A stretch of DNA of 64,000 nt from Patescibacteria group bacterium. Its GTDB lineage: Bacteria > Patescibacteriota > Minisyncoccia > Phycocordibacterales > BOKC01. The stretch lies in contig JBBTWE010000001.1 of NCBI GenBank assembly GCA_038062955.1, forward strand, positions 320,038 to 384,037, in the 5' to 3' direction. The translations under genes were made by a program, and so were the position numbers. The notes under the pieces were generated by a model. It was not told the origin of the DNA. It did not search any database and was given only the letters and a program-made list of their open reading frames with translations. This document shows positions 1 to 64,000 of the stretch, one piece after another (positions within the stretch are counted from its first letter, which is position 1; each line of letters begins with the position of its first letter).

Positions 1-399
1 ATGTCAATGAGTTGAAAGTTCTAAAGCGTAATAATCCTTATCTTTTAATCCTCACTTTCTCCTTAATTTTTATTCCTTTCAAAACAAAAACTTCGAAAGA
101 AAATTCTTGATTCCCCCATCTCCCTTTCCAATTTTTCTTAATGATTTTCATGATGAATTTTTAACCAAAATTATATGAAAATATTAACTTCCCACTTCAT
201 CCCACTTGAATGAATTATATACCAAAAGCCTCCAGACTTCACCTAGAAAGTTATCCACACGTGGAAGATTTAAGAAAAGGTTACAAATACACTTTGCAAA
301 ATATGTTTATATGAAAACGCCACGATTATCCAGTTGGATTTTCGTGGCGTTCTTTCCCCTTGATAGAAATTCTGTCCAATCAAAGGGTGTTGAGAGAAG

Positions 400-696
400 C
401 TACTTCTTGGCCTTGCTCACGAGTTCGCGAGAGACCTTGAAGGCTCCTCCAATTTCCTCGAGTGTGTAGACGTAACCGTCTCCGAGGCCGTAGCGAAGCC
501 TGATGCTTCGCTTCTCCGCTAGACGATCGAGAACTGCCTCGATCCTCTTCGCGAGTTGTGCTTGGGTAGTAGCGACTCGTTCGGAAGTTGTGAGTGACTC
601 TGGGGTCACTCCCAGGACTTCAGCGAGCCTCAAAAGAGCAGGTGAGAACTTGTTCGTGTCTGACATGATGCCTCGTTGGGTTGTATTGGAATCCAA
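400..696 (-). CDS. Small sigma-70 region-4-like protein. Only the C-terminal domain of a sigma factor is present (RLRYGLGDGYVYTLEEIGGAFKVSRE), and the protein ends inside the recognition helix. The real start is probably the second ATG at 666 (GAGG SD). This is a GC-rich islet.
   Basis: The ORF track protein matches the sigma70 r4.1/4.2 consensus (LRLRFGL..TLEEVG..VTRER). The locus is GC-rich relative to its flanks. It has its own promoter (702..729) and terminator (318..357). Confidence 0.5.
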   Translation of the reverse strand: MDSNTTQRGIMSDTNKFSPALLRLAEVLGVTPESLTTSERVATTQAQLAKRIEAVLDRLAEKRSIRLRYGLGDGYVYTLEEIGGAFKVSRELVSKAKK

Positions 697-701
697 TTTC
701 T

Positions 702-729
702 AATATAACATATATACATAGTTTGTCAA
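702..729 (-). promoter_or_regulatory. Near-consensus sigma70 promoter (TTGACA-16-TATATT) driving the sigma-r4-like islet gene.
   Basis: The minus-strand sequence reads ttgacaaactatgtatatatgttatatt. Confidence 0.5.
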
Positions 730-869
730 GAGAATTTTGTGTTTTTGTCAAAATATGCCTTAAAGTATGGGTTTTTAAAATTTGGCACCAAAAAATCACC
801 TGCGATAGTGATTTTTTGTTTGGTCCTCCGAATATATTTAATTTTATCCTAAATCCTAAATCGTATATC

Positions 870-1451
870 TTAAATCTTATATCTTCCCTCCACTTCCTTC
901 CAATCAATCGCGCTCCAAAATGCAGTTATGTAATCAGCGCGCTTTATTCCATAGTCGAGCATGAAAGCATGTTCGAAAACATCCATAACCAAAAGTGGTT
1001 TACAGCCTGCTAGATGGCCAACATCATGTTCGTTAACCCAGACATTAAACAATTCTTTATTAGTTGGATCTTCGTAAAGAATTACCCAGCCAATCCCCCG
1101 CATTGCTCCAACAGCTCGAAAATCTTTTTCCCAATTTTCGTAGGAGCCGTAGATTTTGGTTAATTTTTTAAAAAGTTCTGAAGTTTTAGGCAAAGCTTTC
1201 CCTTCCTTCGTCATATTGCCAAAATAAAGTTCGTGGAGACGCATGCCATTAAATTCCCAACCAAAACGACGCACTATTTCTGAATATTCTGGCGTTCCTC
1301 CCTTTCCATCTTTCGCTAGAGCTTCTAATGTAGTAATAATTTTATTCGTATTGGTTACATACCCGCCATAAAGTGTAAAATGGTTTTTTAATAATGCATC
1401 ACTAAAACCCGCTGTGCCCAAAAGATGATCGTAGTTTTGTGCTTCGTACAT
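870..1451 (-). CDS. sodA: Fe/Mn superoxide dismutase
   Basis: The DVFEHAFMLDY...FWSAIDW motif is the canonical Fe/Mn-SOD C-terminal metal-binding signature. Length is 193 aa. Confidence 0.9.
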   Translation of the reverse strand: MYEAQNYDHLLGTAGFSDALLKNHFTLYGGYVTNTNKIITTLEALAKDGKGGTPEYSEIVRRFGWEFNGMRLHELYFGNMTKEGKALPKTSELFKKLTKIYGSYENWEKDFRAVGAMRGIGWVILYEDPTNKELFNVWVNEHDVGHLAGCKPLLVMDVFEHAFMLDYGIKRADYITAFWSAIDWKEVEGRYKI

Positions 1452-1539
1452 ATTTTTTTAATAAGTTAATAAGTAGTAGATTCAAGAATCACCACGAAAC
1501 GCTCAATTTATAAATTCTTTTACTTTTTGAATGCAGTAC

Positions 1540-1625
1540 TAGGCGCGAGCGAGAACCATACCGAGCCGTATGTACTTATACGGTGAGGGAGGCTCGGAGC
1601 GAAGCAACGACGTAATGCGTCAAAA
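1540..1625. repeat. Intercistronic structured repeat, type A, copy 1 (ccgag-CCGTAT-gtactt-ATACGG-tgagggaggCTCGGagcgaagcaacg). It lies between the ahpC stop and the sod start.
   Basis: It shares about 80% identity with the copies at 11718..11800 and 20593..20682. Nested inverted repeats are visible. Confidence 0.7.
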
Positions 1626-1635
1626 ATAAAAGAAT

Positions 1636-2199
1636 TTAAATCTTTCCGACAAGATCTAGCCCCGGCTTCAATGTCTCTTCTCCCGGTTCCCAACCTGCTG
1701 GACAAACCAATCCATCATTTTCTCTGACAAACTTAGCAGCTTGGAGTTTTCTTAAAATTTCCTTGGCGCTTCTGCCGATTGAATTATCATGAAGCTCATA
1801 CGCTTTCAAAATTCCATCCGGGTCAATTATAAAACTTCCTCTTTGGGATTTTCCTTCTTCTTCAATAAATGTGCCAAAAAGCCTGCAAAGTTTCGCAGAT
1901 GGATCAGCAAGCATCGGATATTTTATTTTCTTTATAGCGGGTGACGCATCATGCCAAGCTTTGTGAACTTCAATTCTATCAGTGCTTACGCTCATAATTT
2001 CAGCTCCGATTTTTTTGAATTCAGCATATAAATCTGCGAGCTCTTCTAATTCTGTAGGACAAACAAATGTGAAATCAGCAGGATAAAAAGCTAAAACAAG
2101 CCATTTTCCTGGGTGCTTACTTATATTAAATTTCTTTTCTTTTCCATCATGAAATCCTTGAATCTCAAACGAGGGCACTTTTTCTCCAATTTTAATCAT
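1636..2199 (-). CDS. ahpC: 2-Cys peroxiredoxin (AhpC/TSA family)
   Basis: The FTFVCPTE peroxidatic-Cys motif is present. Length is 187 aa. Confidence 0.9.
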   Translation of the reverse strand: MIKIGEKVPSFEIQGFHDGKEKKFNISKHPGKWLVLAFYPADFTFVCPTELEELADLYAEFKKIGAEIMSVSTDRIEVHKAWHDASPAIKKIKYPMLADPSAKLCRLFGTFIEEEGKSQRGSFIIDPDGILKAYELHDNSIGRSAKEILRKLQAAKFVRENDGLVCPAGWEPGEETLKPGLDLVGKI

Positions 2200-2287
2200 A
2201 TTGTATTTAAAGTATTACTGGATATATTCACATTATATAGATTGGTTTTGCCGATAGCAACAATATAAAAACCACACAAAAATCTGA

Positions 2288-2319
2288 TACCGATAATTAG
2301 CGGTCGCTAGTTATCGGTA
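2288..2319. promoter_or_regulatory. A 14-bp-arm inverted repeat (taccgataattagcg gt cgctagttatcggta) in the divergent ahpC/pyk control region. It is a candidate operator.
   Basis: Seen directly in the sequence. Position is between divergently transcribed ahpC and pyk. Confidence 0.4.
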
Positions 2320-2369
2320 CATGGGAAAATATTAAAAAAGTTGGTTTAAAAGTAAATGAATGCAATGAA

Positions 2370-3854
2370 TTGACTCAAATGGCTAAAGACCATATGATTT
2401 TGGACAACATGGATTTTTCGTTTAAAAAGACCAAAATCGTTGCGACTATTGGCCCTGCGACCGAAAGCGAGGAAACTTTGACATTACTTGCTCGCGCCGG
2501 CATGAATGTCGCCCGTTTGAATTTTTCTCATGGCGACCATAAAGAACATCAAAAAAGAATTACTCTCATCAAAAAAGTTGCGAAAAATTTAGATAGTCCC
2601 GTCGCAATTCTTCAGGATTTAAGCGGACCAAAAATAAGGATTGGTGATTTTGGTGGGACAGGTCAGATCACCTTGGTAAAAGACGCGATATTTAAATTAA
2701 CAACTAAAAAAATAGTCGGTGACGAAACAATCGTGCACGTTAATTACCCAAACCTGCCCAAAGAAGTAAAGGTTGGAAATTTTATTCTTGTAGATGACGG
2801 TAAAAAGAAACTGCAGATTGTTAAAACTTCAAAGGATGAGGTCGTAACCAAAGTGATTATTGGCGGCGACATAAAAAGCCGTCGAGGAGTGAATCTTCCC
2901 GGAAGCTATCTCAAAATTAGCGCCATAACTCCAAAAGATAAAATCGATCTAGCCTTTGGAATAAAAAACAAAGTAGATTTTGTGGCGCTTTCATTTGTCA
3001 GAGAGGCCGCTGATATTTTACAACTTAGAAAGTTGCTTAAGGCTGGAAAATCCGATGCTCAAATAATCGCCAAAATTGAAACTATGGAGGCGATAGAAAA
3101 TATAAATGAAATAGTAGACGTATCAGATGGAATAATGATAGCTCGTGGCGACTTAGCCATTGAGATTCCTGCTCAATATGTGCCACTCATTCAAAAAGAA
3201 ATAATTGAAAAATGTAATAGTGTTGGAAAGCCTGTCATCACCGCAACCCAGATGCTCGAATCAATGATCCGTGTTCCCGTTCCAACCCGAGCGGAAGTGT
3301 CGGACGTAGCTAATTCAATTTTAGACGGGTCAGACGCCGTCATGCTTTCCGAGGAAACTGCCTTGGGACAATTCCCCATTTTAGCTGTTGAAATGATGAC
3401 TCAAATTGCCAAACATGTTGAAGAAAAAATAAAATCGAAAGATTTCGAAAAAGTTTTGGGTCAAAACGCGAAAGATGCGTTACTGATAACAAAAGATGCC
3501 CCGGACGCAATCAGTTATTCGGCTACGCGAGTTGCCACCAGAGTTGGAGCGCGTGCGATCATTGCCCTCACCGAGTCTGGATTTACTGCTCGAATGCTTT
3601 CAAGATTCAAACCCCATGAACCAATAATTGTTATGACCCCACACGAACGCACCAAAACCAGAATGGCTTTAAGCTTCGGTTGTCTTCCTGTAAAAATAAA
3701 GGGATTTAAACATATTTATGAGGTTAGAGATATGGTAAGTCAGTTTGTAAAAGAAAAAGAAATTGCGAAGACGGGAGATAAGATTGTGATTGTAGCGGGC
3801 GTGCCGTTTGGAAAAGCTGGTGGAACGAATACTATACTAGTACACACCGTGTAA
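2370..3854 (+). CDS. pyk: Pyruvate kinase
   Basis: The motifs KIVATIGPA, NFSHG, MIARGDLAIEIP and TQMLESM are present. Length is 494 aa. Confidence 0.93.
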   Translation: MTQMAKDHMILDNMDFSFKKTKIVATIGPATESEETLTLLARAGMNVARLNFSHGDHKEHQKRITLIKKVAKNLDSPVAILQDLSGPKIRIGDFGGTGQITLVKDAIFKLTTKKIVGDETIVHVNYPNLPKEVKVGNFILVDDGKKKLQIVKTSKDEVVTKVIIGGDIKSRRGVNLPGSYLKISAITPKDKIDLAFGIKNKVDFVALSFVREAADILQLRKLLKAGKSDAQIIAKIETMEAIENINEIVDVSDGIMIARGDLAIEIPAQYVPLIQKEIIEKCNSVGKPVITATQMLESMIRVPVPTRAEVSDVANSILDGSDAVMLSEETALGQFPILAVEMMTQIAKHVEEKIKSKDFEKVLGQNAKDALLITKDAPDAISYSATRVATRVGARAIIALTESGFTARMLSRFKPHEPIIVMTPHERTKTRMALSFGCLPVKIKGFKHIYEVRDMVSQFVKEKEIAKTGDKIVIVAGVPFGKAGGTNTILVHTV

Positions 3855-3861
3855 ATTCTTT

Positions 3862-5517
3862 TTAAATAAATAATTTAGCAAGACGAATTTCTTCGTAACC
3901 GAACCTTTCTCCTTTTCTGTTTAATTTATTGTAGATCGGCACAAGCTTCAATTCTTTTTCTTTGCTTTTAAGTTCTATACAAACATCTTGTATCTTTTTA
4001 AACCTCGCAGGCTCGGGTTTTAGATAAGAAATATCCAAAGTTTTATCAAATTTCCAAAGTTCTTCTATATGATTTAAAATCGTACCATTAGTTAAGCCTC
4101 GTTCTTTCGCAATAAAATGAACCGGCATTTGGAGTTTGATAAAATCCTTAGTCACTTCGAAAGTCGAAATCTTTTTAGTTTTTTTCTTACCCCGAAGCGC
4201 TTTTGGTGAAATCTTTTCTAAATATTTTTCTATATTTTTCTGCAAATCCTGCTGGTGGACAGACTCAATATCCTCGCTTAATTTTTCTGACTTTTCGAGT
4301 AATGTTTGATCGAAATTTAAAACATCTTCGTTTACAGCAAGCGCCATTTCATTTAAACCGAGAAGGCTCAAACCGTCTATACTGCGAACTCGAGAAAGAG
4401 CAACGTAACCCATTCCCCTCTCAAAAGATTTGGAGAGATCAATCTCGGCGGCATCAAGCGTCATCCCCTGACTCTTATGAACTGTAATCGCCCAAGCAAG
4501 ACGAAGTGGCACTTGAGTAATTTCCGCCTTTCGTTTTCCTTCTTCTTCGATCACCCACTCCATGGGGCTCGCTGTGATTATTTTACCAGAGAGTGTACGG
4601 ACCACTGGCCCCGCATCATCAAAACGTATAACTTTACCCAACGTACCATTCACGAAACCTTGTTCATAATTATTTTTCACAAACATCACCTGCGCGCCAA
4701 TTTTTAGATTCAATTTTTCAGGCGCCAAACAACTTTTTTTCAAAACCTCCACCAAATGTTCCGATCCACGTGCTTCCATCTCAAAAAGTCTTCCTTCTCC
4801 ATCTACCCTCTCAAGCTCTACCTGGTTTATTTGGTCTACGTCTGCGTTGTGAGTGTAAAGTCTTGTTGGTTTAAGATCACCTTTTAATTTCTTGTTCAGG
4901 CGTGAGTGGAGATGCGCGATGGTCTCTTCGGATACATTATTTTGTCTAATATCATTTAAAATTTTAATAGAAACATCATCAAACTGACGATGCTGTTCAT
5001 CGAGGTAGCAAACTTTAACATTCATCTCTCGCCAAGAATCAGATTTGTAAACGAAATGCGCGTCTTGTTCACCCATTCGACTTACTGGCGGCAACTGGAA
5101 AAAATCGCCGCATAAAACTACTTGAATTCCACCAAATGGCAGACTATTTCTTTTGAAGCTTTTTAAAATTTGATTGATGAGATCCAAGCGGAAATGATGG
5201 AGCATGGAGACTTCATCAATAATAAGAACCTTAACCCGTTCCATTCTTTTCCAAAGATACGGTTTTTGCTCCATCAAATCCAAATCACGCGCCGTGAGCC
5301 TATCGCGAATTCCAAGCCCTGACCAAGAATGAATAGTAACTCCGTTCATATGAGTCGCGGCAATTCCAGTTGAAGCAGTGATACCAGTTTCAACTTCGTT
5401 TTCTTTGAGATACTCAATAAACTGATTCAAAAGATATGTCTTTCCACTCCCAGCCCTGCCGGTTAAAAAAACATTATGCCCGAGTTTGAGAATTTGTAAG
5501 GCTTGTTTCTGTTTCAT
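3862..5517 (-). CDS. Pif1/RecD-family ATP-dependent DNA helicase with a C-terminal extra domain of about 150 aa.
   Basis: Walker A (GRAGSGKTYLL), Walker B (LIIDEVSM), LCGDFFQLPPV and a UvrD_C-like VHKSQGMTLD segment are present. Confidence 0.8.
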   Translation of the reverse strand: MKQKQALQILKLGHNVFLTGRAGSGKTYLLNQFIEYLKENEVETGITASTGIAATHMNGVTIHSWSGLGIRDRLTARDLDLMEQKPYLWKRMERVKVLIIDEVSMLHHFRLDLINQILKSFKRNSLPFGGIQVVLCGDFFQLPPVSRMGEQDAHFVYKSDSWREMNVKVCYLDEQHRQFDDVSIKILNDIRQNNVSEETIAHLHSRLNKKLKGDLKPTRLYTHNADVDQINQVELERVDGEGRLFEMEARGSEHLVEVLKKSCLAPEKLNLKIGAQVMFVKNNYEQGFVNGTLGKVIRFDDAGPVVRTLSGKIITASPMEWVIEEEGKRKAEITQVPLRLAWAITVHKSQGMTLDAAEIDLSKSFERGMGYVALSRVRSIDGLSLLGLNEMALAVNEDVLNFDQTLLEKSEKLSEDIESVHQQDLQKNIEKYLEKISPKALRGKKKTKKISTFEVTKDFIKLQMPVHFIAKERGLTNGTILNHIEELWKFDKTLDISYLKPEPARFKKIQDVCIELKSKEKELKLVPIYNKLNRKGERFGYEEIRLAKLFI

Positions 5518-5529
5518 AAATCAATATGG

Positions 5530-5700
5530 GACAGTTAGTATTTAGTATATTAACACTAACAGAATTTTCAATTTACAATTACCAATTTTCAATGAATTAT
5601 CAATGTTTCAATTTTCAATTGATAATTGTCTCTCTTTATCTCGCGGAGCGAGAGAGTTTGGGGCTTGATTGATAATTGGTTATTGATAATTGATAATTTT
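5530..5700. repeat. Iteron-like short direct repeats (caattttcaat and attgataattg units, several copies each) plus a small hairpin (ctcgc-gga-gcgag) in the helicase intergenic/promoter region.
   Basis: Seen directly in the sequence. Confidence 0.4.
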
Positions 5701-5708
5701 CTTTAACT

Positions 5709-7787
5709 CTATTCTATCTTATACTCAAACGTACCTTCCTGGGCTTCTGATAAAAATCGGCTAGGGAAACTGAAATACTGATCGAAGCTCATCGAGAAAG
5801 ATGGCATCGTAATAAATAAATTATATTTTGCTCTAGTGCAAGCAACATAAAAAAGACGTCTCTCTTCTTCAAGTTCCAACACTTTACGCACAGCTCTATG
5901 TGAAGGCAAAAGTCCATCAAGAGAGTGGACTACAAAAACCGTTCCCCATTCAAGACCTTTGGCGGAATGGATTGTTGAAAGAGTGACATAACCATTTTCC
6001 CTTTCATCAAATTGCACTTCTCCATCATGAGCTTCGTTAGGGGGGTCAAGAGAGAAATCATTTAGGAAAGTGCTAACATTTCCGTAAGTGGCAGCCATTT
6101 TCTTTAATGAATGCAAGTCGTTCTTCCTGATTTCTGAATCTTCTTCAGTTTGATCAAGAAAAGGAAAATAATAATCAAATATTAAATCAAACTTGTTCTC
6201 TATGTCGTCACCCCCTCTTATACTTTCTATAAGCAGGAAGAGTTTTGAGATATCATTCCAATATTTTTTGTTGCCAAACTGTTTTTTCAAATCAACGCCT
6301 TCGGTAATCGTTTCGATTATTCGAAAAAGCGTTTTCTCACCAACACCTTCAACCATGTTTAAAAGCCGAGTCCAAGCTGGAGAATCTTTGTAATTTTCAG
6401 AAGCTCGTAAGAAACTAAGCAAATCTTTAACATGTTTTCGTTCTATAAACTTAATACCGCCCACAGTTATAAAAGGTATTCTTCTGGTTAATAGTTCTTT
6501 TTGGACGAAGTTGCTTTGCCATGATGACCTATAAAGCACGGCAATCTCACTTAATTTTTTATCCTGTTCGTAGAGTTCTTGAATTTTGTTTGCAATAAAC
6601 TTGGCTTCCATTTCTTCATCGTAAAACTTCAAAGCTTGAGGTTTGAGACCGCCTGTCTTTTCAGTATAAAGATTCTTGGAATATCCCATGAGTGCATTGT
6701 TTATGACACTGTTCGTAAATTTTAATATTTCTTCTGTACTACGATAATTTCTTTCCACTTTCACCACTTTTCCATCAGGAAAATCTTTCGAGAAAGACAA
6801 AATATTTTCAAAATTAGCGCCTCTGAAAGCATAAATGCTTTGCGCATCGTCCCCCACAACAGTTATGTTTTTACTTTGAGCACTCAAGAGTTTTAATATT
6901 TCTCTCTGAACCTTGTTTGTATCTTGATATTCATCAACTAAAAAATATTTGTATTGATCATGGATTCTCTGTCTGAATTTTTCATTATTTTTGAGTTTTT
7001 CTTTAAAAATCTCCAAGATATCATCATAATCAAAAAGATTGGCTCGTCTTTTATAACTTTGGAATTTTTCGTTAATCTGTTTGATGTCAGACACATAATC
7101 CAAAAGTTTTGGATGCTCTTCGGCAATAATTGTCGGGATATCAAAACCTTTATTCCTCGAGGAAGATATTATTTCTTGAAGCTGATTTTTATTCGGGAAC
7201 AGAGACTTTATTGGATTTTTTTTAAGATTTAAAGAATTTTTTACCAAACCTATAATATCGGCTGAATCTGCGGTATCTATTATGGAAAAAGTTGGATCAA
7301 TTTCAGCATATGCGTGAAATTGACGAAGCAACCTTGAAGCAAAAGAATGGAAAGTGCCTCCAGATATTTTTTTTACTTCATCGCTCAAATTTAACTTTTT
7401 TACACGATCCAACATCTCCTTGGCCGCTTTCTTGGTAAAAGTTAAAAGAGCGATAGAAGACGGTGGGACTTTTTTTTCAATTAAATAACACACTTTGTGG
7501 ACTATCACTCTGGTTTTGCCGCTACCAGCTCCAGCAATCACAAGCATCGGCCCTTCCGTCGAAACAACCGCGCTTAGTTGTTCTTGATTTAATAATTTTG
7601 CATATGGTATTGATAAACCATCATCTTTAAAATCAGTAATTTTTTCTTTGCTTTCCTTGGCCCTTTTTTCCACAGACTTAATGTTTGTTTTTATAAGTTC
7701 AAGAAGGCTCTCGGGAATTCCCCCTTTTGGATAATCAAAATTATATTTAGATGGAAGATTTGGAGTTTCGCGATCGAGTAATCCCAT
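5709..7787 (-). CDS. uvrD: UvrD/PcrA/Rep-family DNA helicase
   Basis: Helicase motif I (AGAGSGKT) lies in an N-terminal region typical of the UvrD family. Length is 692 aa. Confidence 0.88.
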   Translation of the reverse strand: MGLLDRETPNLPSKYNFDYPKGGIPESLLELIKTNIKSVEKRAKESKEKITDFKDDGLSIPYAKLLNQEQLSAVVSTEGPMLVIAGAGSGKTRVIVHKVCYLIEKKVPPSSIALLTFTKKAAKEMLDRVKKLNLSDEVKKISGGTFHSFASRLLRQFHAYAEIDPTFSIIDTADSADIIGLVKNSLNLKKNPIKSLFPNKNQLQEIISSSRNKGFDIPTIIAEEHPKLLDYVSDIKQINEKFQSYKRRANLFDYDDILEIFKEKLKNNEKFRQRIHDQYKYFLVDEYQDTNKVQREILKLLSAQSKNITVVGDDAQSIYAFRGANFENILSFSKDFPDGKVVKVERNYRSTEEILKFTNSVINNALMGYSKNLYTEKTGGLKPQALKFYDEEMEAKFIANKIQELYEQDKKLSEIAVLYRSSWQSNFVQKELLTRRIPFITVGGIKFIERKHVKDLLSFLRASENYKDSPAWTRLLNMVEGVGEKTLFRIIETITEGVDLKKQFGNKKYWNDISKLFLLIESIRGGDDIENKFDLIFDYYFPFLDQTEEDSEIRKNDLHSLKKMAATYGNVSTFLNDFSLDPPNEAHDGEVQFDERENGYVTLSTIHSAKGLEWGTVFVVHSLDGLLPSHRAVRKVLELEEERRLFYVACTRAKYNLFITMPSFSMSFDQYFSFPSRFLSEAQEGTFEYKIE

Positions 7788-7801
7788 ATTGTTAAAATTT
7801 A

Positions 7802-7830
7802 AGATATCAGATTTAAGATTTAAGATTTTT
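7802..7830. repeat. Tandem 9-10-bp ATTTAAGAT repeats in the greA/uvrD intergenic region
   Basis: The same unit recurs at 845..888, 16292..16390, 23164..23194, 24535..24572, 61061..61100 and 63436..63466. Confidence 0.6.
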
Positions 7831-7964
7831 TTGATTTATCTAATTTCTTATTAGTGATTCATTGTATCAAAATATGTAAATAAACGGCACATAATTTAAA
7901 ACCAGCAAAGATTTACCTTGCTGGTTTTAAATTTTTTTCTAATCTCTCCAATATTTTTAATTTT

Positions 7965-8480
7965 CTACTTGATTTCTATTATCTTATATTTAACCGAACC
8001 TTGTGGAGTGTTGAAAGAAAAAATATCACCTTTCTTTTTTCTCAAAATGGCTTGCCCAAATGGAGATTTGTTTGAAACTTTATTTTTACTTATATCAGCT
8101 TCTTCGGAACCAACGATTGTGAAAGTTTGCGGACCATTCCCTTTTTCTTTTTCTACTGTAACCACAGAGCTTACCGCAACTTCTTCGCTGTTATGAGCTC
8201 CTGTTATTTTTGCTGATTTGAGAAGGATCTCAAGTCTTGCAATTCTATCTTCAACGTTAGCCTGATCTCCACGAGCTTCCTGATATTCAGCGTTTTCTGA
8301 TAAATCACCAAGGGAACGAGCGTATTCCAGATGCTCGGCAATTTCTTTCCTTTTAGTTTTTTTGAGATGCTCTAACTCTTTTGTTAATTCACTAAATTTT
8401 TCTTTGGTTAAGTATTCTGTCTCATTCATAAATATATAACTTCCATATTTGGCCAATTTTGTAGTAAAAACTTGTCTCAA
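7965..8480 (-). CDS. greA: Transcription elongation factor GreA
   Basis: The coiled-coil N-domain plus FKBP-like C-domain and the LSENAEY motif are present. Confidence 0.9.
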   Translation of the reverse strand: MRQVFTTKLAKYGSYIFMNETEYLTKEKFSELTKELEHLKKTKRKEIAEHLEYARSLGDLSENAEYQEARGDQANVEDRIARLEILLKSAKITGAHNSEEVAVSSVVTVEKEKGNGPQTFTIVGSEEADISKNKVSNKSPFGQAILRKKKGDIFSFNTPQGSVKYKIIEIK

Positions 8481-8586
8481 ATCTGAAAGTTCTAAATTTC
8501 TATAGTAAATATTATTATAGTAATAAATAAATTGATTTTGAAATATTATACACCAAAACGTTAAAAGTCAATTCTAAATTTTAGAT

Positions 8587-8626
8587 AAAAAAAGCCCGCA
8601 GCGTTGGATCGTGGACAACGCTGCGG
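8587..8626 (-). terminator. Intrinsic terminator ending the minus-strand transcript of GC-rich island 1 (stem ccgcagcgttg/caacgctgcgg followed by a U-run).
   Basis: Hairpin followed by aaaaaaa on the plus strand, which reads as a U-tract on the minus-strand RNA. Confidence 0.6.
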
Positions 8627-9306
8627 ACCGAGGAACCTCTCGAGGTGCTAGACTTGTACGATTGGGGTCAAGGGTTACCAATCGGCACTCATTCGAGGAC
8701 TCCTCTCACACAGAACAGGGAATAAAGGGTGTTCAACCCTTTGATCCGTCTTCGCTCGCGGATCATGAGAATGCCGTCCACAGGTGTCGACAATGATCCT
8801 GTCGACTCATTCTCGCGATGCCGCTCGCTAGCCGGAATAAAAGCCGAGTCCTCAATCCATTCTCATGTGCGCCAGAACTTCTTCCTGTGAAGTCGTTGCC
8901 TACCATTCCACAGGTTGAGGAGAGCAAACAGACGAGGACTCGGATGTTCTTATTGAATGAAAGTGGTCCTTCCGAAGGGAAGCGACTCCAAAATGGCGGT
9001 ACTGGGGATTTCCCCCGGAAGGACAGTGTTCGGTGCTGTGCTGTATGTGAGAGAAAAAGAGCGAATCTGGGGAGTATTATAGATATCAGAGACCAAAAGT
9101 CAATGATTATAGCTGCCTGCCGGCAGGTATAAAAAAGGGGCCCCCATCTGCCGGTCAGAACAGAAGGGGGCCCACGAAACTTGATCCCGAGACCATATTA
9201 TGGAAAGGGCGGTTAGGGAGGGGGGTACTGGTCTCCATCACACAGCCACGGGATCTTCACCAAGAGCAGTCTGTTGAGTATTGTATACCTTAAAAAATAA
9301 AAGTCA
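8595..9306 (-). ncRNA. GC-rich island 1. This is a roughly 700-nt highly structured region with no ORF of 60 aa or longer and no SD on the transcribed (minus) strand. It is a candidate large structured ncRNA or a decayed cassette.
   Basis: The GC content is far above the flanks. Many long-range perfect stems are present (GGTCCTTCCG/CGGAAGGAC, GGGCCCCC/GGGGGCCC, GATCCCGAGACCA/TGGTCT..CGGGATC). It is bounded by the mrdA terminator and by its own terminator. It does not match RNase P, tmRNA or SRP signatures. Confidence 0.35.
8721..8844 (+). repeat. Modular GC-rich repeat, copy A. It consists of module 1 (aaagggtgttcaaccctttgatccgtcttcgctcgcggatcatgagaat), module 2 (ccgtccacaggtgtcgacaatgatcctgtcgac) and module 3 (cattctcgcgatgccgctcgctagccggaataaa).
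   Basis: It matches the copies at 13643..13768 (outer modules inverted, inner module in the same orientation) and 15036..15122 (lacking module 2). Confidence 0.7.
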
Positions 9307-9383
9307 ACCCCGTAGTGAATTTTGGCATAGTTTTCAACGTGTTTAGACCGAAGTCTAAACAATGCCAAAATCTACTACGGGGT
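9307..9383 (+). repeat. Conserved hairpin element with a 22-bp stem, copy 1. The left arm is ACCCCGTAGTGAATTTTGGCAT, the loop is 33 nt and the right arm is ATGCCAAAATCTACTACGGGGT.
   Basis: The arm sequences are identical to the copies at 17739..17803 and 30420..30486. As plus-strand RNA, 21 of 22 positions pair (including one G-U). Confidence 0.8.
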
Positions 9384-9389
9384 CAAGTA

Positions 9390-9426
9390 CAAAAATGGCC
9401 TGCAACGTCACACGACGTCGCAGGCC
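9390..9426 (-). terminator. Intrinsic terminator of the mre-mrdA operon (ggcctgcaacg..cgtcgcaggcc plus a U-run).
   Basis: The hairpin plus T-tract on the minus strand lies immediately 3' of mrdA. Confidence 0.55.
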
Positions 9427-9615
9427 AGGTCTCGAACAGCCCGAGACCACAAAATGTCCTTCTACCATGGTGATCACGAATCAGGAGGAGGAAGACCACC
9501 ACAGGAGGACAGAGCTGGGTACAGAAGAACGAACCTCTGATTATTATTCTAAACAATTGTTGAGAAAAGTCAAACCCCAAATCAGGTATTAGGGAAAAAT
9601 ACACAGGTACAGAGC

Positions 9616-11316
9616 TTATTTTAGATATTCAGGTGTATTTGCATTCATCCAATCAAAAAGCTGTCTCATCACATAAACCCCTCCGGTTGAATTGGCCCGC
9701 GGGCCTCTTTCCATGGTTATCACGAAAGCATATTTTGGATTTTCATATGGGAAAAAACCTGTTACCCAAGAATTTAGCGATTGCTTGCCAATTTCTGCGG
9801 TTCCAGTTTTGGCGCCAACTTGCACATAGGAAACATTCAAACCGGACGCCGTACCTCGTAAAACTGCTTGCTTCATACCCTCCTTTACTGCCGCGAAAGC
9901 CTCTTTTTTTATTTCAATTGGAACAGAAGATTGTTTTACACCACCCTTTAAAACAGAAGGCGTTAACAGAGTGCCATCATTTGCGATAGCCGCGATTCCG
10001 CGAAGAATTTGAATGGGTGTAAATTGAACACCGTATTGTCCAATTGAAGTATTATAGGTATCTCCAAGTCTCCAATCATCTTCTCCAAACGTTTTTTTCT
10101 TCCATTCCGGATTTGGTATCACACCGATTTTTTCTCCAGGTAAATCAATCCCAGATTTTTGTCCAAACCCAAATTCTCTTAAATATTTTTCTATTTTTTC
10201 TATACCTAAACCTTTTTGATCACCGTATCCCCCGCCCAAAGAATAAAAATAAACGTTCGATGAGACAGCCAAAGCGTCGATTAAATCAACCCAACCATGA
10301 GCTTTCCAATCCGTAAAAACACTTGGTTTATCTGGGAAATATGGATTGGGAATTGAGATTGAGCCAGTGCTTAAAATCTTTTTATTTGGACTCACTAAGT
10401 TTTCATTTAAAGAAGCAATAGCAATAAATGGTTTAATGACCGAACCTGGCACATAAAGTCCTGAAATCGCCCTATTTAAGAAAGGATTGAGTGGATCCTG
10501 TATAAACCCATTGATAGATGGCTTATCATTCCCCTCGCTAAGAATTGTGGAATTATATTCAGGGAAATTTGTAAGCGCTAGTATCTCTCCAGTTTCAACA
10601 TCGATAATAATTCCTGAACCACCTTGAAATTTATAATTTTCTACTGCGCTTTTTATAATCTCAAAAAGCTTATTTTGCACTCCAAAATCAACAGAAAGAC
10701 GGAAACTTTTTCCATCGGTCGGAGGTGAGGTCATATTTTGAGTCTGTATATTTCCCAAAGCGTCAGTTTCAACAATTTTTAGACCATTTTCTCCAATAAG
10801 TGAATTATTGTAAAAACTCTCCACCCCATCTTGACCGACAAAATTTGTCTCCCAATAGAAGCCTGCCTTATCTTTGGTTGGATATTTTATATAACCAAGA
10901 AGATGAGAAAAGCCAGGAAGTTCCGGATAATTACGCTTTGAGAAATCTTCTCCTTCTGGTGAAACGATATTTGTTACTAATTCTTTACCATTTCTATCAG
11001 AGATTATGCCTCTATTTGAAAATATCAAACTTGTTCTCAAACGATTATTTTCACTTCTTTCCAAGTAAGCATTTCCTTGTTTTATCTGTAAAGCCCAGAT
11101 TTTTGAGGAATAAGCCAAAGCCAAAAAAAGAAAGCAAATTAATAAAAATTTAATAGCTATTTGAGAAATAGGTTTTTCTAGGCGTCCTTCAAATTGATCT
11201 GTATCAAAACCTGAAAGATTGCTTGAATCTAAAAATATTTCATCAGGTGTAATAAATTGGTTTTTATAAGAACTTTTAAACCAATTTTTTATTTTTCTTT
11301 TAAAATTTCCTAACAT
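9616..11316 (-). CDS. mrdA: Penicillin-binding protein 2 (peptidoglycan transpeptidase)
   Basis: The N-terminal TM segment, the SVIKP (SxxK) motif, the KTGTAE (KTG) motif and the position after mreBCD all agree. Length is 566 aa. Confidence 0.9.
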   Translation of the reverse strand: MLGNFKRKIKNWFKSSYKNQFITPDEIFLDSSNLSGFDTDQFEGRLEKPISQIAIKFLLICFLFLALAYSSKIWALQIKQGNAYLERSENNRLRTSLIFSNRGIISDRNGKELVTNIVSPEGEDFSKRNYPELPGFSHLLGYIKYPTKDKAGFYWETNFVGQDGVESFYNNSLIGENGLKIVETDALGNIQTQNMTSPPTDGKSFRLSVDFGVQNKLFEIIKSAVENYKFQGGSGIIIDVETGEILALTNFPEYNSTILSEGNDKPSINGFIQDPLNPFLNRAISGLYVPGSVIKPFIAIASLNENLVSPNKKILSTGSISIPNPYFPDKPSVFTDWKAHGWVDLIDALAVSSNVYFYSLGGGYGDQKGLGIEKIEKYLREFGFGQKSGIDLPGEKIGVIPNPEWKKKTFGEDDWRLGDTYNTSIGQYGVQFTPIQILRGIAAIANDGTLLTPSVLKGGVKQSSVPIEIKKEAFAAVKEGMKQAVLRGTASGLNVSYVQVGAKTGTAEIGKQSLNSWVTGFFPYENPKYAFVITMERGPRANSTGGVYVMRQLFDWMNANTPEYLK

Positions 11317-11387
11317 ATAGATTTGTCGAAAATTTCTTATAACTTCGTTACTCGAAATCTTTCGACATGATTTTTAAAGTGTAAAAA

Positions 11388-11657
11388 TCAACGTTTTAGT
11401 AAAAATATTTTCTTTTTCAATATCTCTAGAACTACAAACAATACTATCGCGAAAACAGTTAAAATATAAGCACCAAATAAAACACTCTTTGGCGAATATA
11501 ACAGGTCAAGGAAAAAAGCGAGAAAAATAGATTCAAAATATAAATTAAAATAAAAAATTAATAGAAAAGCTACTGGTAATGTAATCCACCACGGAAGCAC
11601 AAATAGACAAATTAAGAGAAAAACATCAGCAATGATTCTTTTTAAAGTGAGGTTCAT
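11388..11657 (-). CDS. mreD: Rod shape-determining protein MreD
   Basis: An 89-aa polytopic membrane protein located between mreC and mrdA. Confidence 0.65.
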   Translation of the reverse strand: MNLTLKRIIADVFLLICLFVLPWWITLPVAFLLIFYFNLYFESIFLAFFLDLLYSPKSVLFGAYILTVFAIVLFVVLEILKKKIFLLKR

Positions 11658-11717
11658 GATTCAAGAAAAAATTTTAAAATACAGATTTCTAGAACTTTTA
11701 GATTTGGATACAGACCT

Positions 11718-11800
11718 AGGCGCAAGCGAGGAGCGAACCGAGACGTATTTGACAATACGTTGAGGGAGCACCGGAGCGAAGCAACGACGGTATGTGCCAA
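11718..11800. repeat. Intercistronic structured repeat, type A, copy 2 (ccgagACGTATttgacaATACGTtgagggag...cggagcgaagcaacg), located between mreC and mreD.
   Basis: Homologous to 1540..1625 and 20593..20682. Confidence 0.7.
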
Positions 11801-11814
11801 ATATATAAGTTCTT

Positions 11815-12639
11815 TTATTTTTCGATTGAGACCCAGCGTAACTCTGCTAGATTAACGGGTAACCTAACATAGATTTTCTTGAAAGAGGAAGCGGGACCAT
11901 GCTCAACTTCTTCGACTTTTCCCAATATTTTACTTCTCTCACCTGAAATCGTTATTTCATCTCCAATTTCCACTTTTACTTCTTGAGAAACTGAACCTAC
12001 TAAGTTCCCTCCTCCTCGCCCAATCATTTTAATCGGTAATTTTTGAGAACCTAAAAAAGCTTGGGTTTCAATTCCGCCCGAAGAGAATAATCTTATCTTG
12101 GAAGTTTGAGCTAACACCTGAACCACTTCGCCAAGCAAAATATTTTCGAAAAAAACTTTATTCTCTATTTCTATGTTGGCATTTCTACCGACATCTACTA
12201 TAAAAACGTCGTATGATGTGAGTGGTGGTCGAGCTAAAATAAAAGCCGGTATTGTTGATGTAGCTTCAGTTCTTTCTAAAATTGCCCGAAAAGTTTTATT
12301 TTCTTCCTCCAAAAGATCGAGATCAAATGATTTTGCTCTGCGATGAAGCAGTTCTTCTCTTAACTCAATATTCGTTTTTACTAAACTTTCTCTTGAGTTG
12401 ATCAGAGCTGTAAGGATAGAAAATTTATTCTCAATATAAATTTTTGATTTCCAAAAAGGATAAGCTACTCCACCCGCAATATCCGCAAAAACATTTCGCA
12501 GTGGCTTGGACAAAATTGAGAGAATAAAAATAAATAGGATAATACAAAGAGAGAGCAAAACGATTTTTTTGTAATTTCTTTTATTTTTGCGGCGGTAATT
12601 CATCGTCATTTGCAATGAGAACTTCTTTGTAATACTCAA
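11815..12639 (-). CDS. mreC: Rod shape-determining protein MreC. The real start is probably an internal Met, which would reduce the overlap with mreB.
   Basis: N-terminal TM segment, coiled coil and beta-rich C-domain are present, in the expected position in the operon. Length is 274 aa. Confidence 0.8.
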   Translation of the reverse strand: MSITKKFSLQMTMNYRRKNKRNYKKIVLLSLCIILFIFILSILSKPLRNVFADIAGGVAYPFWKSKIYIENKFSILTALINSRESLVKTNIELREELLHRRAKSFDLDLLEEENKTFRAILERTEATSTIPAFILARPPLTSYDVFIVDVGRNANIEIENKVFFENILLGEVVQVLAQTSKIRLFSSGGIETQAFLGSQKLPIKMIGRGGGNLVGSVSQEVKVEIGDEITISGERSKILGKVEEVEHGPASSFKKIYVRLPVNLAELRWVSIEK

Positions 12640-13642
12640 GATTTTCCAAGATTATTCCAGCGCCTCTCGCCATCGCAGTGAGTGGATCGGGAGCCACAAA
12701 AATAGGAATTTTTAGTGTTTCTTTGAGAACTTCTGGCCATCCGCGAAGCAGTGAACCACCACCAACAAGGTGTATTCCACGTTGCATCACATCAGATAGA
12801 ATCTCTGGAGGTGTCGTTTCTAAGACTTCTTTTACCGCTTCAATCAAAGTGTGGATCGACTGCGAAATCGCTTCCCTTATATCTCCGTCGGTCACCACCA
12901 CTTCTTTGGGCAAACCTGTAACCAAGTCTCGCCCTTTTATTATGGATTCCATTGGCGACTCTGCTATTACCGAGCCGATGGCAATTTTTACGTTTTCCGC
13001 TGTTTTCTCGCCAATTAAAATTTTGAACTCACTCCTGATGTAAGAAATTATATCGGAATTCAGTTTATCGCCGGCAATTTTTAAATTTTTTGATCTGACA
13101 ACTCCACCCAAAGAGATCACTGCGATATCGGTCGTACCGCCACCAATATCAACAATAACACTTCCAACAGGATCCATCACTGGGAGTTTTATTCCGATAG
13201 CCGCCGCCACAGGCTCTTCAACAACATGAACTTCACGAGCGCCGGCGCTCTTTGTTGCATCCCTTACCGCTCGAATTTCAACACTTGTAATACCTGACGG
13301 CACACCCACAACTACTCGGGGACCTAAAAATTTCTTCTTATCTTTTTGAGCTTTATTGATTAAATAGGTAATCATTTCTTCCGTCACTTCGTAATCAGAA
13401 ATCACGCCGTCAACTAGCGGTCTCACAGCTGTAATGTGTGGTGGTGTCCTTCCGAGCATTTTTTTTGCGGCAGTACCAACAGCGACAACCCGACCGGTCT
13501 TTTGATTGATAGCGACAACCGACGGCTCGTTTATTACAATCCCCTTACCTCTTACATACACCAAAGTATTAGCGGTACCGAGGTCGATTCCGATGTCGTT
13601 TGAAAAAAACTGTTTTAATTTTTTGTATAGGTTAGTTGCCAT
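12581..13642 (-). CDS. mreB: Rod shape-determining actin homolog MreB
   Basis: The GIDLGTANTLVY phosphate-1 motif and DIGGGTTD are present. Length is 353 aa. Confidence 0.93.
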   Translation of the reverse strand: MATNLYKKLKQFFSNDIGIDLGTANTLVYVRGKGIVINEPSVVAINQKTGRVVAVGTAAKKMLGRTPPHITAVRPLVDGVISDYEVTEEMITYLINKAQKDKKKFLGPRVVVGVPSGITSVEIRAVRDATKSAGAREVHVVEEPVAAAIGIKLPVMDPVGSVIVDIGGGTTDIAVISLGGVVRSKNLKIAGDKLNSDIISYIRSEFKILIGEKTAENVKIAIGSVIAESPMESIIKGRDLVTGLPKEVVVTDGDIREAISQSIHTLIEAVKEVLETTPPEILSDVMQRGIHLVGGGSLLRGWPEVLKETLKIPIFVAPDPLTAMARGAGIILENLEYYKEVLIANDDELPPQK

Positions 13643-13768
13643 TTTTTATTCCGGCTAGCGAGCGACATCGCGAGAATGTACCGTCTACAGGTGTCGACAA
13701 TGACCCTGTCGACCTCATTCTCATGATGCGCGAACGAAGACGGATCAAAGGGGTTTAATACCCTTTAT
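13643..13768 (-). repeat. Modular GC-rich repeat, copy B. It forms the proS-mreB intercistronic leader and abuts the mreB ATG.
   Basis: It is the reverse complement of copy A in its outer modules (tttattccggctagcgagcg..., ...gacggatcaaaggggtttaataccctttatt), with the GTCGAC module retained in the plus orientation. Confidence 0.7.
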
Positions 13769-15010
13769 TATTTTGAGTGTCTCATTCAAATCCGTAATCT
13801 TAATTTCTCCGGACTTTCGGTTTTTTAATTCCAGTTTATTTTCTAGAAGCATCTTCTCGCTTATCACAACTCTCCATGGAATTCCGAGAAGGTCTGAATC
13901 AGATAATTTTTCCCCAGCGCTTACCTTTCTATCATCATGAAGCACTTCAAATCCATTACTTTCAAATTCTTTCAAAATCTTTAACGCTTCGGCAGTAACT
14001 TTCTCTCCTTTTCCAGCAATTTCAATCAGATGAATTCGGAACGGAGCAATTGATTCCGGCCAGACAATTCCCTTCCCGTCTGACAGAACTTCAACAACCG
14101 TACCCATAAGACGACTTGGGCCCATACCATAACAACCCATAATAACTGGCTTTTCTTTGCCTTTTTCATCAATATATTTAAGCCCCAGAGCATCTGAAAA
14201 ACGTGTGCCCAATGAGAAAATATTTCCTACTTCAATTGCTTTTTCTTCTTTAAGATCTTTTTTATTTAGCTTCAGATTTTCCAGCACTTCATCTGTATAA
14301 ACTTCTTTATTAACTGCTAGTTTCTTTTTTTCGTCTACATAAATAACATCTTCTCCGGCCGGAGTTACGGTTTGAAACTCATGGGAATATTTTGAAAATA
14401 TTCCACCAGAAGCAAAAGTCATAAATGTTGTAGCACCTAATCCCAATCTTTCAAATACATTCATGTAGGCAATTTTTGCACGTTCATAGAATTCTTCATG
14501 TTCTTTTTCATCTCGAGCAAAAGAATACATATCTTTCATTTGAAATTCACGGCCACGCATAATACCGCTCTTTGCGCGCACTTCATTTCTAAATTTTGTC
14601 TGAATTTGATAAATAGCTTTCGGTAAATCTTTGTAAGACCGAATATGATCTTTTAGAAGTCGAGTCAAAGGTTCTTCATGACTAAAACCAAGCCCCAACT
14701 TTCCTCCGTTTTTGAGCTCGGTCTTAAACCAGACGTCCACTTTCGCATCCTCCCATCTGTCAGTGGCACTCCACACTTCTTTATCCTGCAAAACTGTTAA
14801 AAGCATTTCTTGACCCCCGATCTTATTCATTTCTTCCCGAACAATGTCTTCAATTTTACGAAGAACAATAAGTCCCAAAGGTAAGAAATCATAAACGCCC
14901 GCGAGCTCTTTATTGATAAAACCACCACGGATTAAAAGCTCGGCATTTTTTGAGACCTCATCTTTTGGGGCCTCCTTTCTAGTTTTAGTGAAAAGATGGG
15001 ATTGTCTCAT
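13745..15010 (-). CDS. proS: Prolyl-tRNA synthetase (short form without an editing insertion)
   Basis: The class II motifs REFQMKDMYSF and GCYGMGPSR are present. The N-terminus aligns with ProRS (RGGFI..GVYDFLPLG..VLRKIEDIVREEM). A C-terminal anticodon-binding domain is present. Confidence 0.85.
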   Translation of the reverse strand: MRQSHLFTKTRKEAPKDEVSKNAELLIRGGFINKELAGVYDFLPLGLIVLRKIEDIVREEMNKIGGQEMLLTVLQDKEVWSATDRWEDAKVDVWFKTELKNGGKLGLGFSHEEPLTRLLKDHIRSYKDLPKAIYQIQTKFRNEVRAKSGIMRGREFQMKDMYSFARDEKEHEEFYERAKIAYMNVFERLGLGATTFMTFASGGIFSKYSHEFQTVTPAGEDVIYVDEKKKLAVNKEVYTDEVLENLKLNKKDLKEEKAIEVGNIFSLGTRFSDALGLKYIDEKGKEKPVIMGCYGMGPSRLMGTVVEVLSDGKGIVWPESIAPFRIHLIEIAGKGEKVTAEALKILKEFESNGFEVLHDDRKVSAGEKLSDSDLLGIPWRVVISEKMLLENKLELKNRKSGEIKITDLNETLKIIKGIKPL

Positions 15011-15035
15011 GATTATTTGAAAAACTTAGAATAAA

Positions 15036-15122
15036 TGGTATTAACCCTTTGATCCGTCTTCGTTCGCGGATCATGAAAAAGAGTACTTTTTCGCGATTCC
15101 GCTCACTAGCCGGAATAAATAA
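15036..15122 (+). repeat. Modular GC-rich repeat, copy C (modules 1 and 3 only), in the rseP-proS intercistronic region.
   Basis: ggtattaaccctttgatccgtcttcgttcgcggatcatga ... cgattccgctcactagccggaataaa. Confidence 0.65.
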
Positions 15123-15196
15123 AGATTGTTTTCTACATGTTACACGAAAAAGACCGAAAAAAGAAATAGATTTTATTTCTTTTTGATCTCTTAGTT

Positions 15197-16291
15197 TTAG
15201 AGTTTAATGATGTCGTGAACAGTAACAACCACCATAAGCAATAAAAGTAGAATGAAACCAAGAGCATTCAAAGTATTTACCACTTTTGGATTAATTCTTT
15301 TTCTTTTTATAGCTTCAATAAGTAAGAATAATAATCTCCCCCCATCAAGCGCTGGGAAAGGAAGTAAATTTATAACGGCCAAATTAAGAGAAATGAAAGC
15401 GGTAAATTGAAGTAGATATATGAATCCCAAATTTGAAGCGTCACCCACCAAACCGACAATTCCGACTGGACCAGTAACCGAAGAAAAATCTGCAGCTCCA
15501 GTAAATATCTGACCCAAAAATTGAAGTAGCCCGATAGTAACTGCCCAAAATACCGAAACGGTGGTTTTTGCTCCTTCCCAGACTGCTAAATGTAGAGGTA
15601 ATTTCAAAATTCCTATCATCGACATGGAAATGCCGATAGCTTTTTTATCTTCAACAATTCCAATCTTTGGTTCAATTTCGTTTTCAATGATTGCATCTCC
15701 GCGTTTTACACTTAAAGAAATTGATCCGTCACTCTCATCTATAAATTTTGAGAAAGTATCAGGATTTATTTCTCCCAAAATTTTATCACCATCTTTCACC
15801 GCAAATATCACATCCCCTGCCTTGATGCCCGAAGCAAGAGCTGGAGAATCAGCCAAAATGGAAGTGATAACCAAGTTGGGATTTTGTAGGGGGCGAACGG
15901 TTGGATTTAGAGGATCAACCGGCGTTGGCAATCCATATACATATCCAAAAGAAATTAAAATCCACGCGAAAACAATGTTAAAAAGAATTCCGGCAACGAT
16001 TACAAGTGCCTGCACAGCTCTCGATTTGTGTGCAAGGCTTCTGCTTGTATCTGTAGATTCTGTTTCGTTTTCATCAGGATTTTCTCCGTAGATTTTAACA
16101 AAACCACCGAAAGGAATAGCGTTTACAGTAAAATCAGTTTCTCCCCATTTAAAAAGTTTAAATAATCTTGGTGGAAAACCGATTCCGAATTCATCCACTC
16201 GGACACCAGACTTTTTTGCAGTTATAAAATGCCCAAATTCATGAACCAATATTAAAACAGCGAGGACAATAATGAATATGAGTATGGACAT
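15197..16291 (-). CDS. rseP: Site-2 zinc metalloprotease RseP (M50 family with a PDZ domain)
   Basis: HEFGHF (HExxH) lies in TM1. A PDZ segment and a C-terminal LDGG motif are present. Confidence 0.88.
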   Translation of the reverse strand: MSILIFIIVLAVLILVHEFGHFITAKKSGVRVDEFGIGFPPRLFKLFKWGETDFTVNAIPFGGFVKIYGENPDENETESTDTSRSLAHKSRAVQALVIVAGILFNIVFAWILISFGYVYGLPTPVDPLNPTVRPLQNPNLVITSILADSPALASGIKAGDVIFAVKDGDKILGEINPDTFSKFIDESDGSISLSVKRGDAIIENEIEPKIGIVEDKKAIGISMSMIGILKLPLHLAVWEGAKTTVSVFWAVTIGLLQFLGQIFTGAADFSSVTGPVGIVGLVGDASNLGFIYLLQFTAFISLNLAVINLLPFPALDGGRLLFLLIEAIKRKRINPKVVNTLNALGFILLLLLMVVVTVHDIIKL

Positions 16292-16390
16292 AAAAGATAT
16301 ACGATTTCAGATTTAAGATATTAGATTTACAAAATTGAGATTTTTAATTTTTTTGAAATCATAAATCATATATCGTAAATCTTAAATTAT
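16292..16390. repeat. Tandem ATTTAAGAT-type repeats upstream of rseP and downstream of frr
   Basis: gatttcagatttaagatattagatttac...aaatcatatatcgtaaatcttaaatta. Confidence 0.55.
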
Positions 16391-16971
16391 TAGGCCATTA
16401 TCTCTTTTTCTTTTTTCTCTGCTAAATCTTCAAGTTTTTTACTTACTTCATCCACGATTTTCTGCATTTCATTCTTGAGTCTAAATTTATCATCCTCGCT
16501 CAAAACGCCGTCTTTTGTTTTTGTCTGAATATCTTCCCAAACTTTTTCACGCTCTCCACGAAGACTCACTTTAGCTTCTTCTAATTTTTGTTTGCTTTGC
16601 TTTATAAGAAGCGTACGCCTCTCGGAAGAAAGATCGGGGAAATTAACCCTTACTCCTTTGTCATCAGACATAACACCTAGACCCAAATTAGCGTCCTGAA
16701 TTGCTTTTTCAATTCCTTTTGCTTGACTCATATCCCAAGGAGCAACCCGAAGGCTCTTTGGTCCTTCAGAAGTAATTGTCGCTAATTGATTGATTGGCAT
16801 TTTCGAACCATAAACTTCAATCTTAACTCCATCGAGCAAAGTAGGTGTTGCTCGGCCAGTTCGAAGAGTCAGGTATTCTTTTTTTAACCACTCTAAAACT
16901 GCATCGGTATTTTGTTTTAAACTCAAAAAATTATATGCCATAGATAGAATGATTTTATACCAGAATGCCAA
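16390..16971 (-). CDS. frr: Ribosome recycling factor. The likely start is the internal Met (MAYNF...).
   Basis: LRTGRATPTLLDGVKIEVYGSKMPINQLA is the characteristic RRF core. Confidence 0.9.
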   Translation of the reverse strand: MAFWYKIILSMAYNFLSLKQNTDAVLEWLKKEYLTLRTGRATPTLLDGVKIEVYGSKMPINQLATITSEGPKSLRVAPWDMSQAKGIEKAIQDANLGLGVMSDDKGVRVNFPDLSSERRTLLIKQSKQKLEEAKVSLRGEREKVWEDIQTKTKDGVLSEDDKFRLKNEMQKIVDEVSKKLEDLAEKKEKEIMA

Positions 16972-17002
16972 AAAATGAAAATTTGGGAAAGATTTAAGGA
17001 TA

Positions 17003-17038
17003 AAACAAAGCCCGCAACTGCGAATGAGTTGTGGGCTG
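17003..17038 (-). terminator. Intrinsic terminator of the island-2 minus-strand ORF.
   Basis: agcccgcaactgcgaatgagttgtgggct, followed on the minus strand by a tttgtttt tract. Confidence 0.55.
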
Positions 17039-17042
17039 AGAC

Positions 17043-17477
17043 CTACTGTCTGGGTGAACCGGGGAAACGGAAGCCGGTCATCTTCTCGTACTTTTCCAGA
17101 GCAGGATTATCTGCCTCGGGATGCCTCCAGAACGCAACACCAATTCTCATATTGGGATTCTCGGCCCTAAGTCTCGTGAGATGAGAGAAAAGTGTTTGGA
17201 GCTTGGCACACATCGGGGGATTTTCCACTACGGTCTCATCCCCAAAATCGTGCCAAAGTCCGTCACCAGCCAAATCCCATGCAAATTGTTTGGGGTCGTC
17301 ACTCTCTTCCCAACTAACGATCACGAATCCAGAAAGGCCGTTCCCTTGCTTCTGGATGTCCTCGTAGCCTTTCCGACCTTTCGCGGTCTGGAACATGCAT
17401 TCGAGTCGACAGAACAGACGTTCGTGAGCCGCAATACATAGCTCATGTTCCGACCACTGCAGTTGAAGAACTGGCAT
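17043..17477 (-). CDS. Hypothetical protein, the cargo of GC-rich island 2 (144 aa).
   Basis: The coding segment is GC-rich. It has a strong SD (gggagg-N6-ATG) and its own consensus promoter and terminator. No recognisable domain was found. Confidence 0.5.
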   Translation of the reverse strand: MPVLQLQWSEHELCIAAHERLFCRLECMFQTAKGRKGYEDIQKQGNGLSGFVIVSWEESDDPKQFAWDLAGDGLWHDFGDETVVENPPMCAKLQTLFSHLTRLRAENPNMRIGVAFWRHPEADNPALEKYEKMTGFRFPGSPRQ

Positions 17478-17531
17478 TTAGCCTCCCGTTTGTTGAATGT
17501 TGTGGTTTAGAGTCCAAAAAAGAACAAATTT

Positions 17532-17560
17532 CCTACCTAACATATAACACAAAACACACC
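17532..17560 (-). promoter_or_regulatory. Consensus sigma70 promoter TTGACT-17-TTATAT for the island-2 ORF.
   Basis: The minus strand reads ttgactccgtggtgtgttttgtgttatat. Confidence 0.55.
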
Positions 17561-17564
17561 ACGG

Positions 17565-17593
17565 AGTCAATTGGTTGACTTTTTTTATTAAAG
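17565..17593 (+). promoter_or_regulatory. Consensus sigma70 promoter TTGACT-17-TATATT. It lies back-to-back with the minus-strand promoter and drives a plus-strand transcript of about 130 nt.
   Basis: ttgactttttttattaaagatattatatt. Confidence 0.55.
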
Positions 17594-17599
17594 ATATTA

Positions 17600-17732
17600 T
17601 ATTCTCTCTAAGGAAAGGTGGCGGTATTCGGCAACGTTCTTCAGTCGGAATCATCACCTACCCCAGGGCTCATGTGCACACACTCCTCCTTTGACTGCTG
17701 GTCTGCTTGGTGTGTGCGTGAGCCCTTTTTTT
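17600..17732 (+). ncRNA. Small GC-rich plus-strand transcript of island 2. It may encode a short peptide (GTG start at 17618) and ends at an intrinsic terminator.
   Basis: A promoter lies upstream. The terminator is gggctcatgtgcacacac...gtgtgtgcgtgagccc plus TTTTTTT. The segment shares caacgttc with the island-3 transcript. Confidence 0.4.
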
Positions 17733-17738
17733 ACCCCG

Positions 17739-17803
17739 TAGTGAATTTTGGCATTGTTACTTTTGCAATGGAGTTGTTATGCCAAAATCTACTACGGGGT
17801 TAT
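17739..17803 (+). repeat. Conserved 22-bp-stem hairpin element, copy 2. It sits directly after the island-2 terminator and overlaps the atpC stop codon.
   Basis: The arms are identical to copies 1 and 3. The loop, tgttacttttgcaatggagttgtt, is related to the copy-3 loop (TTGCAA core). Confidence 0.8.
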
Positions 17804-18033
17804 TTAATCAAAATAGTCACCTTATCCCCCGAAACTTCGGCGAAACCAGACTCAATAGGAAAATTGAGATTTTCCGCTTCATCTTTGATTTTAATATCTC
17901 CCTTTTTTAAAATTGTAATAAGAGGAATGTGATGATCGAGAATAGAAATCTCCCCTTCCCCTGCGGGGAGACTGACAACTTTTCCTGTGCCCTCATAGAG
18001 AGTTTTTTCAAGAGAATGAATTGATATTTTCAT
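17800..18033 (-). CDS. atpC: ATP synthase F1 epsilon subunit (short, N-terminal beta-sandwich only)
   Basis: A 77-aa protein in the last position of the atp operon. The GxxxxLPxG..ISIL..H pattern is present. Confidence 0.8.
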   Translation of the reverse strand: MKISIHSLEKTLYEGTGKVVSLPAGEGEISILDHHIPLITILKKGDIKIKDEAENLNFPIESGFAEVSGDKVTILIK

Positions 18034-18052
18034 TTAAGTAAAGCTGAGATTT

Positions 18053-18175
18053 TAGAACTTCCAGATTTGAGACAAGTTGTTTGATAAAACTGAGTACCGA
18101 AGCGAGACGTATGTACTTATACGGCGAAGCAAGGAACGGAAGTTTTAGCAAAGAAATTGGCCAAATGTGGAAGTT
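18053..18175. repeat. MITE-like 125-bp element, type B, copy 1, with terminal inverted repeats (TIRs, tagaacttcca / tggaagtt) and an internal CGTATgtacttATACG hairpin. It lies between atpD and atpC.
   Basis: About 90% identical to 26716..26843. Confidence 0.75.
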
Positions 18176-18179
18176 ATAA

Positions 18180-19592
<1,413 letters not shown>

Positions 19593-20540
19593 TTATTTTG
19601 AAAGCGCTTCAGTACCTGCCGTAATCTCTATGAGTTCTTTAGTAATTTGAGCTTGGCGGGTTTTATTGTATGTAATTCGAAGCCGATTGGCTATGTCGAT
19701 CGCGTTTTGCGAGGCATTCTTCATCGCAATCATTCTCGAAGAGTGCTCGGAAGCGTTGGCTTCAAGAATTGCTGTGTGAACCTCGATATCAATCAAAAAT
19801 GGCAACAAATCATGCAAAACTTCATTCACATTAGGTTCGAGGAGATATTTAGATCCAGATTTTTTATCTTCTTCAAATGAGTTTCTGATATGAGAATATT
19901 TTCCTTCGCGTGGGATTATGTTTGAGATTACGTCCCGAATGGCTTCAAGCGTGAAAGGAATTAATTTTCGAATTATTACGTCCTGCTTCAAAGCTGAAAT
20001 AAAATTGGTATAAATAATTAAGACTTCCTGATAGACACCTTTGTTGTAAAGTTCATAAATTAAATTTGAAATCGGAAGAGTTTCTTCCGCCTCTGTAAAA
20101 TCTCCAGCTTTCAAAAATTCGGCGATTAAAGTCGCCTTCGCTCTACCGAGCTTCGTCGGACCGAAGTAATCTTTACCTTTTTTTCCAACCGCAATAACAT
20201 CCACTGGGGCTTTCGCTTCATCAATAAATTTCTGTGCTTTTCGAAGAACATTAGTGTTAAAAGCTCCGGCAAGTCCTTTGTCAGAAGTTACCACAATGAG
20301 ACAGATTTTCTTTATTTCTCTTTGATTTAAAAATGGATTCTCGTGGAGCTCTCCAAGATCAATTTTTGAAAGAGTATTTTGCAGAATATCCAAAGCGGCG
20401 AAAGAGAACGGCCGAGATCGCAAAGCTACAAGCTCGCTTTTTCTCATTTTGACAGCCGAAACCGCTTCCATCGCCTTGGTAATCTGGCCGATGTTTTTAG
20501 TCGAACGAATGCGGTTTTTTAGTTGTCGTGAGCTGGCCAT
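19593..20540 (-). CDS. atpG: ATP synthase F1 gamma subunit
   Basis: The N-terminus RIRSTKNIGQITKAMEAVSAVKMRK matches the gamma-subunit signature. Confidence 0.9.
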   Translation of the reverse strand: MASSRQLKNRIRSTKNIGQITKAMEAVSAVKMRKSELVALRSRPFSFAALDILQNTLSKIDLGELHENPFLNQREIKKICLIVVTSDKGLAGAFNTNVLRKAQKFIDEAKAPVDVIAVGKKGKDYFGPTKLGRAKATLIAEFLKAGDFTEAEETLPISNLIYELYNKGVYQEVLIIYTNFISALKQDVIIRKLIPFTLEAIRDVISNIIPREGKYSHIRNSFEEDKKSGSKYLLEPNVNEVLHDLLPFLIDIEVHTAILEANASEHSSRMIAMKNASQNAIDIANRLRITYNKTRQAQITKELIEITAGTEALSK

Positions 20541-20592
20541 AATATTTGTAAACTTTGGGACTTAATAGAATTTAATTAATTTGGATGCAATT

Positions 20593-20682
20593 CGAGGCGC
20601 GAGTGAGAACCGTACCGAGACGTATTTAATAATACGTTGAGGGAGGCTCGGAGCGAAGCAACAAAGAAGTGCGCCGAATTAA
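20593..20682. repeat. Intercistronic structured repeat, type A, copy 3, between atpA and atpG.
   Basis: ggcgcgagtgagaaccgtaCCGAGacgtatttaataatacgttgagggaggCTCGGagcgaagcaac. Confidence 0.7.
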
Positions 20683-20688
20683 CAAATT

Positions 20689-22212
20689 CTATTTAAAATA
20701 TTTCTTGAAATCTGAAATAATCGTTTTAATCTTTTCATCAATCTTCGCTGTAATCTCGGCAGTCTCTCGAAGTTCTTTCAAGACCTCTGCATGTCTTTCA
20801 TTCATAAATTCTAAGAGTTTCTTTTCAAACAAAGAGACTGACGCAAGAGGCACGTCATCAATATAACCATTTACTCCGGCATATAGAGAAATAACCTGCT
20901 TTTCAAATGGCATACTCTCATATTGTGGCTGTTTCAATAATTCAACCAATCGTTGTCCACGATTAATCTTTTTTTGAGTTGCTTGATCGAGTTCCTGACC
21001 AAACTGCGCAAAAGCCGCAAGTTCTCTAAATTGGGCGAGTTCAAGCCTCAAAGTACCCGCAACTTTTTTCATAGCTTTTGTCTGGGCCGATGAACCGACA
21101 CGCGACACTGAAAGTCCGACGTTGATAGCTGGTCTTATTCCCTGATAGAAAAGTTCGGGTTCAAGATAAATTTGCCCGTCAGTAATGGAAATAACGTTTG
21201 TTGGCACATAAGCTGAAATATCTCCGAGTTGAGTTTCAATAATTGGGAGCGCAGTAAGAGATCCTCCTCCAAATTCTTTACTTAATCTCGCCGCTCTTTC
21301 AAGAAGTCTTGAGTGAAGATAGAAAATATCTCCAGGATAAGCTTCGCGGCCAGGAGGGCGTCGCAGAAGAAGAGAAACTTGTCTGTATGCCCAAGCGTGC
21401 TTCGAAAGATCATCGTAAATTACGAGAGCGTCCTTTCCTTTATCCATAAAATATTCACCGATAGCACATCCAGCATAAGGAGCTAAATATTGGAGGGACG
21501 CAGGAGAAGCGGCGCCAGCAACAACCACGACCGTGTAATCCATTGCTCCAGACTTTTTTAATTGTTCGACAATGTGAGCAACTTTTGATTCTTTTTGACC
21601 AATCGCAACATAAATACAGATCGGAGTGCCATTTCGAACATCATTTTTCTGATTGATGATTGTATCGATAACGATTGCGGTTTTTCCGGTCTGACGATCA
21701 CCAATAATAAGCTCACGCTGACCTCGGCCGATTGGAATCACCGCGTCAATTGCCTTAATACCAGTTTGAAGTGGCACTTTTACCGATTCTCTGGTTATAA
21801 CTCCTGGAGCAACTTTTTCGAGTGGATAGTGCTCAACTTTATTTTTATCAAATGCTTTTCCTCCATCAATTGGTTCGCCAAGTGGATTGATTACTCTACC
21901 CAAAAGTTCCGAGCCAACGGGAATCGAAAGAATGCGGCCGGTTCCCTTTACTCTCTGTCCTTCAATAACTTTGGTTGAATCTCCGAGAATAATCGCGCCG
22001 ATCGTGTCTTCTTCAAGGTTCAATGCAAGCCCGGTTACTTTTTCGCTTTCTTTTTCGTTTTCAAATTCCAAAATTTCAGAAGACTTTACTCCAGATAATC
22101 CTCGGATGATTGCGACCCCATCCCCCACGCGTAAAACTTCGCCGACATTGCTAACAGACGGACTGCCTTTAATGCCAGAAATTTCTTTTTTTAATTGTTG
22201 TAAAATATCCAT
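20689..22212 (-). CDS. atpA: ATP synthase F1 alpha subunit
   Basis: Walker A (GDRQTGKT) is present. Length is 507 aa. Confidence 0.95.
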
Positions 22213-22224
22213 ATTTTTAAAATC

Positions 22225-22599
22225 TTAAGATATAGCTTCTTTCATTATTTTCAAACGATTTTTCACTGAATTATCGATAAGCAAATCCCCTATTTTTATT
22301 TGCACTCCCCCTAAAAGGGTTGGGTCGACTTTTGAAATAACTTTGACTGTTTTACCTCCAATTTTAGCCGGTAAAGACGTGGGCTTATCTGCCGCAGTGG
22401 TTACTTCCACTTTTACCACGCCCGTCGCTTCATCTAAATATTTTTCAAAATAAAACAAAATATCATTCAAATATTTCGTATCGCCATTTTTGGAAAGCAT
22501 TTCTCTAAATTTTCCAAAAATAGTGCTTAAGTTTTTTGGAGTTTCATCTTTTACAAGTTCCACTAAAACTTTGGCATATTGTTTTGAAGTGTATTTCAT
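22225..22599 (-). CDS. atpH: ATP synthase delta (OSCP) subunit, short form
   Basis: Position between atpF and atpA, with a C-terminal OSCP-like domain. Confidence 0.75.
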   Translation of the reverse strand: MKYTSKQYAKVLVELVKDETPKNLSTIFGKFREMLSKNGDTKYLNDILFYFEKYLDEATGVVKVEVTTAADKPTSLPAKIGGKTVKVISKVDPTLLGGVQIKIGDLLIDNSVKNRLKIMKEAIS

Positions 22600-22616
22600 T
22601 TTTTTAACTTTTTTCT

Positions 22617-23141
22617 CTAGACTTCGCCAGATCTCGCAGAGCGAGACAAAATCAATTCTGTCGCTTTTTTCGAAAGTTTAGCTTGGGCACCCGCATCAAT
22701 AAAATCCCCCATTGATTTCTCAAGTGCAGACACAACAATCGCCCCAATTTCCTTTTTAACTTCTTCTTTTATTTGTATTTTCTGATTTTCTAGATCTTTT
22801 TGAGTTCGGGAGAGAATTTTTTCAGACTCAATTCGTGCCTCATTCATCATTTTCTCTTTTAAAGCGAGACTCAATTTCTCTGTGTCTTTAATGAGCTTTT
22901 GAGAACTCTCTCTAGCTTGATCCAAGGTCTTTTCTTTCAATTTTTCTATTTCTTCTATCCTTTCTTTGAGTGAATCGCTAAGTTTTTTGTCTTGTTCTAA
23001 TTTCTCCTTGCGAGAATCAAGCATTTTCATAACTGGACCATATAGAAAATACTTCAAGATAAAAAGTAGAATGCCGAAATTTATTATTTGGGCAATTAAG
23101 ACTTTCCAGTTTATTCCGAGATTTGTAAATAATTCAGCCAT
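22617..23141 (-). CDS. atpF: ATP synthase Fo b subunit
   Basis: An N-terminal TM segment followed by a long charged coiled coil. Confidence 0.85.
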   Translation of the reverse strand: MAELFTNLGINWKVLIAQIINFGILLFILKYFLYGPVMKMLDSRKEKLEQDKKLSDSLKERIEEIEKLKEKTLDQARESSQKLIKDTEKLSLALKEKMMNEARIESEKILSRTQKDLENQKIQIKEEVKKEIGAIVVSALEKSMGDFIDAGAQAKLSKKATELILSRSARSGEV

Positions 23142-23221
23142 TGAGATTAGAAATTAAAAACGTTGATTCATGATTCAAGATTCACGATTCAAGACAAGAA
23201 TGGCAAAAAAGATTTTCATTC

Positions 23222-23300
23222 AATTTTAGATGAAGTGCTAGGCACCGCCGAGGCTTGCCAACCAAAATGTATGTACTTATACATTGCGGGAGGCCTCGAT
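23222..23300. repeat. Variant of the type-A structured element (CCGAGGC-...-ATGTATgtacttATACAT-...-GCCTCGA), between atpE and atpF.
   Basis: It has the same nested-stem architecture and the same GTACTT loop as 1540..1625 and 18053..18175. Confidence 0.55.
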
Positions 23301-23402
23301 GAATCTAAGGCACTGCGATTTGTAACCAATCGCCTTGCTCTTGGACAAATCGGGAGCAAACGTAGGCGGTAACGACGCAATTCGCTAAAATTGGATGAAA
23401 AG

Positions 23403-23624
<222 letters not shown>

Positions 23625-23708
23625 TTAGATTAGTTTAGATAATAAATAAAGGGGCACTAGGCCCGATAACAAATATATTAACCTCTTTTATCTAATTTGC
23701 CAAACATT

Positions 23709-24524
23709 TTAATGGCTTTCCTCGTGTGCCGTCGTAGCAGCTCCAAGAAACATTATTGTAAGAACTGTGAAGATTAAAGCTTGAATGAAACCAACGAAAA
23801 TTTCAAGGCCCAAAAATGGAATCGGAGCGATATAAGGCACAAGGAATGCAATGATGACGAGAAGCACTTCCCCAGCAAAGACGTTACCGAAAAGTCGGAA
23901 AGAGAAAGAGATAATTTTTGCAATTTCGCTCACAAACTCCAAAAGCCCTACAAAAAATTTTATTGGGCTTTTAAAACTAAAAAACTTGCCGATATGATCT
24001 CGAACGCCAATTGTTACGAGCCCAACAATATGACTCATGGTTACAATGATAAGCGCGAGCGCGAGAGTCATGTTGAGATCAGAGTTAACCGAACGAAGAA
24101 GAGGCACGAATGATTCCTGCGGTTCTTCAGTTTCTCCTTTCGTGACCTCTGTCACAATCTCACCTTTATTTTCTGCATGGATTGGTGCTTCTTCAACATG
24201 AGTAAATCCTATACTTCCTACTCCTGGCAAAATTCCAATCCAGTTAGCACAAAGAATAAAGATAAAAATTGTAGCCGCAACCGGGAAAAACTTTCGTACA
24301 ACCTCTTTGCTTCCGGCAATTGTTTCTAAAAAATCAGCAAGTTTGGTAATAATAACTTCAGTAATGCTCTGCAACTTACCAGGAATTTCTTTTATGTTTC
24401 GAGAAATAATTATTGAAATAATTATCAAAAAAACCATCACCACCCACGAGGTAAGAAGTGTGTTTGTAACTGGTATTCCGAGAAAGGTAAATAATATTTC
24501 TGGAGCAATTGAGACGTGAACCAT
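23709..24524 (-). CDS. atpB: ATP synthase Fo a subunit
   Basis: FRLFGNVFAGE carries the conserved Arg of the a subunit. The protein is polytopic. Confidence 0.9.
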   Translation of the reverse strand: MVHVSIAPEILFTFLGIPVTNTLLTSWVVMVFLIIISIIISRNIKEIPGKLQSITEVIITKLADFLETIAGSKEVVRKFFPVAATIFIFILCANWIGILPGVGSIGFTHVEEAPIHAENKGEIVTEVTKGETEEPQESFVPLLRSVNSDLNMTLALALIIVTMSHIVGLVTIGVRDHIGKFFSFKSPIKFFVGLLEFVSEIAKIISFSFRLFGNVFAGEVLLVIIAFLVPYIAPIPFLGLEIFVGFIQALIFTVLTIMFLGAATTAHEESH

Positions 24525-24602
24525 AGAGTTAAAGGATTTATGATTTAAGATTTATGATTTAAGATTTCTAATTCATGAACCTTGAATTTACTTCTTAAAC
24601 TT

Positions 24603-24854
24603 TTACAACTTATTGAACTTATCTAACTGTTGACGGACTTTTCTATTTATCAAAACTGTCGTGATTATTATCGAAAAAAGTAGACCCAAAATCAAACCCC
24701 AAGGAGAAATCTGCCAGTACCTATCTGCCAATCTTCCTAGAAATGCAAACACAACAAGTGGAATAGCGATCGTAAAACCTAGATCAAAAGCAAAAGATAC
24801 TAGATTAATATTTTCAATTGGCTTTTTTTCCTGTTTCTTTGCTTCTTCCATCAT
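24603..24854 (-). CDS. Small membrane protein AtpZ/AtpI-like, located upstream of atpB
   Basis: An 83-aa protein with two TM segments, in the position typical of atpI/atpZ. Confidence 0.5.
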   Translation of the reverse strand: MMEEAKKQEKKPIENINLVSFAFDLGFTIAIPLVVFAFLGRLADRYWQISPWGLILGLLFSIIITTVLINRKVRQQLDKFNKL

Positions 24855-24904
24855 ACAAAAGAATAGATAAAAATCGTATTTAAGTCAAAATTAATCTATA
24901 AAAA

Positions 24905-24943
24905 AACCGCCAAGTGTCCGAAGACTATTGGCGGGCGATGCGA
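24905..24943 (-). terminator. Intrinsic terminator of the GC-rich islet gene (ccgccaatagtcttcggacacttggcgg plus T7).
   Basis: Seen on the minus strand immediately 3' of the ORF ending at 24960. Confidence 0.55.
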
Positions 24944-24959
24944 GATGTTTGACGCCTCG

Positions 24960-25487
24960 CTACTTCTCGAACTTTTCCATACCTGGCCAGTTCGCAGGAG
25001 GATTGGGAACTATGTGTCCGGAATTGTGGACCTTGTCCACGGCTATTTCCAAATGTTCGCTGGCAAACCAAAGTTGCGAACCAGATATCTGATGCATACC
25101 CGGATCCGCTTCACCGATATTGCTATACCACTCGAAGGCTAGTCCATGGGAATTGGGCCGATACTCCCGAATGCAGATGTGATCCTTCACCCGACCGTTG
25201 CGATTGTCGCGAGTGATAATTGACGAAGCCTCGTTCTCCGAAGAGAACTTGGCCTTGAGGCAAACCCACTGACTACAGAATTGCCGATCGGTCGGCTTCT
25301 TCTCCTCGATGATGGTAACCCAGTAGTTCTTCGTCTCCCCTTCGTAGAAGGTGAGATTGTCCAGAACATGCGTCTCTCTCTTGAAGAGCCCGACAAGAAA
25401 CAAGCCGACTACGGAAACCAAGAGTAGCAACAGTCCACCTTCACCCTTCGTCATTTTCGATCCTCCAAAAGAACTTTGTTGCCACAT
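24960..25487 (-). CDS. Hypothetical membrane-anchored protein (GC-rich islet). The likely start is MTKGEGG at 25454, which has a GGAGGA SD.
   Basis: The ORF is GC-rich. It has an N-terminal TM segment, an SD and its own terminator. Confidence 0.5.
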   Translation of the reverse strand: MWQQSSFGGSKMTKGEGGLLLLLVSVVGLFLVGLFKRETHVLDNLTFYEGETKNYWVTIIEEKKPTDRQFCSQWVCLKAKFSSENEASSIITRDNRNGRVKDHICIREYRPNSHGLAFEWYSNIGEADPGMHQISGSQLWFASEHLEIAVDKVHNSGHIVPNPPANWPGMEKFEK

Positions 25488-25600
25488 TTTATGGCTTTAG
25501 CCACCAGAAGAAGATATCTGGCTCTGATTCTTTTATAGCACAGTGAATACCAACAAGTCAAGATCAAATGTTCAGGAAATTGACTAGAATATCAGAGTAC

Positions 25601-25629
25601 TGTATAAATTGTATTAGAAATGTTCTCTA
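25601..25629 (+). promoter_or_regulatory. Consensus sigma70 promoter TTGACT-17-TATAAA
   Basis: ttgactagaatatcagagtactgtataaa. Confidence 0.5.
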
Positions 25630-25653
25630 TAAACACTCAATCAAAGGAGAAAT

Positions 25654-25908
25654 GTGATGAAAGGGCATCTTTTTTACTTTGTTGATGCTAAGCGAAAAAC
25701 ATGGTGTGTCAAATCTCGTGGCAAAAAATACCACATAGATCTTGTGCCCGGTGGTTTTGTCGGAGATATATACAGCGTTTATGTATACCAGTGTGATCAA
25801 TCATGTACGCCCATAGAACAGGTGCCACAACATGTCCTTAAAAAAGCACTAGGACGTATCAAGGCAATGGAGCAACGAAGAGTGCATAGTAAAGTTCGCC
25901 CTTACTAG
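25654..25908 (+). CDS. Hypothetical 84-aa protein (islet)
   Basis: Strong SD (aaaggag-N7-ATG). A promoter lies upstream and a weak terminator plus T-run lies downstream. Confidence 0.5.
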   Translation: MMKGHLFYFVDAKRKTWCVKSRGKKYHIDLVPGGFVGDIYSVYVYQCDQSCTPIEQVPQHVLKKALGRIKAMEQRRVHSKVRPY

Positions 25909-26008
25909 CCCCCACAAGGTCTCGCAGACAAGTTCTGATCGAGGCCTTTCTTTTTTACTTTCAACACTATAACTTCCTGTCTGTCGGCAGGCAGGTACAC
26001 TTTTAACT

Positions 26009-26701
26009 TTATACTCGTGGTATAACCATCGCTACATTTTCGAGAATTATTTTTACCGATGCGGAGCGATTGTTGAGATAATTTCTGCTTTTAGAAATAA
26101 TTTCAAAAGCGTTTACTTGTTCGTCACTGATTTCTTTCAATTTAACTTTTTTTCTTAAGGCTACTTCTAGGTGATTTAAAAATTTCTTTGCTTCTCCCTT
26201 GTCTTTATCTTCTATAATTTGCGCCAAAAGTCGAATCCTTGCCGGAATACTCAAACTCAAAAAATAGTCCATTTCAAATGGCGCCGCAACACTTTTTTCC
26301 CGCTTCGGACGATCGGCCATCCTTTTAATGGGCATGAACCGCGACATGAGAGTCGGCAATAAATTTTCTGAAGAAGGTAAAATAAAAAAGAAAAAAGAAT
26401 TTGGTTGCGGTTCTTCCAGAATTTTTAAAAGAGCGTTTTGGGCCTCGTTTGTAATAAATTTTGTTCGCACCACAAAAACTTTGCGGCCGCTTTCTCCCAA
26501 AGCTTTACTTAAATGTCGATTTTTTAATTCCCTACTCTCATCAATACCAAAAGTGTCCGTGTCTTTCTGCCAATAATCCAGATTACTGTTTATATCAAAA
26601 TCGAGATTAGTTTTTAAAAAATCAGTCAAAATCAAAAGAGCGTTTTCATCTTCTGAAATATACAAAAACGCATGATGCTTTTTGATTAAATCTTTCTCCA
26701 T
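26009..26701 (-). CDS. holB: DNA polymerase III delta-prime subunit-like (clamp-loader AAA+ fold without a Walker A motif)
   Basis: AQNALLKILEEP and LLPTLMSR (sensor) are typical of delta-prime/gamma. Confidence 0.7.
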   Translation of the reverse strand: MEKDLIKKHHAFLYISEDENALLILTDFLKTNLDFDINSNLDYWQKDTDTFGIDESRELKNRHLSKALGESGRKVFVVRTKFITNEAQNALLKILEEPQPNSFFFFILPSSENLLPTLMSRFMPIKRMADRPKREKSVAAPFEMDYFLSLSIPARIRLLAQIIEDKDKGEAKKFLNHLEVALRKKVKLKEISDEQVNAFEIISKSRNYLNNRSASVKIILENVAMVIPRV

Positions 26702-26715
26702 AAAAATTCAATACT

Positions 26716-26843
26716 GGTAGAACTTTCAGATTTGAGACAAGTTGTTTGATAAAACTGAGCACTGTAGCGAGACGTATTTAATAATACGGCGAGTGAAGAG
26801 CGGAAGTTTTAGCAAAGAAATTGGCCAAATATGGAAGTTCTAC
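26716..26843. repeat. MITE-like 125-bp element, type B, copy 2, between holB and mreB-2. Its right TIR overlaps the mreB-2 stop codon.
   Basis: ggtagaactttcagatttgagacaagttgtttgataaaactgag...gaagttttagcaaagaaattggccaaatatggaagttctac. Confidence 0.75.
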
Positions 26844-27892
26844 TTCTTGGCCATGATGGATTTCTTATAAACATCCAGATGTTCAAGCGCAATTCCCGTC
26901 CCCCTAGCCACACAATAAATTGGATTATCGGCCAAAACAGCTTTCACCCCCGTCCTTCTATAAATAAGTTCTGGTAAATTTCGGAGTTGTGAAGTTCCTC
27001 CCGTCATGATAATTCCACGGTCAATAATATCAGAAGCTAATTCTGGAGGCGTGTCTTGAAAAACATCTTTTATTGCTTTAACAATTTCCTTAAGTTCATG
27101 GTGAATCGCTTTGACTATCTCATTAGTTTTAACATCAAGCGATCTTGGAAGACCGGTTATAAAATCTCGTCCTTTAATTGTAAGAGTTAGTTCCTCATCA
27201 AGCGGAATTGCTGAACCAATCTTGATTTTTATATCTTCAGCTGTTTTATCCCCTATCGCCAAGTTAAAATTTTTCTTCACATAATCCGCAATCGAAACAT
27301 CAATTTTATTTCCAGCACATTTCACCGAAGTCGCCGCCACAATTCCTCCAAGAGAAATTACCGCGACGTCAGTCGTACCTCCGCCGATATCCACAATCAT
27401 GTGTCCAACCGATTCATAAATAGGAATTCCCGCGCCAATCGCAGCCAATATTGGTTCTTTAACAATATAAGCATTTTTAGCTCCTGCCTTGAGAGACGCT
27501 TCAATCACCGCCCTTCTTTCGGTCGAAGTTACTCCAGCTGGCACTGAAACTAAAACTTCGGGCTTCACAATATTCCATTTACCGAGTGCTTTTTTTATAT
27601 AATACCGAAGCATTGCTTCTGTCACTCGATAATCCGCAATCACACCGTCCCGCATCGGTCGATAAGCAATAACATTTTCCGGAGTTTTACCTATCATTTT
27701 TTTGGCTTCGAGACCAATTGCCAAAATTTTATTATCTTCTTCAGACACTGCTACAACCGAAGGTTCGTTTAAGACAACGCCTTTGCCAGGTACATATACG
27801 AGAACACTGGTCGTACCTAGATCGATTCCTAATTTTTTGGAGAAAATACCCATAGATAAAGGTATAATATGCTTTTTTTTGAATTTAAACAA
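26840..27892 (-). CDS. Second MreB-family actin homolog (Mbl/MreBH-like paralog)
   Basis: LGIDLGTTSVLVYV and DIGGGTTDVAV are present. It is about 45-50% identical to the mreB at 12581..13642 by eye. Confidence 0.85.
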   Translation of the reverse strand: MFKFKKKHIIPLSMGIFSKKLGIDLGTTSVLVYVPGKGVVLNEPSVVAVSEEDNKILAIGLEAKKMIGKTPENVIAYRPMRDGVIADYRVTEAMLRYYIKKALGKWNIVKPEVLVSVPAGVTSTERRAVIEASLKAGAKNAYIVKEPILAAIGAGIPIYESVGHMIVDIGGGTTDVAVISLGGIVAATSVKCAGNKIDVSIADYVKKNFNLAIGDKTAEDIKIKIGSAIPLDEELTLTIKGRDFITGLPRSLDVKTNEIVKAIHHELKEIVKAIKDVFQDTPPELASDIIDRGIIMTGGTSQLRNLPELIYRRTGVKAVLADNPIYCVARGTGIALEHLDVYKKSIMAKK

Positions 27893-28041
27893 TATGAATT
27901 TTTAATTCTTTTTGATGGATTTGGCGGTAAAAGAATTTTCAATTTCTCAATGTTCAAACAATTAACTGATTTTTTCATTGATAATTGAGAATTAAATACT
28001 ATTTTGGTATTCGAATTTCAGATTTTACAGGATTGAAGATA

Positions 28042-28059
28042 TATAGCATATATGCTATA
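28042..28059. promoter_or_regulatory. Perfect 18-bp palindrome TATAGCATATATGCTATA, 30 bp upstream of the HTH-murA start. It is a candidate operator for the fused XRE HTH domain.
   Basis: Seen directly in the sequence. Confidence 0.45.
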
Positions 28060-28088
28060 CTACTTACTTAACATATAAACTCAAATCC

Positions 28089-29600
28089 ATGGCAACAGAT
28101 TCTTCATCAATCGGTAAACTAATCCAAGAACTTCGTGAAGCGCAAAATATTACTCAAGAACAATTTGCCAAGAAACTTGGCACAACTCAAAGCGCTGTCG
28201 CCCGCATTGAAAGCGGCGAACAAAATCTTTCAACGGAAATGATTTCTAAAATTAGCCGTGCACTCAATAAAGAAATCGTAAGCCTTGGCACTGGCGCTTT
28301 GAATATTCAAATTGAAGGTGGTACAAAACTCTCCGGTGAAGTTACAACCAAAACTTCCAAAAACGGAGCCATGGGACTTCTTTCCGCTTCTCTACTAAAC
28401 AAAAACAAAACCACTTTAAAAAACATTCCAAAAATAGAAGAAGTTTTTAGGATGATTGAAGTTTTCCAAAGCATCGGTGTTTCTGTTAAGTGGGATGGTA
28501 ATGACTTGGAAATAAAACCGCCAAAAGAAATTTCTCTCGAGAATATCAATAAAACATCGGCCGAAAGAACCAGAAGCATCATCATGTTGATTGGTCCACT
28601 TGTGCATTACCTTAAAAAATTCAAACTTCCCCAAGCAGGAGGTTGCAAACTCGGCTCCCGCACAGTCAAACCTCATTTTTTTGCCTTGGAAAAACTTGGC
28701 GTAAATATTGTTACTAAATCAACATACTACGAGGTAAGCGCACCGGAACTTCATCCAAATGAAATTGTTCTTTATGAATCTGGGGACACCGTAACAGAAA
28801 ATACGATCATCGCGGCCGCACGCATTCCCGGCAAAACGACAATTAAATTCGCTTCAGCCAATTACATGGGTCAGGAAGTTTGTTTTTTCCTGCAAAAACT
28901 TGGAGTAGAAATCGAAGGTATCGGCACGACCACCCTCGTAATTCACGGTAAAGAAAATATTGATACGCCAGTCACTTACTACTTGAGCGAAGACCCAATC
29001 GAATCAATGTTCTTTCTAGCTGTCGCCGCCACTACCAATTCGAGTATCACAATCAAACGCTGTCCGATTGACTTTCTCGAGCTCGAGCTTTTGAAACTCG
29101 AAAAAATGGGTTTCAAATATAAAATTCTGAAAAATTACAAAGCTCTAAATGAAAAAACAAATTTAGTTGATATAAAAACCAGCGCCTCAAAGCTTGTAGC
29201 GCTTGAAGAAAAAATAGAATCCCGTCCATATCCGGGACTTAACATCGACAACCTTCCTTTCTTTGCAGTGATCGCAACTCAAGCCAAAGGCACCACTTTC
29301 ATCCACGACTGGGTTTATGAAAAAAGAGCGATTCATTATAAAGAGCTCGATAAGTTGGGCGCAGAAACTTTACTTGCTGATCCTCATCGAATTTATATTA
29401 CCGGCCCCACACGCCTTAAAGCGGCTGAAGTAATATGCCCTCCAGCTCTTCGTCCTGCAGTAATTATTCTTATAGGTATGCTCGCGGCCGAAGGAACATC
29501 GGTCCTCCGAAATATTTACAGCATAAATCGTGGTTACGAAGATTTAATAAAACGTCTAAACGACCTCGGCGCTAAGATCAAAATCTTAAGAGACTTTTAG
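28089..29600 (+). CDS. murA: UDP-N-acetylglucosamine 1-carboxyvinyltransferase (MurA) with an N-terminal XRE-family HTH domain of about 65 aa
   Basis: The HTH segment is QEQFAKKLGTTQSAVARIESGEQN. The MurA core contains GEVTTKTSKNGAMGLLSASLL, the active-site loop AGGCKLGSRTV and the C-terminal NRGYEDLIKRLNDLGAKI. Confidence 0.85.
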   Translation: MATDSSSIGKLIQELREAQNITQEQFAKKLGTTQSAVARIESGEQNLSTEMISKISRALNKEIVSLGTGALNIQIEGGTKLSGEVTTKTSKNGAMGLLSASLLNKNKTTLKNIPKIEEVFRMIEVFQSIGVSVKWDGNDLEIKPPKEISLENINKTSAERTRSIIMLIGPLVHYLKKFKLPQAGGCKLGSRTVKPHFFALEKLGVNIVTKSTYYEVSAPELHPNEIVLYESGDTVTENTIIAAARIPGKTTIKFASANYMGQEVCFFLQKLGVEIEGIGTTTLVIHGKENIDTPVTYYLSEDPIESMFFLAVAATTNSSITIKRCPIDFLELELLKLEKMGFKYKILKNYKALNEKTNLVDIKTSASKLVALEEKIESRPYPGLNIDNLPFFAVIATQAKGTTFIHDWVYEKRAIHYKELDKLGAETLLADPHRIYITGPTRLKAAEVICPPALRPAVIILIGMLAAEGTSVLRNIYSINRGYEDLIKRLNDLGAKIKILRDF

Positions 29601-29650
29601 TATAAAAAAAGAGCCCCTGCAGAAACGTTCCTGCAAGGGACTCCGAGACG
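29601..29650. terminator. Bidirectional intrinsic terminator between the convergent murA and island-3 ORFs.
   Basis: gagcccctgcag..ctgcaagggactc is flanked by an A-run on one side and a T-run on the other. Confidence 0.5.
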
Positions 29651-29651
29651 A

Positions 29652-30077
29652 TCAGCTTCTGGCGCGTTCTCTTTCGAATGCCCAGTTCACCTTCGGCACT
29701 GCCGCACGAAAGAAGTCGTCGATCTTGACCTCAAAGTCAACGCCAACATCGTCGTAACCAGCTGGTGCAAGCTTGCGGATCAGTGGTCTTGCAACCTCCA
29801 GTTGAGATGTGCCAGCTGGTGCCACCCACACTTCACCCTCGCGAGTGACGATCGCGTCCACACAGACCCGAGCATCATCATCTTGATGATCTTGAAGAGT
29901 GAGAACCGCCTCGCATGAATGGCCGAGAAGATCCCCGAGCTGACTACCAACCCAGAAAGCATCCCCGACAGGACGATGGGGATAGAGTCCTGTGATGTTC
30001 ACGAAACCGACATCGCGCAGCTTACGCTGCATTCTACCCGAAAGTGTCATAGAAGAACTACCTTTAGTCCGAAACAC
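29652..30077 (-). CDS. Hypothetical protein, the cargo of GC-rich island 3. The likely start is the internal ATG at 30050 (aaagg SD).
   Basis: The ORF is GC-rich. It has its own promoter (TTGACA-16-TATACT) and terminator. Confidence 0.5.
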   Translation of the reverse strand: MFRTKGSSSMTLSGRMQRKLRDVGFVNITGLYPHRPVGDAFWVGSQLGDLLGHSCEAVLTLQDHQDDDARVCVDAIVTREGEVWVAPAGTSQLEVARPLIRKLAPAGYDDVGVDFEVKIDDFFRAAVPKVNWAFERERARS

Positions 30078-30117
30078 ATGCTCGGGATGAGCAAGCTCTT
30101 ACGGACTGTCTGCAATA

Positions 30118-30145
30118 AGTATACATATTTTATCTATTTTGTCAA
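30118..30145 (-). promoter_or_regulatory. Consensus sigma70 promoter TTGACA-16-TATACT for the island-3 ORF.
   Basis: The minus strand reads ttgacaaaatagataaaatatgtatact. Confidence 0.55.
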
Positions 30146-30170
30146 ACGAAAATTCGACTTGATTTTGAGT

Positions 30171-30199
30171 TTGGTGCACAAACTGACTTGTGGTATATT
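30171..30199 (+). promoter_or_regulatory. Divergent plus-strand promoter (TTGGTG-17-TGg-TATATT, extended -10) driving the island-3 small transcript.
   Basis: ttggtgcacaaactgacttgtggtatatt. Confidence 0.45.
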
Positions 30200-30205
30200 T
30201 TTGCA

Positions 30206-30420
30206 AGAAGCAGGTCGTCTAACGTAGCACAACGCCACAGGACGATCTGTGCCGAACAACGTTCGCAGGAGGACACATGCGCAAGATGAAGCTCTCCAGC
30301 TGATACGACAAGAAGTCGGCCCGTTGTGGAGAACCTTTGAGCCGAAAGAGAACTGTAGGCTCGATGGAACTTCTAACACTCACCCGTTGTGTCCCCCAAA
30401 GGACATGACGGGTGTTTTTT
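30206..30420 (+). ncRNA. Small GC-rich plus-strand transcript of island 3. It contains an SD plus an 8-codon ORF (AGGAGG-N5-ATG MRKMKLSS) and ends at an intrinsic terminator.
   Basis: The terminator is cacccgttgtgtcc..ggacatgacgggtg plus TTTTTT and lies immediately before hairpin copy 3. Confidence 0.4.
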
Positions 30421-30486
30421 ACCCCGTAGTGAATTTTGGCATCGTTGCCTTGCAACAGAGTTGCTATGCCAAAATCTACTACGGGG
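30420..30486 (+). repeat. Conserved 22-bp-stem hairpin element, copy 3, followed by T8.
   Basis: accccgtagtgaattttggcat-cgttgccttgcaacagagttgct-atgccaaaatctactacggggt. Confidence 0.8.
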
Positions 30487-30534
30487 TTTTTTTTGAATCT
30501 ATCACTCTACCTTTTCTAGTGGTACTATAGTGTC

Positions 30535-32418
30535 ATGTTTATTATTGATGTAATACCTATCGCCAAAGGCATCCTCCATGAAAAATTGACCTATTTTAGT
30601 GCCAAAAATATTCCCCTCGGGTCTCTGGTAGAAATTCCTGTACGGAAAAAAATGGTTAAGGCGCTCGTAATAGACAAACGACCTATCGCTGATGCCAAGT
30701 CTCAAATCAAGGGCGCTGATTTTCGAGTTAAAAAAATAAATTCTATAAAAATGGAGCGATTCTTACCGAGTCCCTTTATAGAAACAATTAAAGAGGTTGC
30801 GAATTTCTTTGCGAGCACCTCGGGTGCCGTCTTAGGAAGCTCCTTTCCAAAAACAATTCTTGAAAACTTGGATGATGGATTTAAAATCCCGGAGGAAAGC
30901 GAATTCTTGAAAAACAGTCACGAAAAATTACTGATTCAAGCAAGTGACGAAGAGAGATTTTCAACCTATAAAAGTCTTATAAGAGAAGAATTCGCCAAAG
31001 ATTCTTCTGTTCTTTTTATTGTCCCAACCATCGAAGACATAAAAACAGCCCGAGAATTTTTAGAGAAAGGAATAGAAAATTACACCTTTTGCCTAAATAA
31101 CGGTTTGAAGAAAAAAGAGTTGATTGATTTATGGAAAACAGCCCTTTTGGAGACTCACCCGGTACTTGTTATCGCTACTCCCCAATTTATGTACCTCCCT
31201 CGCGCCGACTTTAATATCATAATCATTGAAAAAGAAAACAGTTCAGCATACAGACAACTACTCCGTCCGTATTTAGATATGAGAGTTTTTGCCGAGATTC
31301 TCTCAAAAAAAAGAGGGGTAAGACTTCTCTTTGGGGACACTCTGCTCCGAACAGAAACTCTTTTTCGAGAAAAGAATTTGGAATTCGCCGATCTTACCCC
31401 TTTAAAATTTCGAGCTATTTATGGAGCCAGCCAATCTCTCGCTATTTTCAAAAAAAATACTGGCAAAGAAAAATTCTCGCCCTTAACTCCGGAACTCATA
31501 GAACTTTTGAATGAGGCTCAAAAAAACAAAACACTCACTTTTATCTATGGATCAAGAAAAGGCTTAAACCCTCTGATTCAATGCCAAGATTGCGGAGAAA
31601 GTTTTAAATGTCCAAATTGCTCTGCGCCAATCACCCTGCATGAAGTGGGCAAAGAACGATTCCTGCTCTGCCACAAATGTAACCACAGAGAAAACGCTAA
31701 AATTAAATGCGGGAACTGCGATAGTTGGAGACTGCAAGGCACAGGAATCGGGCTTGAATTGTTTGAAATTGAAATTAAAAAATCATTTCCCAATGCTCCC
31801 ATTTTTTTACTGGACAAAGAAACGGAAAAAACAGGAAAACAAGCGCGGGCAAAAATTGCAGAATTTCTCAAGACTCCGGGCGCAATTTTAATCGGTGGAG
31901 AAATGGCCCTCTTATATTTGGATAAGAAAATAGACAATGTTGTCTGTGGAGCGATTGATTCCCTATTTTCAATCCCCGATTTTAGAATTAATGAGAAAAT
32001 ATTATCTCTGCTTTTACGATTACGTTCAAAGGTTATAAAGAACTTTTTGATTCAAACCAGACACGCTGATCTTAAAATTTGGCAATATTTATTGGAAGGA
32101 AATTTAATTGATTTTTATCGTGAAGAAATTGGACTTCGAGAAACTCTTGGTTACCCACCTTTTAAGATTCTTATAAAAATAACTATTCAAGGGAAACAAG
32201 AAGCCGTAGAAAGAGAAACGGAAAAAGTTGTGGAATTGTTTAAGGAGAACGCCCCTTTGGCTTATCCATCTTTTATTTCAAAAGTTAGAGGACAATATAT
32301 TATGAATGTGCTCCTAAAAATGCCACCGACGGATTGGCCTGATAAAAATATAATTCAAAAATTAAATGCTTTATCGTTAAAATTCATAATCAAGGTAGAC
32401 CCTGAAAATATTCTGTAG
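30535..32418 (+). CDS. priA: Primosomal protein N' (PriA)-like with degenerate helicase motifs. It has no GxGKT Walker A, and the DEEH motif is replaced by EKEN. The Cys4-Cys4 zinc-binding region is retained.
   Basis: The zinc-binding region is CQDCGESFKCPNCSAPITLH...CHKCNHREN..CGNCDS. The C-terminal domain architecture is that of PriA. Length is 627 aa. Confidence 0.65.
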   Translation: MFIIDVIPIAKGILHEKLTYFSAKNIPLGSLVEIPVRKKMVKALVIDKRPIADAKSQIKGADFRVKKINSIKMERFLPSPFIETIKEVANFFASTSGAVLGSSFPKTILENLDDGFKIPEESEFLKNSHEKLLIQASDEERFSTYKSLIREEFAKDSSVLFIVPTIEDIKTAREFLEKGIENYTFCLNNGLKKKELIDLWKTALLETHPVLVIATPQFMYLPRADFNIIIIEKENSSAYRQLLRPYLDMRVFAEILSKKRGVRLLFGDTLLRTETLFREKNLEFADLTPLKFRAIYGASQSLAIFKKNTGKEKFSPLTPELIELLNEAQKNKTLTFIYGSRKGLNPLIQCQDCGESFKCPNCSAPITLHEVGKERFLLCHKCNHRENAKIKCGNCDSWRLQGTGIGLELFEIEIKKSFPNAPIFLLDKETEKTGKQARAKIAEFLKTPGAILIGGEMALLYLDKKIDNVVCGAIDSLFSIPDFRINEKILSLLLRLRSKVIKNFLIQTRHADLKIWQYLLEGNLIDFYREEIGLRETLGYPPFKILIKITIQGKQEAVERETEKVVELFKENAPLAYPSFISKVRGQYIMNVLLKMPPTDWPDKNIIQKLNALSLKFIIKVDPENIL

Positions 32419-32499
32419 TTTTTCAAATTTTGACTTTTAAATAGAAGTGTGCAACAATTCTTAAGGATTTTTACATCTTAACCTGGGAGGTGAACAGAT

Positions 32500-32697
32500 G
32501 TGCAAAAGAAAGAGCAGACGACACAAAAAACCCGCGAGAAACATCGTTTGAGATTGATACGTGGCCAAACTAACAACACAGCTGGGCCACAGAGTTGCGG
32601 GGAGATTATGGACAACGAACTTGTCACCCGCGCCATAGAGGCTTGCTGGTGGCCACACAACGAGGGTTCTCAAGCACCAATTCTGATCAAGGTGTAG
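32500..32697 (+). CDS. Hypothetical small GC-rich protein (65 aa from a GTG start, or a 17-aa basic peptide from the ATG at 32498). It is an islet with its own terminator.
   Basis: The SD is GGGAGG. The terminator is gagauccuuc-uagc-ggagggucuc plus U7 at 32707..32740. Confidence 0.4.
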   Translation: MQKKEQTTQKTREKHRLRLIRGQTNNTAGPQSCGEIMDNELVTRAIEACWWPHNEGSQAPILIKV

Positions 32698-32781
32698 CGG
32701 GCAATAAGGGAGATCCTTCTAGCGGAGGGTCTCTTTTTTTAACAAACATCGAGTGATATAGTGAACTTACGAGTAAAATAG

Positions 32782-33336
32782 ATGAAAATGACTATAATTC
32801 AAAAAGATAATCCAACACTACACCTAATTGCGAGAGAGGTTTCTGCGGAAGAATTGGGAACGCCGAAAATTCAGAAAATCATCGAAAATATGAAAGAAGC
32901 TCTCCACGCCGAAGAAGATGGGGTGGCTATTGCCGCACCACAGATTGATATTTCGTTTCGCATTTTTGTTGTATCCGGCAAAGTTCCAAAACTCATAGAA
33001 ATGCAAGAAAAAAAAGAAACCGATATTGATTTGAAAGATATCAAAGAAAACATCCCTGATGAAATTTTTATAAATCCAAAAATCGTTAAAGCTTCGAAGA
33101 CAAGAGCTGTAATGGAAGAAGGATGCCTTTCGGTGCGCTGGCTTTATGGAAAAGTTAAAAGATCAAAACAAGTGACTATTGAAGCCATGAATGAAAAAGG
33201 AGAACCAATAAAAAGAGGCGCTTCGGGTTTAATGGCACAGATTTTCCAGCACGAAATTGATCATTTAGACGGCATTCTCTTTATCGACAAGGCAACCGAT
33301 ATTGAAGAATACGAGCCAAACAAAAAATCCAATTAA
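32782..33336 (+). CDS. def: Peptide deformylase
   Basis: The motifs GVAIAAPQI (GxGxAAxQ), EGCLSV and HEIDHLDG are present. Confidence 0.93.
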   Translation: MKMTIIQKDNPTLHLIAREVSAEELGTPKIQKIIENMKEALHAEEDGVAIAAPQIDISFRIFVVSGKVPKLIEMQEKKETDIDLKDIKENIPDEIFINPKIVKASKTRAVMEEGCLSVRWLYGKVKRSKQVTIEAMNEKGEPIKRGASGLMAQIFQHEIDHLDGILFIDKATDIEEYEPNKKSN

Positions 33337-33342
33337 ACAATC

Positions 33343-34188
33343 ATGATTAAATTTGCATTTTTCGGCACCGATACTTTCGCATTAAATTTTCTTACCTCCT
33401 TGAAAGAAAAGGGGCTTGTTCCAAAGTTAATAATTTGTGGAGAAGACAAAGTGCAAGGAAGAGGTCTCAAACTTACACCTCCTCCGGTTAAAGTTTGGGC
33501 GGAAGAAAACGATATAAATTTTATTCAGCCAAAAAAACTTGACTCTTCTTTGATAACAAAACTCAAAGAATCACAGTATGATTTCTTTCTAGTAGCTTCT
33601 TACGGGAAGATTATTCCCGAAGAGATACTTAATTTGCCGTCCCACAAGACCTTAAGCATTCACCCATCATTACTTCCCAAACTTCGCGGCCCTTCCCCTA
33701 TCCAAGCGACAATTTTAGAGGAGATTGAGCCGGGTGTAACAATAATTAGATTAGACAAAGAGATTGATCATGGTCCGATCATTGCCGAGAGAAAACTTAA
33801 AACAGATATTTGGCCACTTAAAACTTCCGCACTTTCTCCCCTTCTTGCAGAGCTCGGGGCAGAATTATTCGCAGAAATTTTACCTGATTTTCTAGCAGAA
33901 AAAATAAAAGAAAAACCGCAAGATCACGGAAAAGCGACTTTCACTAAGAAAATCGAAAAGAATGATGCTTTAATTGATTTAACAACCTCCGCTTGGGAAA
34001 ACTACAAAAAAATTCTAGCCTATGATATTTGGCCACGAGCTTTCTTTTTTACAGAATCAAAAGGAGAGCAATTGAGAGTTGTTATCACTTCCGCTAAGTT
34101 TGAAGACGAAAAATTAATTATCGAAAAAGTTATCCCGCAAAACAAAAAAGAAATATCTTACGAAACTTTCCTCAAAAGTATTCGATGA
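33343..34188 (+). CDS. fmt: Methionyl-tRNA formyltransferase
   Basis: An N-terminal formyltransferase domain is present (SIHPSLLPKLRGPSPIQ). The gene follows def. Confidence 0.9.
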   Translation: MIKFAFFGTDTFALNFLTSLKEKGLVPKLIICGEDKVQGRGLKLTPPPVKVWAEENDINFIQPKKLDSSLITKLKESQYDFFLVASYGKIIPEEILNLPSHKTLSIHPSLLPKLRGPSPIQATILEEIEPGVTIIRLDKEIDHGPIIAERKLKTDIWPLKTSALSPLLAELGAELFAEILPDFLAEKIKEKPQDHGKATFTKKIEKNDALIDLTTSAWENYKKILAYDIWPRAFFFTESKGEQLRVVITSAKFEDEKLIIEKVIPQNKKEISYETFLKSIR

Positions 34189-34191
34189 TTA

Positions 34192-34554
34192 CTATTTAAT
34201 GTTCTTAAGAGTATTTTTTACCTTTGCCCCACTTTTTTTATCAAGAGTCGTTTTTTTGGTTTTAAACTTTAAAAGTTCTTCTTTAATTTCATCTTTAGCC
34301 TCGTCAATTGCCGCATAAATATCATCTTTTTCGGCAGAAGCATACAGCACCTGGCCCAGTGTCTGAATTTTAATTTCAGCTCTGAAAATGTCCCCGTTTT
34401 TATGATGTTTTGTTGTTCGCCCCACCTCAATTTCACAAAGCGCCCCAGTATCTTTTTTGCTTACAAGTTTTGTAATTGACTCGATTTTTTTATTTACGTA
34501 ATTGGAGACATTCTCCACGAGCTCCATATTTGTCGCTTTGATATTTATTTTCAT
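34192..34554 (-). CDS. hpf: Ribosome hibernation promoting factor / RaiA family
   Basis: A 120-aa protein. The N-terminus MKINIKATNMELVENVSNYV and the beta-alpha-beta-beta-beta-alpha fold pattern fit this family. Confidence 0.85.
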   Translation of the reverse strand: MKINIKATNMELVENVSNYVNKKIESITKLVSKKDTGALCEIEVGRTTKHHKNGDIFRAEIKIQTLGQVLYASAEKDDIYAAIDEAKDEIKEELLKFKTKKTTLDKKSGAKVKNTLKNIK

Positions 34555-34555
34555 C

Positions 34556-34672
34556 CCGTACGAAGTAGGACACGGACAAAATAAATTATCCTGAACCTAC
34601 TTTAAATTAAGTAATAAAATATTAACTCTTAGATAAATAATCCCGCTGGGTGTCCGTGACTTCGTACGGGAT
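34556..34672 (-). promoter_or_regulatory. hpf 5' leader. A 20-bp inverted repeat (cccgtacgaagt..cacggaca / tgtccgtg..acttcgtacggg) brackets an AT-rich loop of about 75 nt. The 3' arm ends exactly at the AUG and there is no SD.
   Basis: Seen directly in the sequence. The CCCGTACGAAGT arm resembles the CCCGTAGTGAA arm of the hairpin family. Confidence 0.4.
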
Positions 34673-34721
34673 TCATCCCTATATTATAACAAAAGGAGAA
34701 TATTTACGAAATATATCAAAA

Positions 34722-34755
34722 AAACACTGCCCGGGATAGGCAGTGGTTTTTCAAC
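34722..34755 (-). terminator. Intrinsic terminator (cactgcctatcccgggcagtg plus T7) after the membrane protein gene.
   Basis: Seen on the minus strand. Confidence 0.5.
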
Positions 34756-34781
34756 GTCAATTTACCAATTGTGAGTAGTGA

Positions 34782-35303
34782 CTAAACAAAGTTTCCTTGT
34801 TTGCTTAGAGTACGAAACACTATCCCCGTCCAGATTGAAATTAATCCAAACAATAAGATTAACCCCGAGAAAACGTAAGTTAAAATTCCTAAATTAAGAG
34901 CGGTATTTAATGTTGTAGCGGTTATCCAAATATCACGAGCGGTGTTTGAAACCATAACAGGCTTACCTTCTGCGTCCAAAACCGGCAAACCATTTTCAAG
35001 TTTTGGAATTTGTCTTGGCATTTCAGAAAATGTTTTTCCGCCCGTTGATTCGAGAGTATGTTTTCTAATTATATCTACCTGTGCTTTGAGTGTGAACGGT
35101 CCCCTGACCTCTACTTTTGAAATAGTAGCGTCTTCTGGTGTCACAATTTTTTCCTGCGCTATATTTTGATAAGTAAAACAAATACCCCATATTCCACCTG
35201 CTACCAAAATAACTCCTGCAATGATTGCTAATAAAGATGAGACTTTTAGTAATTTTTTCATCCCGTAGTGAAATTTCAGGTCGTCCCGTAGTGAAAACTT
35301 CAC
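34782..35303 (-). CDS. Hypothetical membrane protein with two TM segments. The likely start is MKKLLKV at 35261.
   Basis: N- and C-terminal TM helices flank an extracytoplasmic domain. Confidence 0.55.
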   Translation of the reverse strand: MKFSLRDDLKFHYGMKKLLKVSSLLAIIAGVILVAGGIWGICFTYQNIAQEKIVTPEDATISKVEVRGPFTLKAQVDIIRKHTLESTGGKTFSEMPRQIPKLENGLPVLDAEGKPVMVSNTARDIWITATTLNTALNLGILTYVFSGLILLFGLISIWTGIVFRTLSKQGNFV

Positions 35304-35317
35304 TTCTACTACAGGAC
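35268..35317 (+). repeat. Degenerate copy of the hairpin family (cccgtagtgaaatttcagg..cccgtagtgaaaacttcacttctactacagga). It lacks the TTTTGGCAT/ATGCCAAAA core and abuts the start of the membrane protein gene.
   Basis: It shares CCCGTAGTGAA and TCTACTAC with the full copies. Confidence 0.45.
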
Positions 35318-35484
35318 TACCCTTAAAGTGTTATTTGTCTTAATAATTAACTCAATTTTATTACCGCATTCCAGTACGAAGAATTCATAACCTGAAATTC
35401 CCTGTCTGCCGACAGGCAGGTACTACAGGATTCATGCCCACATTATATACCGTCTATGAATTTTACTACCCACAATTATCCACA

Positions 35485-35712
35485 TTAAACAGTTTGCTCG
35501 ACAGAAAGGATTTTGCTCGGACTATGATGGCCTTTAACGATTTTAATTTTATTCTCTGGTAATCCCAGATATTCAGCAATAATAGATAGCAATTTTTTAT
35601 TGGCCGCATTATTTTGAGGCTTTTCTTTCAGGTGACACTCAAATTTATCCGCTGAAATTCTCTCAATCGCTTCTTTATTTGATTCAGTAAAAACTTTAAC
35701 TTTTATATGCAT
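35485..35712 (-). CDS. DUF167/YggU-family protein
   Basis: A 75-aa protein with an ..IKIVKGHHSPSK.. C-terminus typical of UPF0235. Confidence 0.55.
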   Translation of the reverse strand: MHIKVKVFTESNKEAIERISADKFECHLKEKPQNNAANKKLLSIIAEYLGLPENKIKIVKGHHSPSKILSVEQTV

Positions 35713-35797
35713 ACAAAGATTATATACTGGAACAAAATAATGGTCTAAGAGAATCTAGCCCTTCTTGAACAGATATATTATTTAATGCAATATTAAA

Positions 35798-36859
35798 GTG
35801 AATATGATCTACAAATATTTGATAAGACCAATATTATTTAAAATACCGCCTGAAACAGTTCATGATTTTTTTGTAAATGTTGGGGAATATATTGGAGCAA
35901 GGTCTTTTTACAGAAAATTAATCGGCATCTTTTATAATTATAAATCTCAAGATATATCTAAACAGATAGATGGAATTCACTTCAGAACTCCTGTAATAAT
36001 GGCTGCGGGTTTTGACAATAATGCTAGGTTAACTCAAGTGCTCTCGTCAATATCGTTTGGTGGAGTAGAAGTAGGATCTATTACAATAAGAAAATGCGAA
36101 GGTAACAAAACCCCGCGCTTAAAACGCTTACCTCTCACTAAAGGCCTGCTTGTAAACAAAGGTCTAAGGAATGATGGAGTAGAAAAAATTATTTCAAGAA
36201 TTAAAAACAAACCAATTGAAAAAGATTTTGTTTTAGGTGTTAGCATTGCTCGCACCAACGATCTTGAATCATCCACAGTTGAGAAAGGTATAAAAGATTA
36301 TGTTGAATGTTTAAGAATTCTCAATAAAAATAATATCGGTGATTATTACACAATAAACATCTCCTGCCCGAATTCCTTTGGTGGAGAAACTTTTACAACA
36401 CCGGAGTTGCTCTCAAATTTAATGACAGCCCTAGAAGATATAAAAGTTACCAAGCCTGTTTACGTAAAAATGCCGATAAATCTTGGATGGACCGAGTTTG
36501 ATGCGCTTCTCACCGTGCTTGATAAATCGTTTATAAAAGGAGTCATTATAGGCAATCTAAATAAAGATTACTCGCTTATACATAGCGAAGAAAGACCGGA
36601 AACATACCGAGGAGGAATAAGTGGTGAACCTTGCAAATCGTTATCAACAAATTTAACAAAATTAACCAGAGATAAGTACGGAAGACGTTTTACTATAATT
36701 TCTTGCGGCGGAATTATGTCGCCTCATGATGCAATCGAAAAATTTTATGCAGGAGCTGATTTGGTTCAACTAATTACTGGCGTTATATATAAAGGACCAG
36801 GTCTAGTTAAATCGATATGCAAGAGTTATGCCGAGCACAAGAAAAATTTTGTAAACTAA
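35798..36859 (+). CDS. pyrD: Dihydroorotate dehydrogenase, class 2 (quinone-dependent), with an N-terminal membrane-association helix
   Basis: The motifs NISCPNSFG, GGISGEPC and IISCGGI are present. Length is 353 aa. Confidence 0.85.
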   Translation: MNMIYKYLIRPILFKIPPETVHDFFVNVGEYIGARSFYRKLIGIFYNYKSQDISKQIDGIHFRTPVIMAAGFDNNARLTQVLSSISFGGVEVGSITIRKCEGNKTPRLKRLPLTKGLLVNKGLRNDGVEKIISRIKNKPIEKDFVLGVSIARTNDLESSTVEKGIKDYVECLRILNKNNIGDYYTINISCPNSFGGETFTTPELLSNLMTALEDIKVTKPVYVKMPINLGWTEFDALLTVLDKSFIKGVIIGNLNKDYSLIHSEERPETYRGGISGEPCKSLSTNLTKLTRDKYGRRFTIISCGGIMSPHDAIEKFYAGADLVQLITGVIYKGPGLVKSICKSYAEHKKNFVN

Positions 36860-36874
36860 ACACAGCTTCATTTT

Positions 36875-38323
36875 TTATCCAAATAGCTTGTAAAAGGCCT
36901 CCAGAACTACACGATAAGAGAAATATGCAAAAAATACTGATATTAACACCATGACGAAGTTTGTGAAGAATGAGGGGCGGAGTGGTTTTGCGAGCCGCGT
37001 GTTATTTATGTAGATGAGAAAAGGTGTGTAGAGCGCCATAGAAAGCCCGGACAGCACTCCGGAAATAACAAGTAGCGTCAGCGGTTGCTCAAAGAGAACA
37101 AGCACCGCGCCAAGAAGCGCGACAATAATGATCGTGCCATAGTAGAGCTGGCCGATTGAGAAACGTTCAAATTTTGAAAAAGCTTTTTTGTACTTTCCGG
37201 CTCGGGCATTGGTGTAAATAATATCTGAAACAATGCGCGTCAGCGCGTCTATCACCGTCCACATGACAGAAAAGAGCATGAGAAATGCCATGACCAAAAA
37301 TAATTTAAATCCTATCGGACCGAGCACATCCCCGAAGATATGCGCCTGCACAACAGCTATATCGAGTCCTTCCGGAACCAGTCCTTTTGGTGTGAGCACG
37401 GCATAGGCATTTGTTGCCAAAAGCACAAGCGTGGTAAACCCGAGCGCGAAAAAAATAATACCTTGATCGATGTTGACGTAACGCATCCACGCGCGCCAGT
37501 TTTTCATATTTTCCGCATTGTCCATGTCAAAGGTGTATCCCGTTGCGGAAACTGCTTCGTTTCTTCCCGTAATAGGGTTGGTGACCCTTCCTATATATGA
37601 ACCCATTCCCACTTGTTTGTCTCGATACCAAAGGGATACCGCAAGATTAAGCATGCCTCCCGCTCCGGCAAATACGACCGCGCTGAGCAATACAAAAGTG
37701 TTGACGCCTTCAGGAATCGTGCCGAACGAAACAATCCCCTTAAGAGCCGCTCCAACGTCAGCCAAAGAAAGATTAAAAAAACTGATGGCAACAAGCAATA
37801 TAAAAAAAGTAGGGACCGTTATCTTCAGTGATTTCTCAAGCATTGTGTACGCCACACGCCCGCTAAATGTGAGAACAAGCACGAGAACAAGGGTAGCCCA
37901 TGACCATATAAGATGAGTCCCAAATCCGAAAAGTTCGGTGAGTGTGGTTCCGATTGCCGATGCCCATGCAGGCCAAATGTAAAGAATGATCGCGGCGAAC
38001 AGCCAGAAAAAAACAGACCATTGCACGACACGAGCCGAGGTTGTGAAAAATCCTTCGCCCGTTGCAACTTCATGACGAGCTACTTCTTTGTTGATGAAAT
38101 ACTGAAAACCAATGCCAAGCAAAGCAAGCCACAACAGAGTAAGTCCATGCTTAGTAACCAAATGAGGCCAGAGGATAAGCTCCCCGGTACCGATACCCAG
38201 ACCCATCACAACGATACCAACACCAATCGCCTTGCTCCAGTGCGGCGGTTTAGGGAGTGGTCGTTTTTCTAAAGCAGGATAGTTGTCCATTGCAATAGGT
38301 TTCATTATAACCTTTTTTGCCAT
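36875..38323 (-). CDS. Polytopic membrane transporter of about 11-12 TM segments, with an Nramp/MntH-like pattern. It is moderately GC-rich.
   Basis: The spacing of the G..G..G...LLW..L..G..Q...R....TG pattern in TM1-2 resembles Nramp. No definitive DPGN motif was found. Confidence 0.45.
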   Translation of the reverse strand: MAKKVIMKPIAMDNYPALEKRPLPKPPHWSKAIGVGIVVMGLGIGTGELILWPHLVTKHGLTLLWLALLGIGFQYFINKEVARHEVATGEGFFTTSARVVQWSVFFWLFAAIILYIWPAWASAIGTTLTELFGFGTHLIWSWATLVLVLVLTFSGRVAYTMLEKSLKITVPTFFILLVAISFFNLSLADVGAALKGIVSFGTIPEGVNTFVLLSAVVFAGAGGMLNLAVSLWYRDKQVGMGSYIGRVTNPITGRNEAVSATGYTFDMDNAENMKNWRAWMRYVNIDQGIIFFALGFTTLVLLATNAYAVLTPKGLVPEGLDIAVVQAHIFGDVLGPIGFKLFLVMAFLMLFSVMWTVIDALTRIVSDIIYTNARAGKYKKAFSKFERFSIGQLYYGTIIIVALLGAVLVLFEQPLTLLVISGVLSGLSMALYTPFLIYINNTRLAKPLRPSFFTNFVMVLISVFFAYFSYRVVLEAFYKLFG

Positions 38324-38356
38324 GAATTATCAGAGTGACGATTACATGTGTGAAAA

Positions 38357-38887
38357 TTAATTCAGCGACCAAATTGCGTAGTTTAAGTACATTGCAAAGC
38401 TGACCCAAAGAATATATGGCACGAGAAGCCACGCTGCCAGTTTGCCGTGTCCCGCCGTAGTCCAAATACTGGACGAAGGAGGAGATATTTTTGCGAAAGC
38501 AATAATCGTGGCGAAAATGGCAAGCCAGAGGAATACAATCTCAATAAGCGCGCCGCCCGGGCTGTGCAGGCCGAAAAAGATAATTGACCAGAGTGTGTTT
38601 AAGACGAGCTGAATCCCAAACAAAACTAACGCAACTTTAATCCCTTTCTTTTTATCCTCCGAAGCCTTGGTGTAGGAGGACCAAATAAGAAAAAGTGAAA
38701 TGCCCATGAGAGCAAAGAGTGTTGTCCAAACCGGACCGAATATCCATGCTGGAGGATTGAGCACTGGTTTGACGATCCCCGCATACCATCCGTCAATGGA
38801 TGGCGTGGTAAAAAACGCGCCAATAATTCCCGCCACTTCAGATACCGCTATAGCGATAATGAGTTTAAAAAAGTTATTTATACGCAT
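38357..38887 (-). CDS. tspO: TspO/MBR tryptophan-rich sensory protein
   Basis: The motifs WYAGIVKPVLNPPAWIFGPVWTTLFALMG and LVLNTLWSIIFF are present. Five TM segments. Confidence 0.85.
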   Translation of the reverse strand: MRINNFFKLIIAIAVSEVAGIIGAFFTTPSIDGWYAGIVKPVLNPPAWIFGPVWTTLFALMGISLFLIWSSYTKASEDKKKGIKVALVLFGIQLVLNTLWSIIFFGLHSPGGALIEIVFLWLAIFATIIAFAKISPPSSSIWTTAGHGKLAAWLLVPYILWVSFAMYLNYAIWSLN

Positions 38888-39048
38888 AAGTGAATTTTAT
38901 CACTTTCTATGTGTTATGGTTATGGGCTTTTTCAACTATTTATCCCTTACAAAAAATCTACTGGATATAAAATAAAGGAGACACCGCTAAAAGAGCCGAT
39001 TGCTCCGAGGGTAGGAATTTCTCCGTATTACAGAAACAAAAAATGAAC

Positions 39049-39774
39049 TTAGAATCTCCTGTTGTAGAGATCGTCTTGGTCTTTCTCAAACACACCTCTA
39101 GGTCGATCCACCCAACCGAACGACTCAAAAATCCACGACACCGTATCTATTGACAGTTTCTTGTGTTCAAAAAGAATTTCCTCATTTGTAAACTCTTTCT
39201 CGAAAGGTACAACATTATCATGTGCCTTATAGTCCATAAATAAATCAGCACGCATAAAATCAAAAACCTTTAAGACTCTTCCTTTGGTATTTACCAACCC
39301 TATAGATATTTTTATTCCATCATCATAAACGCCAAGCTTTGCCATTCTGTGAGCAAATTCAAAAATTTCTGTAACAGTGTAAATGGCAGAGATGGTTCCA
39401 AACGCATCCCCAGATTTAAGTGCTTTTAAATCTGGTCTAGTTACCCAGGCGTCTTCAGCCCACCAATCCTCATCCATTGCAAATAAGTGGATAAACTGAC
39501 CACTTTGGTAAAATCGCCAAAATTCAATCTGTGTGTTCCAATCACACCCACCCTCGATATAGTCTTTTCCGATAACAACCTCACGACTTTGTGGTTTTTC
39601 CCAATGACTCAAGTGCGGATAATCCCAGCCTCTCAGTTTCACTCTGTAATTGGTTACCATATCAATTAACTGCTTCCTGTCTGGAATAAGAAGTTGATTG
39701 AATTTAAGAGGTGTGAATTGAACCTTCCAATAGCCTCTTGATTTAATTTTGTCTAGTAGTTCTTTTTCGGTCAT
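39049..39774 (-). CDS. Hypothetical protein (241 aa, Trp/Asp-rich). It is translationally coupled (ATGA overlap) to the upstream AlbA_2 gene.
   Basis: There is a 4-nt overlap with 39771..40346. No known domain was recognised. Confidence 0.55.
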   Translation of the reverse strand: MTEKELLDKIKSRGYWKVQFTPLKFNQLLIPDRKQLIDMVTNYRVKLRGWDYPHLSHWEKPQSREVVIGKDYIEGGCDWNTQIEFWRFYQSGQFIHLFAMDEDWWAEDAWVTRPDLKALKSGDAFGTISAIYTVTEIFEFAHRMAKLGVYDDGIKISIGLVNTKGRVLKVFDFMRADLFMDYKAHDNVVPFEKEFTNEEILFEHKKLSIDTVSWIFESFGWVDRPRGVFEKDQDDLYNRRF

Positions 39775-40346
39775 ATGTTTAAATCCTCAATCTGACTAAG
39801 AAAGCTGTTCGCGGCACTCTCACTAATAGCTCGATTCCAACCACGCTTCTTGAGGTTCTCATTCATTTTGTCAGTTGCCAATTCAACCAACTCTCTCATA
39901 TGGGCGGAATCTGGAACCTCAACAGTTTCAGGTCTTCGGTTTCTTGTTCGGATATAAATTGCACCTTTCCTGAAACCATCACCTTCTTTTTTGCAGATGA
40001 CGGGCATCTCTGAAAATTCTCTAACAGTGAAAACAACGTAGTTCTTACTCTCATGTTCAACTATATCTACGCTAAAATTTGCATACGGGTCAGCATACCT
40101 TGAGACGTAATCCTTTATTACATCCTCTTTGTAAGAGGTTAGGTGTTCTGCTTTTACTCCAACCAGCTTCCCAGAATTATCTATACCAACGATAAGATTT
40201 CCACCTTCTCGTGTATTGGTAGCCGCTAGAATAAATTTGGTCAATTTGTTTTTTAGGCTACTATCCCAAGACTCCGATTCCTTGAATTCTAGAGATATAC
40301 TTTCTTTTCCTGACTCAATTATTCTTTTAAAATTATCGATGGTCAT
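39771..40346 (-). CDS. AlbA_2 (Schlafen-like / divergent AAA-4 N-terminal) domain protein
   Basis: ESISLEFKESE...ILAATNTREGGNLIVGIDNSGKLVGV matches the AlbA_2 core (LEFK ... AfANtxGGxlliGV.D.G.ivGv). Confidence 0.7.
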   Translation of the reverse strand: MTIDNFKRIIESGKESISLEFKESESWDSSLKNKLTKFILAATNTREGGNLIVGIDNSGKLVGVKAEHLTSYKEDVIKDYVSRYADPYANFSVDIVEHESKNYVVFTVREFSEMPVICKKEGDGFRKGAIYIRTRNRRPETVEVPDSAHMRELVELATDKMNENLKKRGWNRAISESAANSFLSQIEDLNI

Positions 40347-40499
40347 GAGTGTAGTACAAAGAGAAATTATGGATTATTCAAAATCAAATAACAACACTCC
40401 AGATAGAGAACCTTTTTCTTTTAGTATAAATGAATTGTGTATGATTTTATTTGTCAATTGGGTATTGGTATGTAAAGCATTGTAAAGTATAATGTATTT

Positions 40500-40676
40500 A
40501 TGCCTGAAAAGGAATTTTACAGAGCGGAGGATCTGGCGAGATTATTGGAGGTAAATATTATGACGATTTACCGATACATTAAGGCTCGGCGCTTGAAAGC
40601 GTACAAGATTGGACGCGAATTTCGTATTGAAAAAAAAGAATTCGAATCATTTTTAAATAAAGTGAGCACAAAATAG
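40500..40676 (+). CDS. Small excisionase/MerR-type HTH DNA-binding protein (58 aa). It is a candidate controller of the R-M operon.
   Basis: LARLLEVNIMTIYRYIKARRLKAYKIGREFRIEKKEF fits the HTH_17 / excisionase pattern. The gene ends 2 nt before the R-M start. A TATAAT lies at 40486. Confidence 0.6.
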   Translation: MPEKEFYRAEDLARLLEVNIMTIYRYIKARRLKAYKIGREFRIEKKEFESFLNKVSTK

Positions 40677-40678
40677 TT

Positions 40679-43666
40679 ATGAGCAAAATATTATTAGAAA
40701 AACTTGTTGCGAAATATGACTCGGATAGAGAGCATTATTTGTCTTCTCATTACAATGAGACGCAATTAAGAGCCGATTTTCTTGACCCTCTGTTTGACCT
40801 ACTGGGATGGGATATAAGAAACACCGAAGGAAAACCAACAAACGAAAGAGAAGTTTTGTTGGAAGAAGGTTTAAAAGAAGATGTTGCATCTAATACAAAG
40901 AAACCTGATTACACCTTCAGGTTGTTCTCCGAAAGAAAATTTTATCTTGAAGCAAAGAAACCGAACGTCAAAATTGAAACAGACACAGAACCAGCAAAGC
41001 AAATTAGACGCTACGGGTTTACTGGAAAATTAAAGATTTCAGTCTTATCTAATTTTGAATATTTAGCTATTTACGATTGTTCTGAAAAGGTAGAAGAATC
41101 AGACAGTGTCTCAAAATCAAGAATAAAGATTTACCACTACAAGGAGTACGCAGAAGCTTTTGAGGAAATTCAAAAGGAACTTGGGCGTGAAAGTGTATAC
41201 AGTGGGGCTTTTGATAAAACTTGGGAGCATATTGAGGAAAGACTAAAACTGTTTAGCGTTGACAGTCTGTTTCTTAATCAAATTAACCAATGGAGACTGG
41301 TCTTGGGAAAAGAAATCTTTAGTCTTAGAAATGACTTAAATGAGGCACAGCTAAACGATATCGTCCAAAGATATATCAACAGCATCATCTTTTTAAGGGT
41401 TCTAGAGGACAGAAACCTTGAAGATTATAAAACCCTATTGGGTATTGCCAGTGCTGATAATTTCAAAGATTTGGTCGAAAAATTCAATCAAGCCGACAAG
41501 AAATACAACTCTGGTCTTTTCAATCATGGTTTAACGGAAGAAATTATAACCAATAATAGCTCGGCTTTTTGGTTGATTATCAAACAACTTTATTATCCTG
41601 AAAGCACTTATTCGTTCGCTGTCTTTGCCTCCGATATTTTAGGAAATATATATGAAATATTTTTGGCTCAATACCTCGCTATTAAAGACGGTGAGGTTAC
41701 TTTAGAGAAAAAGCCTGACCATATTGGTAGAGATGTTGTAACAACGCCAACTTACATTATTCAAGACATTCTTCGGCAGACTGTTCGCGAGTACTGTAAT
41801 CAGAAAACAGACAAAGAAATTCTAGCTTCTAAATTTGCGGATATTGCTTGTGGTTCAGGAGCCTTTCTGCTTGAAACTTATCAATTGGTAAGTGACATTT
41901 TGATTGACTACTATATCGCGAATTCCCCAGAGGTTCTTATTCAAACAGGAGTAAGTACCTACAAACTTCCATTTGAGCTAAAAAGAAAAGTTCTCGAATC
42001 TTGTTTATTTGGAATCGATAAAGATTTTAATGCTGTTGAAGCATGTAAATTCGGACTCCTACTAAAACTTCTTGAAGATGAAAACAATTCAAGTATCCCT
42101 ACCCCAGCATTACCAGAAATATCAAACGTAATACATTTTGGTAACAGCTTGGTTGAAAGTTCTGAAACAACAGAAGCAAGTCGTTCAACAATTAATCCAT
42201 TTGATTTTAAAGACATTAAGTTCGATGTGGTAGTTGGAAACCCGCCATACATGACTACCGAAGACATGAAGGAACTCACTCCTTTAGAACTTCCTTTATA
42301 CAAAGAGAAATTCTCAACTGCATACAAACAGTTTGATAAGTATTTCTTATTCGTTGAAATGGCTTATCGTCTTCTCGATGAGAATGGATATTTAGGATAT
42401 ATCGTACCGAGTAAGTTTACAAAGGTGGGTTCAGCGAAGATGCTTCGTGAATTACTAAAGAGCAATAAAGCTGTAAGTAAACTTATTTCCTTTGGCGCGA
42501 ACCAGATTTTTGAAGATAAAACTACGTATACTTGTTTGCTAATTGTTCAGAAGAAAGAACACCCTTCTTTTGAGTTTTTGGAAGTTAGAGATTTATTAGA
42601 TTGGAAAACTCGAAATATTAAGCAAGAAGAGTTTGAATCAGTTGCATTTGATGAATTGGAGGAAGATTGGGTTCTTGTTGCAGGAAAACTCAAAGAGGTT
42701 TATGAGAGAATAAACTCACAGAGCATTACTCTTTCTGAACTAATTGGTGATGAAAATATTTACAATGGCATTCAAACCAGTGCCAATGACATATATATCA
42801 ATACGCCCAAGAAAGAAGATAAGCGATACTTCTATTTTCAGAAGGATGGCAAAGACTGGACAATAGAGAAAAAGCTTACAAAGCCATACTTTAAGACATC
42901 GGGTGGTGTAGATAATTTAAATACTTATCGCTCATTGAAAGCAAATTCCTTTGTTATTTACCCATACGAAAAAACTCCAACGGGTGAAATTCAATTTATC
43001 GAAATTAGCCGATTGATGACCGAGTTTCCAAAAGCCTATGAATATCTATCTGCATATAAAGATAAGTTAAGCGCATCTACAAGAGATATTAAGCCCGAAC
43101 CTACTACCCCAGATGAGTGGTACAGATACGGTAGACATCAATCTTTAGACAAGTGTGACGTACCAGCAAAAATAATTGTAGGCGTTCTCTCTCAAGGTAA
43201 TAAATATGCAATTGATTACTCTGGCGCTTTGATTTCTTCTGGTGGTACCGCAGGTTACTGCATGATAACTCTCCCGTCTGATTGTGAATATTCGATTTAT
43301 TACATTCAAGCACTTCTAAATTCAAAATATCTTGAATGGTACTCCGCCCTATATGGTGAAGTATTCAGAGGTGGATACGTAGCTAGAGGAACAAAGGTTC
43401 TTAAAAAACTCCCGATACGAGTGATTGATTTTACAAACCCTAGTGAGAAAGAACTTCACGACGAGATATCTCATATAGAAGAGGGTTTAATTAAGACTCA
43501 AGAAAAAATTGACCAAAATTTAAGCAATGAGCGAGAGTTAGTACCATTGCAAAGAGAGTTCGATTCTATGAAAAAGGAATTAGAAATTTCCTTAAAGAAA
43601 CTATATGGACTCGGAGAAAGCGACCAAAAGATTCCATTGATATCTCAAATATATGAAACTGATTAA
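40679..43666 (+). CDS. Type IIG restriction-modification enzyme of the Eco57I/MmeI type. It has an N-terminal PD-ExK nuclease (D..EAK), a central gamma-class N6-adenine MTase and a C-terminal TRD.
   Basis: The nuclease motif is PDYTFRLFSERKFYLEAKK. The MTase motifs are DIACGSGAFL (motif I) and VVGNPPYM (motif IV). Length is 995 aa (Eco57I is 997 aa). Confidence 0.85.
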   Translation: MSKILLEKLVAKYDSDREHYLSSHYNETQLRADFLDPLFDLLGWDIRNTEGKPTNEREVLLEEGLKEDVASNTKKPDYTFRLFSERKFYLEAKKPNVKIETDTEPAKQIRRYGFTGKLKISVLSNFEYLAIYDCSEKVEESDSVSKSRIKIYHYKEYAEAFEEIQKELGRESVYSGAFDKTWEHIEERLKLFSVDSLFLNQINQWRLVLGKEIFSLRNDLNEAQLNDIVQRYINSIIFLRVLEDRNLEDYKTLLGIASADNFKDLVEKFNQADKKYNSGLFNHGLTEEIITNNSSAFWLIIKQLYYPESTYSFAVFASDILGNIYEIFLAQYLAIKDGEVTLEKKPDHIGRDVVTTPTYIIQDILRQTVREYCNQKTDKEILASKFADIACGSGAFLLETYQLVSDILIDYYIANSPEVLIQTGVSTYKLPFELKRKVLESCLFGIDKDFNAVEACKFGLLLKLLEDENNSSIPTPALPEISNVIHFGNSLVESSETTEASRSTINPFDFKDIKFDVVVGNPPYMTTEDMKELTPLELPLYKEKFSTAYKQFDKYFLFVEMAYRLLDENGYLGYIVPSKFTKVGSAKMLRELLKSNKAVSKLISFGANQIFEDKTTYTCLLIVQKKEHPSFEFLEVRDLLDWKTRNIKQEEFESVAFDELEEDWVLVAGKLKEVYERINSQSITLSELIGDENIYNGIQTSANDIYINTPKKEDKRYFYFQKDGKDWTIEKKLTKPYFKTSGGVDNLNTYRSLKANSFVIYPYEKTPTGEIQFIEISRLMTEFPKAYEYLSAYKDKLSASTRDIKPEPTTPDEWYRYGRHQSLDKCDVPAKIIVGVLSQGNKYAIDYSGALISSGGTAGYCMITLPSDCEYSIYYIQALLNSKYLEWYSALYGEVFRGGYVARGTKVLKKLPIRVIDFTNPSEKELHDEISHIEEGLIKTQEKIDQNLSNERELVPLQREFDSMKKELEISLKKLYGLGESDQKIPLISQIYETD

Positions 43667-45257
43667 AAGTGCCACAAAAGAAAAATTGCGGGGCGGTTTC
43701 TATACCCCAAACAGTATTGTCTCATTTATTTTGAAATGGGGTTTTAATGGTAATCCTAAAATGGATATATTGGAGCCAAGTTGTGGAGATGGCGTATTTC
43801 TTGAGGAAATCAGAAATGGTGCATACAAATACAACTCAATAACAGGTGTAGAACTTGATAAAAAGGAAGCTGAAAAATCTCGGAACCTTAATGTAAAAAA
43901 AACCACAATAGTTAATTCTGACTTCCATAAGTATTGCTTACAAACAGATGATAAGTTTGATTTTATTGTCGGAAACCCACCTTACATTCGGTTCCAATAC
44001 TTCGATAAAAAACAGCAACAATTTGCATCTAAAATTTTTGATAAGGCTGGCTTAAAATATTCAAAGCTTACAAACGCTTGGGTTTCTTTCGTCGTTGGCT
44101 CAAGTCTGCTTCTAAAAGAGAATGGGAAACTGGGCTTTGTTTTACCTGCTGAAATATTACAGGTTTCGTACGCACAACCATTGAGAGAATTTCTATCCCA
44201 CTTCTACAACAAAATAACAATCGTTTCTTTTAAGAAGCTAGTCTTTCCTGATATACAACAAGAAGTGGTTTTGCTTTTATGCGAAAAGAATAAAACAGAC
44301 TCTCATTTGATTGAACATATTGAGCTGACAGATGCAGACGAACTATCTAAAACTGATATTTATAAATTTAAAACACCGCAAAAGAAAATAGATTTTAAAA
44401 CCAACAAATGGACATTCTATTTCTTAAACCAAAAAGAGATAGATTTTCTACTAAAATTAAAAGAGAAGAAGACCATCCCAACACTGGGTGAGCATACCAA
44501 AGTAGAGGTTGGTATTACTACTGGAGCGAATCCATTTTTCACTGTGCCTCTTTCCACCGTGAAGTCTTATGAAATGGAAGACTTTGCTTATCCAATGGTT
44601 GGGAGAAGCGTGCAGGTTCCCAGCGTGATTTTCACTAAAAAGGACTGGAGTGAGAATAATAAAAAAGATTCTAGGTCTCATCTGTTGGTATTTCCAAAAA
44701 TGGCTGATTTAAAAAATAGAACTGGTGCAAAGAAATATATTAAAAGTGGTGAATCCGAAAAACTACATGAAGGATATAAGAATAAAATACGAGACGAGTG
44801 GCAGATTGTCCCTTCATTAAGAATCTCCGATGCTCTCTTCATCCGTAGAAATAATCTTTACCCAAAGCTAATCATCAATAGCGCAAAGGCATATACCACT
44901 GACACTATGCATAGAGTAACCCTCAACAAGGGTGTGGACACCGAAGCTTTAGTAGCAAGTTATTACAACTCGCTTTCTTTAGCATTTGCAGAGATATCTG
45001 GTCGTAGTCATGGTGGCGGTGTTTTGGAACTCATGCCAAATGAAGCGGAAGAAATTCTTGTTCCATATCATAAAAATAACACTAAATTACTACCCATTAT
45101 TGATGAAATGATGCGTGCTAAAAAAAACATCTCGGAGATACTAAAAGTAACAAATCAAAAGATTTTAAAAGATAATTACGGTTTTTCTACGGCAGATATC
45201 GAATTGGTTGATGGTATTCGAAAGAAGTTATCTGAAAGAAGGTTAAATAGAAGTTAA
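43653..45257 (+). CDS. Companion N6-adenine DNA methyltransferase (M.Eco57I-like) with a C-terminal TRD
   Basis: The motifs EPSCGDGVFL and IVGNPPYI are present. It overlaps the R-M gene by 14 nt. Length is 534 aa. Confidence 0.85.
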   Translation: MKLIKSATKEKLRGGFYTPNSIVSFILKWGFNGNPKMDILEPSCGDGVFLEEIRNGAYKYNSITGVELDKKEAEKSRNLNVKKTTIVNSDFHKYCLQTDDKFDFIVGNPPYIRFQYFDKKQQQFASKIFDKAGLKYSKLTNAWVSFVVGSSLLLKENGKLGFVLPAEILQVSYAQPLREFLSHFYNKITIVSFKKLVFPDIQQEVVLLLCEKNKTDSHLIEHIELTDADELSKTDIYKFKTPQKKIDFKTNKWTFYFLNQKEIDFLLKLKEKKTIPTLGEHTKVEVGITTGANPFFTVPLSTVKSYEMEDFAYPMVGRSVQVPSVIFTKKDWSENNKKDSRSHLLVFPKMADLKNRTGAKKYIKSGESEKLHEGYKNKIRDEWQIVPSLRISDALFIRRNNLYPKLIINSAKAYTTDTMHRVTLNKGVDTEALVASYYNSLSLAFAEISGRSHGGGVLELMPNEAEEILVPYHKNNTKLLPIIDEMMRAKKNISEILKVTNQKILKDNYGFSTADIELVDGIRKKLSERRLNRS

Positions 45258-45259
45258 TT

Positions 45260-45376
45260 ATGAAAGCAATAAACGTCTCACGTGTATCAACAGAAGAACA
45301 AAAGGAAGCAGGAAATTCTCTACCTGCTCAAGTTGAGCGTATAAGAAAGTCTGTGAACGAAAAAGTTTTGATCTGA
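45260..45376 (+). pseudogene. Serine recombinase (resolvase/invertase) N-terminal fragment. It is 38 codons long and includes the catalytic Ser.
   Basis: MKAINVSRVSTEEQKEAGNSLPAQVERI matches the resolvase N-terminus (MxxxxYxRVSTxEQ..SLxxQ). A stop codon follows codon 38. Confidence 0.6.
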
Positions 45377-45610
45377 CATAAATTTATTTCTTCTTTTTCT
45401 TTACCCCCCCTACCAAAAACGCCTTTGGTGTGGGAGTTTATATTACTCGTCTCCTCCAAAAAAGCGTTTAAGTCTGATTCTTTGATCCGCCAAACACCGA
45501 CATAAAATTGCTTTAAGGGTTGATACCATTTTACCCCTTCTTAAATTCATTGTCGAAATCGCCGTCTTTTGTCATAAAAGAAAAATGTCGGCTTTCATTG
45601 ATATTTGCCT

Positions 45611-45655
45611 CCGCGGGTAGCCTGCCTGCCGGCAGGGAGTTTCTCTCTCTACGAG
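45611..45655. repeat. A 45-bp element (ctccgcgggtagcctgcctgccggcagggagtttctctct), the left member of an inverted pair with 49219..49262.
   Basis: The reverse complement matches 49219..49262 except for a 4-nt indel. The core is the CTGCCGGCAG palindrome. Confidence 0.65.
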
Positions 45656-45980
45656 AGCAGTATAGGTTTCCCATTTTTTCGGATTTAACATCCTCAAAAA
45701 TATGGGAGAACCTTTTCGAATCCTACCTCGCAAGCAAAATTATTTGCTTGCTCGCGAGTAGGAATTTCTTTCATTACATGAACAGTATACCTTTTGGCTA
45801 AAATTTTCATCCTCGACAAACTTGGATTCAATTTTAGGCTCAAAAGCTTTTCGAATCCTAACGAAGGTGCTATTCAAAGCACCTTCTCCCGCAGAAGCCA
45901 CAAATGACAAAATCCACCGAAAAGGTGGATTTGTGTCAGTGGCTCCGCGGGTAGGATTCGAACCTACGACCAATCGCTTA

Positions 45981-46535
45981 CATTTGTTCCAAAGTTGCCT
46001 TTGGCATGGACTATATCATCATCCTTCATCGGCTGTTTGCAGATGGATGGGATGTGAGGCGCTTCGACTGAATTTTTCAGGCTACTCTCTTTCGAGATAG
46101 TCTCTGAACCTTCCTGCTGATTAGCAGGCTTGGCTGCTGATTGCCCACGTGGGGTTTCCAGCAATTCACCTCATTTTTCATCCTAAATTCCTTTAGGAAG
46201 CTGCGTGATGCCGTCATGTATTTCCATGTGACAATTTGCACAAACGAGTACGCACTTCTTAATTTCCTCTTCGATTTTGGCCCAGGAACGTGTTATGCCT
46301 CCAGAAGCAAGATCGAATTTCTTTGTAGATGGATCGATATGGTGGAAACTAAGAGATCGTTGGCATTTTTTGTAACCACATATAAAACATTTACTGCCTT
46401 TCGTTGCTCTAGCCATTTCACGAAGTTTTCTTCTTCTTCGTTTTACAGCTTCTCGCATGTACTCGGCACGGTCGGCATAGGTTCTTTTTTCTTTCCTGGT
46501 ATACATTAATAAAGTATACCACAGAACCTTCTGAC
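45981..46535 (-). mobile_element. Group I intron (within the anticodon loop of the tRNA) carrying an HNH homing-endonuclease ORF.
   Basis: P7 strands GACUA / UAGUC (cagAGACTAtc ... atATAGTCc), GNRA-capped hairpins (tctcGAAAgaga, ccaaagGCAActttgg), a terminal omega-G and the HNH ORF are all present. Confidence 0.7.
46183..46506 (-). CDS. HNH homing endonuclease (intron-encoded)
   Basis: CFICGYKKC...SFHHIDP...N...CANCHMEIH is the C-x2-C/HH/N/C-x2-C-H HNH signature. Confidence 0.8.
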   Translation of the reverse strand: MYTRKEKRTYADRAEYMREAVKRRRRKLREMARATKGSKCFICGYKKCQRSLSFHHIDPSTKKFDLASGGITRSWAKIEEEIKKCVLVCANCHMEIHDGITQLPKGI

Positions 46536-46645
46536 ACAGGCGACTGCGCTACCACTGCGCCACCGCGGAATATTTGTGGAGAACGAGTTTATAATATCAA
46601 AAAAGTCTTTAAAAGCAATGTGACCATGAAATAAAATTTATCGAA

Positions 46646-47707
46646 CTATCTGCAAGAGGTTCTTCCTCCATCCAAATCATATTCCATCTTCAACCAATCA
46701 AAGTTTAACTCATTTGCTTTGTTGCAAAATTCCTTTGATTGCAATTCATATTCTACTCCAAAAACTGCTTTGTTTTGTGCAATGAATGGTAAAAGAGTTT
46801 CGCATTCATCATATTCAAAACATTGTTCATTCAAAGCAAAATCAAAATAACCAACCAATTCAGGAATTTGCTCTAGATCATTTTTCAAACCAACAGTTAA
46901 TCCTCTTTTATGAGCTTCTTCTGCAAGCCATTTATTATAAGCCAATTGGTGTTGATAGGTTAAAGCAAATCCATTATTGTTCAAATAACCATCCACATTA
47001 TCTGGCTCAACACCATCGCACCCCTTTTTTACCGCTAAATCCAATCTGTTTTTCATAATCGGTGCAATCAAGTCAATTTTGGAAATATCAAGCCATTTCT
47101 CATCCTCCCATCCTTCAAGAGTTCTTCCCTTAACCTCATTTGGAAAATCATCCTCGTCGATTCTCCAATCTTCATAACTTCCAGCACTAAAATAGCAAAT
47201 AACCTTGATACCTTTATTTTGCAATGCATTTATTGCCTCTTTTGAATTATCAAATAAGTCCACATCGTACATGTCAACAACATAGTTTGGATTTAGTGTT
47301 CCCATCAATTGCCATTGCCACGATGTATTTGGATTTGGTTTCCACCAATTAGTATTTTCTAGACTTTCATTGCTTTTAGTAGTTTGTACTTCTTTGAGCT
47401 CTGGTTTGTTTACTTTTGTAGCCTCTATGTTTGAAATATTTTGTTCTGTTGCTTCGTTTATAGTTGTTTTAGATAGTTCTGTTTTTGGGGCCAAAGCAAT
47501 GGTTTCAGATTCTTCTGAATTTGTTGCAATATCTTCTGTTAGCTCAAAGTCTGTAGCTATGTTTGATAGTTGTACTGTGGTAGTTTCCGGAGTCCCCTCT
47601 ATTAATTTTTTCTTATCGTCTGTTTGTTTTATGTTAGCGAAAACGATTGTGCTAACCGCAGCGACGGCCAACACCAATAAAATAATTTTCAGAACTTTTC
47701 TTTTCAT
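46646..47707 (-). CDS. Secreted glycoside hydrolase family 114 (endo-alpha-1,4-polygalactosaminidase / PelA-like) protein
   Basis: A signal peptide is present. The motifs WQWQL, CYFSAGSYEDWR, GWEDEKWLDI and GCDGVEPDNVDGY are GH114 signatures. Confidence 0.75.
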   Translation of the reverse strand: MKRKVLKIILLVLAVAAVSTIVFANIKQTDDKKKLIEGTPETTTVQLSNIATDFELTEDIATNSEESETIALAPKTELSKTTINEATEQNISNIEATKVNKPELKEVQTTKSNESLENTNWWKPNPNTSWQWQLMGTLNPNYVVDMYDVDLFDNSKEAINALQNKGIKVICYFSAGSYEDWRIDEDDFPNEVKGRTLEGWEDEKWLDISKIDLIAPIMKNRLDLAVKKGCDGVEPDNVDGYLNNNGFALTYQHQLAYNKWLAEEAHKRGLTVGLKNDLEQIPELVGYFDFALNEQCFEYDECETLLPFIAQNKAVFGVEYELQSKEFCNKANELNFDWLKMEYDLDGGRTSCR

Positions 47708-47771
47708 TCTTTAATTATAGTACATCATTAGGATTTTTTAAATTAAACACATTAGTGGTAAAATATAGCTA

Positions 47772-49127
47772 ATGCGTCAAAACATCTTGTCGAAAAATAG
47801 GAAGGGGTTCTCACAAATTATTTTATTAGGCATCGTGGCTATACTTGTTTTAGTTGGGGCCGGCGGATTTTTGTTATTGCCTGAAAAAGAAAAGTCTATC
47901 CCCAATATTCCAATACAACCCTCCAATCCCCAAACACAGTCAGAATTAAAACTAACAGAAAACATCCAGCCAGCATCGCAAAATGTAGAAATCGTAAAAA
48001 ATGTTGATCGGGTGCCTAATACTGACAGTAGTGCGGTACAGATAGGCAAGAGATTTTCCAATGGAGCATGTGATGGGAGCGGGAAAAAGCTTATGACCAC
48101 TGCCCCAATGAATCCCGAGGATGTACAGATGATTTTGCCATACGGCACGATGGTGGGCGCTCATGTGATACCAACATCGCACCAGTATCTAGAACCATGG
48201 GATAGAGCTCTAGGTCGGGATAAATATGAAGTGCGAGCGGCAATGGACGCAACCCTCTATTCGATTAGCAGAAGAGCCCAAAACGTCGAATCGGGTGAAG
48301 CGCGGCCAGAAGAATTTCAACTTTGGTTTGCCATCACATGTACGCACTTTTATTATTATGATTTGATGACGAGTCTCTCTCCAGAGCTCCAGAAGATTTT
48401 TGATGAAGAAAAGCGTCAAGATGATTATGCTTATGTACATATTCCAGTGAAAGCTGGACAAGTGGTGGGAAAGATAGGAGCGCAGACATTGGATTATGGT
48501 GTTTGGGATACGGAGCTACCGCCCACTACAGGCATCCTGGTGCCCGAGCACTATCAGTGGGACAGCTTTCGTGTTTATCTTGCTGACCCGCTTAACTACT
48601 ATACCGATGAGTTGAAAAAGATCATGCTGTCAAAATATGTCCGAACGGCCGAACCAATTTCGGGCAAAGTCGATTATGATATCGACGGAAAACTGATCGG
48701 TGGATGGTTTCTGGAAGGCACAGGGAATCTGACAGGAGGAAATTTCCAAAAGTATTGGGCTGGGCATCTGGCCATAGCGCCCGAATATCTCGATCCCAGT
48801 GTTTATTTGATTTCGGTTGGAGACTTCGCGGGTGAAGAGAAACAATTCTCGATACCCAGAAACGCTCCCGATCCAAAAAGTGTCGGGGTAGAGACGGGAC
48901 TAGTCAAATATGATCTGTTACCATGGCAATATTTGAAATCGGACGGAACGATTTGGGATTGGAAGAAATATGCAAAAGGATTGAAAATTGTGAATGGGCA
49001 TCAGAACTTTGGGTGCGTCGCTATCCAGATGATAGAGTCTCGCAAACTAAAATTTGAGGGCTTTAAAGGTAAAAGCTGTGCCAGTGTTAGCGGATTTACT
49101 AGCGCGGCTAAGATTTATGAACGCTAA
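47772..49127 (+). CDS. Hypothetical secreted/membrane-anchored protein (451 aa)
   Basis: An N-terminal TM/signal segment is present. No recognised domain. Confidence 0.5.
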   Translation: MRQNILSKNRKGFSQIILLGIVAILVLVGAGGFLLLPEKEKSIPNIPIQPSNPQTQSELKLTENIQPASQNVEIVKNVDRVPNTDSSAVQIGKRFSNGACDGSGKKLMTTAPMNPEDVQMILPYGTMVGAHVIPTSHQYLEPWDRALGRDKYEVRAAMDATLYSISRRAQNVESGEARPEEFQLWFAITCTHFYYYDLMTSLSPELQKIFDEEKRQDDYAYVHIPVKAGQVVGKIGAQTLDYGVWDTELPPTTGILVPEHYQWDSFRVYLADPLNYYTDELKKIMLSKYVRTAEPISGKVDYDIDGKLIGGWFLEGTGNLTGGNFQKYWAGHLAIAPEYLDPSVYLISVGDFAGEEKQFSIPRNAPDPKSVGVETGLVKYDLLPWQYLKSDGTIWDWKKYAKGLKIVNGHQNFGCVAIQMIESRKLKFEGFKGKSCASVSGFTSAAKIYER

Positions 49128-49218
49128 GGTCACTTTCTTTTTTCTCAAGATGTCAATACTACTTTGAGAAACTTCTTTTGAAAAAATGGGAAATCTATAC
49201 TGTTCTCGTAGAGAGAAA

Positions 49219-49262
49219 CTCCCTGCCTGCCGGCAGGCAGGCTACCCGCGGAGTCTACAAAC
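49219..49262. repeat. A 45-bp element, the right member of the inverted pair with 45611..45655.
   Basis: agagaaactccctgcctgccggcaggcaggctacccgcggag. Confidence 0.65.
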
Positions 49263-50037
49263 CGCGCCTCAACTTATTCCGATAGATGATAGAGACGAGC
49301 GCGAAGCTCAAGATAAGCAGAAGAAACCACGAACCGATTTTGCTCCACGAGACAAAATGCCAATTCTCGACTTGGCTCGGATAGAGCCAGACTCGGGTGA
49401 AAGTGTCAATATTTTCTGCTACCCATACAAAAAAGGAGGTCAAAAATACCGTCACTAAAAATGGCATACTTCGTTCTTTCCTATACACCTCAAAATGCAC
49501 CTTTGTTTTAAAAAATATAATAAATACGTATAGGAACAAAAAATATCTAATATCGTAAAAGAAATGATGTGTAAAGAAATTTACATATATAAGACCTGCG
49601 AGAATCCAGATGTGATAATAGGCCGGAAATCGCTCGTATGAAAGCTTAAGAAAAATAAAGGCTCGAGAGATGTAACTCCCAATCGCCGAATATAAAAAGC
49701 CTGTAAAAAGCGGTATTGTACCGATTGCAAATATTGCGCTTCCTACGCTTGGATAAGACCATGAACCAATAGCAGGGTTAGTCTTGAACAACTCCATGCC
49801 AGTTGCGAGTAGATGAAAAATAATAATAACGAGAAATTCTCTAGGACGTTCAAATCGGAATATGAGCGCACATAATTGAAAACCCACTGCGGCGAGAAAA
49901 ATAAAATCGTACCTGCTTATAATTGGAATGGTAAAAAACTCGGTGAGTAGAAATATTAAAAGCAGAAACAGGCCAAAGAAACTTGCCCGCAGACTAGCTA
50001 TAAAGAAATACCAAAGCTCAACAAATACAATATTCAT
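49255..50037 (-). CDS. Hypothetical polytopic membrane protein (260 aa)
   Basis: It has 6-8 predicted TM helices and is Phe/Tyr-rich. Confidence 0.5.
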   Translation of the reverse strand: MNIVFVELWYFFIASLRASFFGLFLLLIFLLTEFFTIPIISRYDFIFLAAVGFQLCALIFRFERPREFLVIIIFHLLATGMELFKTNPAIGSWSYPSVGSAIFAIGTIPLFTGFLYSAIGSYISRAFIFLKLSYERFPAYYHIWILAGLIYVNFFTHHFFYDIRYFLFLYVFIIFFKTKVHFEVYRKERSMPFLVTVFLTSFFVWVAENIDTFTRVWLYPSQVENWHFVSWSKIGSWFLLLILSFALVSIIYRNKLRRGL

Positions 50038-50105
50038 TATGTGAAAACTGTAACATTTTTTTCGTTTTTAGTTTATTGTATAGAGCAAAGATTTGGTAAA
50101 ATAAT

Positions 50106-50360
50106 TTGATGATAAAAAAAGAAATCACAACCGGTGTATTGCATAACATGCCCACAGATTTACAAAAATCTCTTGCTTCCGACAGAGCGGCATTATCTAC
50201 ATGGGAGGATATTACCCCGCTTGCACGCAATGAGTGGATCTGCTGGGTTACATCCGGTAAAAAAGCAGAGACGAGGGATATTCGTATCGAGAAGGCACTC
50301 TCCAAACTTAAGAGCGGAATGCGCCGACCTTGTTGTTGGGCCGGTTGCCCTCATCGTTAA
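50106..50360 (+). CDS. YdeI/OmpD-associated family protein (moderately GC-rich)
   Basis: The ..W..A...ETRD.RI.K....L pattern is present. Length is 84 aa. Confidence 0.5.
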   Translation: MMIKKEITTGVLHNMPTDLQKSLASDRAALSTWEDITPLARNEWICWVTSGKKAETRDIRIEKALSKLKSGMRRPCCWAGCPHR

Positions 50361-50416
50361 AGTCTAAAAATCCAAACTGAAATTTTCTTTGACATAACCA
50401 TTACAATACCGTATCG

Positions 50417-50767
50417 TTGAAACTAGTTAGGTCTTTCGCAACACACAAACAAAGGAGAATGGAGATGCCTACTCCCCTGAAGCTTTTGGCGGGCAATAAG
50501 TTTTCCGGTCGCCATACTACTGTGATTCGATCCGCTGTCTCTCTGATTTCACTCATCAAAAAGTATGATGAAGTAACAAAAATCACACTGGGTACCATCC
50601 TCCCCTACCATGCGCCACAACCACAATTACGCTTCAAACCAACCCAAAGTGGTTGGGAGTTGAAAGTAATCGGATGTAATGCCAGTCAAATCTTCTTCAT
50701 TCACACCAAGAATCCAGAACTGGTGAAAAAAAGAATCGAAGAAGATTGGGAGAAACTCAATAGGTAG
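50417..50767 (+). CDS. Hypothetical protein (islet). The likely start is MEMPTPLK at 50462, which follows aaaggag.
   Basis: A strong SD, aaaggagaatggagATG, is present. Confidence 0.45.
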   Translation: MKLVRSFATHKQRRMEMPTPLKLLAGNKFSGRHTTVIRSAVSLISLIKKYDEVTKITLGTILPYHAPQPQLRFKPTQSGWELKVIGCNASQIFFIHTKNPELVKKRIEEDWEKLNR

Positions 50768-50873
50768 GAGTGTATCGAATGTGTGAGAACAAGCGCGTGC
50801 CCGACATCCGGTGCCGCGTTTTTTTATTATTTAAGAGACACTTCCACAGCGTGATATAATTTCTTTATATTTT

Positions 50874-51761
50874 ATGCAAATTGGATACATCGGTTTGGGA
50901 AAAATGGGATACAACATGGTTCTTCGACTTCATGAAAAAGGCCACGAGGTTTTGGCGTACAATCGCAGTGAGGAAGCAAGAAAAGAGATCGAAAAAGAAA
51001 TTGGAATACAAACTGTCGCTTCCCTATCAGAATTTAAAACTCTACCTGCTCCGAGAACAGTCTGGCTTATGGTTTCAAACAATGCCGTCGACCAAGTCCT
51101 AAAAGATCTTCTGCTGAATTTGGACAAAGGAGACACTGTAATTGATGGAGGAAATTCTTTTTATAAAGATTCCATTCGACGCGCAAAAGAACTTCAAAGT
51201 AAAGGTGTTCATTTTTTGGATGTTGGTGTAAGTGGAGGTCCCCACGGCGCAAGAAATGGGGCATGTATGATGATCGGCGGAGACAAAAAAGAGTTTGCGA
51301 GATTAAAAAAATTATTTGTCGATCTTACACTTCCCGACAGTTTTAAATTTTTTGGAAAAGCTGGGGCCGGGCACTTTGTAAAAATGGTTCATAACGGAAT
51401 CGAATATGGAATGATGCAAGCGATCGCCGAAGGATTTGAAGTAATGAAAAAATCGGAGTTTAGTTTGAATCTCAAGGAAGTGGCAGACTTGTACAATAAC
51501 GGAAGCGTTATTGAATCCCGCCTTGTGGGGTGGCTTGAATCTGGCTTTAAAAAATATGGAGAAAATTTGGAAGATGTTTCGGGGACAGTTGCACACACCG
51601 GCGAAGGAAAATGGACTGTAGAAGCGGCCAAAGAACTTGGAATAGAAACTCCAATCATTGAAGGCTCATATAATTTCCGCGTCAATTCAAGCAAAAAACC
51701 GTCTTTCGCTGGAAAAATCCTCTCAACACTCCGCAACCAATTCGGCGGCCATTCTGTGTAA
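50874..51761 (+). CDS. gnd: 6-phosphogluconate dehydrogenase (decarboxylating), short Gnd/YqeC-like form
   Basis: The motifs IGYIGLGKMGYNM (Rossmann) and GGNSFYKDS...VGVSGG are present. Confidence 0.85.
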   Translation: MQIGYIGLGKMGYNMVLRLHEKGHEVLAYNRSEEARKEIEKEIGIQTVASLSEFKTLPAPRTVWLMVSNNAVDQVLKDLLLNLDKGDTVIDGGNSFYKDSIRRAKELQSKGVHFLDVGVSGGPHGARNGACMMIGGDKKEFARLKKLFVDLTLPDSFKFFGKAGAGHFVKMVHNGIEYGMMQAIAEGFEVMKKSEFSLNLKEVADLYNNGSVIESRLVGWLESGFKKYGENLEDVSGTVAHTGEGKWTVEAAKELGIETPIIEGSYNFRVNSSKKPSFAGKILSTLRNQFGGHSV

Positions 51762-51764
51762 AAT
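51603..51764 (+). repeat. Direct repeat DR1, the native 3' end of gnd.
   Basis: A 162-bp segment about 93% identical to 53452..53613. Confidence 0.8.
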
Positions 51765-51859
51765 GTTTAATTATTCTAAAGCGTAATTTTTTATATAATC
51801 AGGATTGTGTTGAAATAAAAAAACCCGCGCCAACTAGAGTCGGAGCGAGTTTCATGGAT

Positions 51860-52189
51860 TCAATCACCACGACATTCTGTACAGATAAAATCTCCATCCT
51901 CGTCGGCCTGAATTCTGTGATTATAGCCTACGGTCGTGACTTCATCGTAACTGTTGTGCGTACCGTATAAGTTAAAGAACGGAGAGAGAGTACCATGAAC
52001 GCCACACAAACGACATGCGGCATGAACTTCGTCTCTCACAAAGAAGTCGCCGATAAAATCGAGAAGACACTCTCTCTTTTTATCTCGGATTATCTTGCAT
52101 TTTTCTATTGCGTCAGCTTTGCAAGAAACAATGTAAATCTCTCTTGAGATGTCAGGCTCTCCATCGGTGTCAGTCATATTTTTCACCAT
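51860..52189 (-). CDS. Hypothetical Cys-rich protein (109 aa)
   Basis: ORF track only. It lies inside the gnd-associated insertion. Confidence 0.4.
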   Translation of the reverse strand: MVKNMTDTDGEPDISREIYIVSCKADAIEKCKIIRDKKRECLLDFIGDFFVRDEVHAACRLCGVHGTLSPFFNLYGTHNSYDEVTTVGYNHRIQADEDGDFICTECRGD

Positions 52190-52274
52190 TCTCTTCTGAT
52201 TGTTGAAAAAAGAGAGCGCGCTACATTTATTGATTAAACGTAACGCGCTCGAGCACGCTAAGCTTGCTGCTTAG

Positions 52275-52619
52275 CTAGAGGGGCTTCACGAACCCGGAAT
52301 CCCTGAAGACATCCGGGAAGCGTTCGCTGAGCCGCTTGACTTCGCCGAGCCGGTGCCCGCCCTGCTCGAACATCGGGATAGTGGTCTGCCCGATGACAGG
52401 AACGTGCACCTTCTCTCCGTCACGACTGCCAGTGATGTGCGGGCGCGGATCGCGGGAGGTGTGAACGCTGTCCCCAAACAGATGTTCGAGGCCTGGCGGG
52501 ATGTAGAAATCGATTTTCATCGAATGTCCTTTAGTTGTCTCAGTTGTTGAAGAACAATGCATTAGACCATCTAATGCCCTTTTTAAGGTTACTTCAAAAA
52601 CAAAATTTCTGTCAAACAA
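52275..52619 (-). CDS. Hypothetical GC-rich protein. The likely start is MKIDFY at 52517 (aagga SD).
   Basis: The ORF is GC-rich and is followed by inverted-repeat hairpins at 52215..52275. Confidence 0.4.
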   Translation of the reverse strand: MFDRNFVFEVTLKRALDGLMHCSSTTETTKGHSMKIDFYIPPGLEHLFGDSVHTSRDPRPHITGSRDGEKVHVPVIGQTTIPMFEQGGHRLGEVKRLSERFPDVFRDSGFVKPL

Positions 52620-52722
52620 GATTACATCTTTTTGTAATAACTTTGTGTTAATAATGGAAAATGCCTTGTTTTAAAAGATATAATATGGTAAATTATGTGT
52701 AATTTAAAATTACATTTTTTAT

Positions 52723-53451
52723 ATGAAAACAGAAAAAATATTACAAACTCTTGGTCTTACAGAAAAAGAAAGTGGGGTCTATCTTTCACTTTTGGAATCA
52801 GGACCAGCTTTAATTTCTCAAATATGTCGTGACACCGGTTTTCATCGACCAACTGTGTATCAGATATCATCATCGCTTCAATCTAAAGGCCTCATTTCAA
52901 TGACAACTCTTGGCAAACAAAAACGTTTTGTTGCCGAAACGCCAGAAAAATTACAAACATTGTTTGAGATGATAAAAACAGATTTTCAGAACTTTCTGCC
53001 TGGGATCCAAGATATTTACAATAGCCAAGATAAGCGACCATCGGTTAAATTTTTTGAGGGTAAAAAAGGGGTAACATCGGTTATAGAAGATTTGCTTGTC
53101 AGTTTGAAACGCGGAGAATCTTACTGTAGAGTCGGTTCAAAAAAAGCTCAACTAGAAGTGCAAAAATATCTTCCTAAAGATTACGTGGACAAACGTGAAT
53201 CAAAACAAATCGGTAGATATGTTATTACAGATCAATTATCTGAACATCAGAAAAAACGTCCTTCACTTAATCGCTCTCATAAATTCATATCGAACAATCT
53301 TGGTTTTTCAGATTGCAATATAATAGAACTAATATACAAAAATAAAGTGGTCTTTGCTGATCTGGGTAGTGTGAACGCTGTGATAATAGAAAATGCCGAT
53401 GTGGCAGACTTTCAAAAGAAGATTTTCATGACTCTATTTAATTTGTTATAA
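52723..53451 (+). CDS. TrmB-family transcriptional regulator
   Basis: The N-terminal winged HTH is LGLTEKESGVYLSLLESGPALISQICRDTGFHRPTVYQ. Confidence 0.7.
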   Translation: MKTEKILQTLGLTEKESGVYLSLLESGPALISQICRDTGFHRPTVYQISSSLQSKGLISMTTLGKQKRFVAETPEKLQTLFEMIKTDFQNFLPGIQDIYNSQDKRPSVKFFEGKKGVTSVIEDLLVSLKRGESYCRVGSKKAQLEVQKYLPKDYVDKRESKQIGRYVITDQLSEHQKKRPSLNRSHKFISNNLGFSDCNIIELIYKNKVVFADLGSVNAVIIENADVADFQKKIFMTLFNLL

Positions 53452-53613
53452 GAAGGAAAATGGACTGTAGAAGCGGCCAAAGAACTTGGAATCGAAACGC
53501 TTATCATCGAAGGCTCATATAATTTTCGAGTCAATTCAAGCAAAAAACCGTCATTCGCTGGAAAAATCCTCTCAACACTCCGCAATCAATTCGGCGGCCA
53601 TTCTGTGTAAAAT
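53452..53613 (+). repeat. Direct repeat DR2, a duplicated gnd 3' end. It still encodes WTVEAAKELGIETLIIEGSYNFRVNSSKKPSFAGKILSTLRNQFGGHSV.
   Basis: Compare with 51603..51764. Confidence 0.8.
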
Positions 53614-54029
53614 TGACTTGTACCACAGAATATTCTAGTCTGTTAGCGAATTGCTCTTTAGAAAAAACCGAGACAAAAGGAGAATGTATGCCTCAAGTCA
53701 TCTGCCGTCACAGCATTCCACTACGAGACAGCTTGGGAATTGCCGTAACAATGATTGTCGCAGACTTCGTCAGCACAGAAAAACATCCTGTGCCCCGAGA
53801 AGAAGTCGACTGGTTGCCCCAATCAAATGAATCGGGATCAATTTGTCCTGATTTTGCTCTCGAGCTTCGTCTGGTTGGTCACTCCGATCGCAGAATGAGA
53901 CTGGATCATGCTGGGGCGTTAGAGCTCAAGCGACTTATCGCCGGCATCCCAGATTTTCCAAGCAATGTGGACAAGGACAAACCTTTCCTTTGGATCCAAT
54001 TCATCGATCCAGATGGCCCATACGTCTAG
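53613..54029 (+). CDS. Hypothetical GC-rich islet protein. The likely start is MPQVICRH at 53688 (aaaaggag SD).
   Basis: An SD is present. The terminator is ccccac..gtgggg plus a T-run at 54038..54090. Confidence 0.45.
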   Translation: MTCTTEYSSLLANCSLEKTETKGECMPQVICRHSIPLRDSLGIAVTMIVADFVSTEKHPVPREEVDWLPQSNESGSICPDFALELRLVGHSDRRMRLDHAGALELKRLIAGIPDFPSNVDKDKPFLWIQFIDPDGPYV

Positions 54030-54153
54030 CTTCATCACCCCACGATTGCACAACCCATATGGTTGGAATTCTGTGGGGTTTGTTTTTTATATAGATCCAA
54101 AATAACTCAAATTTTAATCATCAATATTAGACGCAAATTTTACTTGACTTTTT

Positions 54154-54645
54154 GTGTATAAAATTCCAAACTGGCTGGCAGAGTCAGTTCTTCGGACAGT
54201 GATGTCCAAAACCCTAGTAAGAGGAGATAGGATGGATGCTCAAGAAATGACACGTCAGATAGTAAAAGGTCAGGAAAACCTAGAACGGATGAAGCGTGAG
54301 ATCTTTATGGTAGTTGAGGTGTTGCTCCTCATCATCAAAGGTCAAAAAGGGGCAAAGAGAACGCGAAACACCCAGAAAGTTATCCGCTCTAGATCAGATC
54401 AGTGCCGTTGGGAGATCTTTTCACTTCGAGATGGATCAGTATCTTTAAGATGCTGGGTAAAAAAAGGCAACATCTCGATTAACTCGTTTAGTATGGACAC
54501 CAATGGCAATTGCGAGATCGGACTTGGCCTAATCGAAACGATACACGACAATCTGCCAATGCTCGTTGCCCTAATGATTAGGCAATTTCCGACTTTTGAG
54601 AGAGAGCTTGAGCCAATCATCAAGGCCTCTACGAAAGAGTTCTAG
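54154..54645 (+). CDS. Hypothetical GC-rich islet protein. The likely start is MDAQEM at 54233 (agaggag SD).
   Basis: An SD is present. The terminator is ccgccccgaagtc..gacttcttgggcgg plus T6 at 54650..54695. Confidence 0.45.
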   Translation: MYKIPNWLAESVLRTVMSKTLVRGDRMDAQEMTRQIVKGQENLERMKREIFMVVEVLLLIIKGQKGAKRTRNTQKVIRSRSDQCRWEIFSLRDGSVSLRCWVKKGNISINSFSMDTNGNCEIGLGLIETIHDNLPMLVALMIRQFPTFERELEPIIKASTKEF

Positions 54646-54767
54646 AGGCATCACCCGCCCCGAAGTCTCGTGACTTCTTGGGCGGTTTTTTATACAAACT
54701 TCATTCAATCAAATCTTTTTTAGTTTTTCCTATGTTAAAATTCTGAACTCGATCACAACAAAAGTTT

Positions 54768-55097
54768 ATGACCACCAAACAATCAACAATAGATTACATA
54801 TTGGATCAATTAGCTGGAGCGGGCGATGTATCAGCCCGAAAAATGTTCGGCGAATATGCCCTTTATTGTGATTCTAAAGTAGTGGCTTTGGTATGTGACG
54901 AAACATTGTATGTAAAAATCACAGAGCAAGGAAAAAATTTTGTTGGTTCATCTTTCAAAGAGGGTTACGCTTACAAAGGAGCAAAAGTATCAATGATGAT
55001 TGACGATGACAAAATAGAAGACCACGAGTGGCTCTCGGAACTTATAAATATCACAGCGGATAATCTCCCACTTCCAAAGCCCAAAAAGAAAAAGTGA
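54768..55097 (+). CDS. TfoX/Sxy N-terminal domain protein
   Basis: RKMFGEYALYCDSKVVALVCDETLYVK matches the TfoX_N pattern (MFGG.glY..G..Falv.dd.LYLK). Confidence 0.6.
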   Translation: MTTKQSTIDYILDQLAGAGDVSARKMFGEYALYCDSKVVALVCDETLYVKITEQGKNFVGSSFKEGYAYKGAKVSMMIDDDKIEDHEWLSELINITADNLPLPKPKKKK

Positions 55098-55154
55098 GAT
55101 ACAAAAAAACGCCTGGTTAGCGTTTTTTTGTTTTATCAACCTAAATTATATAAC

Positions 55155-56363
55155 TTATCTGCTTCCCCTTCCTGAATTTGAATCATCGTCGTCAGAATCA
55201 TCATCAGAGTCGCTGTCTTTATCATCGTCACTATCTTCATCTTTATCGTCATCTTCGTCCTTGTTTTCATCACCGTCTTCCGACTCTATTTTGAGAACTG
55301 TTCCAACTTGCTCCTTTGAAAGATTTGGAAACTTGGCAACAATTGCGGCAATAATTCCATCTCGAGTATTGGCAGAAGTGGAAAAGGTTGTTTTTTGATC
55401 ACCAATCTCCAATTCAACAATCGTCTTGTCTGGAAAAATTTTAGCTTCTGCTTCTGCTAGTACTTTTGAAACATCACCTATCTGTAGTTGATTACTATCA
55501 GCATCCAATTTTGTTTTGATTTCCAAAACTCCATTTTTCACTTCAACTTTGATGCGACCTTCTTCACTTCGAATTTCAATTTTTGATTTATCATCTTCAC
55601 TTTCTCCTTTTATTTCAACTTTATCGGAATCATCACTGTCACCATCTGATTTATCATCTTCAAATTTTATTTTGAACTTTTCATCACTTATCTCTATGCG
55701 GGCATTTGCAGGAAAATCTGCCACAAGAGCATTGAGCTTGGCGGTAATGTCATCAACCTGTGAGTTCTCTCCTTGTTGTTCTTTGAGTTTTGAAAGTAAA
55801 TCCAACACAGCTTCGATACCAGCGTTAATTTTTGCTTGTTCTTCTACTGAAAGATCGCGTTTTTTGCCGGAAACTGATTTGTCATCATCTCGGCCGGGTC
55901 GGTTTTCAAATTCAACATTTATAGTTTTTTCAATGAAGGGTCTTGTAAGAGATGGGTATTTAGCCATGAGAGATGTCACAACGTCATCTCTCTTTTTAGC
56001 TTCCATCGTTATTACGGTTTTCTGATCACTGTGCTCGATTTTTACAATTGTTTCATTAGTAAAGATGTCCGCTTCGATTTCACTTACGGTCGCATCTGAT
56101 ATTTCTGTTGAAGCAGGAGTGAGAGAGCTATCATCATCTGAATCACTGTCCTCCACTAAGTCTTCAATTTCTTTGACTCTTTCTTCGGCAAATTTAATGC
56201 GAAGTTCGTCCTTTTTATTATCATCGCCCGCGAATGCAATACGCGCATTTTCAACAGCTTGGTCTATTCCAAAAAGAGCGTCGCCGGGACGAGCGTTATC
56301 TGCTGTAGAAATAGTCCCTCCAACTCCTAATGCAAGAATAATTGCTATTATAATTCCAGTCAT
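55155..56363 (-). CDS. Membrane-anchored acidic repeat protein with a poly-Asp/Ser C-terminal tail and two internal repeats of about 45 aa
   Basis: An N-terminal TM segment is present. The repeats are IVKIEHSDQKTVITMEAKKRDDVVTSLMAKYPSLT and IVELEIGDQKTTFSTSANTRDGIIAAIVAKFPNLS. The tail is DDDKDEDSDDDKDSDSDDD. Confidence 0.55.
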   Translation of the reverse strand: MTGIIIAIILALGVGGTISTADNARPGDALFGIDQAVENARIAFAGDDNKKDELRIKFAEERVKEIEDLVEDSDSDDDSSLTPASTEISDATVSEIEADIFTNETIVKIEHSDQKTVITMEAKKRDDVVTSLMAKYPSLTRPFIEKTINVEFENRPGRDDDKSVSGKKRDLSVEEQAKINAGIEAVLDLLSKLKEQQGENSQVDDITAKLNALVADFPANARIEISDEKFKIKFEDDKSDGDSDDSDKVEIKGESEDDKSKIEIRSEEGRIKVEVKNGVLEIKTKLDADSNQLQIGDVSKVLAEAEAKIFPDKTIVELEIGDQKTTFSTSANTRDGIIAAIVAKFPNLSKEQVGTVLKIESEDGDENKDEDDDKDEDSDDDKDSDSDDDSDDDDSNSGRGSR

Positions 56364-56460
56364 AATTTTATTTTTTTAAATTTATAATGAATGCATTCTA
56401 AATGCACTCTAGCTTTTCATTATACTACTTTTTTTATATAAAAAACAGCCCGAGCAACAC

Positions 56461-57381
56461 TTAAGTGCTAGGGCTGGATGAAGCGAAGGAGTCTCGCCTA
56501 CTTGCTTGCATGCGTCTTTCCTTTCGAACGATTGAGGTTGGTTTCCATGGCGTACGAAGATGAATCGCACCGAAACTTACCGCCTGGGCACCCAAATCTC
56601 GAACCCGTTTCATGTCATCGAACTTCATGATGCTCGGGGCAATGACAGGGAGTAATCCTTGTTTGGCAAGAGCTTCGACGGCAGGCCAGTTGTGTTTCTG
56701 GGCAGGTTTGCCCGAGACACCACCACTTCCGTTACCAACCCGCTTTTCGAGTTTGTGGAGAGGAGTTACTTCGTGAGGAAATACTGTTTCCCACCTAACG
56801 CTGTTAAGCGCGATCGCTTCTGCGTATCTCTCGATCGCCTTTGTAATTTCAAGATAGGGTTGATCCACTGAGAGTTTGGCAAGCACAGGCAAGTGAGATT
56901 CTTCCCAGACCGCACGTACATCTTCGGCGGCAGACTGAATATCCTTCAGATGATCGCCACTGTTGGGACAAGAAAGGTTAACTTCAATCCCCACGATGTC
57001 AAATTCGGATCGTCGCAGAACCTTGGTCATCTCTTTTAGCTCTGCTCTCGTGCCAGAAATCGAGACGATGATCGGAATCTTCTTCCGATTAACTTTTGGA
57101 CCGATCTTGCGACACCACCAGTCAAATCCTGGATTGGTCAGACCAACTTTGTTCACAGCGCCACCAGGGATAAGACGAACGCAGTCCCAAGGTTTCCACA
57201 TTCGCAGGTTACCCGGCCTATGATTGAGGGTTAGGGTCTTGGTAACGACCGTGAAGAGTTCAGGTCGCAAGAGACCGAGCCACACAAGTGGCTTTTCCCA
57301 CCACCATCCCCGCCCATCGAAGCCGAGCGCGCCACTTGCCACCATGTATTCGAAAGAGTGGCCATTTGAGAGAGTGATCAT
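56461..57381 (-). CDS. Dihydroorotate dehydrogenase-like TIM-barrel protein (class-1-like, catalytic Cys retained). It is GC-rich.
   Basis: MVASGALGF, FTVVTKTLTLNHRPGN, VNKVGLTNPG, IEVNLSCPNS and GNGSGGVSGKP parallel the class-1 DHOD motifs. Confidence 0.6.
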   Translation of the reverse strand: MITLSNGHSFEYMVASGALGFDGRGWWWEKPLVWLGLLRPELFTVVTKTLTLNHRPGNLRMWKPWDCVRLIPGGAVNKVGLTNPGFDWWCRKIGPKVNRKKIPIIVSISGTRAELKEMTKVLRRSEFDIVGIEVNLSCPNSGDHLKDIQSAAEDVRAVWEESHLPVLAKLSVDQPYLEITKAIERYAEAIALNSVRWETVFPHEVTPLHKLEKRVGNGSGGVSGKPAQKHNWPAVEALAKQGLLPVIAPSIMKFDDMKRVRDLGAQAVSFGAIHLRTPWKPTSIVRKERRMQASRRDSFASSSPST

Positions 57382-57533
57382 AAGAGACTCCTTTTTGTTG
57401 GTTAGTTTAAATGAACAGTTCTGGCGAAAGATTAGCCGAAAAACACTCTGAAATCAAACCTATTTTTATCCTTGCTTAAATTACCACCAAGGAGTATAAA
57501 AAGACTGGCAACAATGCTCTTTAAAAAGGAAAC

Positions 57534-57797
57534 TTGAATATGACGGAACAAAGTCCGAGTTGGGACGACCGTACGAACATTGAGTTGGTTGAGGGTGAAA
57601 TCTTTCCCGGCTTCCCGTTTAATGAGGGTGGCCCACGCAATCTGGGAACTTCATGTGAATTGATTCTCCTCGACGGTGGCAGAGTAATTGCTCGTCATCG
57701 AGCAGGACAATGGACCACTCAAAGCGGAAGAATCGTCTCCGTAGACGTAGTTGCCGCTTGGAAGACCGTCGACACCGAACATTTCAGAGGGGCCTAA
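57534..57797 (+). CDS. Hypothetical GC-rich islet protein (87 aa)
   Basis: The promoter is TTGCTT-17-TATAAA at 57468..57496. The SD is aaaaggaaa. The terminator is gaccc..gggtc plus T8 at 57822..57880. Confidence 0.45.
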   Translation: MNMTEQSPSWDDRTNIELVEGEIFPGFPFNEGGPRNLGTSCELILLDGGRVIARHRAGQWTTQSGRIVSVDVVAAWKTVDTEHFRGA

Positions 57798-57963
57798 TCA
57801 TGTTTGTTCTTCACCCCATATCACGACCCTTAGCTTGCTCGTCGCAACTTTGGGTCTTTTTTTTGTTTACAGGTCTAATTTTTTTAGAAAAACTTCATTC
57901 TCACATACTTGAGAATGTGAGAATGATATTTAGGCAAAGATTAAATTTAATACGGAGAAAAAA

Positions 57964-58509
57964 TTAGACTTCTTTATACATCGAAACTTCGTCAATATAT
58001 TCTCCTTTGTAGAAAATAGCTTTTGGTAAAATTCCCCATTCTTTAAATCCAACTTTTTTGTACAAATTTATTGCGTTTGGATTATTAGCGAAGACTTCGA
58101 GCTTGATAATTTTAAGATTAGGAATAGATTTTTTAGCTTCGCTTATCACATTTTCTATAAATATTTTACCCACACCTTCTCCCCTCGATTCTTTTGCAAC
58201 CGAAATCCCCAGTCCACCCACATGTGAAAGGACTCTATTTTTCATATCTACAGAAGACATACCAGTGAACTTACCATTGCAGAGAGCAACCAAAGTAACT
58301 CCCATCTTTTTTGACATCACTTCTAGGCAGGATTTTACAAACTTTTCTTCATCTTCCAGTTTTAATTGTTCGCCCTGAAAAGTTATAAATGTCTGCTCTT
58401 GAGATAAAGTATTTATGTAATCCAATGCCGCTTGTGCATCATTCGCTTCAATATATCTGATTACCAAGTCATTTCCCTTTTTTGTTTTGCCTTCAAATAC
58501 GATTTTCAT
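57964..58509 (-). CDS. GNAT-family N-acetyltransferase
   Basis: The acetyl-CoA binding motif RGEGVGKIFIENVISEAKK and FANNPNAINLYKKVGF are present. Confidence 0.8.
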   Translation of the reverse strand: MKIVFEGKTKKGNDLVIRYIEANDAQAALDYINTLSQEQTFITFQGEQLKLEDEEKFVKSCLEVMSKKMGVTLVALCNGKFTGMSSVDMKNRVLSHVGGLGISVAKESRGEGVGKIFIENVISEAKKSIPNLKIIKLEVFANNPNAINLYKKVGFKEWGILPKAIFYKGEYIDEVSMYKEV

Positions 58510-58573
58510 AATTATAATCTTACCTTATCTATATATAGTATGTTAACATTGCTGTCAGATTTCCTAAACCAAA

Positions 58574-58759
58574 CGAGGAAAAAGTGAAACAAGAAAAGCC
58601 AGTGGAAAGAACTCCCGAGCAACAAGAAGCGGAAAAAGCTTTTCGCAAAGCTGGGTACTCACAGGAAGACCCGGTTTGCGATCACTCGGGGTACGAGTTC
58701 AAAAAGCACGGCCGTTGTTGTCCCACATGCTCTACGTTCATGATGAGTTTTGGCGACTA
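58574..58759 (+). CDS. Small Cys-rich (zinc-ribbon-like) GC-rich islet protein, 61 aa from a GTG start
   Basis: The SD is aggaaaaa-GTG. The Cys pattern is C..(17)..CC..C. The terminator is ccgccacgcaataagatgctggcgg plus T6 at 58773..58815. Confidence 0.4.
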
Positions 58760-58836
58760 AAACCGAACCCATCTCGCTCACCCGCCACGCAATAAGATGC
58801 TGGCGGTTTTTTATACCCAAGTAAGTTGACAGAATA

Positions 58837-59346
58837 ATGGATAAGTATTATTGTCATCTCCAGATAGTTCCCAAAAAACCCTACGTAAGGCAAGTTATGG
58901 TCGCGTCCAGAATCATCGTCACGTCAAAGTCTGGTCTGCAAGTTTTCAGTGCGATATTCCACACACCTGTTGCTCCAGAAGAATTTCATATGGATCCGAC
59001 GGAGTTCTACTTAGAGTGGGGGAAATCAATCCCAGCGATTCCTCATCACGAGATCGAGATAACAAGTCCAGAAGACAACTTCCTCCGACAACACGGACTT
59101 CATATCCATGCGTCGAGAAAGACGGGCAAACCTTTTATCTGCTATCCAAAGAGGATGGAGACAACGAGTGAGGCTCTGCGTGTTTTCCGTACGTGGTGTC
59201 TCGGGTCGGTAGCCACGATTGTGGAAGAGATCGATCTCAACACAATCCATTCGCAAGAATGTGGTGGGGATGCAGAAAAGATGGAAAGAGTGTTGCACGA
59301 ACGATACGGAATCTTCGTGGCGACTCAAGTTGTGTCAGTGCAGTAA
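58837..59346 (+). CDS. Hypothetical GC-rich islet protein. The likely start is the ATG at about 58887, since the promoter -10 overlaps the first ATG.
   Basis: The promoter is TTGACA-17-TATTGT. The terminator is gcccgg..ccgggc plus T5 at 59360..59400. Confidence 0.45.
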   Translation: MDKYYCHLQIVPKKPYVRQVMVASRIIVTSKSGLQVFSAIFHTPVAPEEFHMDPTEFYLEWGKSIPAIPHHEIEITSPEDNFLRQHGLHIHASRKTGKPFICYPKRMETTSEALRVFRTWCLGSVATIVEEIDLNTIHSQECGGDAEKMERVLHERYGIFVATQVVSVQ

Positions 59347-59463
59347 TCTAGCAGAACTTTCGCCACGAGCCCGGTTTCACTACCCGGGCTTTTTATATAA
59401 AAACTTTCCAACTCCACTATCGAAAGATATAATAGGACTTGATCAATTAATTTAATACGAACA

Positions 59464-59874
59464 ATGAGAAAAATTACTAGAGAACAAGCGGTGAATTTTA
59501 CACTTTTATTACTTCGGATTGCGGCGGCAGTTATTTTTATTCAAGCGGGAGGCCTAAAACTATTTGGTTGGTTTGGCGGAATGCCAGCTGAAGTTCCAAT
59601 GAACACCCTAATATATATCGCTGGAATTCTAGAAGTTTTCGGGGGCTTGATGATTCTTTTTGGAATCTTTACTCGATCAGTTGCCTTTATACTTTCTGGT
59701 GAAATGGCAGTCGCATATTTTATGGGTCACTTCCCTAGCGGTTTCTGGCCAATTCAGAATCACGGTGAAGCCGCATTTCTTCTCTGTTTTATCTTCCTAT
59801 TTATAGCATCTTATGGCGCTGGCAGATGGAGTTTGGATTCTTGGAAGACAAACAGAAAACTAAAAACTTTATAG
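59464..59874 (+). CDS. DoxX-family membrane protein
   Basis: Four TM helices are present. The LLLRIAAAVIFIQAGGLKLFGWFGG N-terminus matches the DoxX pattern. Confidence 0.75.
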   Translation: MRKITREQAVNFTLLLLRIAAAVIFIQAGGLKLFGWFGGMPAEVPMNTLIYIAGILEVFGGLMILFGIFTRSVAFILSGEMAVAYFMGHFPSGFWPIQNHGEAAFLLCFIFLFIASYGAGRWSLDSWKTNRKLKTL

Positions 59875-59995
59875 CCTGCAGAAATAGGAAAAACTCCGGC
59901 ATACGCTGGAGTTTTTTCTTGTTGACTTCATTAGTGCGGAGTAGTATCTTCGTATTAGAAACAGTTCCACTTCCTCAAACAAGCAGAGAAAAAAG

Positions 59996-60358
59996 ATGGC
60001 ACGAGATGTCGAGGTGTTGAGCCCCAAGGCTCTTGCGATTTTCGAGAAGCTTCAGCCGTACTTCCCTCCCGATCCTTGGAAAAACCCCCAATGGACACCA
60101 GAAGGTATCGTCACAAACAACGGCCAGTACGATTTGCGGAAAAACGCTGACCGCAAACGTCTGGAAGCATGGGAGAAGTCCATGATCGGTTATTTGGTGG
60201 AAATTCAGGCGAGCATGTACAGAGACAAACACTCTGGATCACTTGACGGTTTCACCAACGTAACGTTCCCAAGAACAATCCAACGCCATGCCGAGATACT
60301 CCTCATTGTGACAGACCTCGATTTCCAGATCGAGACCGGAGATATCGTTGGAGACTGA
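59996..60358 (+). CDS. Hypothetical GC-rich islet protein (120 aa)
   Basis: The promoter is TTGACT-17-TATCTT at 59923..59951. The terminator is acacaacacg..cgtgttgt plus T7 at 60380..60412. Confidence 0.45.
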   Translation: MARDVEVLSPKALAIFEKLQPYFPPDPWKNPQWTPEGIVTNNGQYDLRKNADRKRLEAWEKSMIGYLVEIQASMYRDKHSGSLDGFTNVTFPRTIQRHAEILLIVTDLDFQIETGDIVGD

Positions 60359-60406
60359 ACAGAGCATGATCCAACGCACACAACACGATACCCTCGTGTT
60401 GTTTTT

Positions 60407-60976
60407 TTATTTAGAATTAAATTCTTTTATCTCTTTTAAAGCCTCTGGGAGTTCGGTAAATCCATCATCTTTTGTGAAGTGTCCGGCATTATGCAAAACA
60501 ACAATTTTTGAACCTAATTCAGAAAATTTCTTTTTATTTTCTTCAAAAGCGCCATACGGATCGTTGTCTGAAATTATCAGTGTAGATTTTGGAAGCACTT
60601 TTTTGACTTTGATTAAATCTATCGAAGATTCGATCCAGGGCTTTGCTATATTTTTTGTGTCCGTGTCTTCGAGATTTTCTAGGTTAAACCAACCAGCAAC
60701 AAATATTGCCCCAGCCACAGGAATCTTGATTGTTTCCAGATAACGAAGAATTGTTTGACATCCGATACTGTGACCAATAAAAAATGTGTCAGAATCGGGC
60801 ATACCGACAACCTCCTGAAGCTTCCCTACCCACTTTTGAATTTCGGGGGCATCACTATCTGGCATTTCAGGAACCAAAACTTCGAATCCTATTTTTTCCA
60901 ACTCTAGTTTAAGCCACGGACGCCAATCGTCTTTTGATCCTCCCGCCCAACGATGAACTATAATTATTCTTTTCAT
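60407..60976 (-). CDS. Alpha/beta-hydrolase, YdeN/RBBP9-like serine hydrolase
   Basis: IVHRWAGGS, the GHSIGC nucleophile elbow (GxSxG) and the C-terminal NAGHF are present. Confidence 0.7.
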   Translation of the reverse strand: MKRIIIVHRWAGGSKDDWRPWLKLELEKIGFEVLVPEMPDSDAPEIQKWVGKLQEVVGMPDSDTFFIGHSIGCQTILRYLETIKIPVAGAIFVAGWFNLENLEDTDTKNIAKPWIESSIDLIKVKKVLPKSTLIISDNDPYGAFEENKKKFSELGSKIVVLHNAGHFTKDDGFTELPEALKEIKEFNSK

Positions 60977-61261
60977 GTTTGTTTAGCTGTATTTTACAAC
61001 TTTTGGCGTAAAAAGTCATAATTCAAGCCAACAAAGTTAGAAATTTGATCTAAATTAAAAAATCTTAAATCTTAAATCCTATATCTTAAATCTCATTTGG
61101 GGGTTGACTTTTATGTGGATATAGATTAAGCTTGTAGCACAAAAGTTAATCGTCTCAAGTAAAGTCGATTTAGAGCATTATATTTTTGTACTTATTAGGT
61201 TAAGCACAGGTTTTCCAAAAATCGCATTATATGCGACCAAGGAAGGCCTAAAAGCAATTTC

Positions 61262-61462
61262 ATGACAGGAACAATAAAGAAACTCATGACCGAAAAAGGT
61301 TTTGGTTTCATTACTCCAGAAAATGCTGGAAAAGATGTATTCTTTCACAGCAATTCTTTGGTTGGCGTTCAGTTTGACGAACTACGTGAGGGTGACTCCG
61401 TAAGCTTCGATACAGAAGAGTCTCCAAAAGGACTCAATGCTGTAAACGTTCAAAAAGCATAA
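61262..61462 (+). CDS. cspA: Cold-shock protein (CspA family)
   Basis: KGFGFI (RNP1) and VFFH (RNP2) are present. Length is 66 aa. The terminator is ccgcctttaccggcgg plus T6 at 61486..61515. Confidence 0.93.
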   Translation: MTGTIKKLMTEKGFGFITPENAGKDVFFHSNSLVGVQFDELREGDSVSFDTEESPKGLNAVNVQKA

Positions 61463-61576
61463 TTCCCTTTCTGGAATTAAAACAAAAAACCGCCTTTACC
61501 GGCGGTTTTTTGTTTGGTATTTCATAATCAAGAAATTTCATATATACTTCATTCACAACATTAAACAATCCAAATT

Positions 61577-62473
61577 ATGCCTCAAATCAATTTCAAAGAT
61601 AGTCGCTTCGTGTCATGGACACTAGGAATAGCTCTTGTGCTTTTTATTTTTGGATTTATTTTTACACTGGTGAGTTTCACGAAATTTAAAAACAGCACCA
61701 AAATTGCAATTGAAGGATACGAAAGTAAAATAAAAGGACTCGAAGCAACACTTACAGAAACTACTATCGAGAAAACAGCTTTGGCCGAGCAATTAGATGC
61801 CGAACAAAGAAAGAACGCGGATTTCGAAGAACAAATAAGCGAAATCGAAGGAACTATTGGAGACCTTGAAAAGTTAAGCAAAACAGACCCAGAACTTTTG
61901 AATAAATATTCCAAAGTATATTTTTTAAATGAAAATTATATTCCGAGTGGCATAGTTCAAATACCTTCCGCTTACACCCAGAATGACAGCAAAGATTATT
62001 GGCTTCATAAGCAAATCTGGCCGTTTCTAGAGAAAATGATAAAGGCGGCAAAGGCAGACAGAATTGATCTCGAGATTATTTCCGGATACCGCTCTTTCGA
62101 TGAACAAGTGGAAGTAAAATCTGGCCATGTTGTCGTCTATGGCGCCGGCACTGCAAATCAATTCTCCGCAGAACAGGGATATTCAGAACACCAACTCGGC
62201 ACAACGGTTGATTTGACTACCAAAGAACTCGGGATAAACTACGAACAAATTGAAACTACAAAGGCCTACGAGTGGTTACAGAAGAACGCTTACAAGTACG
62301 GATTCATTCTCTCCTATCCAGAGGGCAACACTTACTACCAATTCGAGCCATGGCACTGGCGCTTCGTTGGAATTAAATTGGCTAAAGATTTAAACGATGA
62401 TGGAAAGTATTTCTACGATTTGAGTCAGAGAGAGATTGATGCATACCTCATAAACTTCTTCGACAAACGATAG
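61577..62473 (+). CDS. Membrane-anchored D-Ala-D-Ala carboxypeptidase (VanY / peptidase M15B family)
   Basis: SGYRSFDEQ, HQLGTTVDL and EPWHWRF are the zinc-ligand motifs of M15B. Confidence 0.8.
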   Translation: MPQINFKDSRFVSWTLGIALVLFIFGFIFTLVSFTKFKNSTKIAIEGYESKIKGLEATLTETTIEKTALAEQLDAEQRKNADFEEQISEIEGTIGDLEKLSKTDPELLNKYSKVYFLNENYIPSGIVQIPSAYTQNDSKDYWLHKQIWPFLEKMIKAAKADRIDLEIISGYRSFDEQVEVKSGHVVVYGAGTANQFSAEQGYSEHQLGTTVDLTTKELGINYEQIETTKAYEWLQKNAYKYGFILSYPEGNTYYQFEPWHWRFVGIKLAKDLNDDGKYFYDLSQREIDAYLINFFDKR

Positions 62474-62658
62474 TCGCCGAGAAATTTTGGAGAATTTCTT
62501 TGTTGTAACAATTTTTTTCTCCTGCACAGTATTAGTTATACAGCTTAGTACGAAAAAAATCGTTACGCCTCGAACTTCTCTCAAAATATCTCAGCTTGTA
62601 AATTCTCGAGAAAATTTTGTGTAAAAAGAAAGGGCGACCATGGCTGTTGCCTTGGTCG

Positions 62659-63255
62659 CCCGTCTACAGGTGTCGACGCCTAACCCGTCGACCCCTCGTT
62701 GTTTGTTCTCACTGATTCGTGAATCACTCTCGTGAGTCTGATGGAGATCTCCAATCCCAATCACCCGGACCGAAATGAAAATCCCACTTCTGTTCCTTCT
62801 GATTCCACCGCAGTTTTGGTAGCCGCTTACCATTCACCATCGTTGATACTTGTCCTGGGAACGCGATTGTTCCTGGTATGGACAGATCAGGCTGTTCCTC
62901 CATCAGTTTGAGCATTTCTGCAGACCCAGCCGAACGACAACGCCACAACTTCATCAGCAACCTGTACCGCCTCATCGTCATGGGGACAGGAAGGCAGAAA
63001 CAGAGGAGCGCGCCGAGCTTCGTGGGACGATAGGCCTTCTGCCGCAACACCTTGCCGAGGAGATACGCCTTGAGCACCCAAAGCACATCGAGGACGAATC
63101 CGCGCACGGCACTGACACGATCACCGAACGAAAGGTTCTTGTTCTTCACGGTCTGTTCTCCTATCGAGGTTGAATTTCTGTTTTTGTGACTTAGCGAAAT
63201 TGCTTTGCCACAGCAGGAGACGGGTCGACGGGTTGGGCGTCGACACCTGTAGACG
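62659..63255. mobile_element. MITE/IS-like GC-rich element of about 600 bp, bounded by 35-bp near-perfect terminal inverted repeats (ccgtctacaggtgtcgacgcc[t/c]aacccgtcgaccc). It contains one GTG-start ORF.
   Basis: The TIRs are at 62659..62693 and 63221..63255 (34 of 35 positions match). The same GTCGAC-N9-GTCGAC motif occurs in the modular repeat copies A and B. Hairpins flank each TIR. Confidence 0.6.
62724..63149 (-). CDS. Hypothetical protein inside the TIR-bounded element (GTG start with a taggaga SD)
   Basis: ORF track plus the SD. The protein is Arg/Trp-rich. Coding status is uncertain. Confidence 0.3.
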   Translation of the reverse strand: MKNKNLSFGDRVSAVRGFVLDVLWVLKAYLLGKVLRQKAYRPTKLGALLCFCLPVPMTMRRYRLLMKLWRCRSAGSAEMLKLMEEQPDLSIPGTIAFPGQVSTMVNGKRLPKLRWNQKEQKWDFHFGPGDWDWRSPSDSRE

Positions 63256-63466
63256 GCCCTCCTCCTGCTGTGGCAAAAACGTTGTAAATCAGTGAGTTTT
63301 TAATGAACAATTTTCTGTGTCCAGTATACACCCATTCGTGTATTTTGTCAAGCACAAATTGTATATAACAAATAGACGGCTAGGAACAAGGGTGTTTTAA
63401 TACATAGGCCGAGCCTATGTATGATGATTTTATTCTTGAATCGTGAATCATAAATCTTGAATCTGA

Positions 63467-63961
63467 CTATTGCGTTTTTCTGCAATAGTCATGCATCACA
63501 ATCCCCGCGGCGACGGCGACGTTTAGAGAGCGGACGGAGCCGAGTTGGGTGATTTCCACAGTGTGATGACATCTTTTTAGAACTTCTTCGGGTATTCCAC
63601 TAGCTTCCTGACCAAACACTAGAAGAGTTTTTTTATTTTTGTCCCATTTGAAATCCTGAAGTGGAATTGCCTCTTTATTATTTTCAAGCGCAACCGCCAC
63701 ATCATATTCAGAAAAAATCACGTCCAAATCATCAACGTATTTAATATGGCGAAAATGAGAATAGAATTCGGTACCCACAGACGCTCGCCTATCAAACTTC
63801 TTATGACCGTAGAGAATAATTTCTTTAGCGCCGAAAGCATTGGCCGATCTCACAATATTGCCCGCATTGTTGTCGTATAAAATATTAACAAGCAAGATTC
63901 CGTAATTGAGTTTCTTTTCGTTCAAATATTTAATTGTTTCTTCATCGGTTAACCATTTCAA
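63467..63961 (-). CDS. SpoU/TrmH-family (SPOUT) RNA 2'-O-methyltransferase, TrmL-sized
   Basis: LLVFGQEASGIPEEVL and SLNVAVAAGIV are the SPOUT motifs. Length is 164 aa. Confidence 0.8.
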   Translation of the reverse strand: MKWLTDEETIKYLNEKKLNYGILLVNILYDNNAGNIVRSANAFGAKEIILYGHKKFDRRASVGTEFYSHFRHIKYVDDLDVIFSEYDVAVALENNKEAIPLQDFKWDKNKKTLLVFGQEASGIPEEVLKRCHHTVEITQLGSVRSLNVAVAAGIVMHDYCRKTQ

Positions 63962-64000
63962 ATAGTCCGGCCGGTTTTTTGGCTGGTTGGGGTCGTAGGA

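Follow-up and report, generated by a model that had tools for sequence, protein, structure and literature searches.

The window, the 64,000-nt stretch of a Patescibacteria genome analysed here, contains housekeeping genes whose intergenic gaps are occupied by hairpin repeats of one family. Pfam assignments around these repeats are AhpC followed by Sod, MreC, AtpA followed by AtpG and then AtpD, and the AtpB and AtpF subunits; the open reading frames flanking the type A repeats all lie on the minus strand. A covariance model (R1, built from the alignment A2 described below) finds eight family members in the window, the atpE/atpF variant as a local match:

1513..1637, plus strand: type A hairpin repeat, copy 1 (R1, 134 bits)
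8435..8494 (model match 8427-8499), minus strand: 60-nt "mini" (27 bits, with 71 model positions deleted; fold z -4.8)
11690..11814, plus strand: type A hairpin repeat, copy 2 (146 bits; fold z -4.5)
18053..18178 (model match 18048-18186), plus strand: type B hairpin repeat in the gap between atpD (beta) and atpC (epsilon) (64 bits, E 7e-13)
20567..20691, plus strand: type A hairpin repeat, copy 3 (135 bits)
23213..23401, plus strand: branched 189-nt member in the atpE/atpF gap (recognised by fold and sequence comparison; local model match only, 16.7 bits)
26718..26842 (model match 26713-26850), plus strand: type B hairpin repeat (72 bits)
about 62470..62598 (model match 62465-62603), minus strand: diverged member (48 bits, E 4.5e-9; several pairs broken)

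An earlier reading of this DNA, made from the sequence alone (the sequence-only reading), had counted four members, three copies at 1540, 11718 and 20593 and a variant at 23222, which falls short of the eight found by the model. The four themselves are real: the three copies are present and homologous by sequence and by the repeat finder, which recovers them as the 121-nt three-copy family D1, and the variant is a true relative, judged by comparison of its outer stem and by its fold. The sequence GGAGCGAAGCAAC occurs exactly three times in the window, and overall identity among the copies within the window is only 72-74%. Copy 1 is flanked by ahpC (1636-2199, minus strand) and sod (870-1451, minus strand), both assigned by Pfam, and its final bases overlap the ahpC stop codon. 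Copy 2 is directly adjoined by mreC (11815-12639, minus strand), and copy 3 has atpA (20689-22212, minus strand) on one side and atpG (19593-20540, minus strand) on the other, with its terminal CTA being the TAG stop codon of atpA. The flanking genes had thus been named correctly for AhpC/Sod, MreC and AtpA/AtpG, with the exception of "mreD" (open reading frame 11388-11657), which has no Pfam match. On the plus strand, the three type A copies fold alike, each into an interrupted hairpin longer than 100 nt (-31 to -33 kcal/mol, z -3.2 to -4.5), compared with z -0.9 to -2.4 on the minus strand; for copy 1 the values are -33 kcal/mol and z -3.2 on the plus strand and z -0.9 on the minus strand.

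The type B repeats have the outer stem and the apical hairpin of type A and a different middle section (repeat families D8/D20). The two copies are 91-93% identical, and the one at 26718 lies between mreB (26840-27892, minus strand) and the gene for DNA polymerase III delta' (26009-26701, minus strand), both assigned by Pfam. The "mini" consists of the type B outer stem alone, 6-8 nt before the presumed start codon of greA, and the diverged member is situated immediately 3' of a VanY gene (61577-62473, plus strand; Pfam). The branched member folds with -77 kcal/mol and z -8.4; its GA loops are replaced by Watson-Crick pairs, it carries an additional side hairpin, and comparison with the rows of a second alignment (A4, see below) shows that its outer stem is that of the copies L016:1203 and L013:11231, which supports homology. 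In line with the sequence-only reading, the apical hairpin GTATGTACTTATAC is common to copy 1, the type B repeat at 18048 and the atpE/atpF variant, and three members lie inside the atp operon, at atpE/atpF, atpA/atpG and atpD/atpC.

It should be noted that elements in the window come after genes whose products are required in more copies than the product of the next gene (c before b, alpha before gamma, beta before epsilon, and MreB before pol III delta'); the gap between ahpC and sod is likewise element-bearing, although both products are abundant. This placement after high-stoichiometry genes may be due to chance or to an adopted role in differential expression. A further observation concerns the 3' arm of the outer stem, which places a GGAAG box 10-15 nt before the presumed ATG of greA (8426-8450 in the window; 2745-2765 in the related locus L049). 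The box has been retained in the "mini" of the window despite the deletion of the element interior, and in several other loci an ATG is found 5-13 nt past the 3' end of the element.

The window contains additional repeats and one additional structured RNA. A second, unrelated hairpin repeat family, ACCCCGTAGTGAATTTTGGCAT...ATGCCAAAATCTACTACGGGGT, is present at 9307-9383, 17733-17799 and 30421-30486, with a partial copy at 35254-35290; it has a GTAG motif, a variable apex and a single-stranded DNA fold with z -6 to -9.5. Two small palindromic repeat families are CCGTCYACAGGTGTCGAC... (8774-8806, 13681-13713, 62660-62692) and CCTGYCTGYCGRCAGGCAGG (25971-25998, 35396-35423, 49217-49244). Many intergenic gaps hold tandem arrays of heptamers of the ATCTTAA, GATTCAA and GATTTAT types with four to eight units (846-885, 5563-5620, 5668-5698, 7792-7828, 16356-16387, 23164-23194, 24535-24578, 61060-61093 and 63434-63464), several of them just upstream of start codons on the minus strand, for example those of atpB and atpF. 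A group I intron (RF00028, 78 bits, 45988-46271) is located inside a tRNA gene (45930-46510, minus strand): directly 3' of the intron is the 3' half of a tRNA, with T-arm and acceptor, ending in CCA (GGTCGTAGGTTCGAATCCTACCCGCGGAGCCA), and 5' of the ribozyme core an HNH-like motif (CANCHMEIH) is encoded. ARAGORN detected no tRNA anywhere in the 64-kb window.

The repeat unit is a quasi-palindrome of 125-190 nt, one specific strand of which folds as a long rod. The unit of about 85 nt originally proposed is only the core, the true unit in the window being about 125 nt long, and the sequences gcgagcgag and cggagcgaagcaacg, which had been taken for flanks, are both paired parts of the hairpin, beyond which a further AT-rich outer stem of 17-25 bp follows. 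This outer stem has the ends TAGRACTT...AAGTYCTA. The middle of the rod is built from 2-bp G-C steps that are split by purine-rich internal loops, mostly opposed GA dinucleotides, with GA on one arm opposite GA, GGA or GAA on the other, and the tip is a 7-8-bp apical hairpin, sometimes replaced by a larger branched apex. In C-GA-G contexts, GA/AG oppositions are stable as sheared pairs, in RNA as well as in DNA. The rod also contains an invariant GCGAAGC, the sequence of a very stable DNA mini-hairpin. The GA loops carry bulges of 0-1 nt rather than the 3-nt bulge of a k-turn, and k-turns were therefore rejected as a candidate.

The alignment A2 comprises 25 non-redundant copies, for which RNAalifold predicted a consensus fold of 39 pairs, and in 26 of these both sides have changed with the pair being kept. 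Standard pairs make up 94.8% of the paired cells, compared with 33-43% when the partners are slid by one to three columns. The covariation score is 0.451 versus 0.183 in shuffled alignments, and none of 500 shuffles reached any of the observed measures. Because the patterns used for scanning genomes and metagenomes fix 19-30 core positions, the invariance of those core columns in A2 arises partly by construction. Real variation is seen in the alignment A4, which consists of matches derived from the covariance model and not chosen by a scan pattern. In some of its subfamilies Watson-Crick pairs stand in place of the opposed GA loops, as in L038:871 (GACCGC/GCGGUC) and L016:1203 (ACCGGC/GCCGGU). 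Furthermore, a 221-nt variant with a multi-branched apex exists at L026:238-458 (z -7.9). The variety of subfamilies and the branched variants indicate that the rod is what is conserved, and not any single loop motif. Folding and covariation analysis had been proposed in the sequence-only reading as a check; the existence of a fold is strongly supported, but the pairing is not the nested CCGAG/CTCGG stem that had been suggested. Column 89 (U/C) covaries 13:12 with column 49 (A/G), and not with the invariant A of CCGAG.

The copies combine outer stem, middle module and apex in different ways. The outer stem of copy 1 recurs in L028, L037 and at L049:7600, in different gene contexts and together with other inner modules, and in the copy of L004 the 5' arm has been swapped for another palindrome. 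Conservation ends sharply at the ends of the hairpin, and no conserved promoter or terminator flanks the unit.

The fold is strand-specific. Among the pairs of A2, G-U cells number 74 and A-C cells 8, and 85% of the internal-loop residues are purines. In all 25 copies the plus strand folds better than the complement, whether RNA or DNA parameters are used; the mean energies of plus strand versus complement are -48 versus -37 kcal/mol for RNA and -23 versus -18 kcal/mol for DNA. Since the genes flanking the type A copies of the window are all encoded on the minus strand and the well-folding, purine-rich strand is the plus strand, these copies are antisense to their operons. In fact, throughout the window the structured strand runs antisense to the neighbouring genes, so that the mRNA carries the weaker, pyrimidine-rich complement. 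In other genomes this is not a rule. Among 48 copies, those of the window included, 17 were antisense to both neighbours, nine sense to both and eight mixed, the rest being unassigned, so that no clear preference relative to transcription is seen. In co-directional gaps outside the window the ratio is 11 antisense versus nine sense, and both orientations are found even inside one co-directional gene array (L013). Orientation relative to the local GC skew (28 versus 20) reveals no replication-strand bias. The claim that copies always lie between co-directional genes also fails in other genomes, in which convergent and divergent gaps are occupied. The earlier observation was thus real, but it under-measured the elements and took the wrong strand, and neither their full length nor the strand asymmetry nor the connection with CPR had been noticed.

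The elements occupy their intergenic gaps almost completely, and the terminal TAG (CTA on the other strand) is often the stop codon of the gene running into the element, for example atpA. A promoter and terminator scan of positions 1-20 kb of the window yielded no site that recurs at the elements or at their 5' ends, and listed no terminator at element positions. No U-tract follows either strand. An all-against-all BLAST of 257 open reading frames taken from the loci did not reveal a recurrent neighbouring protein and retrieved orthologous housekeeping genes only. L009 and L011 have common neighbours, but the element is at different positions.

Members of the family occur in CPR genomes, that of the window included, and in groundwater metagenomes. 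A scan of one genome per species with the core pattern gave 11 loci, six of which are true homologues, all from CPR: Parcubacteria GW2011_GWA1_40_21 (two copies), Paceibacterota, Vogelbacteria and two MAGs labelled Saccharibacteria. The remaining five, all from GC-rich genomes, match by chance. A stricter pattern applied to metagenomes added 28 loci, mostly from groundwater, and R1 produced 53 matches in 263 kb of other loci, with up to five in 7.9 kb (L016). No copies were found in viral contigs by pattern and covariance model; the single pattern match in a viral contig was not matched by the model and is regarded as chance. At Rfam 15 gathering thresholds no match was obtained at any element, in the window or in five loci, at E<=10 there were only chance matches to miRNAs and sRNAs (E>0.6), and Rfam searches over four stretches returned nothing beyond tRNAs and the group I intron. 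Full-text literature searches on CPR repeats, MITEs and structured RNAs retrieved no description of such repeats. The family therefore appears to be undescribed, but it belongs to a well-known kind of bacterial repeat.

Relatives of the window, obtained via homologues of AtpG and Sod, allowed a comparison of orthologous junctions:

atpA/atpG: element in the window and in L046 (AtpG 91.5% identical); 52-nt gap without element in L045 (89%); overlapping genes in L047 (53%)
ahpC/sod: element in the window; unrelated 146-nt palindrome in L049 (Sod 92%); 65-nt gap in L053 (83%)
PIF1/PK: 8-nt gap in the window; element with the outer stem of window copy 1 in L049
PBP/greA: 60-nt "mini" in the window; full 138-nt type B unit in L049 (2627-2764); rve_3 IS in L053
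mreC: element in the window (copy 2), retained in L049 (297-435) with five to six compensated pairs

Copies have been gained, lost, truncated or replaced at the same junctions among close relatives. This turnover, with junctions that lack a copy in close relatives, is the outcome that the sequence-only reading had named as speaking against a fixed, junction-specific role. The replacing sequences are the unrelated palindrome at positions 9855-10000 of L049 and an IS3-like (rve_3) insertion at positions 1131-2137 of L053, and the element-bearing gaps look like shared insertion hot spots. The comparison yielded no clean pair of an empty and a filled site and no target-site duplication beyond an ambiguous TA; as the gaps of L045 and L053 hold other short sequences, insertion boundaries and any duplication are unreadable there.

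Where a copy has been retained, it evolves slowly. Between the window and L046, the element differs by 7-9% and fourfold degenerate sites by 34.5%; between the window and L049, the values are about 18% for the element and 42-62% for fourfold degenerate sites. The non-element intergenic flanks are near saturation in these comparisons. Retained orthologous copies thus diverge three to four times more slowly than synonymous sites, locus-specific outer stems included. As these locus-specific stems are equally conserved, gene conversion from paralogues is not the whole explanation. The slow divergence indicates constraint at the level of the host, which is not predicted for a purely selfish element.

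The repeats probably represent a family of non-autonomous interspersed hairpin repeats of the Patescibacteria (CPR), the single-stranded form of which is under selection. The unit would have spread, and would be maintained, via a folded single-stranded form of the structured strand, either single-stranded DNA, by analogy with systems of the REPIN/RAYT or IS200/IS605 type, or possibly RNA. This would account for the compensatory changes that keep pairs intact, for G-U (G-T) wobbles and purine-purine mismatches being tolerated on just one strand, and for the mixed orientation relative to genes. In these compact genomes, copies would insert into the short spaces between genes, in many cases directly against a start or stop codon, and gain, truncation, replacement and loss would proceed on the timescale of strains. 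A resident copy would be co-transcribed with its neighbours and might, speculatively, affect them, either as a hairpin barrier in the polycistronic mRNA or through the Shine-Dalgarno-like GGAAG box of its outer stem; such effects could amount to a host function and may account for retained copies evolving more slowly than synonymous sites. The identity of only 72-74% among the window copies indicates that there has been no recent burst. A putative mobilising enzyme of the Y1/HUH type was sought by tblastn with approximate IS200 and IS608 TnpA queries in about 470 kb of partial genomes, which is a weak test, and none was found below E 0.2. The larger branched variants count against the mobile-repeat interpretation, since they resemble structured RNA more than the end of a transposon. 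It is conceivable, if rather doubtful, that the rod lined with purine-purine (mostly GA) oppositions is a functional single-stranded structure, RNA or single-stranded DNA, that is bound by a CPR-specific protein. If the rod were recognised by a protein, this would imply either a new type of mobile element, spreading by way of a folded single strand and a putative enzyme, or a regulatory RNA that is common in these bacteria and benefits the host; the latter would explain why tiny, streamlined genomes harbour copies that evolve three to four times more slowly than synonymous sites.

The sequence-only reading had offered two interpretations, RNA elements acting in operons and REP-like selfish hairpins, and the latter fits best in view of the high copy number, the intergenic location, the occurrence of both orientations, and gain and loss between close relatives, with an operon RNA element being possible only as a secondary effect. 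An intercistronic signal for stability, processing or attenuation that sets differential expression within operons, like REP in malEFG, would agree with the location of window copies in operon gaps directly after genes for abundant or high-stoichiometry products (c, alpha, beta, MreB, AhpC), abutting stop codons, with the conservation of retained orthologous copies beyond the synonymous rate, and with the substantial hairpin that the complement strand still forms (-24 to -37 kcal/mol). However, in every window copy the strand selected for structure is the one opposite to the mRNA, outside the window 11 antisense copies face nine sense copies and convergent and divergent gaps are also occupied, the same junctions are empty in the close relatives L045 and L053 and in the more distant L047, no U-tract follows either strand, and no terminator is listed at the elements within 1-20 kb. 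Because the mRNA of the window carries the weaker complement and other genomes show both orientations, a dedicated role in mRNA processing is not the primary explanation, and it is judged unlikely. The main rival is a set of stand-alone genes for structured non-coding RNAs. These genes would have signals of their own for transcribing the purine-rich strand, whose GA-lined rod would serve as a CPR-specific scaffold for protein binding. The strong, strand-specific covariation, the conserved purine-rich loops, the branched variants with very low z values (-7.9 and -8.4), the conservation of the core over several CPR lineages and the constraint on resident copies would all be expected of such genes, but a conserved flanking promoter or terminator is lacking and no promoter-like site recurs at the 5' ends of elements within 1-20 kb. 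In addition, selection for a trans-acting RNA would presumably not hold each of dozens of redundant copies per genome, copies are truncated and differ in presence between relatives, and the replacement of GA loops by Watson-Crick pairs in some subfamilies shows that the supposed binding motifs are dispensable. Non-coding RNA genes are thus a somewhat improbable explanation.

MITEs mobilised by a DDE transposase, for example derivatives of IS630/Tc1, with TAGRACTT/AAGTYCTA as terminal inverted repeats of double-stranded DNA and a TA target duplication, would be typical in size and intergenic location, and most copies indeed have the conserved inverted ends TAGRACTT...AAGTYCTA and TA on both sides. 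Yet TA is itself palindromic, and its variants behave as an inverted and not as a direct repeat (CA...TG in L013, TGAGA...TCTCA in L011). Recognition of double-stranded DNA does not predict pairing over the full length, compensatory changes, or a strand asymmetry in purines and in G-U versus A-C, and no autonomous partner IS with these ends was seen among the loci examined, so that this origin is very unlikely. Still less credible, to the point of being negligible, is a derivation from group II intron domain V or from integron attC sites. The attC sites are single-strand-specific hairpins of 57-141 nt between co-directional genes, but the ends of the repeats lack RYYYAAC/GTTRRRY boxes, their neighbours are core housekeeping genes (atp, mre, ahpC) and not cassettes, and orientation differs within a single gene array (L013). 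Domain V is a hairpin of 34 nt that has a 2-nt bulge and whose AGC triad is conserved. Copy 1 starts with GAGCCGUAUG, like the 5' side of this domain, but there is no match to Intron_gpII (RF00029) even at E<=10, the position of the AGC triad is variable and reads GAGCC, GAGAC, GAGGC, GAACC or GAAAC among the copies, and the 3' strand does not match and continues with UGAGGGAG; its rejection in the sequence-only reading is upheld. TIGR arrays and box C/D RNAs were also considered and rejected, as the CPR units stand alone at scattered sites, keep their loops while the stems vary, and contain no RUGAUGA/CUGA boxes. In the CPR-associated TIGR arrays, box C/D motifs and variable spacers are arranged in tandem beside a gene with a Tas/Nop domain (PMC12045711).

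The genomes of CPR/Patescibacteria are about 1 Mb in size, streamlined and thought to be repeat-poor. With a density that reaches one copy per 2-8 kb, an occurrence in several CPR lineages and a fold that is kept by compensatory change, the hairpin repeat is therefore a notable component of these streamlined genomes. It is of practical importance for annotation, because the elements overlap stop codons and produce spurious open reading frames, for assembly and binning, because they are repeats common to different genomes, and for strain typing, because presence and absence differ between close relatives. The model R1 could seed an Rfam-style family, and a mobilising enzyme or binding protein, if one exists, would provide a new handle on organisms that have not yet been grown alone. 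Should the repeats be no more than selfish hairpins, they would be nothing out of the ordinary in kind. The significance of the family rests on its density in streamlined genomes, on the unusual purine-lined, strand-specific rod, and on the unexplained constraint on resident copies.

Several known systems share features with the CPR repeats. Like integron attC sites, they are hairpins of the recombination type, in which structure is conserved over sequence and one strand folds productively, but they have no R/L boxes, cassette context or integrase, and their orientation is mixed. The modular build is reminiscent of the pneumococcal BOX elements, in that outer stems, middle modules and apices are reshuffled between copies and some copies are deletion derivatives; however, BOX modules are linear (A-B-C), whereas the CPR modules are nested levels of one hairpin. 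REPINs are long extragenic hairpins with frequent compensatory changes, which have been attributed to a folded single-strand intermediate (PMC3116915). The REPIN/RAYT systems of Pseudomonas and E. coli resemble the CPR family in being many-copy extragenic hairpins of about 100 nt with compensatory changes and a variable tip, in having no classical target duplication, and in that selection appears to act on the folded single strand. The CPR repeats differ in that they have no sequence similarity to REPINs, no conserved GTAG/CTAC tetranucleotide in the alignments and no arms recognisable as REP palindromes, no RAYT gene was seen in the partial genomes searched, and the rod is lined with purine-purine oppositions and strongly strand-asymmetric. 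The ERIC/IRU elements of Enterobacteria and the Correia/NEMIS elements of Neisseria are imperfect palindromes of 127-155 bp, which are located in transcribed intergenic regions in either orientation, have TA-flanked ends, and give rise to long hairpins in RNA, through which the stability of adjacent mRNA can change. The CPR repeats are likewise intergenic, TA-flanked imperfect palindromes in either orientation that form a long hairpin, but they reside in an unrelated phylum, share no sequence similarity, and have outer stems that covary instead of constant terminal inverted repeats. In kind, REPINs and the ERIC and Correia elements are the closest analogues of the CPR family.

Follow-up and report, generated by a model that had tools for sequence, protein, structure and literature searches.

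The spacer between mrdA and greA in this groundwater Patescibacteria (CPR, Paceibacteria-like) genome raised the question of whether its GC-rich, strongly folding sequence belongs to one large RNA or to several smaller units. For the minus strand between 8595 and 9306, the original prediction had proposed a single large structured non-coding RNA of unknown class. Analysis of the window (the whole 64,000-nt stretch of DNA) and of related loci, designated here by L and a number, supported structured RNA on the minus strand outside the Rfam classes, with conserved stems, compensatory changes and strand-specific G·U pairs, but not the one large RNA, as the units were separate and were reordered in relatives. 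On balance, the array probably consists of three separately transcribed small structured RNA genes and two small mobile palindromic repeats.

Extent, composition and coding potential of the spacer

The entire non-coding stretch between the two genes covered 1186 nt (8430–9615), which corrects the boundaries first given for the block, and greA was found to start at ATG 8429 instead of TTG 8480. The median length of the spacer among 30 syntenic relatives was ~40 nt, with 53 nt in L061, 325 nt in L058 and ~155 nt in L177. The minus strand of the spacer carries three cassettes (A, B and C), and two MITE-like repeats are inserted at 9308–9382 and 8721–8842. Each cassette comprises a promoter of the form TTGACTTTT-N16-TAnAAT, a CAGA..GYTCKT start, a GC-rich hairpin body and an intrinsic terminator. 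The interval 8595–9306 corresponds to the complete ~142-nt unit B, unit C with its own promoter and a 122-nt dispersed repeat; unit A and a 75-bp palindromic insertion sit just beyond it. The spacer would have grown to 1186 nt from an original length of some tens of bases through a tandem array of three paralogous sRNA cassettes, with the two MITE-like palindromic repeats as later insertions into this array.

The GC content was 0.49–0.51 in 8701–9300 compared to ~0.38–0.40 for the window, which agrees with the described GC-richness. It is not the only GC-rich island, as others were present at ~17.1–17.7, 24.9–25.5, 29.7–30.4 and 62.6–63.3 kb. Segments of the island folded better than their shuffles (z -2.8 to -6.1 on the minus strand; z -5.3 for 8585–9070), and every stem listed in the original prediction was found at its place:

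8965–8974 with 9016–9024: stem of GGTCCTTCCG with CGGAAGGAC
9138–9146 with 9167–9174: stem of GGGGCCCCC with GGGGGCCC
9184–9256: nested stem, GATCCCG..AGACCA / TGGTCT..CGGGATC
9005–9016: stem sequence GGGGATTTCCCC

The island had been described as free of ORFs of at least 60 aa; two were present on the plus strand at 8818–9132 (104 aa) and 8611–8796 (61 aa). Both were without a gene call on public contigs, the sequence bearing them had no counterpart in relatives, and the 104-aa ORF had no match in Pfam. A protein-coding or decayed gene was rejected, since Pfam was blank for the island ORFs scanned, a tblastx search against the spacers of relatives matched the RNA units only and not IS3 genes, and indels break the frames, among them a 1-nt length polymorphism within the B loop among homologues and a frame-shifting indel in the hairpin loop of unit A. 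An intact ORF at the corresponding place in a relative, expected for a decayed cassette, was found only in the trivial form of an IS3 transposase between A and B in L056, which had no protein-level similarity to the island. For annotation, neither an entry of the island as a single non-coding RNA nor gene calls for its mechanical ORFs would be appropriate.

The cmscan search of the whole window (Rfam 15, gathering score) returned only Intron_gpI at 45988–46271 and nothing in the island, in keeping with the unknown class named in the original prediction. With E up to 10, the only matches in region 8400–9700 were hairpin-level ones to models of miRNAs and sRNAs, none above 25 bits (cut-offs 39–82). 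Fourteen homologous loci were without any Rfam match, and in three loci searched with E up to 5, BjrC68 alone was returned, at terminator level (21 bits; cut-off 39). The families below threshold included RNase P, tmRNA, SRP, 6S, OLE, GOLLD, ROOL, HEARO and raiA, as well as 6C, ar14 and GraL if present in the library. A known RNA family was therefore excluded at gathering and permissive E-values on the window and the homologous loci. ARAGORN found neither tRNA nor tmRNA, and TIGR-Tas arrays (PMC12045711) were rejected since the island is without tandem-repeat array structure. CPR genomes are tiny and annotated mostly protein by protein; a limited literature search found no work on regulatory RNAs in CPR/Patescibacteria, and searches on the loop sequence, CPR sRNAs and Planctomycetes sRNAs found nothing relevant.

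Promoters, predicted transcripts and folding of the cassettes

Four same-strand TTGACT-N16/17 promoters were present within 1.1 kb; the promoter scan returned 8 sites compared to 2.6±1.7 expected, and 4 of the window's 8 TTGACTTTT sites fell in the spacer. The cassette promoter is of the canonical type of this lineage (TTGACTTTT, a 16-nt spacer and TAnAAT). The features of the minus strand are as follows:

9546–9573, minus strand: promoter of unit A; -35 TTGACT at 9573–9568, 16-nt spacer, -10 TAGAAT at 9551–9546; scan 10/12
9390–9539, minus strand: predicted transcript of unit A, ~150 nt, beginning with CAGAGGTTCGT
9280–9307, minus strand: promoter of unit B; -35 TTGACT at 9307–9302, 16-nt spacer, -10 TACAAT at 9285–9280; scan 10/12
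9131–9273, minus strand: predicted transcript of unit B, ~142 nt, beginning with CAGACTGCTCTT
9076–9103, minus strand: promoter of unit C; -35 TTGACT at 9103–9098, 16-nt spacer, -10 TATAAT at 9081–9076
8834–9069, minus strand: conserved part of unit C, beginning with CAGATTCGCTCTT, with a ~45-nt leader that ends in CCGAACAC
8587–8720, minus strand: unique 3' segment with a 14-bp stem (8629–8593) and U7 (8592–8587); fold z -4.06
8543–8571, minus strand: greA's own promoter, TTGACTTTTAACGTTTTGGTGTATAATAT

The CAGA..GYTCKT motif begins exactly 6 nt past the -10 in A, B and C, and no occurrence elsewhere in the window follows such a promoter. U-tracts after terminator hairpins were found on the minus strand only, and both the anatomy of the cassettes and their strand specificity were plain in the window. 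Two features of the original prediction take on another meaning with these positions: the block is interrupted by an internal terminator (9173–9131) with a promoter (9103–9076) after it, and the supposed mrdA terminator (9427–9396) has a separate promoter (9573–9546) upstream. The strong downstream terminator was confirmed (14-bp hairpin and U7, 8629–8587, minus strand) and is the last one ahead of the greA promoter.

The cassette promoters were kept in L056, L059 and L174 while the flanks diverged. Both hexamers of the unit A promoter were kept in L056, and in the tail of L059 a TTGACTTT…TATAAT promoter precedes its unit A. The unit B promoter was conserved in L056, L059 and L174, and the unit C promoter, which had the best scan score of the region (11/12), in L059 and L174. 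With their own promoter and terminator conserved in relatives, the cassettes with their predicted transcripts qualify as putative independent sRNA genes, and we infer that they would produce separate stable sRNAs.

Unit A would form a long hairpin (9511–9455) with an 18-nt loop, UUCCUCCUCCUGAUUCGU, at 9493–9476, a second hairpin (9448–9428) and a terminator (9427–9396) followed by AUUUUUG. Its fold z over 9390–9538 was -6.07 on the minus strand and -4.97 on the plus strand. RNAalifold with the window, L056 and L059 gave 45 pairs, six with compensatory changes, and the terminator sequence differed in all three. Homologues of unit A were found by nhmmer only in L056/L057 and L059/L060. Unit B would fold into a 7+16-bp hairpin (9255–9183) with a 25-nt loop, CCAGUACCCCCCUCCCUAACCGCCC, at 9231–9207, and a terminator (9173–9138) with the loop UUCUGACCGG followed by U6 (9136–9131). 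Its fold z was -2.77 on the minus strand and -0.95 on the plus strand, and 7 of its 30 pairs showed compensatory changes among the CPR sequences.

In unit C, a long-range stem of GUCCUUCCG with CGGAAGGAC (9024–8966) surrounds GGGGGAAAUCCCC, and a second long hairpin (8943–8844) precedes CUUUUAUU, a possible first termination point. Its 3' end is ambiguous, giving a length of ~235 nt, which rises to at most ~480 nt when the last terminator is taken as the end. Homologues by nhmmer were in L059 (E 1e-6) and L174 (E 2e-8), the latter ~255 nt long with its own terminator. The 13-bp stem of unit C was retained in all three lineages, mostly via G-C to G-U changes, with one compensatory pair. The downstream half of the unit (8587–8842) had no homologue, and the 8587–8720 segment none in any locus. 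The comparison for units A and C covers 3–4 CPR sequences. Overall, conservation of the cassettes with compensatory base changes was established across four related lineages by sequence comparison, and the locus provides three concrete, comparatively supported CPR sRNA genes whose promoters, 5' motifs, loops and terminators are defined for their predicted transcripts.

Inserted repeats and cassette order in relatives

The following repeats were located in and next to the array:

9304–9386: palindromic MITE-like element, 75 bp at 9308–9382, CCCCGTAGTGAATTTTGGCAT…ATGCCAAAATCTACTACGGGG
8721–8842: modular dispersed repeat (MITE/BOX-like), 122 nt, within or after unit C
9113–9127: palindrome CTGCCTGCCGGCAGG of the dispersed repeat family D12, between the B terminator and the C promoter
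8435–8496: terminal-inverted-repeat element (short copy), TAGAACTTYCAGATTTG…CAAATRTGGAAGTTATA, within the 5' leader of greA

The repeat copies reported earlier were genuine, as dispersed copies were located in the window. The 75-bp element is flanked by direct TCAA repeats at 9304–9307 and 9383–9386 (TTGA on the minus strand) and has further copies at 17733–17801 and 30421–30488, whose flanks are ambiguous for a TCAA/TTGA(C) duplication. Its fold z was ~-9 on both strands. In L059, A lies directly beside B and AAACTTGACTTTTAT is uninterrupted at the site of the element, while L174 carries a copy ahead of the greA -35 with the same TTGAC duplication. TTGAC, the -35 hexamer, appears to be the target of the element and to be regenerated on insertion. 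The 122-nt repeat has copies at 13644–13769 (inverted) and 15029–15122 (without the central module), and one in L056 at 12169–12294, downstream of greA. Its central 33-nt module was inverted relative to the flanks between copies and also occurred at 62660–62697 and 63219–63256. Contigs of other samples break at 8764 and 8789, inside this repeat.

Small non-autonomous repeats of bacteria include MITEs, REP/BIME, BOX, Correia and RPE elements. The elements at 9308–9382 and 8721–8842 resemble them in being short, palindromic, multi-copy, intergenic and orientation-independent, and their MITE-like status is based on dispersed copies and on presence or absence that differs between close relatives. 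The element at 8721–8842 is modular like BOX, and that at 9308–9382 is flanked by a 4–5-bp duplication. No transposase or RAYT partner was identified for the window elements; no transposase for either MITE-like family was found in the window. A RAYT/IS200-type origin was rejected, as two 141-aa ORFs near related modules had no Pfam match and were mutually unrelated. Copies of family D12 were also found at 25971, 35396 and 49217, the motif is present in the inverted-repeat arms 45620–45648/49210–49238, and L174 has a longer copy directly before its unit C -35. Longer copies of the terminal-inverted-repeat element were located at 18051–18178 and 26718–26842, and the element was also in the L058 spacer.

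The order of the cassettes was A–B–C in L059, A–IS3–B–greA in L056 and C–B–hairpin–greA in L174. Since order and presence vary, the units behave as independent of each other in these comparisons, and separate, reordered units are incompatible with a single RNA. A single structured RNA of a new class, at least 700 nt long and spanning the island, is hence hardly credible and is already contradicted by the comparative data. The region does fold well (MFE -399 kcal/mol for 8560–9620 on the minus strand), long-range stems are present within unit C and no Rfam family matches. However, the total energy was similar on both strands (-399 and -386 kcal/mol), the predicted pairs were nearly all local to each unit, internal promoters and terminators were conserved, two segments are dispersed repeats, and the pieces occurred independently in relatives.

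Within this narrow clade, the cassettes were gained, reshuffled and interrupted by MITEs. It could be argued that the island is functionless debris and that the spacer is an insertion hot spot for foreign GC-rich fragments and mobile repeats. The expansion is confined to this lineage, IS3 was inserted at the same place in L056, two or three MITE-like repeats lie within the island, assemblies of other samples break inside it (8764, 8789 and 9019), homologues of the 3' half of C (8587–8842) are missing and B looks foreign. However, this explanation was judged highly improbable: the repeats cover only ~210 of the 1186 nt, and the MITE insertion regenerated the B -35 rather than destroying it. In addition, A, B and the 5' part of C persist with intact promoters, terminators and compensatory stem changes across diverged lineages, whose flanking PBP2 and GreA proteins differ by 9–19%.

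The position of the array also allows it to be read as a long cis-acting leader of greA, in which read-through from tandem promoters past leaky terminators would set or autoregulate greA transcription. The cassettes were directly upstream on the same strand in 3/3 lineages with the downstream gene visible (window, L056 and L174). In E. coli, the greA leader ends about two thirds of the transcripts as GraL, which aids autoregulation (PMC2836576, PMC6829880), and GraL resembles the predicted transcripts here in being short, terminated, immediately upstream of greA and on the same strand (PMC2836576, PMC6829880). GraL, however, arises from greA's own promoters and one leader terminator, whereas the window has three extra promoter–terminator units before a separate greA promoter, and such units also exist away from greA: similar cassettes are present at the unrelated loci 17575 and 30150, and the one at 30150 is found at a different locus in L058. 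That greA promoter is conserved past the last terminator and was kept with or without cassettes (L056, L058, L174 and L177). Moreover, the terminators are strong (GC stems of 12–14 bp, tracts of U6–7). On those Phycisphaerae-type contigs that were examined, the B homologue is upstream of GGDEF-like and NtrC-type genes and not of greA, and no Rfam match was obtained, including to any GraL model the library may hold. The leader explanation, which draws on analogy with E. coli, was thus considered improbable.

The Phycisphaerae-type homologue of unit B and the proposed function

Comparison of the cassettes with other genomes established homology between the predicted unit B transcript and the 3' domain of an unannotated RNA of ~290–300 nt, present on 44 high-GC contigs (L063–L108 minus L073 and L097). 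One of these copies (L075) is on a contig named Ga0163153, of the accession series adjacent to those of L056 and L059 (JGI 3300020195 and 3300020057). The gene adjoining this RNA on one contig matched Planctomycetota/Phycisphaerales proteins, and the RNA is here called Phycisphaerae-type. A profile made solely from 25 high-GC sequences matched 9250–9128 on the minus strand (nhmmer, E 9.6e-19); the full-length architecture was absent, as profile positions 1–220 had no match in the window. The blastn identity was 74–76% over 117–129 nt and ~94% over a 50-nt core. With covariance model R1 of the 3' domain, which had the window among its 20 training sequences, unit B scored 88.2 bits as the only credible match of the window; L174, outside the training set, scored 80.9 bits. 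Units A and C were rejected as structural homologues of B, since R1 matched B alone, and nothing similar to either of them was found across 193 kb of Phycisphaerae-type loci.

Across the 41 aligned sequences, 95.9% of the cells were paired, and double changes were present in 13 of 32 pairs compared to 3.9±1.2 in shuffles and at most 7 with the partners slid; none of 500 shuffles reached that count. G·U was the commonest state at five pairs of the upper stem. The 25-nt loop was near-invariant (CCAGUAYCCCCCUCCCUAACCGCCC), and ~35 nt of B (GGAGACCAGUAYCCCCCUCCCUAACCGCCCUYUCC) together with the terminator loop were nearly invariant across two phyla, a loop conservation well above what is usual for sRNAs.

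Unit B aligns with the 3' ~115 nt of the Phycisphaerae-type RNA and shares with it the 16-bp G·U-rich stem, the 25-nt loop, the spacer and the terminator with the loop UUCUGACCGG. The Phycisphaerae-type RNA also has a CAG(C)AGAC motif where the CPR transcript is predicted to begin. It differs by ~180 nt of extra 5' hairpins (GGCUAGCC, GCGAAACGC and a CUGACCA loop) that are missing in unit B, which has its own CPR-type promoter abutting the start of the shared domain; the genomic contexts are unrelated. The family is missing from Rfam 15 and no literature on it was found, so that the link from unit B uncovers an unannotated RNA family in a second phylum. A phage or plasmid origin of the B family was rejected, as searches of plasmid, phage and IMG/VR sequences were negative. 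When viral sequences were scanned with a loose motif of unit A, the 65 matches were all due to chance, and nhmmer detected nothing in them.

The sharing suggests that B may have come to the CPR lineage by horizontal transfer, or that both lineages may have acquired it so. A more specific scenario, judged improbable, is that a CPR lineage captured the Phycisphaerae 3' RNA module under its own promoter, and duplicated and diversified it, with the loop remaining invariant through the same conserved partner. That partner may be within the CPR cell or, conceivably, in a Planctomycete host. CPR/Patescibacteria are presumed obligate episymbionts. Gene transfer, if it underlies the sharing, would be informative about the organisms that these episymbionts live with, and capture, if true, would give a first sRNA family of CPR bacteria and point at the molecular level to a host association.

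For the function of the cassettes, trans-acting sRNAs with exposed C/U-rich loops are the most likely inferred role. Their one or two long GC-rich hairpins would expose C/U-rich sequence with CCUCC in a large apical loop, and these loops would most likely pair with G-rich sequences such as ribosome-binding regions, a mode proposed by analogy with C-rich-loop sRNAs of other phyla. The loops of A (UUCCUCCUCCUGAUUCGU) and B (CCAGUACCCCCCUCCCUAACCGCCC) were unpaired in the MFE, centroid and consensus folds. CCTCC occurred four times on the minus strand of the island and never on the plus strand, with 0.7 per kb window-wide. Duplex energies of the loops with 50 window start regions were no better than with random 45-mers, in 64 kb of a ~0.7-Mb genome, and the best target candidate, GGGAGG ahead of 17043–17477, was inside the background range (-12.5 kcal/mol). 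Most window genes are without a Shine-Dalgarno sequence; the few SDs and loop pairing no better than random leave a general anti-SD role unsupported here.

The invariance of ~35 nt and the terminator loop exceeds the usual pairing seed and suggests a protein or conserved RNA partner. Accounting for the cassettes as real, separate RNAs that bind a conserved protein or cellular RNA (as a sponge, RNP component or decoy) instead of pairing with mRNA is unlikely, though the near-invariant sequence of B extends from Patescibacteria to the Phycisphaerae-type RNA while the stems covary, the long Phycisphaerae-type RNA has CUGACC again in a further hairpin loop (GACUGACCAUCG), and the window genes, largely without SD, yielded no target. 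The 25-nt loop and the terminator loop UUCUGACCGG would then be recognition sites. No candidate partner protein, however, is encoded beside the RNA in either lineage, the neighbours being greA/mrdA in the window and GspF-like, GGDEF-like and NtrC-type genes on the Phycisphaerae-type contigs. The loops of A and C are C/U-rich like that of B but do not match it in sequence, and these differing loops fit diversified pairing seeds better than one protein site.

Two known families of base-pairing sRNAs with anti-SD or C-rich loops, a functional class that also includes RsaE, are comparable to the proposed trans-acting sRNAs. In the αr14/NfeR1 ('cuckoo') family of Alphaproteobacteria, as in the cassettes, very different stems present a C/U-rich anti-SD-like motif unpaired, with an ultraconserved CCUCCUCCC in unpaired regions (PMC10746234). 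The loop of unit A includes CCUCCUCCU. Members of the αr14 family sit at variable genomic places, and so do the cassettes here. There was, however, no sequence or covariance-model similarity (Rfam, E up to 10), αr14/NfeR1 has three hairpins per RNA whereas the units here are separate genes with one main motif-bearing hairpin each, and the host here is mostly without SD sequences. In the 6C sRNA of Actinobacteria (B11), C-rich loops serve as pairing sites on G-rich mRNA and a chaperone is not needed (PMC6486639). Unit B resembles it as a small RNA with a C-rich apical loop that runs 5–6 C, but had no Rfam 6C match, and its 25-nt loop is far longer and invariant across phyla.

The mrdA–greA spacer and its cassettes

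On the minus strand, the genes run mreB–mreC–mrdA–island–greA–uvrD-like–pif1-like. An identical copy of GreA (7965–8429, minus strand) was found on contigs from Hainich groundwater and on contig CAYIIC010000001.1 (GCA_964363395.1), which is 100% identical to the window. For PBP2 (mrdA), the best relatives at species level were Patescibacteria MAGs with at most 57% identity, variously labelled as Paceibacteria, Parcubacteria, Nomurabacteria or Saccharibacteria. Among 30 relatives in which mrdA is followed by greA, the median gap was approximately 40 nt and just 2 had a gap of more than 500 nt. Closer relatives (CPR loci with L numbers) were collected through protein searches with PBP2 and GreA.

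mrdA–greA spacers in closer relatives (identity to the window)
L061: PBP2 67% identical; spacer of 53 nt
L177: GreA 73% identical; spacer of ~155 nt
L058: PBP2 84% identical; spacer of 325 nt
L056: PBP2 86% identical; spacer of 1713 nt with an IS3-type transposase pair in it
L059: PBP2 81% identical; contig stops 613 nt past mrdA
L174: GreA 91% identical; 880 nt of sequence upstream of greA

By this comparison, the spacer of the window is a lineage-specific expansion. The original prediction placed a single large structured ncRNA at 8595–9306. Its GC richness was reproduced (0.49–0.51 over 8701–9300 against ~0.38–0.40 window-wide), every quoted stem was found in the sequence, pieces of the island folded better than shuffled controls, and Rfam 15 gave no match at gathering score, with permissive thresholds returning hairpin-level noise only. 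The limits had to be moved because greA starts at ATG 8429, which makes the non-coding block 8430–9615. This is not the sole large GC-rich segment, as the window has further GC-rich islands, nor does it lack ORFs of at least 60 aa, since mechanical ORFs were present on the plus strand at 8818–9132 (104 aa, no Pfam match) and 8611–8796 (61 aa), both without a gene call in public contigs. A structured, minus-strand, Rfam-negative RNA was retained, but not as one object: three predicted small RNA genes are clustered here with two mobile repeats, within a spacer whose expansion is specific to the lineage.

Features of the spacer
9616–11316, minus strand: mrdA (PBP2), neighbour of the island
~9539–9390, minus strand: cassette A, with promoter, motif and terminator
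9427–9396, minus strand: first of three terminators, followed by AUUUUUG
9308–9382: 75-bp palindrome, with copies at 17733–17801 and 30421–30488
~9273–9131, minus strand: cassette B, with promoter, motif and terminator
9173–9138, minus strand: second terminator, followed by U6
9113–9127: CTGCCTGCCGGCAGG palindrome, member of a dispersed family
from ~9069, minus strand: cassette C, with promoter and motif
8721–8842: 122-nt modular repeat
8629–8593, minus strand: third terminator, followed by U7
8435–8496: repeat element with TAGAACTTCCAGATTTG terminal inverted repeats, located in the greA leader; further copies of the family at 18051–18178 and 26718–26842

Four TTGACT-N16/17-TAnAAT promoter-like sites were identified on the minus strand (9573, 9307, 9103 and 8571), and a promoter scan of the region showed 8 sites against 2.6 ± 1.7 expected. 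Four of the eight occurrences of TTGACTTTT in the window were within the island region, all on the minus strand. The site at 8571 is greA's own promoter and was kept also in relatives that do not have the island. Each of the other three promoters led into a GC-rich body ending in a strong hairpin, with a U-run that was present on the minus strand only. Of 13 window occurrences of the loose motif YAGA-N1–4-[CG]YTC[TG]T, only 3 were behind a promoter of this TTGACT-N16/17-TAnAAT type; these were at 9539, 9273 and 9069, in every case exactly 6 nt past the -10 hexamer. On the basis of this spacing, the island was treated as three presumably paralogous cassettes (units A, B and C).

The relatives also point to separate units. 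L059 showed the order mrdA–A–B–C with the B promoter directly abutting the A terminator, L056 showed mrdA–A–IS3 orfA/orfB–B–greA without C, and L174 showed C–B–hairpin repeat–greA, in which C was ~255 nt long with its own terminator. No cassette A, B or C was found at the mrdA–greA locus of L058, L061, L177 and L178. The promoter hexamers of the cassettes were invariant across relatives and the flanking sequence had diverged.

The evidence assigns the RNAs to the minus strand. U-tracts after the hairpins were on this strand only, fold z was lower for minus than plus (-6.1 vs -5.0 for A, -2.8 vs -0.95 for B), and G·U was the commonest pair at five positions of the upper stem of unit B. In the RNAalifold structure of three unit A sequences, 6 of the 45 predicted pairs had double compensatory changes, and the terminator sequence differed in all three homologues. 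Among CPR copies of unit B, the 7-bp basal stem GAUCCCG/CGGGAUC was replaced by GGUCGUG/CACGACC and 7 of 30 pairs were compensatory. For unit C, a 13-bp long-range stem on CCUUCC/GGAAGG was kept in three lineages, mainly by G-C to G-U changes. The units are non-coding, with the sole AUG frame of unit A shifted by an indel among homologues and the loop of unit B differing in length by one C.

Repeats and insertions

Without its repeats, the island was unique within the window. The 75-bp palindrome at 9308–9382 (CCCCGTAGT…ACTACGGGG) was located after the A terminator and before the -35 of B with TCAA on either side, while L059 had an uninterrupted AAACTTGACTTTTAT at this site. Judged from this comparison, a MITE-like element has inserted here and in doing so recreated the -35 hexamer. 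A copy in L174 (717–796) was before the -35 of greA with an identical TTGAC duplication. The shared TTGA(C) duplication and position right before a -35 in these two copies suggest a MITE which would target promoter -35 boxes and restore them. The copies at 17733–17801 and 30421–30488 were directly behind terminators.

The modular repeat had a copy in opposite orientation at 13644–13769, between a class II aminoacyl-tRNA synthetase gene (13745–15010) and mreB, a copy without the central module at 15029–15122 and another downstream of greA in L056. Its central 33-nt hairpin module was inverted relative to the flanks between copies and was found alone at 62660–62697 and 63219–63256, as an inverted pair around a GC-rich 141-aa ORF (62724–63149, no Pfam match). 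Contigs from other samples stopped within this repeat, at 8764 and 8789.

The IS3-type element of L056 (10415–11421) carried 102-aa and 233-aa rve_3 ORFs. Its insertion between A and B shows that the mrdA–greA spacer repeatedly receives insertions.

The repeat load was unusually high for a ~0.7-Mb genome. A 121-nt intergenic repeat family with a GTATGTACTTATACGG core was present at 1526–1646, 11703–11823 and 20580–20700. A tRNA gene on the minus strand at 45940–46566 (5' half …GCGGTGGCGCAGTGGTAGCGCAGTCGCCT…, 3' half …GGTCGTAGGTTCGAATCCTACCCGCGGAGCCA) was interrupted by a group I intron of ~570 nt with an HNH-type endonuclease ORF; Rfam Intron_gpI scored 78 bits at 45988–46271 and ARAGORN reported no tRNA in the window. 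Inverted repeats of ~72 nt (45609–45680 and 49180–49253, 86–95% complementary) surrounded a 3.5-kb segment with this tRNA, a GH114 glycoside hydrolase gene and a 451-aa ORF of no assigned kind, and the segment could be mobile or invertible.

A relative of unit B in Planctomycetes-type contigs

Scanning for the B-loop pattern CCAGTANCC-N0–2-CCCTCCCTAACCGCC in JGI metagenomes produced 46 loci, comprising 2 CPR relatives and 44 contigs of GC 0.59–0.73 from soil, freshwater, marine and engineered sites. On the high-GC contigs, the motif was within the 3' portion of a unit of ~290–300 nt that is delimited by a conserved TTGAAA-N17-CATGAT promoter-like site and a terminator. An NtrC-type gene was downstream of the RNA on L095, where its closest database relatives were source-labelled Planctomycetota or Phycisphaerales, and on three further contigs.

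A profile built from 25 high-GC sequences alone matched the window at 9250–9128 (minus strand) with an E value of 9.6e-19 over profile positions 221–333. R1, a covariance model of the 3' domain of this RNA, was trained on 20 sequences including that of the window, where it scored 88 bits; L174, from outside the training set, scored 81 bits. Apart from unit B, R1 gave nothing credible in the window. In the 41-sequence unit B alignment, 95.9% of cells paired and 13 pairs had double changes, compared to 3.9 ± 1.2 in shuffles (0/500 as high) and at most 7 with slid partners. By profile match and covariation, unit B and the 3' domain of the ~290–300-nt RNA are homologues.

This Phycisphaerae-type RNA seems to constitute an RNA family of its own that is as yet undescribed. 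No Rfam family, no match in plasmids, phages or IMG/VR and no description in the literature searched were found for it, and units A and C had no counterpart in 193 kb of Phycisphaerae-type DNA. Bacterial sRNA genes are already known as a kind; the unusual aspect is the phylogenetic distribution, and what is new are the RNA families, above all B with its link to Planctomycetes-type contigs. The RNA (L063–L108) had conserved motifs GGCUAGCCUGG and GCGAAACGCUCUCUGAC and a GACUGACCAUCG loop, and on several contigs a GGDEF-like gene and an NtrC-type regulator were downstream of it.

Possible function of the cassettes

The architecture of the cassettes is shown here, and their function is inferred. 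Each unit presents a C/U-rich sequence within a large apical loop: UUCCUCCUCCUGAUUCGU in A, CCAGUACCCCCCUCCCUAACCGCCC in B and AAUCCUCCUUCC in the L059 homologue of C, with CUCCCUCCUUGACUGAC in the second half of the L174 homologue read from sequence and not from a fold. Within the island, CCTCC occurred 4 times on the minus and 0 times on the plus strand (0.7 per kb window-wide). As precedents, 6C sRNA uses its C-rich loops to pair with G-rich sites on mRNAs (PMC6486639), and members of the αr14/NfeR1 family, whose hairpins otherwise diverge, share an ultraconserved CCUCCUCCC in their unpaired regions (PMC10746234). On these grounds, we favour trans-acting sRNAs whose exposed loops would contact G-rich partners.

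This reading carries substantial caveats. Loop pairing with start regions of the window showed none above background. Most window genes were without a Shine-Dalgarno sequence (start regions of 50 ORFs) and had AU-rich upstream regions; the clearest exception was GGGAGG before a GC-rich 144-aa ORF (17043–17477, no Pfam match) conserved in L058. The 25-nt loop of B and its terminator loop UUCUGACCGG were essentially invariant in both lineages. Because this cross-phylum conservation is beyond what a pairing seed needs, a protein or conserved RNA partner served by these loops is a serious rival to trans-acting pairing.

A cis role is possible, in which the cassettes would form an extended, GraL-like greA leader (PMC2836576, PMC6829880). 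However, greA has its own promoter, the cassette terminators are strong, B has other neighbours in Planctomycetes, and similar cassettes are located elsewhere in the window, at 17575–17725 (+) and ~30150–30415 (+). The genome seems, from such loci, to harbour a family of sRNA-like cassettes that can relocate.

The cassette at 17575–17725 had a TTGACTTTT promoter, a GC-rich body and a terminator, with the hairpin repeat behind it; it was conserved in L056 and present as two tandem copies in L058. The cassette at ~30150–30415 had a GC-rich body and terminator with the hairpin repeat behind it, and was conserved in L058 at another locus, between pif1 and pyruvate kinase.

Follow-up and report, generated by a model that had tools for sequence, protein, structure and literature searches.

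Module 2, a 33-nt sequence that occurs four times in the 64-kb stretch of Patescibacteria DNA analyzed here (the window), is probably a REP-like, non-autonomous mobile hairpin that nests in other repeats, as in BIME/NIME mosaics. We put the probability of this reading at roughly 0.6. Two of its copies sit within a longer repeat, the outer element, whose other parts are modules 1 and 3 and which we find three times in the window (copies A, B, and C). The evidence comes from the arrangement of the modules, from the covariation observed in the stem, and from the variety of sequences in which the unit is found.

Arrangement of the modules in the window

The first-pass annotation of this DNA had described copies A and B as reverse complements of each other in modules 1 and 3, with module 2 on the plus strand in both. 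The matches by strand uphold this orientation call, and module 2 is not co-inverted with the outer modules: the outer modules lie on the plus strand in A and C and on the minus strand in B, and module 2 lies on the plus strand in A and B; relative to its own outer element, module 2 is forward in copy A and reversed in copy B. Copy C, which had been reported to lack module 2, indeed consists of the outer modules only, and has the loop AGTA where A and B carry module 2. The chance expectation for the module 1 and module 3 matches listed in Table 1 is zero.

The module 2 pattern CCGTCYACAGGTGTCGAC-N9-GTCGAC has exactly four matches in the window, and plain GTCGAC-N9-GTCGAC likewise has exactly four, at the same sites (Table 1), when shuffled sequences predict about 0.02-0.04. 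A wider search for copies, which the first-pass annotation had proposed, finds nothing more within the window, neither further nor degenerate copies (covariance model, filters off), and a great deal outside it, where the unit is dispersed across dozens of low-GC metagenome contigs of Patescibacteria/Parcubacteria. In about 82 kb of the source genome we count five units.

At the proS-mreB site, sequence and orientation are identical in four independent assemblies (one NCBI MAG, two from ENA, and one from Logan), and thus the arrangement is not an assembly artefact. The window corresponds to approximately 322,329-386,328 of contig CAYIIC010000001.1. The source organism is a MAG from Hainich groundwater, annotated as "Patescibacteria group bacterium".

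Table 1. Repeat copies, 33-nt units, and associated features in the window.
Feature	Position	Strand	Description
Copy A, outer ~90-nt multi-hairpin repeat with the 33-nt unit forward in its central loop	8720..8844	+	nhmmer E=6e-24; module 1 at 8737-8768(+), module 3 at 8812-8841(+)
Central stem of copy A	8767-8773 / 8808-8814		GAGAATG / CATTCTC
33-nt unit in copy A	8774..8806	+	tail CCGTCCACAGGT, stem GTCGACA/TGTCGAC, loop ATGATCC; covariance model 55.0 bits, E=4e-17
Copy B, outer repeat	13643..13769	-	central stem 13672-13678 / 13716-13722; module 1 at 13721-13752(-), module 3 at 13645-13674(-)
33-nt unit in copy B, reversed relative to the outer element	13681..13713	+	covariance model 56.9 bits
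Copy C, outer repeat without the unit, between rseP and proS	15030..15122	+	nhmmer E=9.5e-25; module 1 at 15045-15076(+), module 3 at 15090-15119(+)
Central stem of copy C	15075-15081 / 15086-15092		GAAAAAG / CTTTTTC; loop AGTA at 15082-15085
33-nt unit	62660..62692	+	G-C closing pair, loop CCTAACC; covariance model 56.1 bits
141-aa ORF between inverted units	62724..63149	-	small uncharacterised GC-rich family, mainly Patescibacteria (CPR)
33-nt unit	63224..63256	-	loop CCCAACC; covariance model 56.2 bits

The outer element folds into several hairpins (z-scores from -2.7 to -4.2), and its central stem differs between copies by compensation, GAGAATG/CATTCTC in A and B vs. GAAAAAG/CTTTTTC in C. 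It has no terminal inverted repeats. No Rfam family matches copies A, B, or C, the 600-bp region discussed below, or the PBP2-greA spacer. A 19-mer of the outer element, searched in genome contigs, has 10 matches among those listed, all of them by chance and in unrelated taxa.

A sister species tells us how copy B arrived. The gene order frr-rseP-proS-mreB-mreC-PBP2-greA-uvrD is the same as in the window, and ProS is 89% identical and six residues shorter. In the sister species there is no copy B, and proS and mreB overlap (...AAAATAATCAAAAATGCCTAG...). The empty site reads AAAATAATCAAAAATGCC, and the window has AAAATAAT[AAAGGG...CTAGCCGG]AATAAAAAATGG. Given this empty site and the overlap, copy B with its nested unit is an insertion of 120-odd nucleotides, with a duplication of 3-6 bp, AAT(AAA). 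Copy B does lie, as the first-pass annotation had it, between proS and mreB: the last seven codons of proS, together with its TGA stop (13745-13747), come from module 1 of the copy, whose opposite end abuts the mreB start codon (13640-13642). The C-terminus of ProS is ...IKGIKPL* in the window vs. ...IIKNA* in the sister species. Judging from this comparison, copy B has replaced the C-terminus of ProS and split two overlapping genes. Copy C, whose placement between rseP and proS also holds, is missing at the corresponding place in the sister species. The host segment of copy A is absent from the sister species.

Structure of the 33-nt unit

A scan of metagenomes with ACAGGTGTCGAC-N9-GTCGAC returned at least 109 loci. 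The high-GC matches are chance matches, and every low-GC match (36-50% GC) is preceded by CCGTCY, which is outside the search pattern. It is important to keep in mind that the primary set was collected with an exact pattern of 18 bases, so that invariance at those 18 bases is there by construction; the evidence that is independent of the pattern is in the first six bases of the tail, in the closing pair of the stem, and in the diverged copies.

The closing pair is informative. In 53 of the 54 unique instances among the matches listed, the N9 spacer begins and ends with bases that can pair with each other (A-T 32, G-C 17, T-A 3, C-G 1, and one mismatch), therefore the two GTCGAC hexamers are the arms of one single 7-bp stem. 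The unit is then a 12-nt unpaired tail CCGTCYACAGGT, followed by the 7-bp stem, which closes a pyrimidine-rich loop of 7 nt usually ending in CC. The tail can be written C-CGTC-YAC-AGGT. Its positions 2-5 are CGTC and its positions 5-8 are CTAC, which is GTAG on the complementary strand; the two motifs are thus 7 nt and 4 nt from the stem, respectively.

In 47 distinct copies, 99.7% of the stem cells are paired, and double changes occur in four of the seven pairs, in 27 cells. These pairing and covariation values are reached by none of 500 shuffles and by no slid register of the stem. Just one stem cell in the 47 copies is a G-U pair, and this near-absence argues for a structure at the level of DNA over one at the level of RNA. 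These values show a hairpin under selection for pairing. The covariance model, which was built on unit copies, also recovers diverged copies among the metagenome loci. These keep the tail and have the stem replaced wholesale, as GTCGATC/GATCGAC, GTCAATC/GATTGAC, or GTCTGCC/GGCAGAC. We infer that what is conserved would be a DNA-level hairpin together with a sequence-specific tail, and that GTCGAC would not itself be the conserved object.

This structure bears on the role that the first-pass annotation had proposed to test for the GTCGAC pair, that of recognition repeats for a recombinase. The hexamers turn out to be no pair of direct-repeat sites, and to belong to one hairpin stem that tolerates compensatory replacement (GTCGAT/ATCGAC, besides the GTCAATC and GTCTGCC variants above). 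A programmed invertible switch, with a serine or tyrosine recombinase acting on the GTCGAC repeats and regulating, for example, mreB, would be one way to read GTCGACN-N7-N'GTCGAC, which resembles a 7-bp spacer with an inverted binding arm on each side, and copy B is placed in the mreB leader. But switches of this kind have a site-specific recombinase gene next to the inverted repeats and show mixed orientations in a population, and here neither the window nor its flanks encode a recombinase, arms that vary by compensation and a spacer that differs between copies would block recombination between copies, and the unit appears, with no partner site, in about 40 contexts unrelated to each other. 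Nor is there any heterogeneity across the four assemblies, which all have a single orientation, and both orientations are also found in a host without inverted-repeat flanks (see below). We give almost no credence to the switch, and the idea of a recombinase-driven invertible unit is not supported.

Hosts, orientations, and insertion sites

Across the dozens of metagenome contigs, the boundaries of the unit are sharp and the flanks are unrelated. The outer element is one host among others. Its family consists of copies A, B, and C, the metagenome loci L050, L069, L074, and L122, and locus L139 from the sister species, and the unit is found at three different sites in it. Site 1, between TTTGA and the YCCGTCT of module 1, holds a forward unit in each of L050, L069, L074, and L122. 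At site 2, which is the central loop, A has the unit forward and B, L050, and L122 have it reversed; in C, L069, L074, and L139 this loop is empty. Site 3, inside module 3, has a degenerate unit in L139. The loop of copy B is AG, then the unit, then TA, vs. the AGTA loop of copy C, which makes it an exact insertion in the middle of the loop.

The unit also occurs in at least four other unrelated host contexts. As an example, a non-palindromic AT-rich host carries it at one junction, GTCATTTTACA[ ]TTGATnTTTAnACTTT, where it is forward in two loci (L112 and L018) and reversed in two others (L021 and L090). In L034, L057, L059, and L084 it lies between CTTTATAACTTT direct repeats. A MITE of about 230-330 bp, bearing terminal inverted repeats, contains from one to at least four units head-to-tail (L051, L109, L015, L036, L107, L037, and L115), and a GTCATTGCGA...TCGCAATGAC palindrome in Parcubacteria contigs has the unit inside. 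Most units are singletons; head-to-tail arrays of two to at least four are found in L115, L107, and L036. From this distribution, the unit appears to be independently mobile. The first-pass annotation had suggested an independent unit entering a pre-existing hairpin element, and the outer element being known both with and without the unit, together with the number of sites and contexts, agrees with it.

Where does the unit land? Of the 54 instances, 33 are intergenic, and most others are at the ends of ORFs or in short dubious ORFs; a few are inside large ORFs and in frame, as 33 nt make 11 codons. C[CT]GTC starts within 2 nt after the unit in 9 of 54 instances, vs. 0.44% of control positions. 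Strong hairpin flanks (-15 kcal/mol or lower) are found for 15% of the instances vs. 6% of the controls; the overall enrichment in hairpin flanks is not significant (Mann-Whitney p=0.67), with an enrichment limited to the tail of strong hairpins. Only a minority of the units lie within hairpin loops. The 54 instances show no consistent target duplication or terminal inverted repeat of the unit. Flanking direct repeats do appear in excess (13/54 vs. 3%), and we considered them as a target duplication and rejected it, as most of the excess comes from one composite family and from AT-rich flanks.

A different explanation would make function the main role of the unit, whether as a DNA hairpin bound by a protein, as a signal or uptake sequence, or as a stem-loop in RNA. 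Selection would then maintain the copies, recombination would spread them, and they would only seem to be mobile. The extreme conservation of the 12-nt tail, even in diverged copies, would fit such a site, as would the intergenic location of 33 of the 54 units and the position of copy A within a mini transcription unit that goes from promoter to terminator. CCGTCT is also common to the unit tail and to the Neisseria uptake sequence GCCGTCTGAA, which we take to be probably a coincidence. Against a functional site speak the sharp 33-nt boundaries, the nesting at several sites of other repeats, the tandem arrays, and the occasional in-frame location in ORFs. The orientation with respect to neighboring genes is unbiased (8 vs. 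5), the scarcity of G-U pairs also speaks against it, and uptake sequences are far denser than the unit, of which there is about one in 16 kb. We find this explanation quite improbable.

The opposite orientations of the unit in A and B could also come from an inversion in situ, by which A and B derive from one composite, and the segment between the stem arms ATC-NN-GAGAATG / CATTCTC-NN-GAT was flipped in one of them by recombination or by template switching in replication. Small inversions of this type are known from chloroplast non-coding DNA, where a hairpin loop is found in opposite orientations between short inverted repeats. The unit is indeed bracketed by a perfect 7-bp stem, extendable to an imperfect one of about 12 bp, and the A and B units have the loop ATGAYCC in common and are identical at all but 2 of their 33 positions. 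But ATGAYCC loops are also present in other genomes (L019, L059, L045), and the bases at the junctions are not those expected from a clean flip. A flipped B loop would be GAGAATG-TA-unit-CT-CATTCTC, and A has GAGAATG-unit-T-CATTCTC, so that three extra indel bases are needed. Moreover, both orientations exist in the non-palindromic host, where a flip from arm to arm cannot act, copy B has one single orientation in four assemblies, and the unit, in contrast to the chloroplast cases, is dispersed to many loci. Such an inversion is unlikely.

For a mobile, REP-like hairpin, no inversion step is required. The center of the outer element is palindromic, and both strands read 5'-GAGAATG-loop, so that insertions on either strand would be locally equivalent. 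On either strand, the 5' end of the unit would come after GAGAATG(TA) and its 3' end before (C)TCATTCTC, and only the asymmetric outer arms would differ. With such a palindromic center, independent insertions can produce the forward unit of A and the reversed unit of B.

The first-pass annotation had also proposed that module 2 forms the terminal inverted repeats of a 600-bp element. Two inverted units are indeed part of arms there, of 38 nt (62660-62697 and 63219-63256), 95% complementary, around 531 bp. The mobile element is not supported, given what lies between the arms, a genuine small gene that is not part of the repeat system. A single-sequence word-indexed search with the 141-aa ORF gave no match; full HMMER then found a family of about 40 homologues (44 by profile search), with the motif DxLWVLQAYLRGKVLRQKAYRP...WWGxRP. 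Three of these homologues carry organism names, Candidatus Niyogibacteria, Patescibacteria group, and one Terrimicrobiaceae MAG. The genes of the family are GC-rich relative to their own hosts everywhere, and here the 531-bp interior has 52% GC in a genome with 39% GC. In three other genomes, we found neither units nor other inverted repeats beside the homologues. The family has no Pfam or PHROG match and no known fold, it is not HUH-like, and no transposase is detectable in it. A distant search for the 600-bp region in plasmids found nothing. We also considered the 531-bp interior as a structured RNA, and rejected it because it folds worse than shuffled sequence.

One of the two units of this region (62660-62692) comes directly after the hairpin GGCGACCA...TGGTCGCC (62633-62659), downstream of a VanY-like gene. 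The other (63224-63256) has a host hairpin of its own, GCCACAGCAGGAG / CTCCTGCTGTGGC (63207-63275), and occupies its loop; this hairpin has a paralogue with the same unit and with compensatory arm changes about 7.2 kb past the end of the window (L132 18905-19060). That paralogue is unpaired. A transposon at 62660-63256 with module 2 as its terminal repeat, and with the units of A and B as solo ends or footprints, would explain the complementary arms and the GC-rich interior. We rejected it, since the interior is a real gene of a conserved family, its homologues have no units, and the right-hand unit is in its own host hairpin with an unpaired paralogue; the transposon origin is very improbable. 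We conclude that the 600-bp region is a small gene with one independently inserted unit in each flanking spacer, and not a transposon. Both the invertase switch and the origin from solo terminal repeats are poorly supported.

Mobilization and comparison with known repeats

In the preferred reading of module 2 as a REP-like mobile hairpin, a structure-specific enzyme would copy units in trans, and the units would land preferentially in hairpin loops and beside CCGTC motifs. The outcome would be a mosaic of nested small repeats like the BIMEs of E. coli or the NIMEs of Neisseria. We searched for such an enzyme. There are no transposase or recombinase Pfam domains in the window or in about 9 kb on either side, and Y1_Tnp has no Pfam match in the window or flanks. 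A phmmer search with E. coli RayT (E<=10) finds no homologue among ORFs translated in six frames, either from the window or from unit-bearing loci that add up to about 0.7 Mb. No gene recurs beside the units, and clustering of the neighbors produced housekeeping genes only. The unit was not found in viral contigs.

BIMEs in E. coli and NIMEs/dRS3 in Neisseria are intergenic mosaics, in which a short palindromic unit in either orientation is combined with other short motifs. In BIMEs and NIMEs the units alternate with spacer motifs, whereas here the unit is inserted inside a discrete repeat, either in a hairpin loop or beside CCGTCT. The host is also different, here a genome of about 1 Mb with short intergenic regions.

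In its architecture, the unit resembles above all the REPs, in which a stem-loop has at one terminus a tag, GTAG or CGTC, that stays unpaired (Di Nocera, De Gregorio & Rocco 2013, PMC3733652). Documented cases include REPs that lie inside a host palindrome and CGTC REPs without a dedicated transposase (PMC3733652); dRS3 is CGTC-1, and REPs have been reported in eight phyla, Patescibacteria not among them (PMC3733652). The REP tag abuts the stem or is within 2 nt of it (PMC3733652), and REP units are mostly inverted dimers, head-to-head or tail-to-tail, with head-to-tail arrangements being rare. REPs are also numerous in their genomes and mainly extragenic; for the unit, we count the 33 intergenic instances of 54 and the five units in about 82 kb given above. 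Our unit, with 33 nt, is within the 20-40 nt size of REPs; like them, it is a stem-loop with compensatory stem variants, it has a terminal tag that is conserved and unpaired, and it has several stem and loop sub-families per genome, sometimes nested in host palindromes; as with the CGTC REPs, no associated transposase was found in the sequence searched. On the other hand, its tag is 12 nt long, with CGTC and CTAC away from the stem and not abutting it as in REPs, its loop has 7 nt, and singletons and head-to-tail arrays predominate in place of the head-to-head dimers of REPs. At the level of sequence, the unit shares the REP architecture and has both motifs in its tail, and it is not a demonstrated member of any described REP family.

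REPIN/RAYT systems and the IS200/IS605 elements (HUH Y1) are similar to the unit in combining a hairpin with a short conserved motif, without terminal inverted repeats or a regular target duplication, and in a sequence preference at the insertion point (for the unit, CCGTC). In contrast with REPIN/RAYT, no cognate Y1 gene was found in the window, the flanks, or the fetched loci, and the unit is a single hairpin rather than a doublet. And it differs from IS200/IS605-derived (PATE-like) elements in that it does not have differing subterminal hairpins at both ends, nor a replication-strand bias, its orientation with respect to GC skew being 20 vs. 16.

Another interpretation, which we hold as a tentative possibility, less likely than not, is that the unit stands for a class of tagged hairpin repeats not described before. 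Its copying enzyme would cut at CCGTC and would be neither RAYT nor a known transposase. If true, it would explain the CCGTC directly after many units, as well as the head-to-tail arrays, which are similar to the products of rolling-circle or nick-to-nick processes.

MITEs with nested insertions are known, among them ERIC/IRU variants with internal inserts, Correia elements, and Rickettsia RPEs. The outer element is like a MITE in being a small non-coding insertion with a short AT-rich duplication, and in that it can extend over the end of a gene and change the encoded C-terminus, as it did for ProS. It is unlike a MITE in that terminal inverted repeats are missing. Typical MITEs are also much larger than the 33-nt unit, which is without terminal inverted repeats or target duplication. 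In full-text searches for REP-like or MITE-like repeats in Patescibacteria/CPR, we found none described.

The mosaic principle is already known; the case is noteworthy for its lineage, for how strong the structural evidence is, and for the enzyme that is missing. As this case shows, even highly reduced CPR genomes carry several interacting families of tiny non-coding repeats, nested in one another, and such repeats rewrite gene ends, as in the C-terminus of ProS, and split overlapping genes, as in proS/mreB. A lineage of about 1,000 genes with an apparently active tagged hairpin would be a favorable place for finding the mobilizer of CGTC REPs by phylogenetic co-occurrence.

Copies A and B in their gene context

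Copy B, an outer multi-hairpin repeat between proS and mreB, reaches into coding sequence: its module 1 provides the stop and the last seven codons of proS (window 13745-13768). ProS is 421 aa long in the window vs. 415 aa in the sister species (ProS 89% identical, same gene order), whose proS and mreB genes share an 8-nt overlap.

The PBP2-greA spacer around copy A contains mini transcription units arranged in tandem, and every one of them combines a promoter of the form TTGACT-16-TAnAAT with a GC-rich terminator. A scan of the spacer finds 8 promoter-like sites when 2.0 are expected. The sister species keeps two of these units at 73-75% identity, and none has an Rfam match. We also observe that copy A, with its 33-nt REP-like hairpin, is inside a third one, specific to the window. 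In the sister species, the spacer has an rve_3 (IS) gene instead.

A MITE that carries the hairpin

The 33-nt hairpin is also cargo of a MITE, found at differing loci of related metagenome genomes. The element has terminal inverted repeats of ~22-45 bp (TAAGAGCCTATCTCCAATCTAA...). The number of tandem copies of the 33-nt hairpin inside it ranges from 1 to at least 4, and other hairpins are nested there as well.

Other repeats and features of the window

The group I intron is surrounded by small unannotated ORFs, and it is not inside a tRNA, because ARAGORN reports no tRNA in the window. The two 72-nt inverted repeats enclose this intron together with a GH114 gene and an ORF of 451 aa, and what they bracket is possibly a composite segment that is mobile or invertible.

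Features of the window and of related metagenome loci (L-numbers)
Feature	Location	Strand	Remarks
Mini transcription units, PBP2-greA spacer	8481-9615	-	3 or 4, tandem
MITE	L051 2740-2960; L036 3850-4220; L107 3680-4090; L115 6000-6330		~230-330 bp
Group I intron	45988-46271	-	RF00028, 78 bits, full-length model match
Inverted repeats	45609-45680; 49180-49253		72 nt, near-perfect, flank 3.5-kb segment
Second dispersed palindromic family	9117; 25981; 35406; 45621; 49222		CCTG(C/T)CTG(C/T)CG(G/A)CAGGCAGG
AT-rich arrays	846-894; 7794-7828; 16294-16385; 24519-24567; 61048-61096; 63433-63467	both	7-nt period (AAGATTT / ATCTTAA)
Intergenic repeat family	1526-1646; 11703-11823; 20580-20700		40-120-nt class
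Intergenic repeat family	18053-18178; 26718-26842; 8435-8496		40-120-nt class
Intergenic repeat family	9301-9388; 17727-17805; 30415-30492		40-120-nt class
141-aa ORF	62724-63149	-	uncharacterised small protein family
Restriction-modification pair	40500-45257		type IIG / MmeI-like, 995 and 534 aa

The 141-aa ORF belongs to a rare, GC-rich family, mostly from Patescibacteria, which has the motif LWVLQAYLRGKVLRQKAYRP and comprises ~44 of 5.8 billion proteins; its predicted structure (AlphaFold, pLDDT 79) has no fold match in the PDB. A gene for a 58-aa HTH_17 protein precedes the restriction-modification pair, as does an AlbA_2 gene.

One copy of the second palindromic family is ~300 nt away from copy A, and at a metagenome locus (L035 9930-9970) the tail of the 33-nt hairpin is fused to a hairpin related to that family. 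The AT-rich arrays recur at gene boundaries, and similar arrays flank the hairpin at metagenome loci such as L057. Finally, the window holds at least three further families of intergenic repeats, and short dispersed repeats are therefore unusually abundant in this small genome.

Follow-up and report, generated by a model that had tools for sequence, protein, structure and literature searches.

Bacterial MITEs, of which the Correia elements of Neisseria are an example, have terminal inverted repeats, short duplications and many intergenic copies, and insertions of the Correia type are often located beside promoters and gene ends. GIY-YIG nucleases are encoded by free-standing homing endonuclease genes of the I-TevI and Seg type. 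The Ssn proteins are single-domain GIY-YIG nucleases of about 94 amino acids that cut only single-stranded DNA, on one strand, beside a hairpin repeat (Chenal et al. 2025, PMC11893778). Copies of this repeat, the NTS or Ssn-related motif, stand on both sides of the nuclease gene, and hundreds of further copies have no gene (PMC11893778). The same authors stated that the layout resembles an insertion sequence and likened the repeats to REP-like and IS200/IS605 palindromes; cutting of single-stranded DNA was shown for the nucleases, transposition was not (PMC11893778). The words Patescibacteria, Parcubacteria and candidate phyla do not occur in the main text of that article, and those of its sections consulted here contain no target duplications, empty sites or gene-boundary placement (PMC11893778). 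No description of a hairpin/GIY-YIG element family of Patescibacteria was found in the literature, and a literature search with the sequence word of the element returned primers only.

Hairpins of one family were found in a 64-kb stretch of Patescibacteria DNA, the whole of which is called the window here (39% G+C). By exact protein matches the window was assigned to a contig of 704 kb from Hainich groundwater (GCA_964363395.1, CAYIIC010000001.1). Three copies are intact and two are variants (Table 1). We consider it probable that these hairpins are non-autonomous, gene-less, MITE-like miniatures of a palindromic mobile element widespread in Patescibacteria, the full-length kin of which carry a nuclease gene. 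This interpretation draws on the family itself, the flanking duplications, filled and empty versions of the same sites, nuclease-bearing relatives and an enrichment at gene boundaries. The anatomy of the element comprises a terminal C-G or T-A pair, the foot CCCGTAGT, a tandem G.T/A.C, about 8-10 covarying pairs and a variable interior.

Table 1. Hairpin elements of the window and the sites adjoining them.
Feature	Position	Strand	Remarks
Left direct repeat TCAA at copy 1	9304-9307		4 bp
Promoter-like site TTGACT-16-TACAAT	9280-9307	-	10/12 matches
Copy 1 of the miniature palindromic element	9308-9382	+	75 nt; 3′ arm from 9362
Right direct repeat TCAA at copy 1	9383-9386		4 bp
Left direct repeat TTA at copy 2	17731-17733		3 bp
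Copy 2 of the miniature element	17734-17799	+	66 nt; exactly at the atpC stop codon; 3′ arm from 17779
Right direct repeat TTA at copy 2	17800-17802	-	TAA on the minus strand, used as the atpC stop
Copy 3 of the miniature element	30422-30486	+	65 nt; 3′ arm from 30466
Sister-subfamily element at the hpf start codon	34554-34671	+	118 nt
Direct repeat TTCA (minus-strand TGAA) at the hpf element	34550-34553 and 34672-34675		4 bp
Degenerate composite copy	35261-35316	+	left terminus T+CCCGTAGTGAAATTTCAGG

The 21-nt 5′ arm CCCCGTAGTGAATTTTGGCAT, with which each intact copy begins on the plus strand, and its near-complement ATGCCAAAATCTACTACGGGG are identical in copies 1 to 3, and the three copies have the same orientation. 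The arm pattern gave no match in the dinucleotide-shuffled window, and as single-stranded DNA the three copies folded much more stably than shuffles (z = −7 to −11). Copy 1 has a terminal C-G pair and the foot CCCGTAGTGAA / TCTACTACGGG. Its stem measures 21 bp, stem positions 10-11 being occupied by a tandem G.T + A.C, and the 33-nt loop holds an inner 8-bp hairpin. The loops of copies 2 and 3 are 24 and 23 nt long and have TTGCAA in common. The original prediction of a sequence-conserved hairpin family with variable loops, a shared TTGCAA and an 8-bp hairpin in the first loop was thus borne out; its start coordinates were 2-5 nt off for copies 2 and 3. In a whole-window repeat scan, the similarity between the three copies ended within about 7 nt of flank. 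The copies are therefore not pieces of one longer duplication, and the duplication of whole islands, which had been named as a trivial source of the identity, does not account for it.

Many other short dispersed repeat families were seen in the repeat scan of the window. Two intergenic families with a length of about 120-125 nt occupy gaps between housekeeping genes, such as that between atpD and atpC, and have 72-93% identity between copies (18053-18178, 26718-26842 and, inverted, 8435-8496 for the one; 1526-1646, 11703-11823 and 20580-20700 for the other). A GC-rich module of about 110 nt with GTCGAC-type palindromes is present in both orientations (8735-8842, 13642-13752, 15043-15122, 62660-62697 and 63219-63256), and AATCTTA-like heptamer arrays, again in both orientations, are located at gene ends (846-894, 7794-7831, 16287-16405, 24519-24573, 61048-61096 and 63427-63467). 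A second palindrome family, CCTGCCTGCCGGCAGGCAGG, was found at positions 9112, 25976, 35401, 45621 and 49222 of the window. Inverted repeats of 72 nt at 45609-45680 and 49180-49253 begin with a sequence resembling a tRNA 3′ end, CTCCGCGGGTAG, and contain this palindrome. The 3.5-kb segment between them carries a tRNA gene with a group I intron (45940-46290, minus strand), a GH114 glycoside hydrolase gene (46646-47707, minus strand) and a 451-aa ORF without Pfam match. RF00028 of Rfam scored 78 bits for the intron (45988-46271, minus strand), and the 3′ half of the tRNA lies at 45940-45975; ARAGORN called no tRNA in the whole window. The segment may be integrated or invertible.

For copies 2 and 3 a position immediately after intrinsic terminators had been predicted. 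A terminator-like hairpin (30381-30414) has copy 3 within its T-run; T6 stands directly before the copy, the predicted T8 follows it, and priA begins 48 nt downstream. A long hairpin with T7 was seen by eye before copy 2, where the terminator scan made no call. In the family as a whole a position after terminators is not a general property. The hairpins themselves were also considered as intrinsic terminators and rejected, as a T-run follows copy 3 only, copy 2 leads into A-rich sequence in the direction of atpC, and the family has no orientation bias.

An A-run and a long GC-rich hairpin stand directly after atpC in the window (17650-17730, minus strand) and in two relatives (L211, 1035-1090; L212, 1845-1930). 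In the window and the relatives this hairpin encloses AAGGAGG and a mini-ORF of 7-10 codons, and the genes downstream may have in it their leader or attenuator. GC-rich islands with 50-55% G+C against 39% for the genome extend over 8500-9600, 17040-17730 and 29650-30420, and include minus-strand ORFs of 144 aa (17043-17477) and 141 aa (29652-30077). Pfam gave no matches for the ORFs of the islands. The 144-aa ORF is kept beside atpC in relatives that lack the hairpin.

A genome-wide pattern search had been proposed with the original prediction. The family scan was carried out on one genome per species with the pattern CCCGTAGTRRA-N25-55-TYYACTACGGG, in which only the foot is fixed, and the orientations of flanking genes were counted. 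The hairpin foot CCCGTAGTGAA...TCTACTACGGG was recovered at no fewer than 114 loci. Among the loci listed, 99 carried the labels of Patescibacteria lineages, including Saccharibacteria, Paceibacterota/Parcubacteria and Nomura-, Nealson-, Wolfe-, Vogel-, Kaiser- and Zambryskibacteria, 8 had no phylum label and 7 had other labels. Within the last group, three Frigoribacterium and two planctomycete matches look like unrelated perfect palindromes. Several genomes had three to six loci each among the matches listed. At L066, L090, L104 and L107 the element is nested in another palindrome, CACTACCCGGCCTGC ... GCAGGCCGGGTAGTG, and tandem and nested copies of the element were also noted at L002, L011, L058, L083 and L113.

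The pattern permitted 16 combinations at its two variable positions, and GA in one arm with AG in the other was found in 105 of 121 instances, which indicates that the tandem G.T/A.C is conserved. Above the foot the stem extends as far as position 20-21 or so. Small inner hairpins, one or two in number, are present in most copies. Positions 13-20 formed Watson-Crick pairs in 78-97% of 114 distinct copies, compared with 31-87% when the 3′ arms were shuffled among copies; at position 17 the pairs were GC (53), CG (23), TA (18) and AT (5). The check for covariation, likewise proposed earlier, thus showed that the upper stem covaries.

The arms were nearly identical across many species-level genomes and the loops differed, which suggests sequence-specific recognition. 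Such identity of the arms could reflect selection for a host function. The hairpins would in that case be domesticated target sites of an Ssn-type nuclease with a use for the host, for instance in that they mark incoming single-stranded DNA or restrict it during natural transformation, and a precedent is given by the Ssn/NTS system, for which this was proposed for the NTS repeats of Neisseria in the sections of the article consulted (PMC11893778). We regard this as rather unlikely. The copies in the window are not clustered around particular gene classes, and the precise recent insertions described below, together with the decayed copy at the end of Table 1, look like turnover of an element. 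A present role as nuclease target sites in the host is compatible with a mobile origin. For the copies in the window, the absence of a dedicated cellular function is most likely.

The flanks outside the terminal C-G or T-A pair form a direct repeat. Among 138 miniature copies, 67% had a perfect direct repeat of at least 3 bp, and one third had no perfect flanking repeat; when the flanks were shuffled, 8% had such a repeat. The modal length was 4 bp, and TCAA/TTGA, CAAG/CTTG, TGGA and TATG were the commonest repeats. The corresponding fraction for gene-bearing elements was 87% of 55, mostly with TATG, TGGA, TGAA or ATGA. In the window, the flanking repeat of copy 3 is imperfect (TTA / TTT).

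Three pairs of filled and empty sites show precise insertions, and two of them involve elements of the window. Copy 2 is situated between two TAA triplets at the end of atpC. In the relative L211, the atpC of which is 87% identical, a single TAA is followed by the same A-run and hairpin, and the element is absent. The hpf element has the termini CCCGTACGAAGT / ACTTCGTACGGG and a terminal T-A pair, and on the minus strand its terminal base supplies the A of the ATG of hpf. Together with the second TGAA it makes an exact insertion of 122 nt relative to L204, L205 and L206, which have ATGAA once at hpf and read ...TATAAT..ATGAAAATAAAT; the hpf protein of L204 is 93% identical to that of the window. 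The third pair consists of L043, where a 67-nt copy stands between two TGGA repeats at a gene start, and its empty counterpart L084, where the gene begins GTGGAAAA and has no element. The gene order around copy 3 differs in the one relative recovered. In a further relative, L208, the hairpin is absent and the adjacent ORF of the GC-rich island (145 aa) is retained, so that hairpin and island are independent. The palindrome CCTGCCTGCCGGCAGGCAGG is also present at positions 3233-3260 of L208 and just after atpC in L212 and L213; in relatives it thus stands behind the atpC stop codon at the place taken by copy 2 in the window.

The left terminus of the degenerate copy adjoins the minus-strand ATG (35261-35259) of a gene for a membrane protein. 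A 31-nt mini-hairpin, CCCGTAGTGAAAACTTCACTTCTACTACAGG, comes after this terminus, and a matching right end is absent from 35261-35316. Both this copy and the related element at hpf had been predicted to exist directly upstream of start codons that lack an SD, and both adjoin start codons of minus-strand genes. The missing SD is explained by the insertion of the elements exactly at these start codons.

Three classes of placement are represented in the window: a −35 box (copy 1), a stop codon (copy 2, at atpC) and start codons (the hpf element and the copy at 35261). The repeat to the left of copy 1 reads TTGA on the minus strand, the first four bases of the −35 hexamer, and the −35 box of the promoter-like site adjoins the copy and overlaps the duplicated TTGA. 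The same classes were counted in 118 distinct miniature copies, with positions 40-180 nt away from the copies as controls. The immediate neighbour was an ORF start codon in 18% of the copies (ORFs of at least 60 aa), a TTGAC(A/T) hexamer in 20% and a stop codon in 9%; the combined figure was 44%, against 7.5% for the control positions. Elements insert with a target duplication of 3-4 bp and would survive mainly at start codons (ATG / TGRA), stop codons (TAA) and −35 boxes (TTGA). Insertion at such gene punctuation would cost little because the duplication regenerates the signal beside its gene.

A 303-nt version with the same termini was found at L063, and its loop contains an 85-aa GIY-YIG ORF (PF01541, E = 8.6e-18). 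A metagenome scan with this protein gave 386 relatives, of which 80 loci were kept. Both termini were scored in at least 42 of the 80 with up to two mismatches allowed, and were recognized by eye in nearly all. Full-length elements measure about 300-320 nt, and their interior is a single-domain GIY-YIG gene of 85-100 aa; the GIY-YIG proteins of the elements range from 85 to 103 aa and match PF01541 only. The left terminus lies about 26 nt before the nuclease ATG and the right terminus 11-33 nt past its stop. Both GA/AG polarities occur among the gene-bearing elements, and the foot shows compensatory changes (CCGG..CCGG, CCTG..CAGG, CTAG..CTAG and CGGG..CCCG). A protein search returned 612 clusters of the element GIY-YIG family, and the named clusters belong to Patescibacteria.

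The ORF of the host starts 0-2 nt past the right end in 35 of 49 distinct gene-bearing elements. In about one third of those at start codons, the terminal A of the element makes a new ATG. Fusion of the host start codon in frame to the nuclease was considered and rejected, as the two were in frame in 4 of 40 cases. Protein recognition or recent mobility had been offered as the reason for conservation at the sequence level, and both fit the target-site duplications, the empty sites and the GIY-YIG-bearing relatives.

Neither tblastn nor the family profile detected a GIY-YIG gene in the 64-kb window, and no gene-bearing element with the exact arms of the window (…GAATTTTGGCAT) was found. It may be that the window copies are relics, or that a more distant paralogue acts on them. 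The GIY-YIG gene could also be a passenger and not the mobilising enzyme. The main rival explanation is built on this: the hairpins would be ordinary MITEs moved by a conventional transposase, for example of the DDE type, encoded elsewhere, with the GIY-YIG gene as cargo. It would fit the terminal inverted repeats, the 3-4 bp duplications, the small size and the many copies, as well as a window that has no nuclease gene. However, the sole coding partner seen within the termini was GIY-YIG, in 49 distinct elements; it lies at fixed distances from both ends, and protein and termini diverge together. GIY-YIG homologues elsewhere are framed by hairpin repeats of their own, as described in the sections of the Ssn article consulted (PMC11893778). 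Conserved pairing, a conserved mismatch and strand-biased triloops would not be expected of duplex termini bound by a DDE enzyme. We therefore find this explanation improbable and prefer miniatures of a nuclease-bearing element.

The irregularity of the stem bears on the strand that is recognized. The original prediction assigned the better pairing to the plus strand, and took the hairpins to function as plus-strand RNA or as single-stranded DNA of that strand. On the opposite strand the tandem G.T + A.C becomes C.A + T.G, so that each strand has one wobble and one mismatch. DNA folds of the two strands were equally stable (−27.4/−26.8 kcal/mol for copy 1, −18.5/−19.4 for copy 2 and −22.4/−23.3 for copy 3). 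With the element read from GTGAA to TCTAC, the count for flanking genes was 26 co-oriented, 21 anti-oriented, 21 divergent and 6 convergent cases, which gives no strand preference with respect to transcription. The claim of better plus-strand pairing was not upheld, and with symmetrical pairing and 26 co-oriented against 21 anti-oriented copies the function derived from it found no support.

A structured RNA made from the plus-strand transcript, either a cis-regulatory element or a small RNA, would agree with the covarying stem, the well-formed inner hairpins and the position of some copies in 5′ leaders or directly after genes. Nevertheless it is very unlikely in view of the equal stability and lack of orientation preference just described and of the target duplications, empty sites and gene-bearing versions. 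No family of Rfam rose above noise for the hairpins at gathering or permissive thresholds, the permissive scan giving only generic hairpin (microRNA) models far below their thresholds. The inner loops were also considered as RNA UUCG tetraloops, which was rejected because they are mostly TTC/GAA triloops closed by C-G.

Read from GTGAA to TCTAC, the inner triloops were C-TTC-G in 16 cases and C-GAA-G in 1. This bias of 16:1 puts d(C-GAA-G) on the complementary strand, and d(C-GAA-G) is an unusually stable DNA mini-hairpin loop. It may also hint at cutting of one strand beside the hairpin, as in Ssn. The exception is copy 1, the inner loop of which reads CGAA on the plus strand. The triloop bias and the Ssn precedent favour recognition as folded single-stranded DNA, which would be that of the strand opposite to the one originally chosen.

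Folded single strands are also handled by Y1 (HUH) transposases, and the hairpins might be REP-like or IS200/IS605 miniatures. They are imperfect palindromes with a conserved irregularity and are dispersed between genes, and the analogy was drawn by the Ssn authors for their own repeats, in the sections of the article consulted (PMC11893778). We give this explanation hardly any credence, as target duplications are present whereas the IS200/IS605 family makes none, and the associated gene encodes a GIY-YIG nuclease, not a Y1 transposase. Identity with integron attC sites (RYYYAAC / GTTRRRY foot) was rejected too: the foot is CCCGTAGT and its flanks vary, and the copies are solitary between housekeeping genes and not in cassette arrays.

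For the preferred mobile element with its miniatures, the following mode of action is suggested. The GIY-YIG protein would recognize the folded single-stranded hairpin, with the foot and the mismatch as putative marks of identity and polarity, and would mobilise full-length and miniature copies in trans. An argument against this is that target duplications would not be expected from a single-strand mechanism like that of IS200/IS605.

The protein of the elements was 38% identical to a GIY-YIG protein of Rhizobium (45 bits in pairwise comparison), and matches to solved UPF0213 structures were weaker for both proteins (31 and 23.5 bits). These scores bear indirectly on a possible place of the element protein in the CDD family cd10448. 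A search with the element protein found GIY-YIG genes on plasmids of Rhizobium and Azospirillum. These genes have canonical Ssn-related motifs, CGTCATCCCCGCGAAGGCGGGGATCCAG, on both sides in inverted orientation. Judging from these protein comparisons, the GIY-YIG gene of the elements is related to the Ssn single-strand-specific nucleases. The published motif HGTCWYN(0-2)YYVSBRHN(0-5)WNVSBRGN(0-2)RNCYNB had no match in the window, and the Rhizobium and Azospirillum controls matched.

A broader proposal, which we advance only tentatively, is that Ssn-type GIY-YIG proteins might be the transposases of an unrecognised class of insertion elements. Such elements would be single palindromes, would act as folded single-stranded DNA or cruciforms, and would make 3-4 bp duplications that rebuild start, stop or −35 signals; the Patescibacteria family would then supply the first direct footprints of their movement. 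The duplications and empty sites are evidence of movement, at the level of sequence, for a nuclease-plus-hairpin module of the Ssn kind. A common unannotated hairpin of the tiny Patescibacteria genomes would be explained, as would genes that seem to have no ribosome-binding site, where the element lies between leader and ATG. In annotation, insertions of about 65-120 nt create false ORF extensions and shifted start codons. For work on single-strand-specific cutting, the family would provide a large natural set of pairs of nuclease and hairpin target.

Among known systems, the REP/BIME-RAYT and IS200/IS605 systems share with the Patescibacteria family dispersed imperfect palindromes; a small nuclease, the gene of which lies between two of them, probably recognizes these in the form of folded single-stranded DNA. 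They differ in the enzyme, which is a Y1 HUH protein and not GIY-YIG, and in the target duplication, which is present in the Patescibacteria family. Homing endonuclease genes of the I-TevI and Seg type are similar in that a small selfish GIY-YIG gene is located between host genes. The Patescibacteria protein, in contrast, has no separate DNA-binding domain, and the element has terminal palindromes, target duplications, many unrelated sites per genome and gene-less derivatives.

Terminal inverted repeats, a short non-coding sequence, multiple copies, target duplications and empty sites in relatives are features in common with MITEs. The partner with the same foot encodes a GIY-YIG nuclease without a demonstrated role as transposase, and no recognised transposase is carried by the coding relative. 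The Patescibacteria miniatures also differ from MITEs in that the whole element is a single stem-loop, in which pairs covary, an internal mismatch is conserved and the triloops are strand-biased.

The Ssn system, as described in the consulted sections of PMC11893778, resembles the family in having a single-domain GIY-YIG protein of about 90 aa, which in our case is found in the elements of relatives outside the window. The gene is framed by inverted hairpin-forming repeats in both, and many gene-less intergenic copies of a repeat with polarity accompany it. In the layout of Ssn two self-contained hairpins of 20-50 nt flank the gene, whereas the Patescibacteria termini pair together in one long stem around it. 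The hairpin sequence of the window lies outside the published consensus, and the Patescibacteria family is distinguished further by its 3-4 bp duplications, its empty sites and its placement at gene boundaries.
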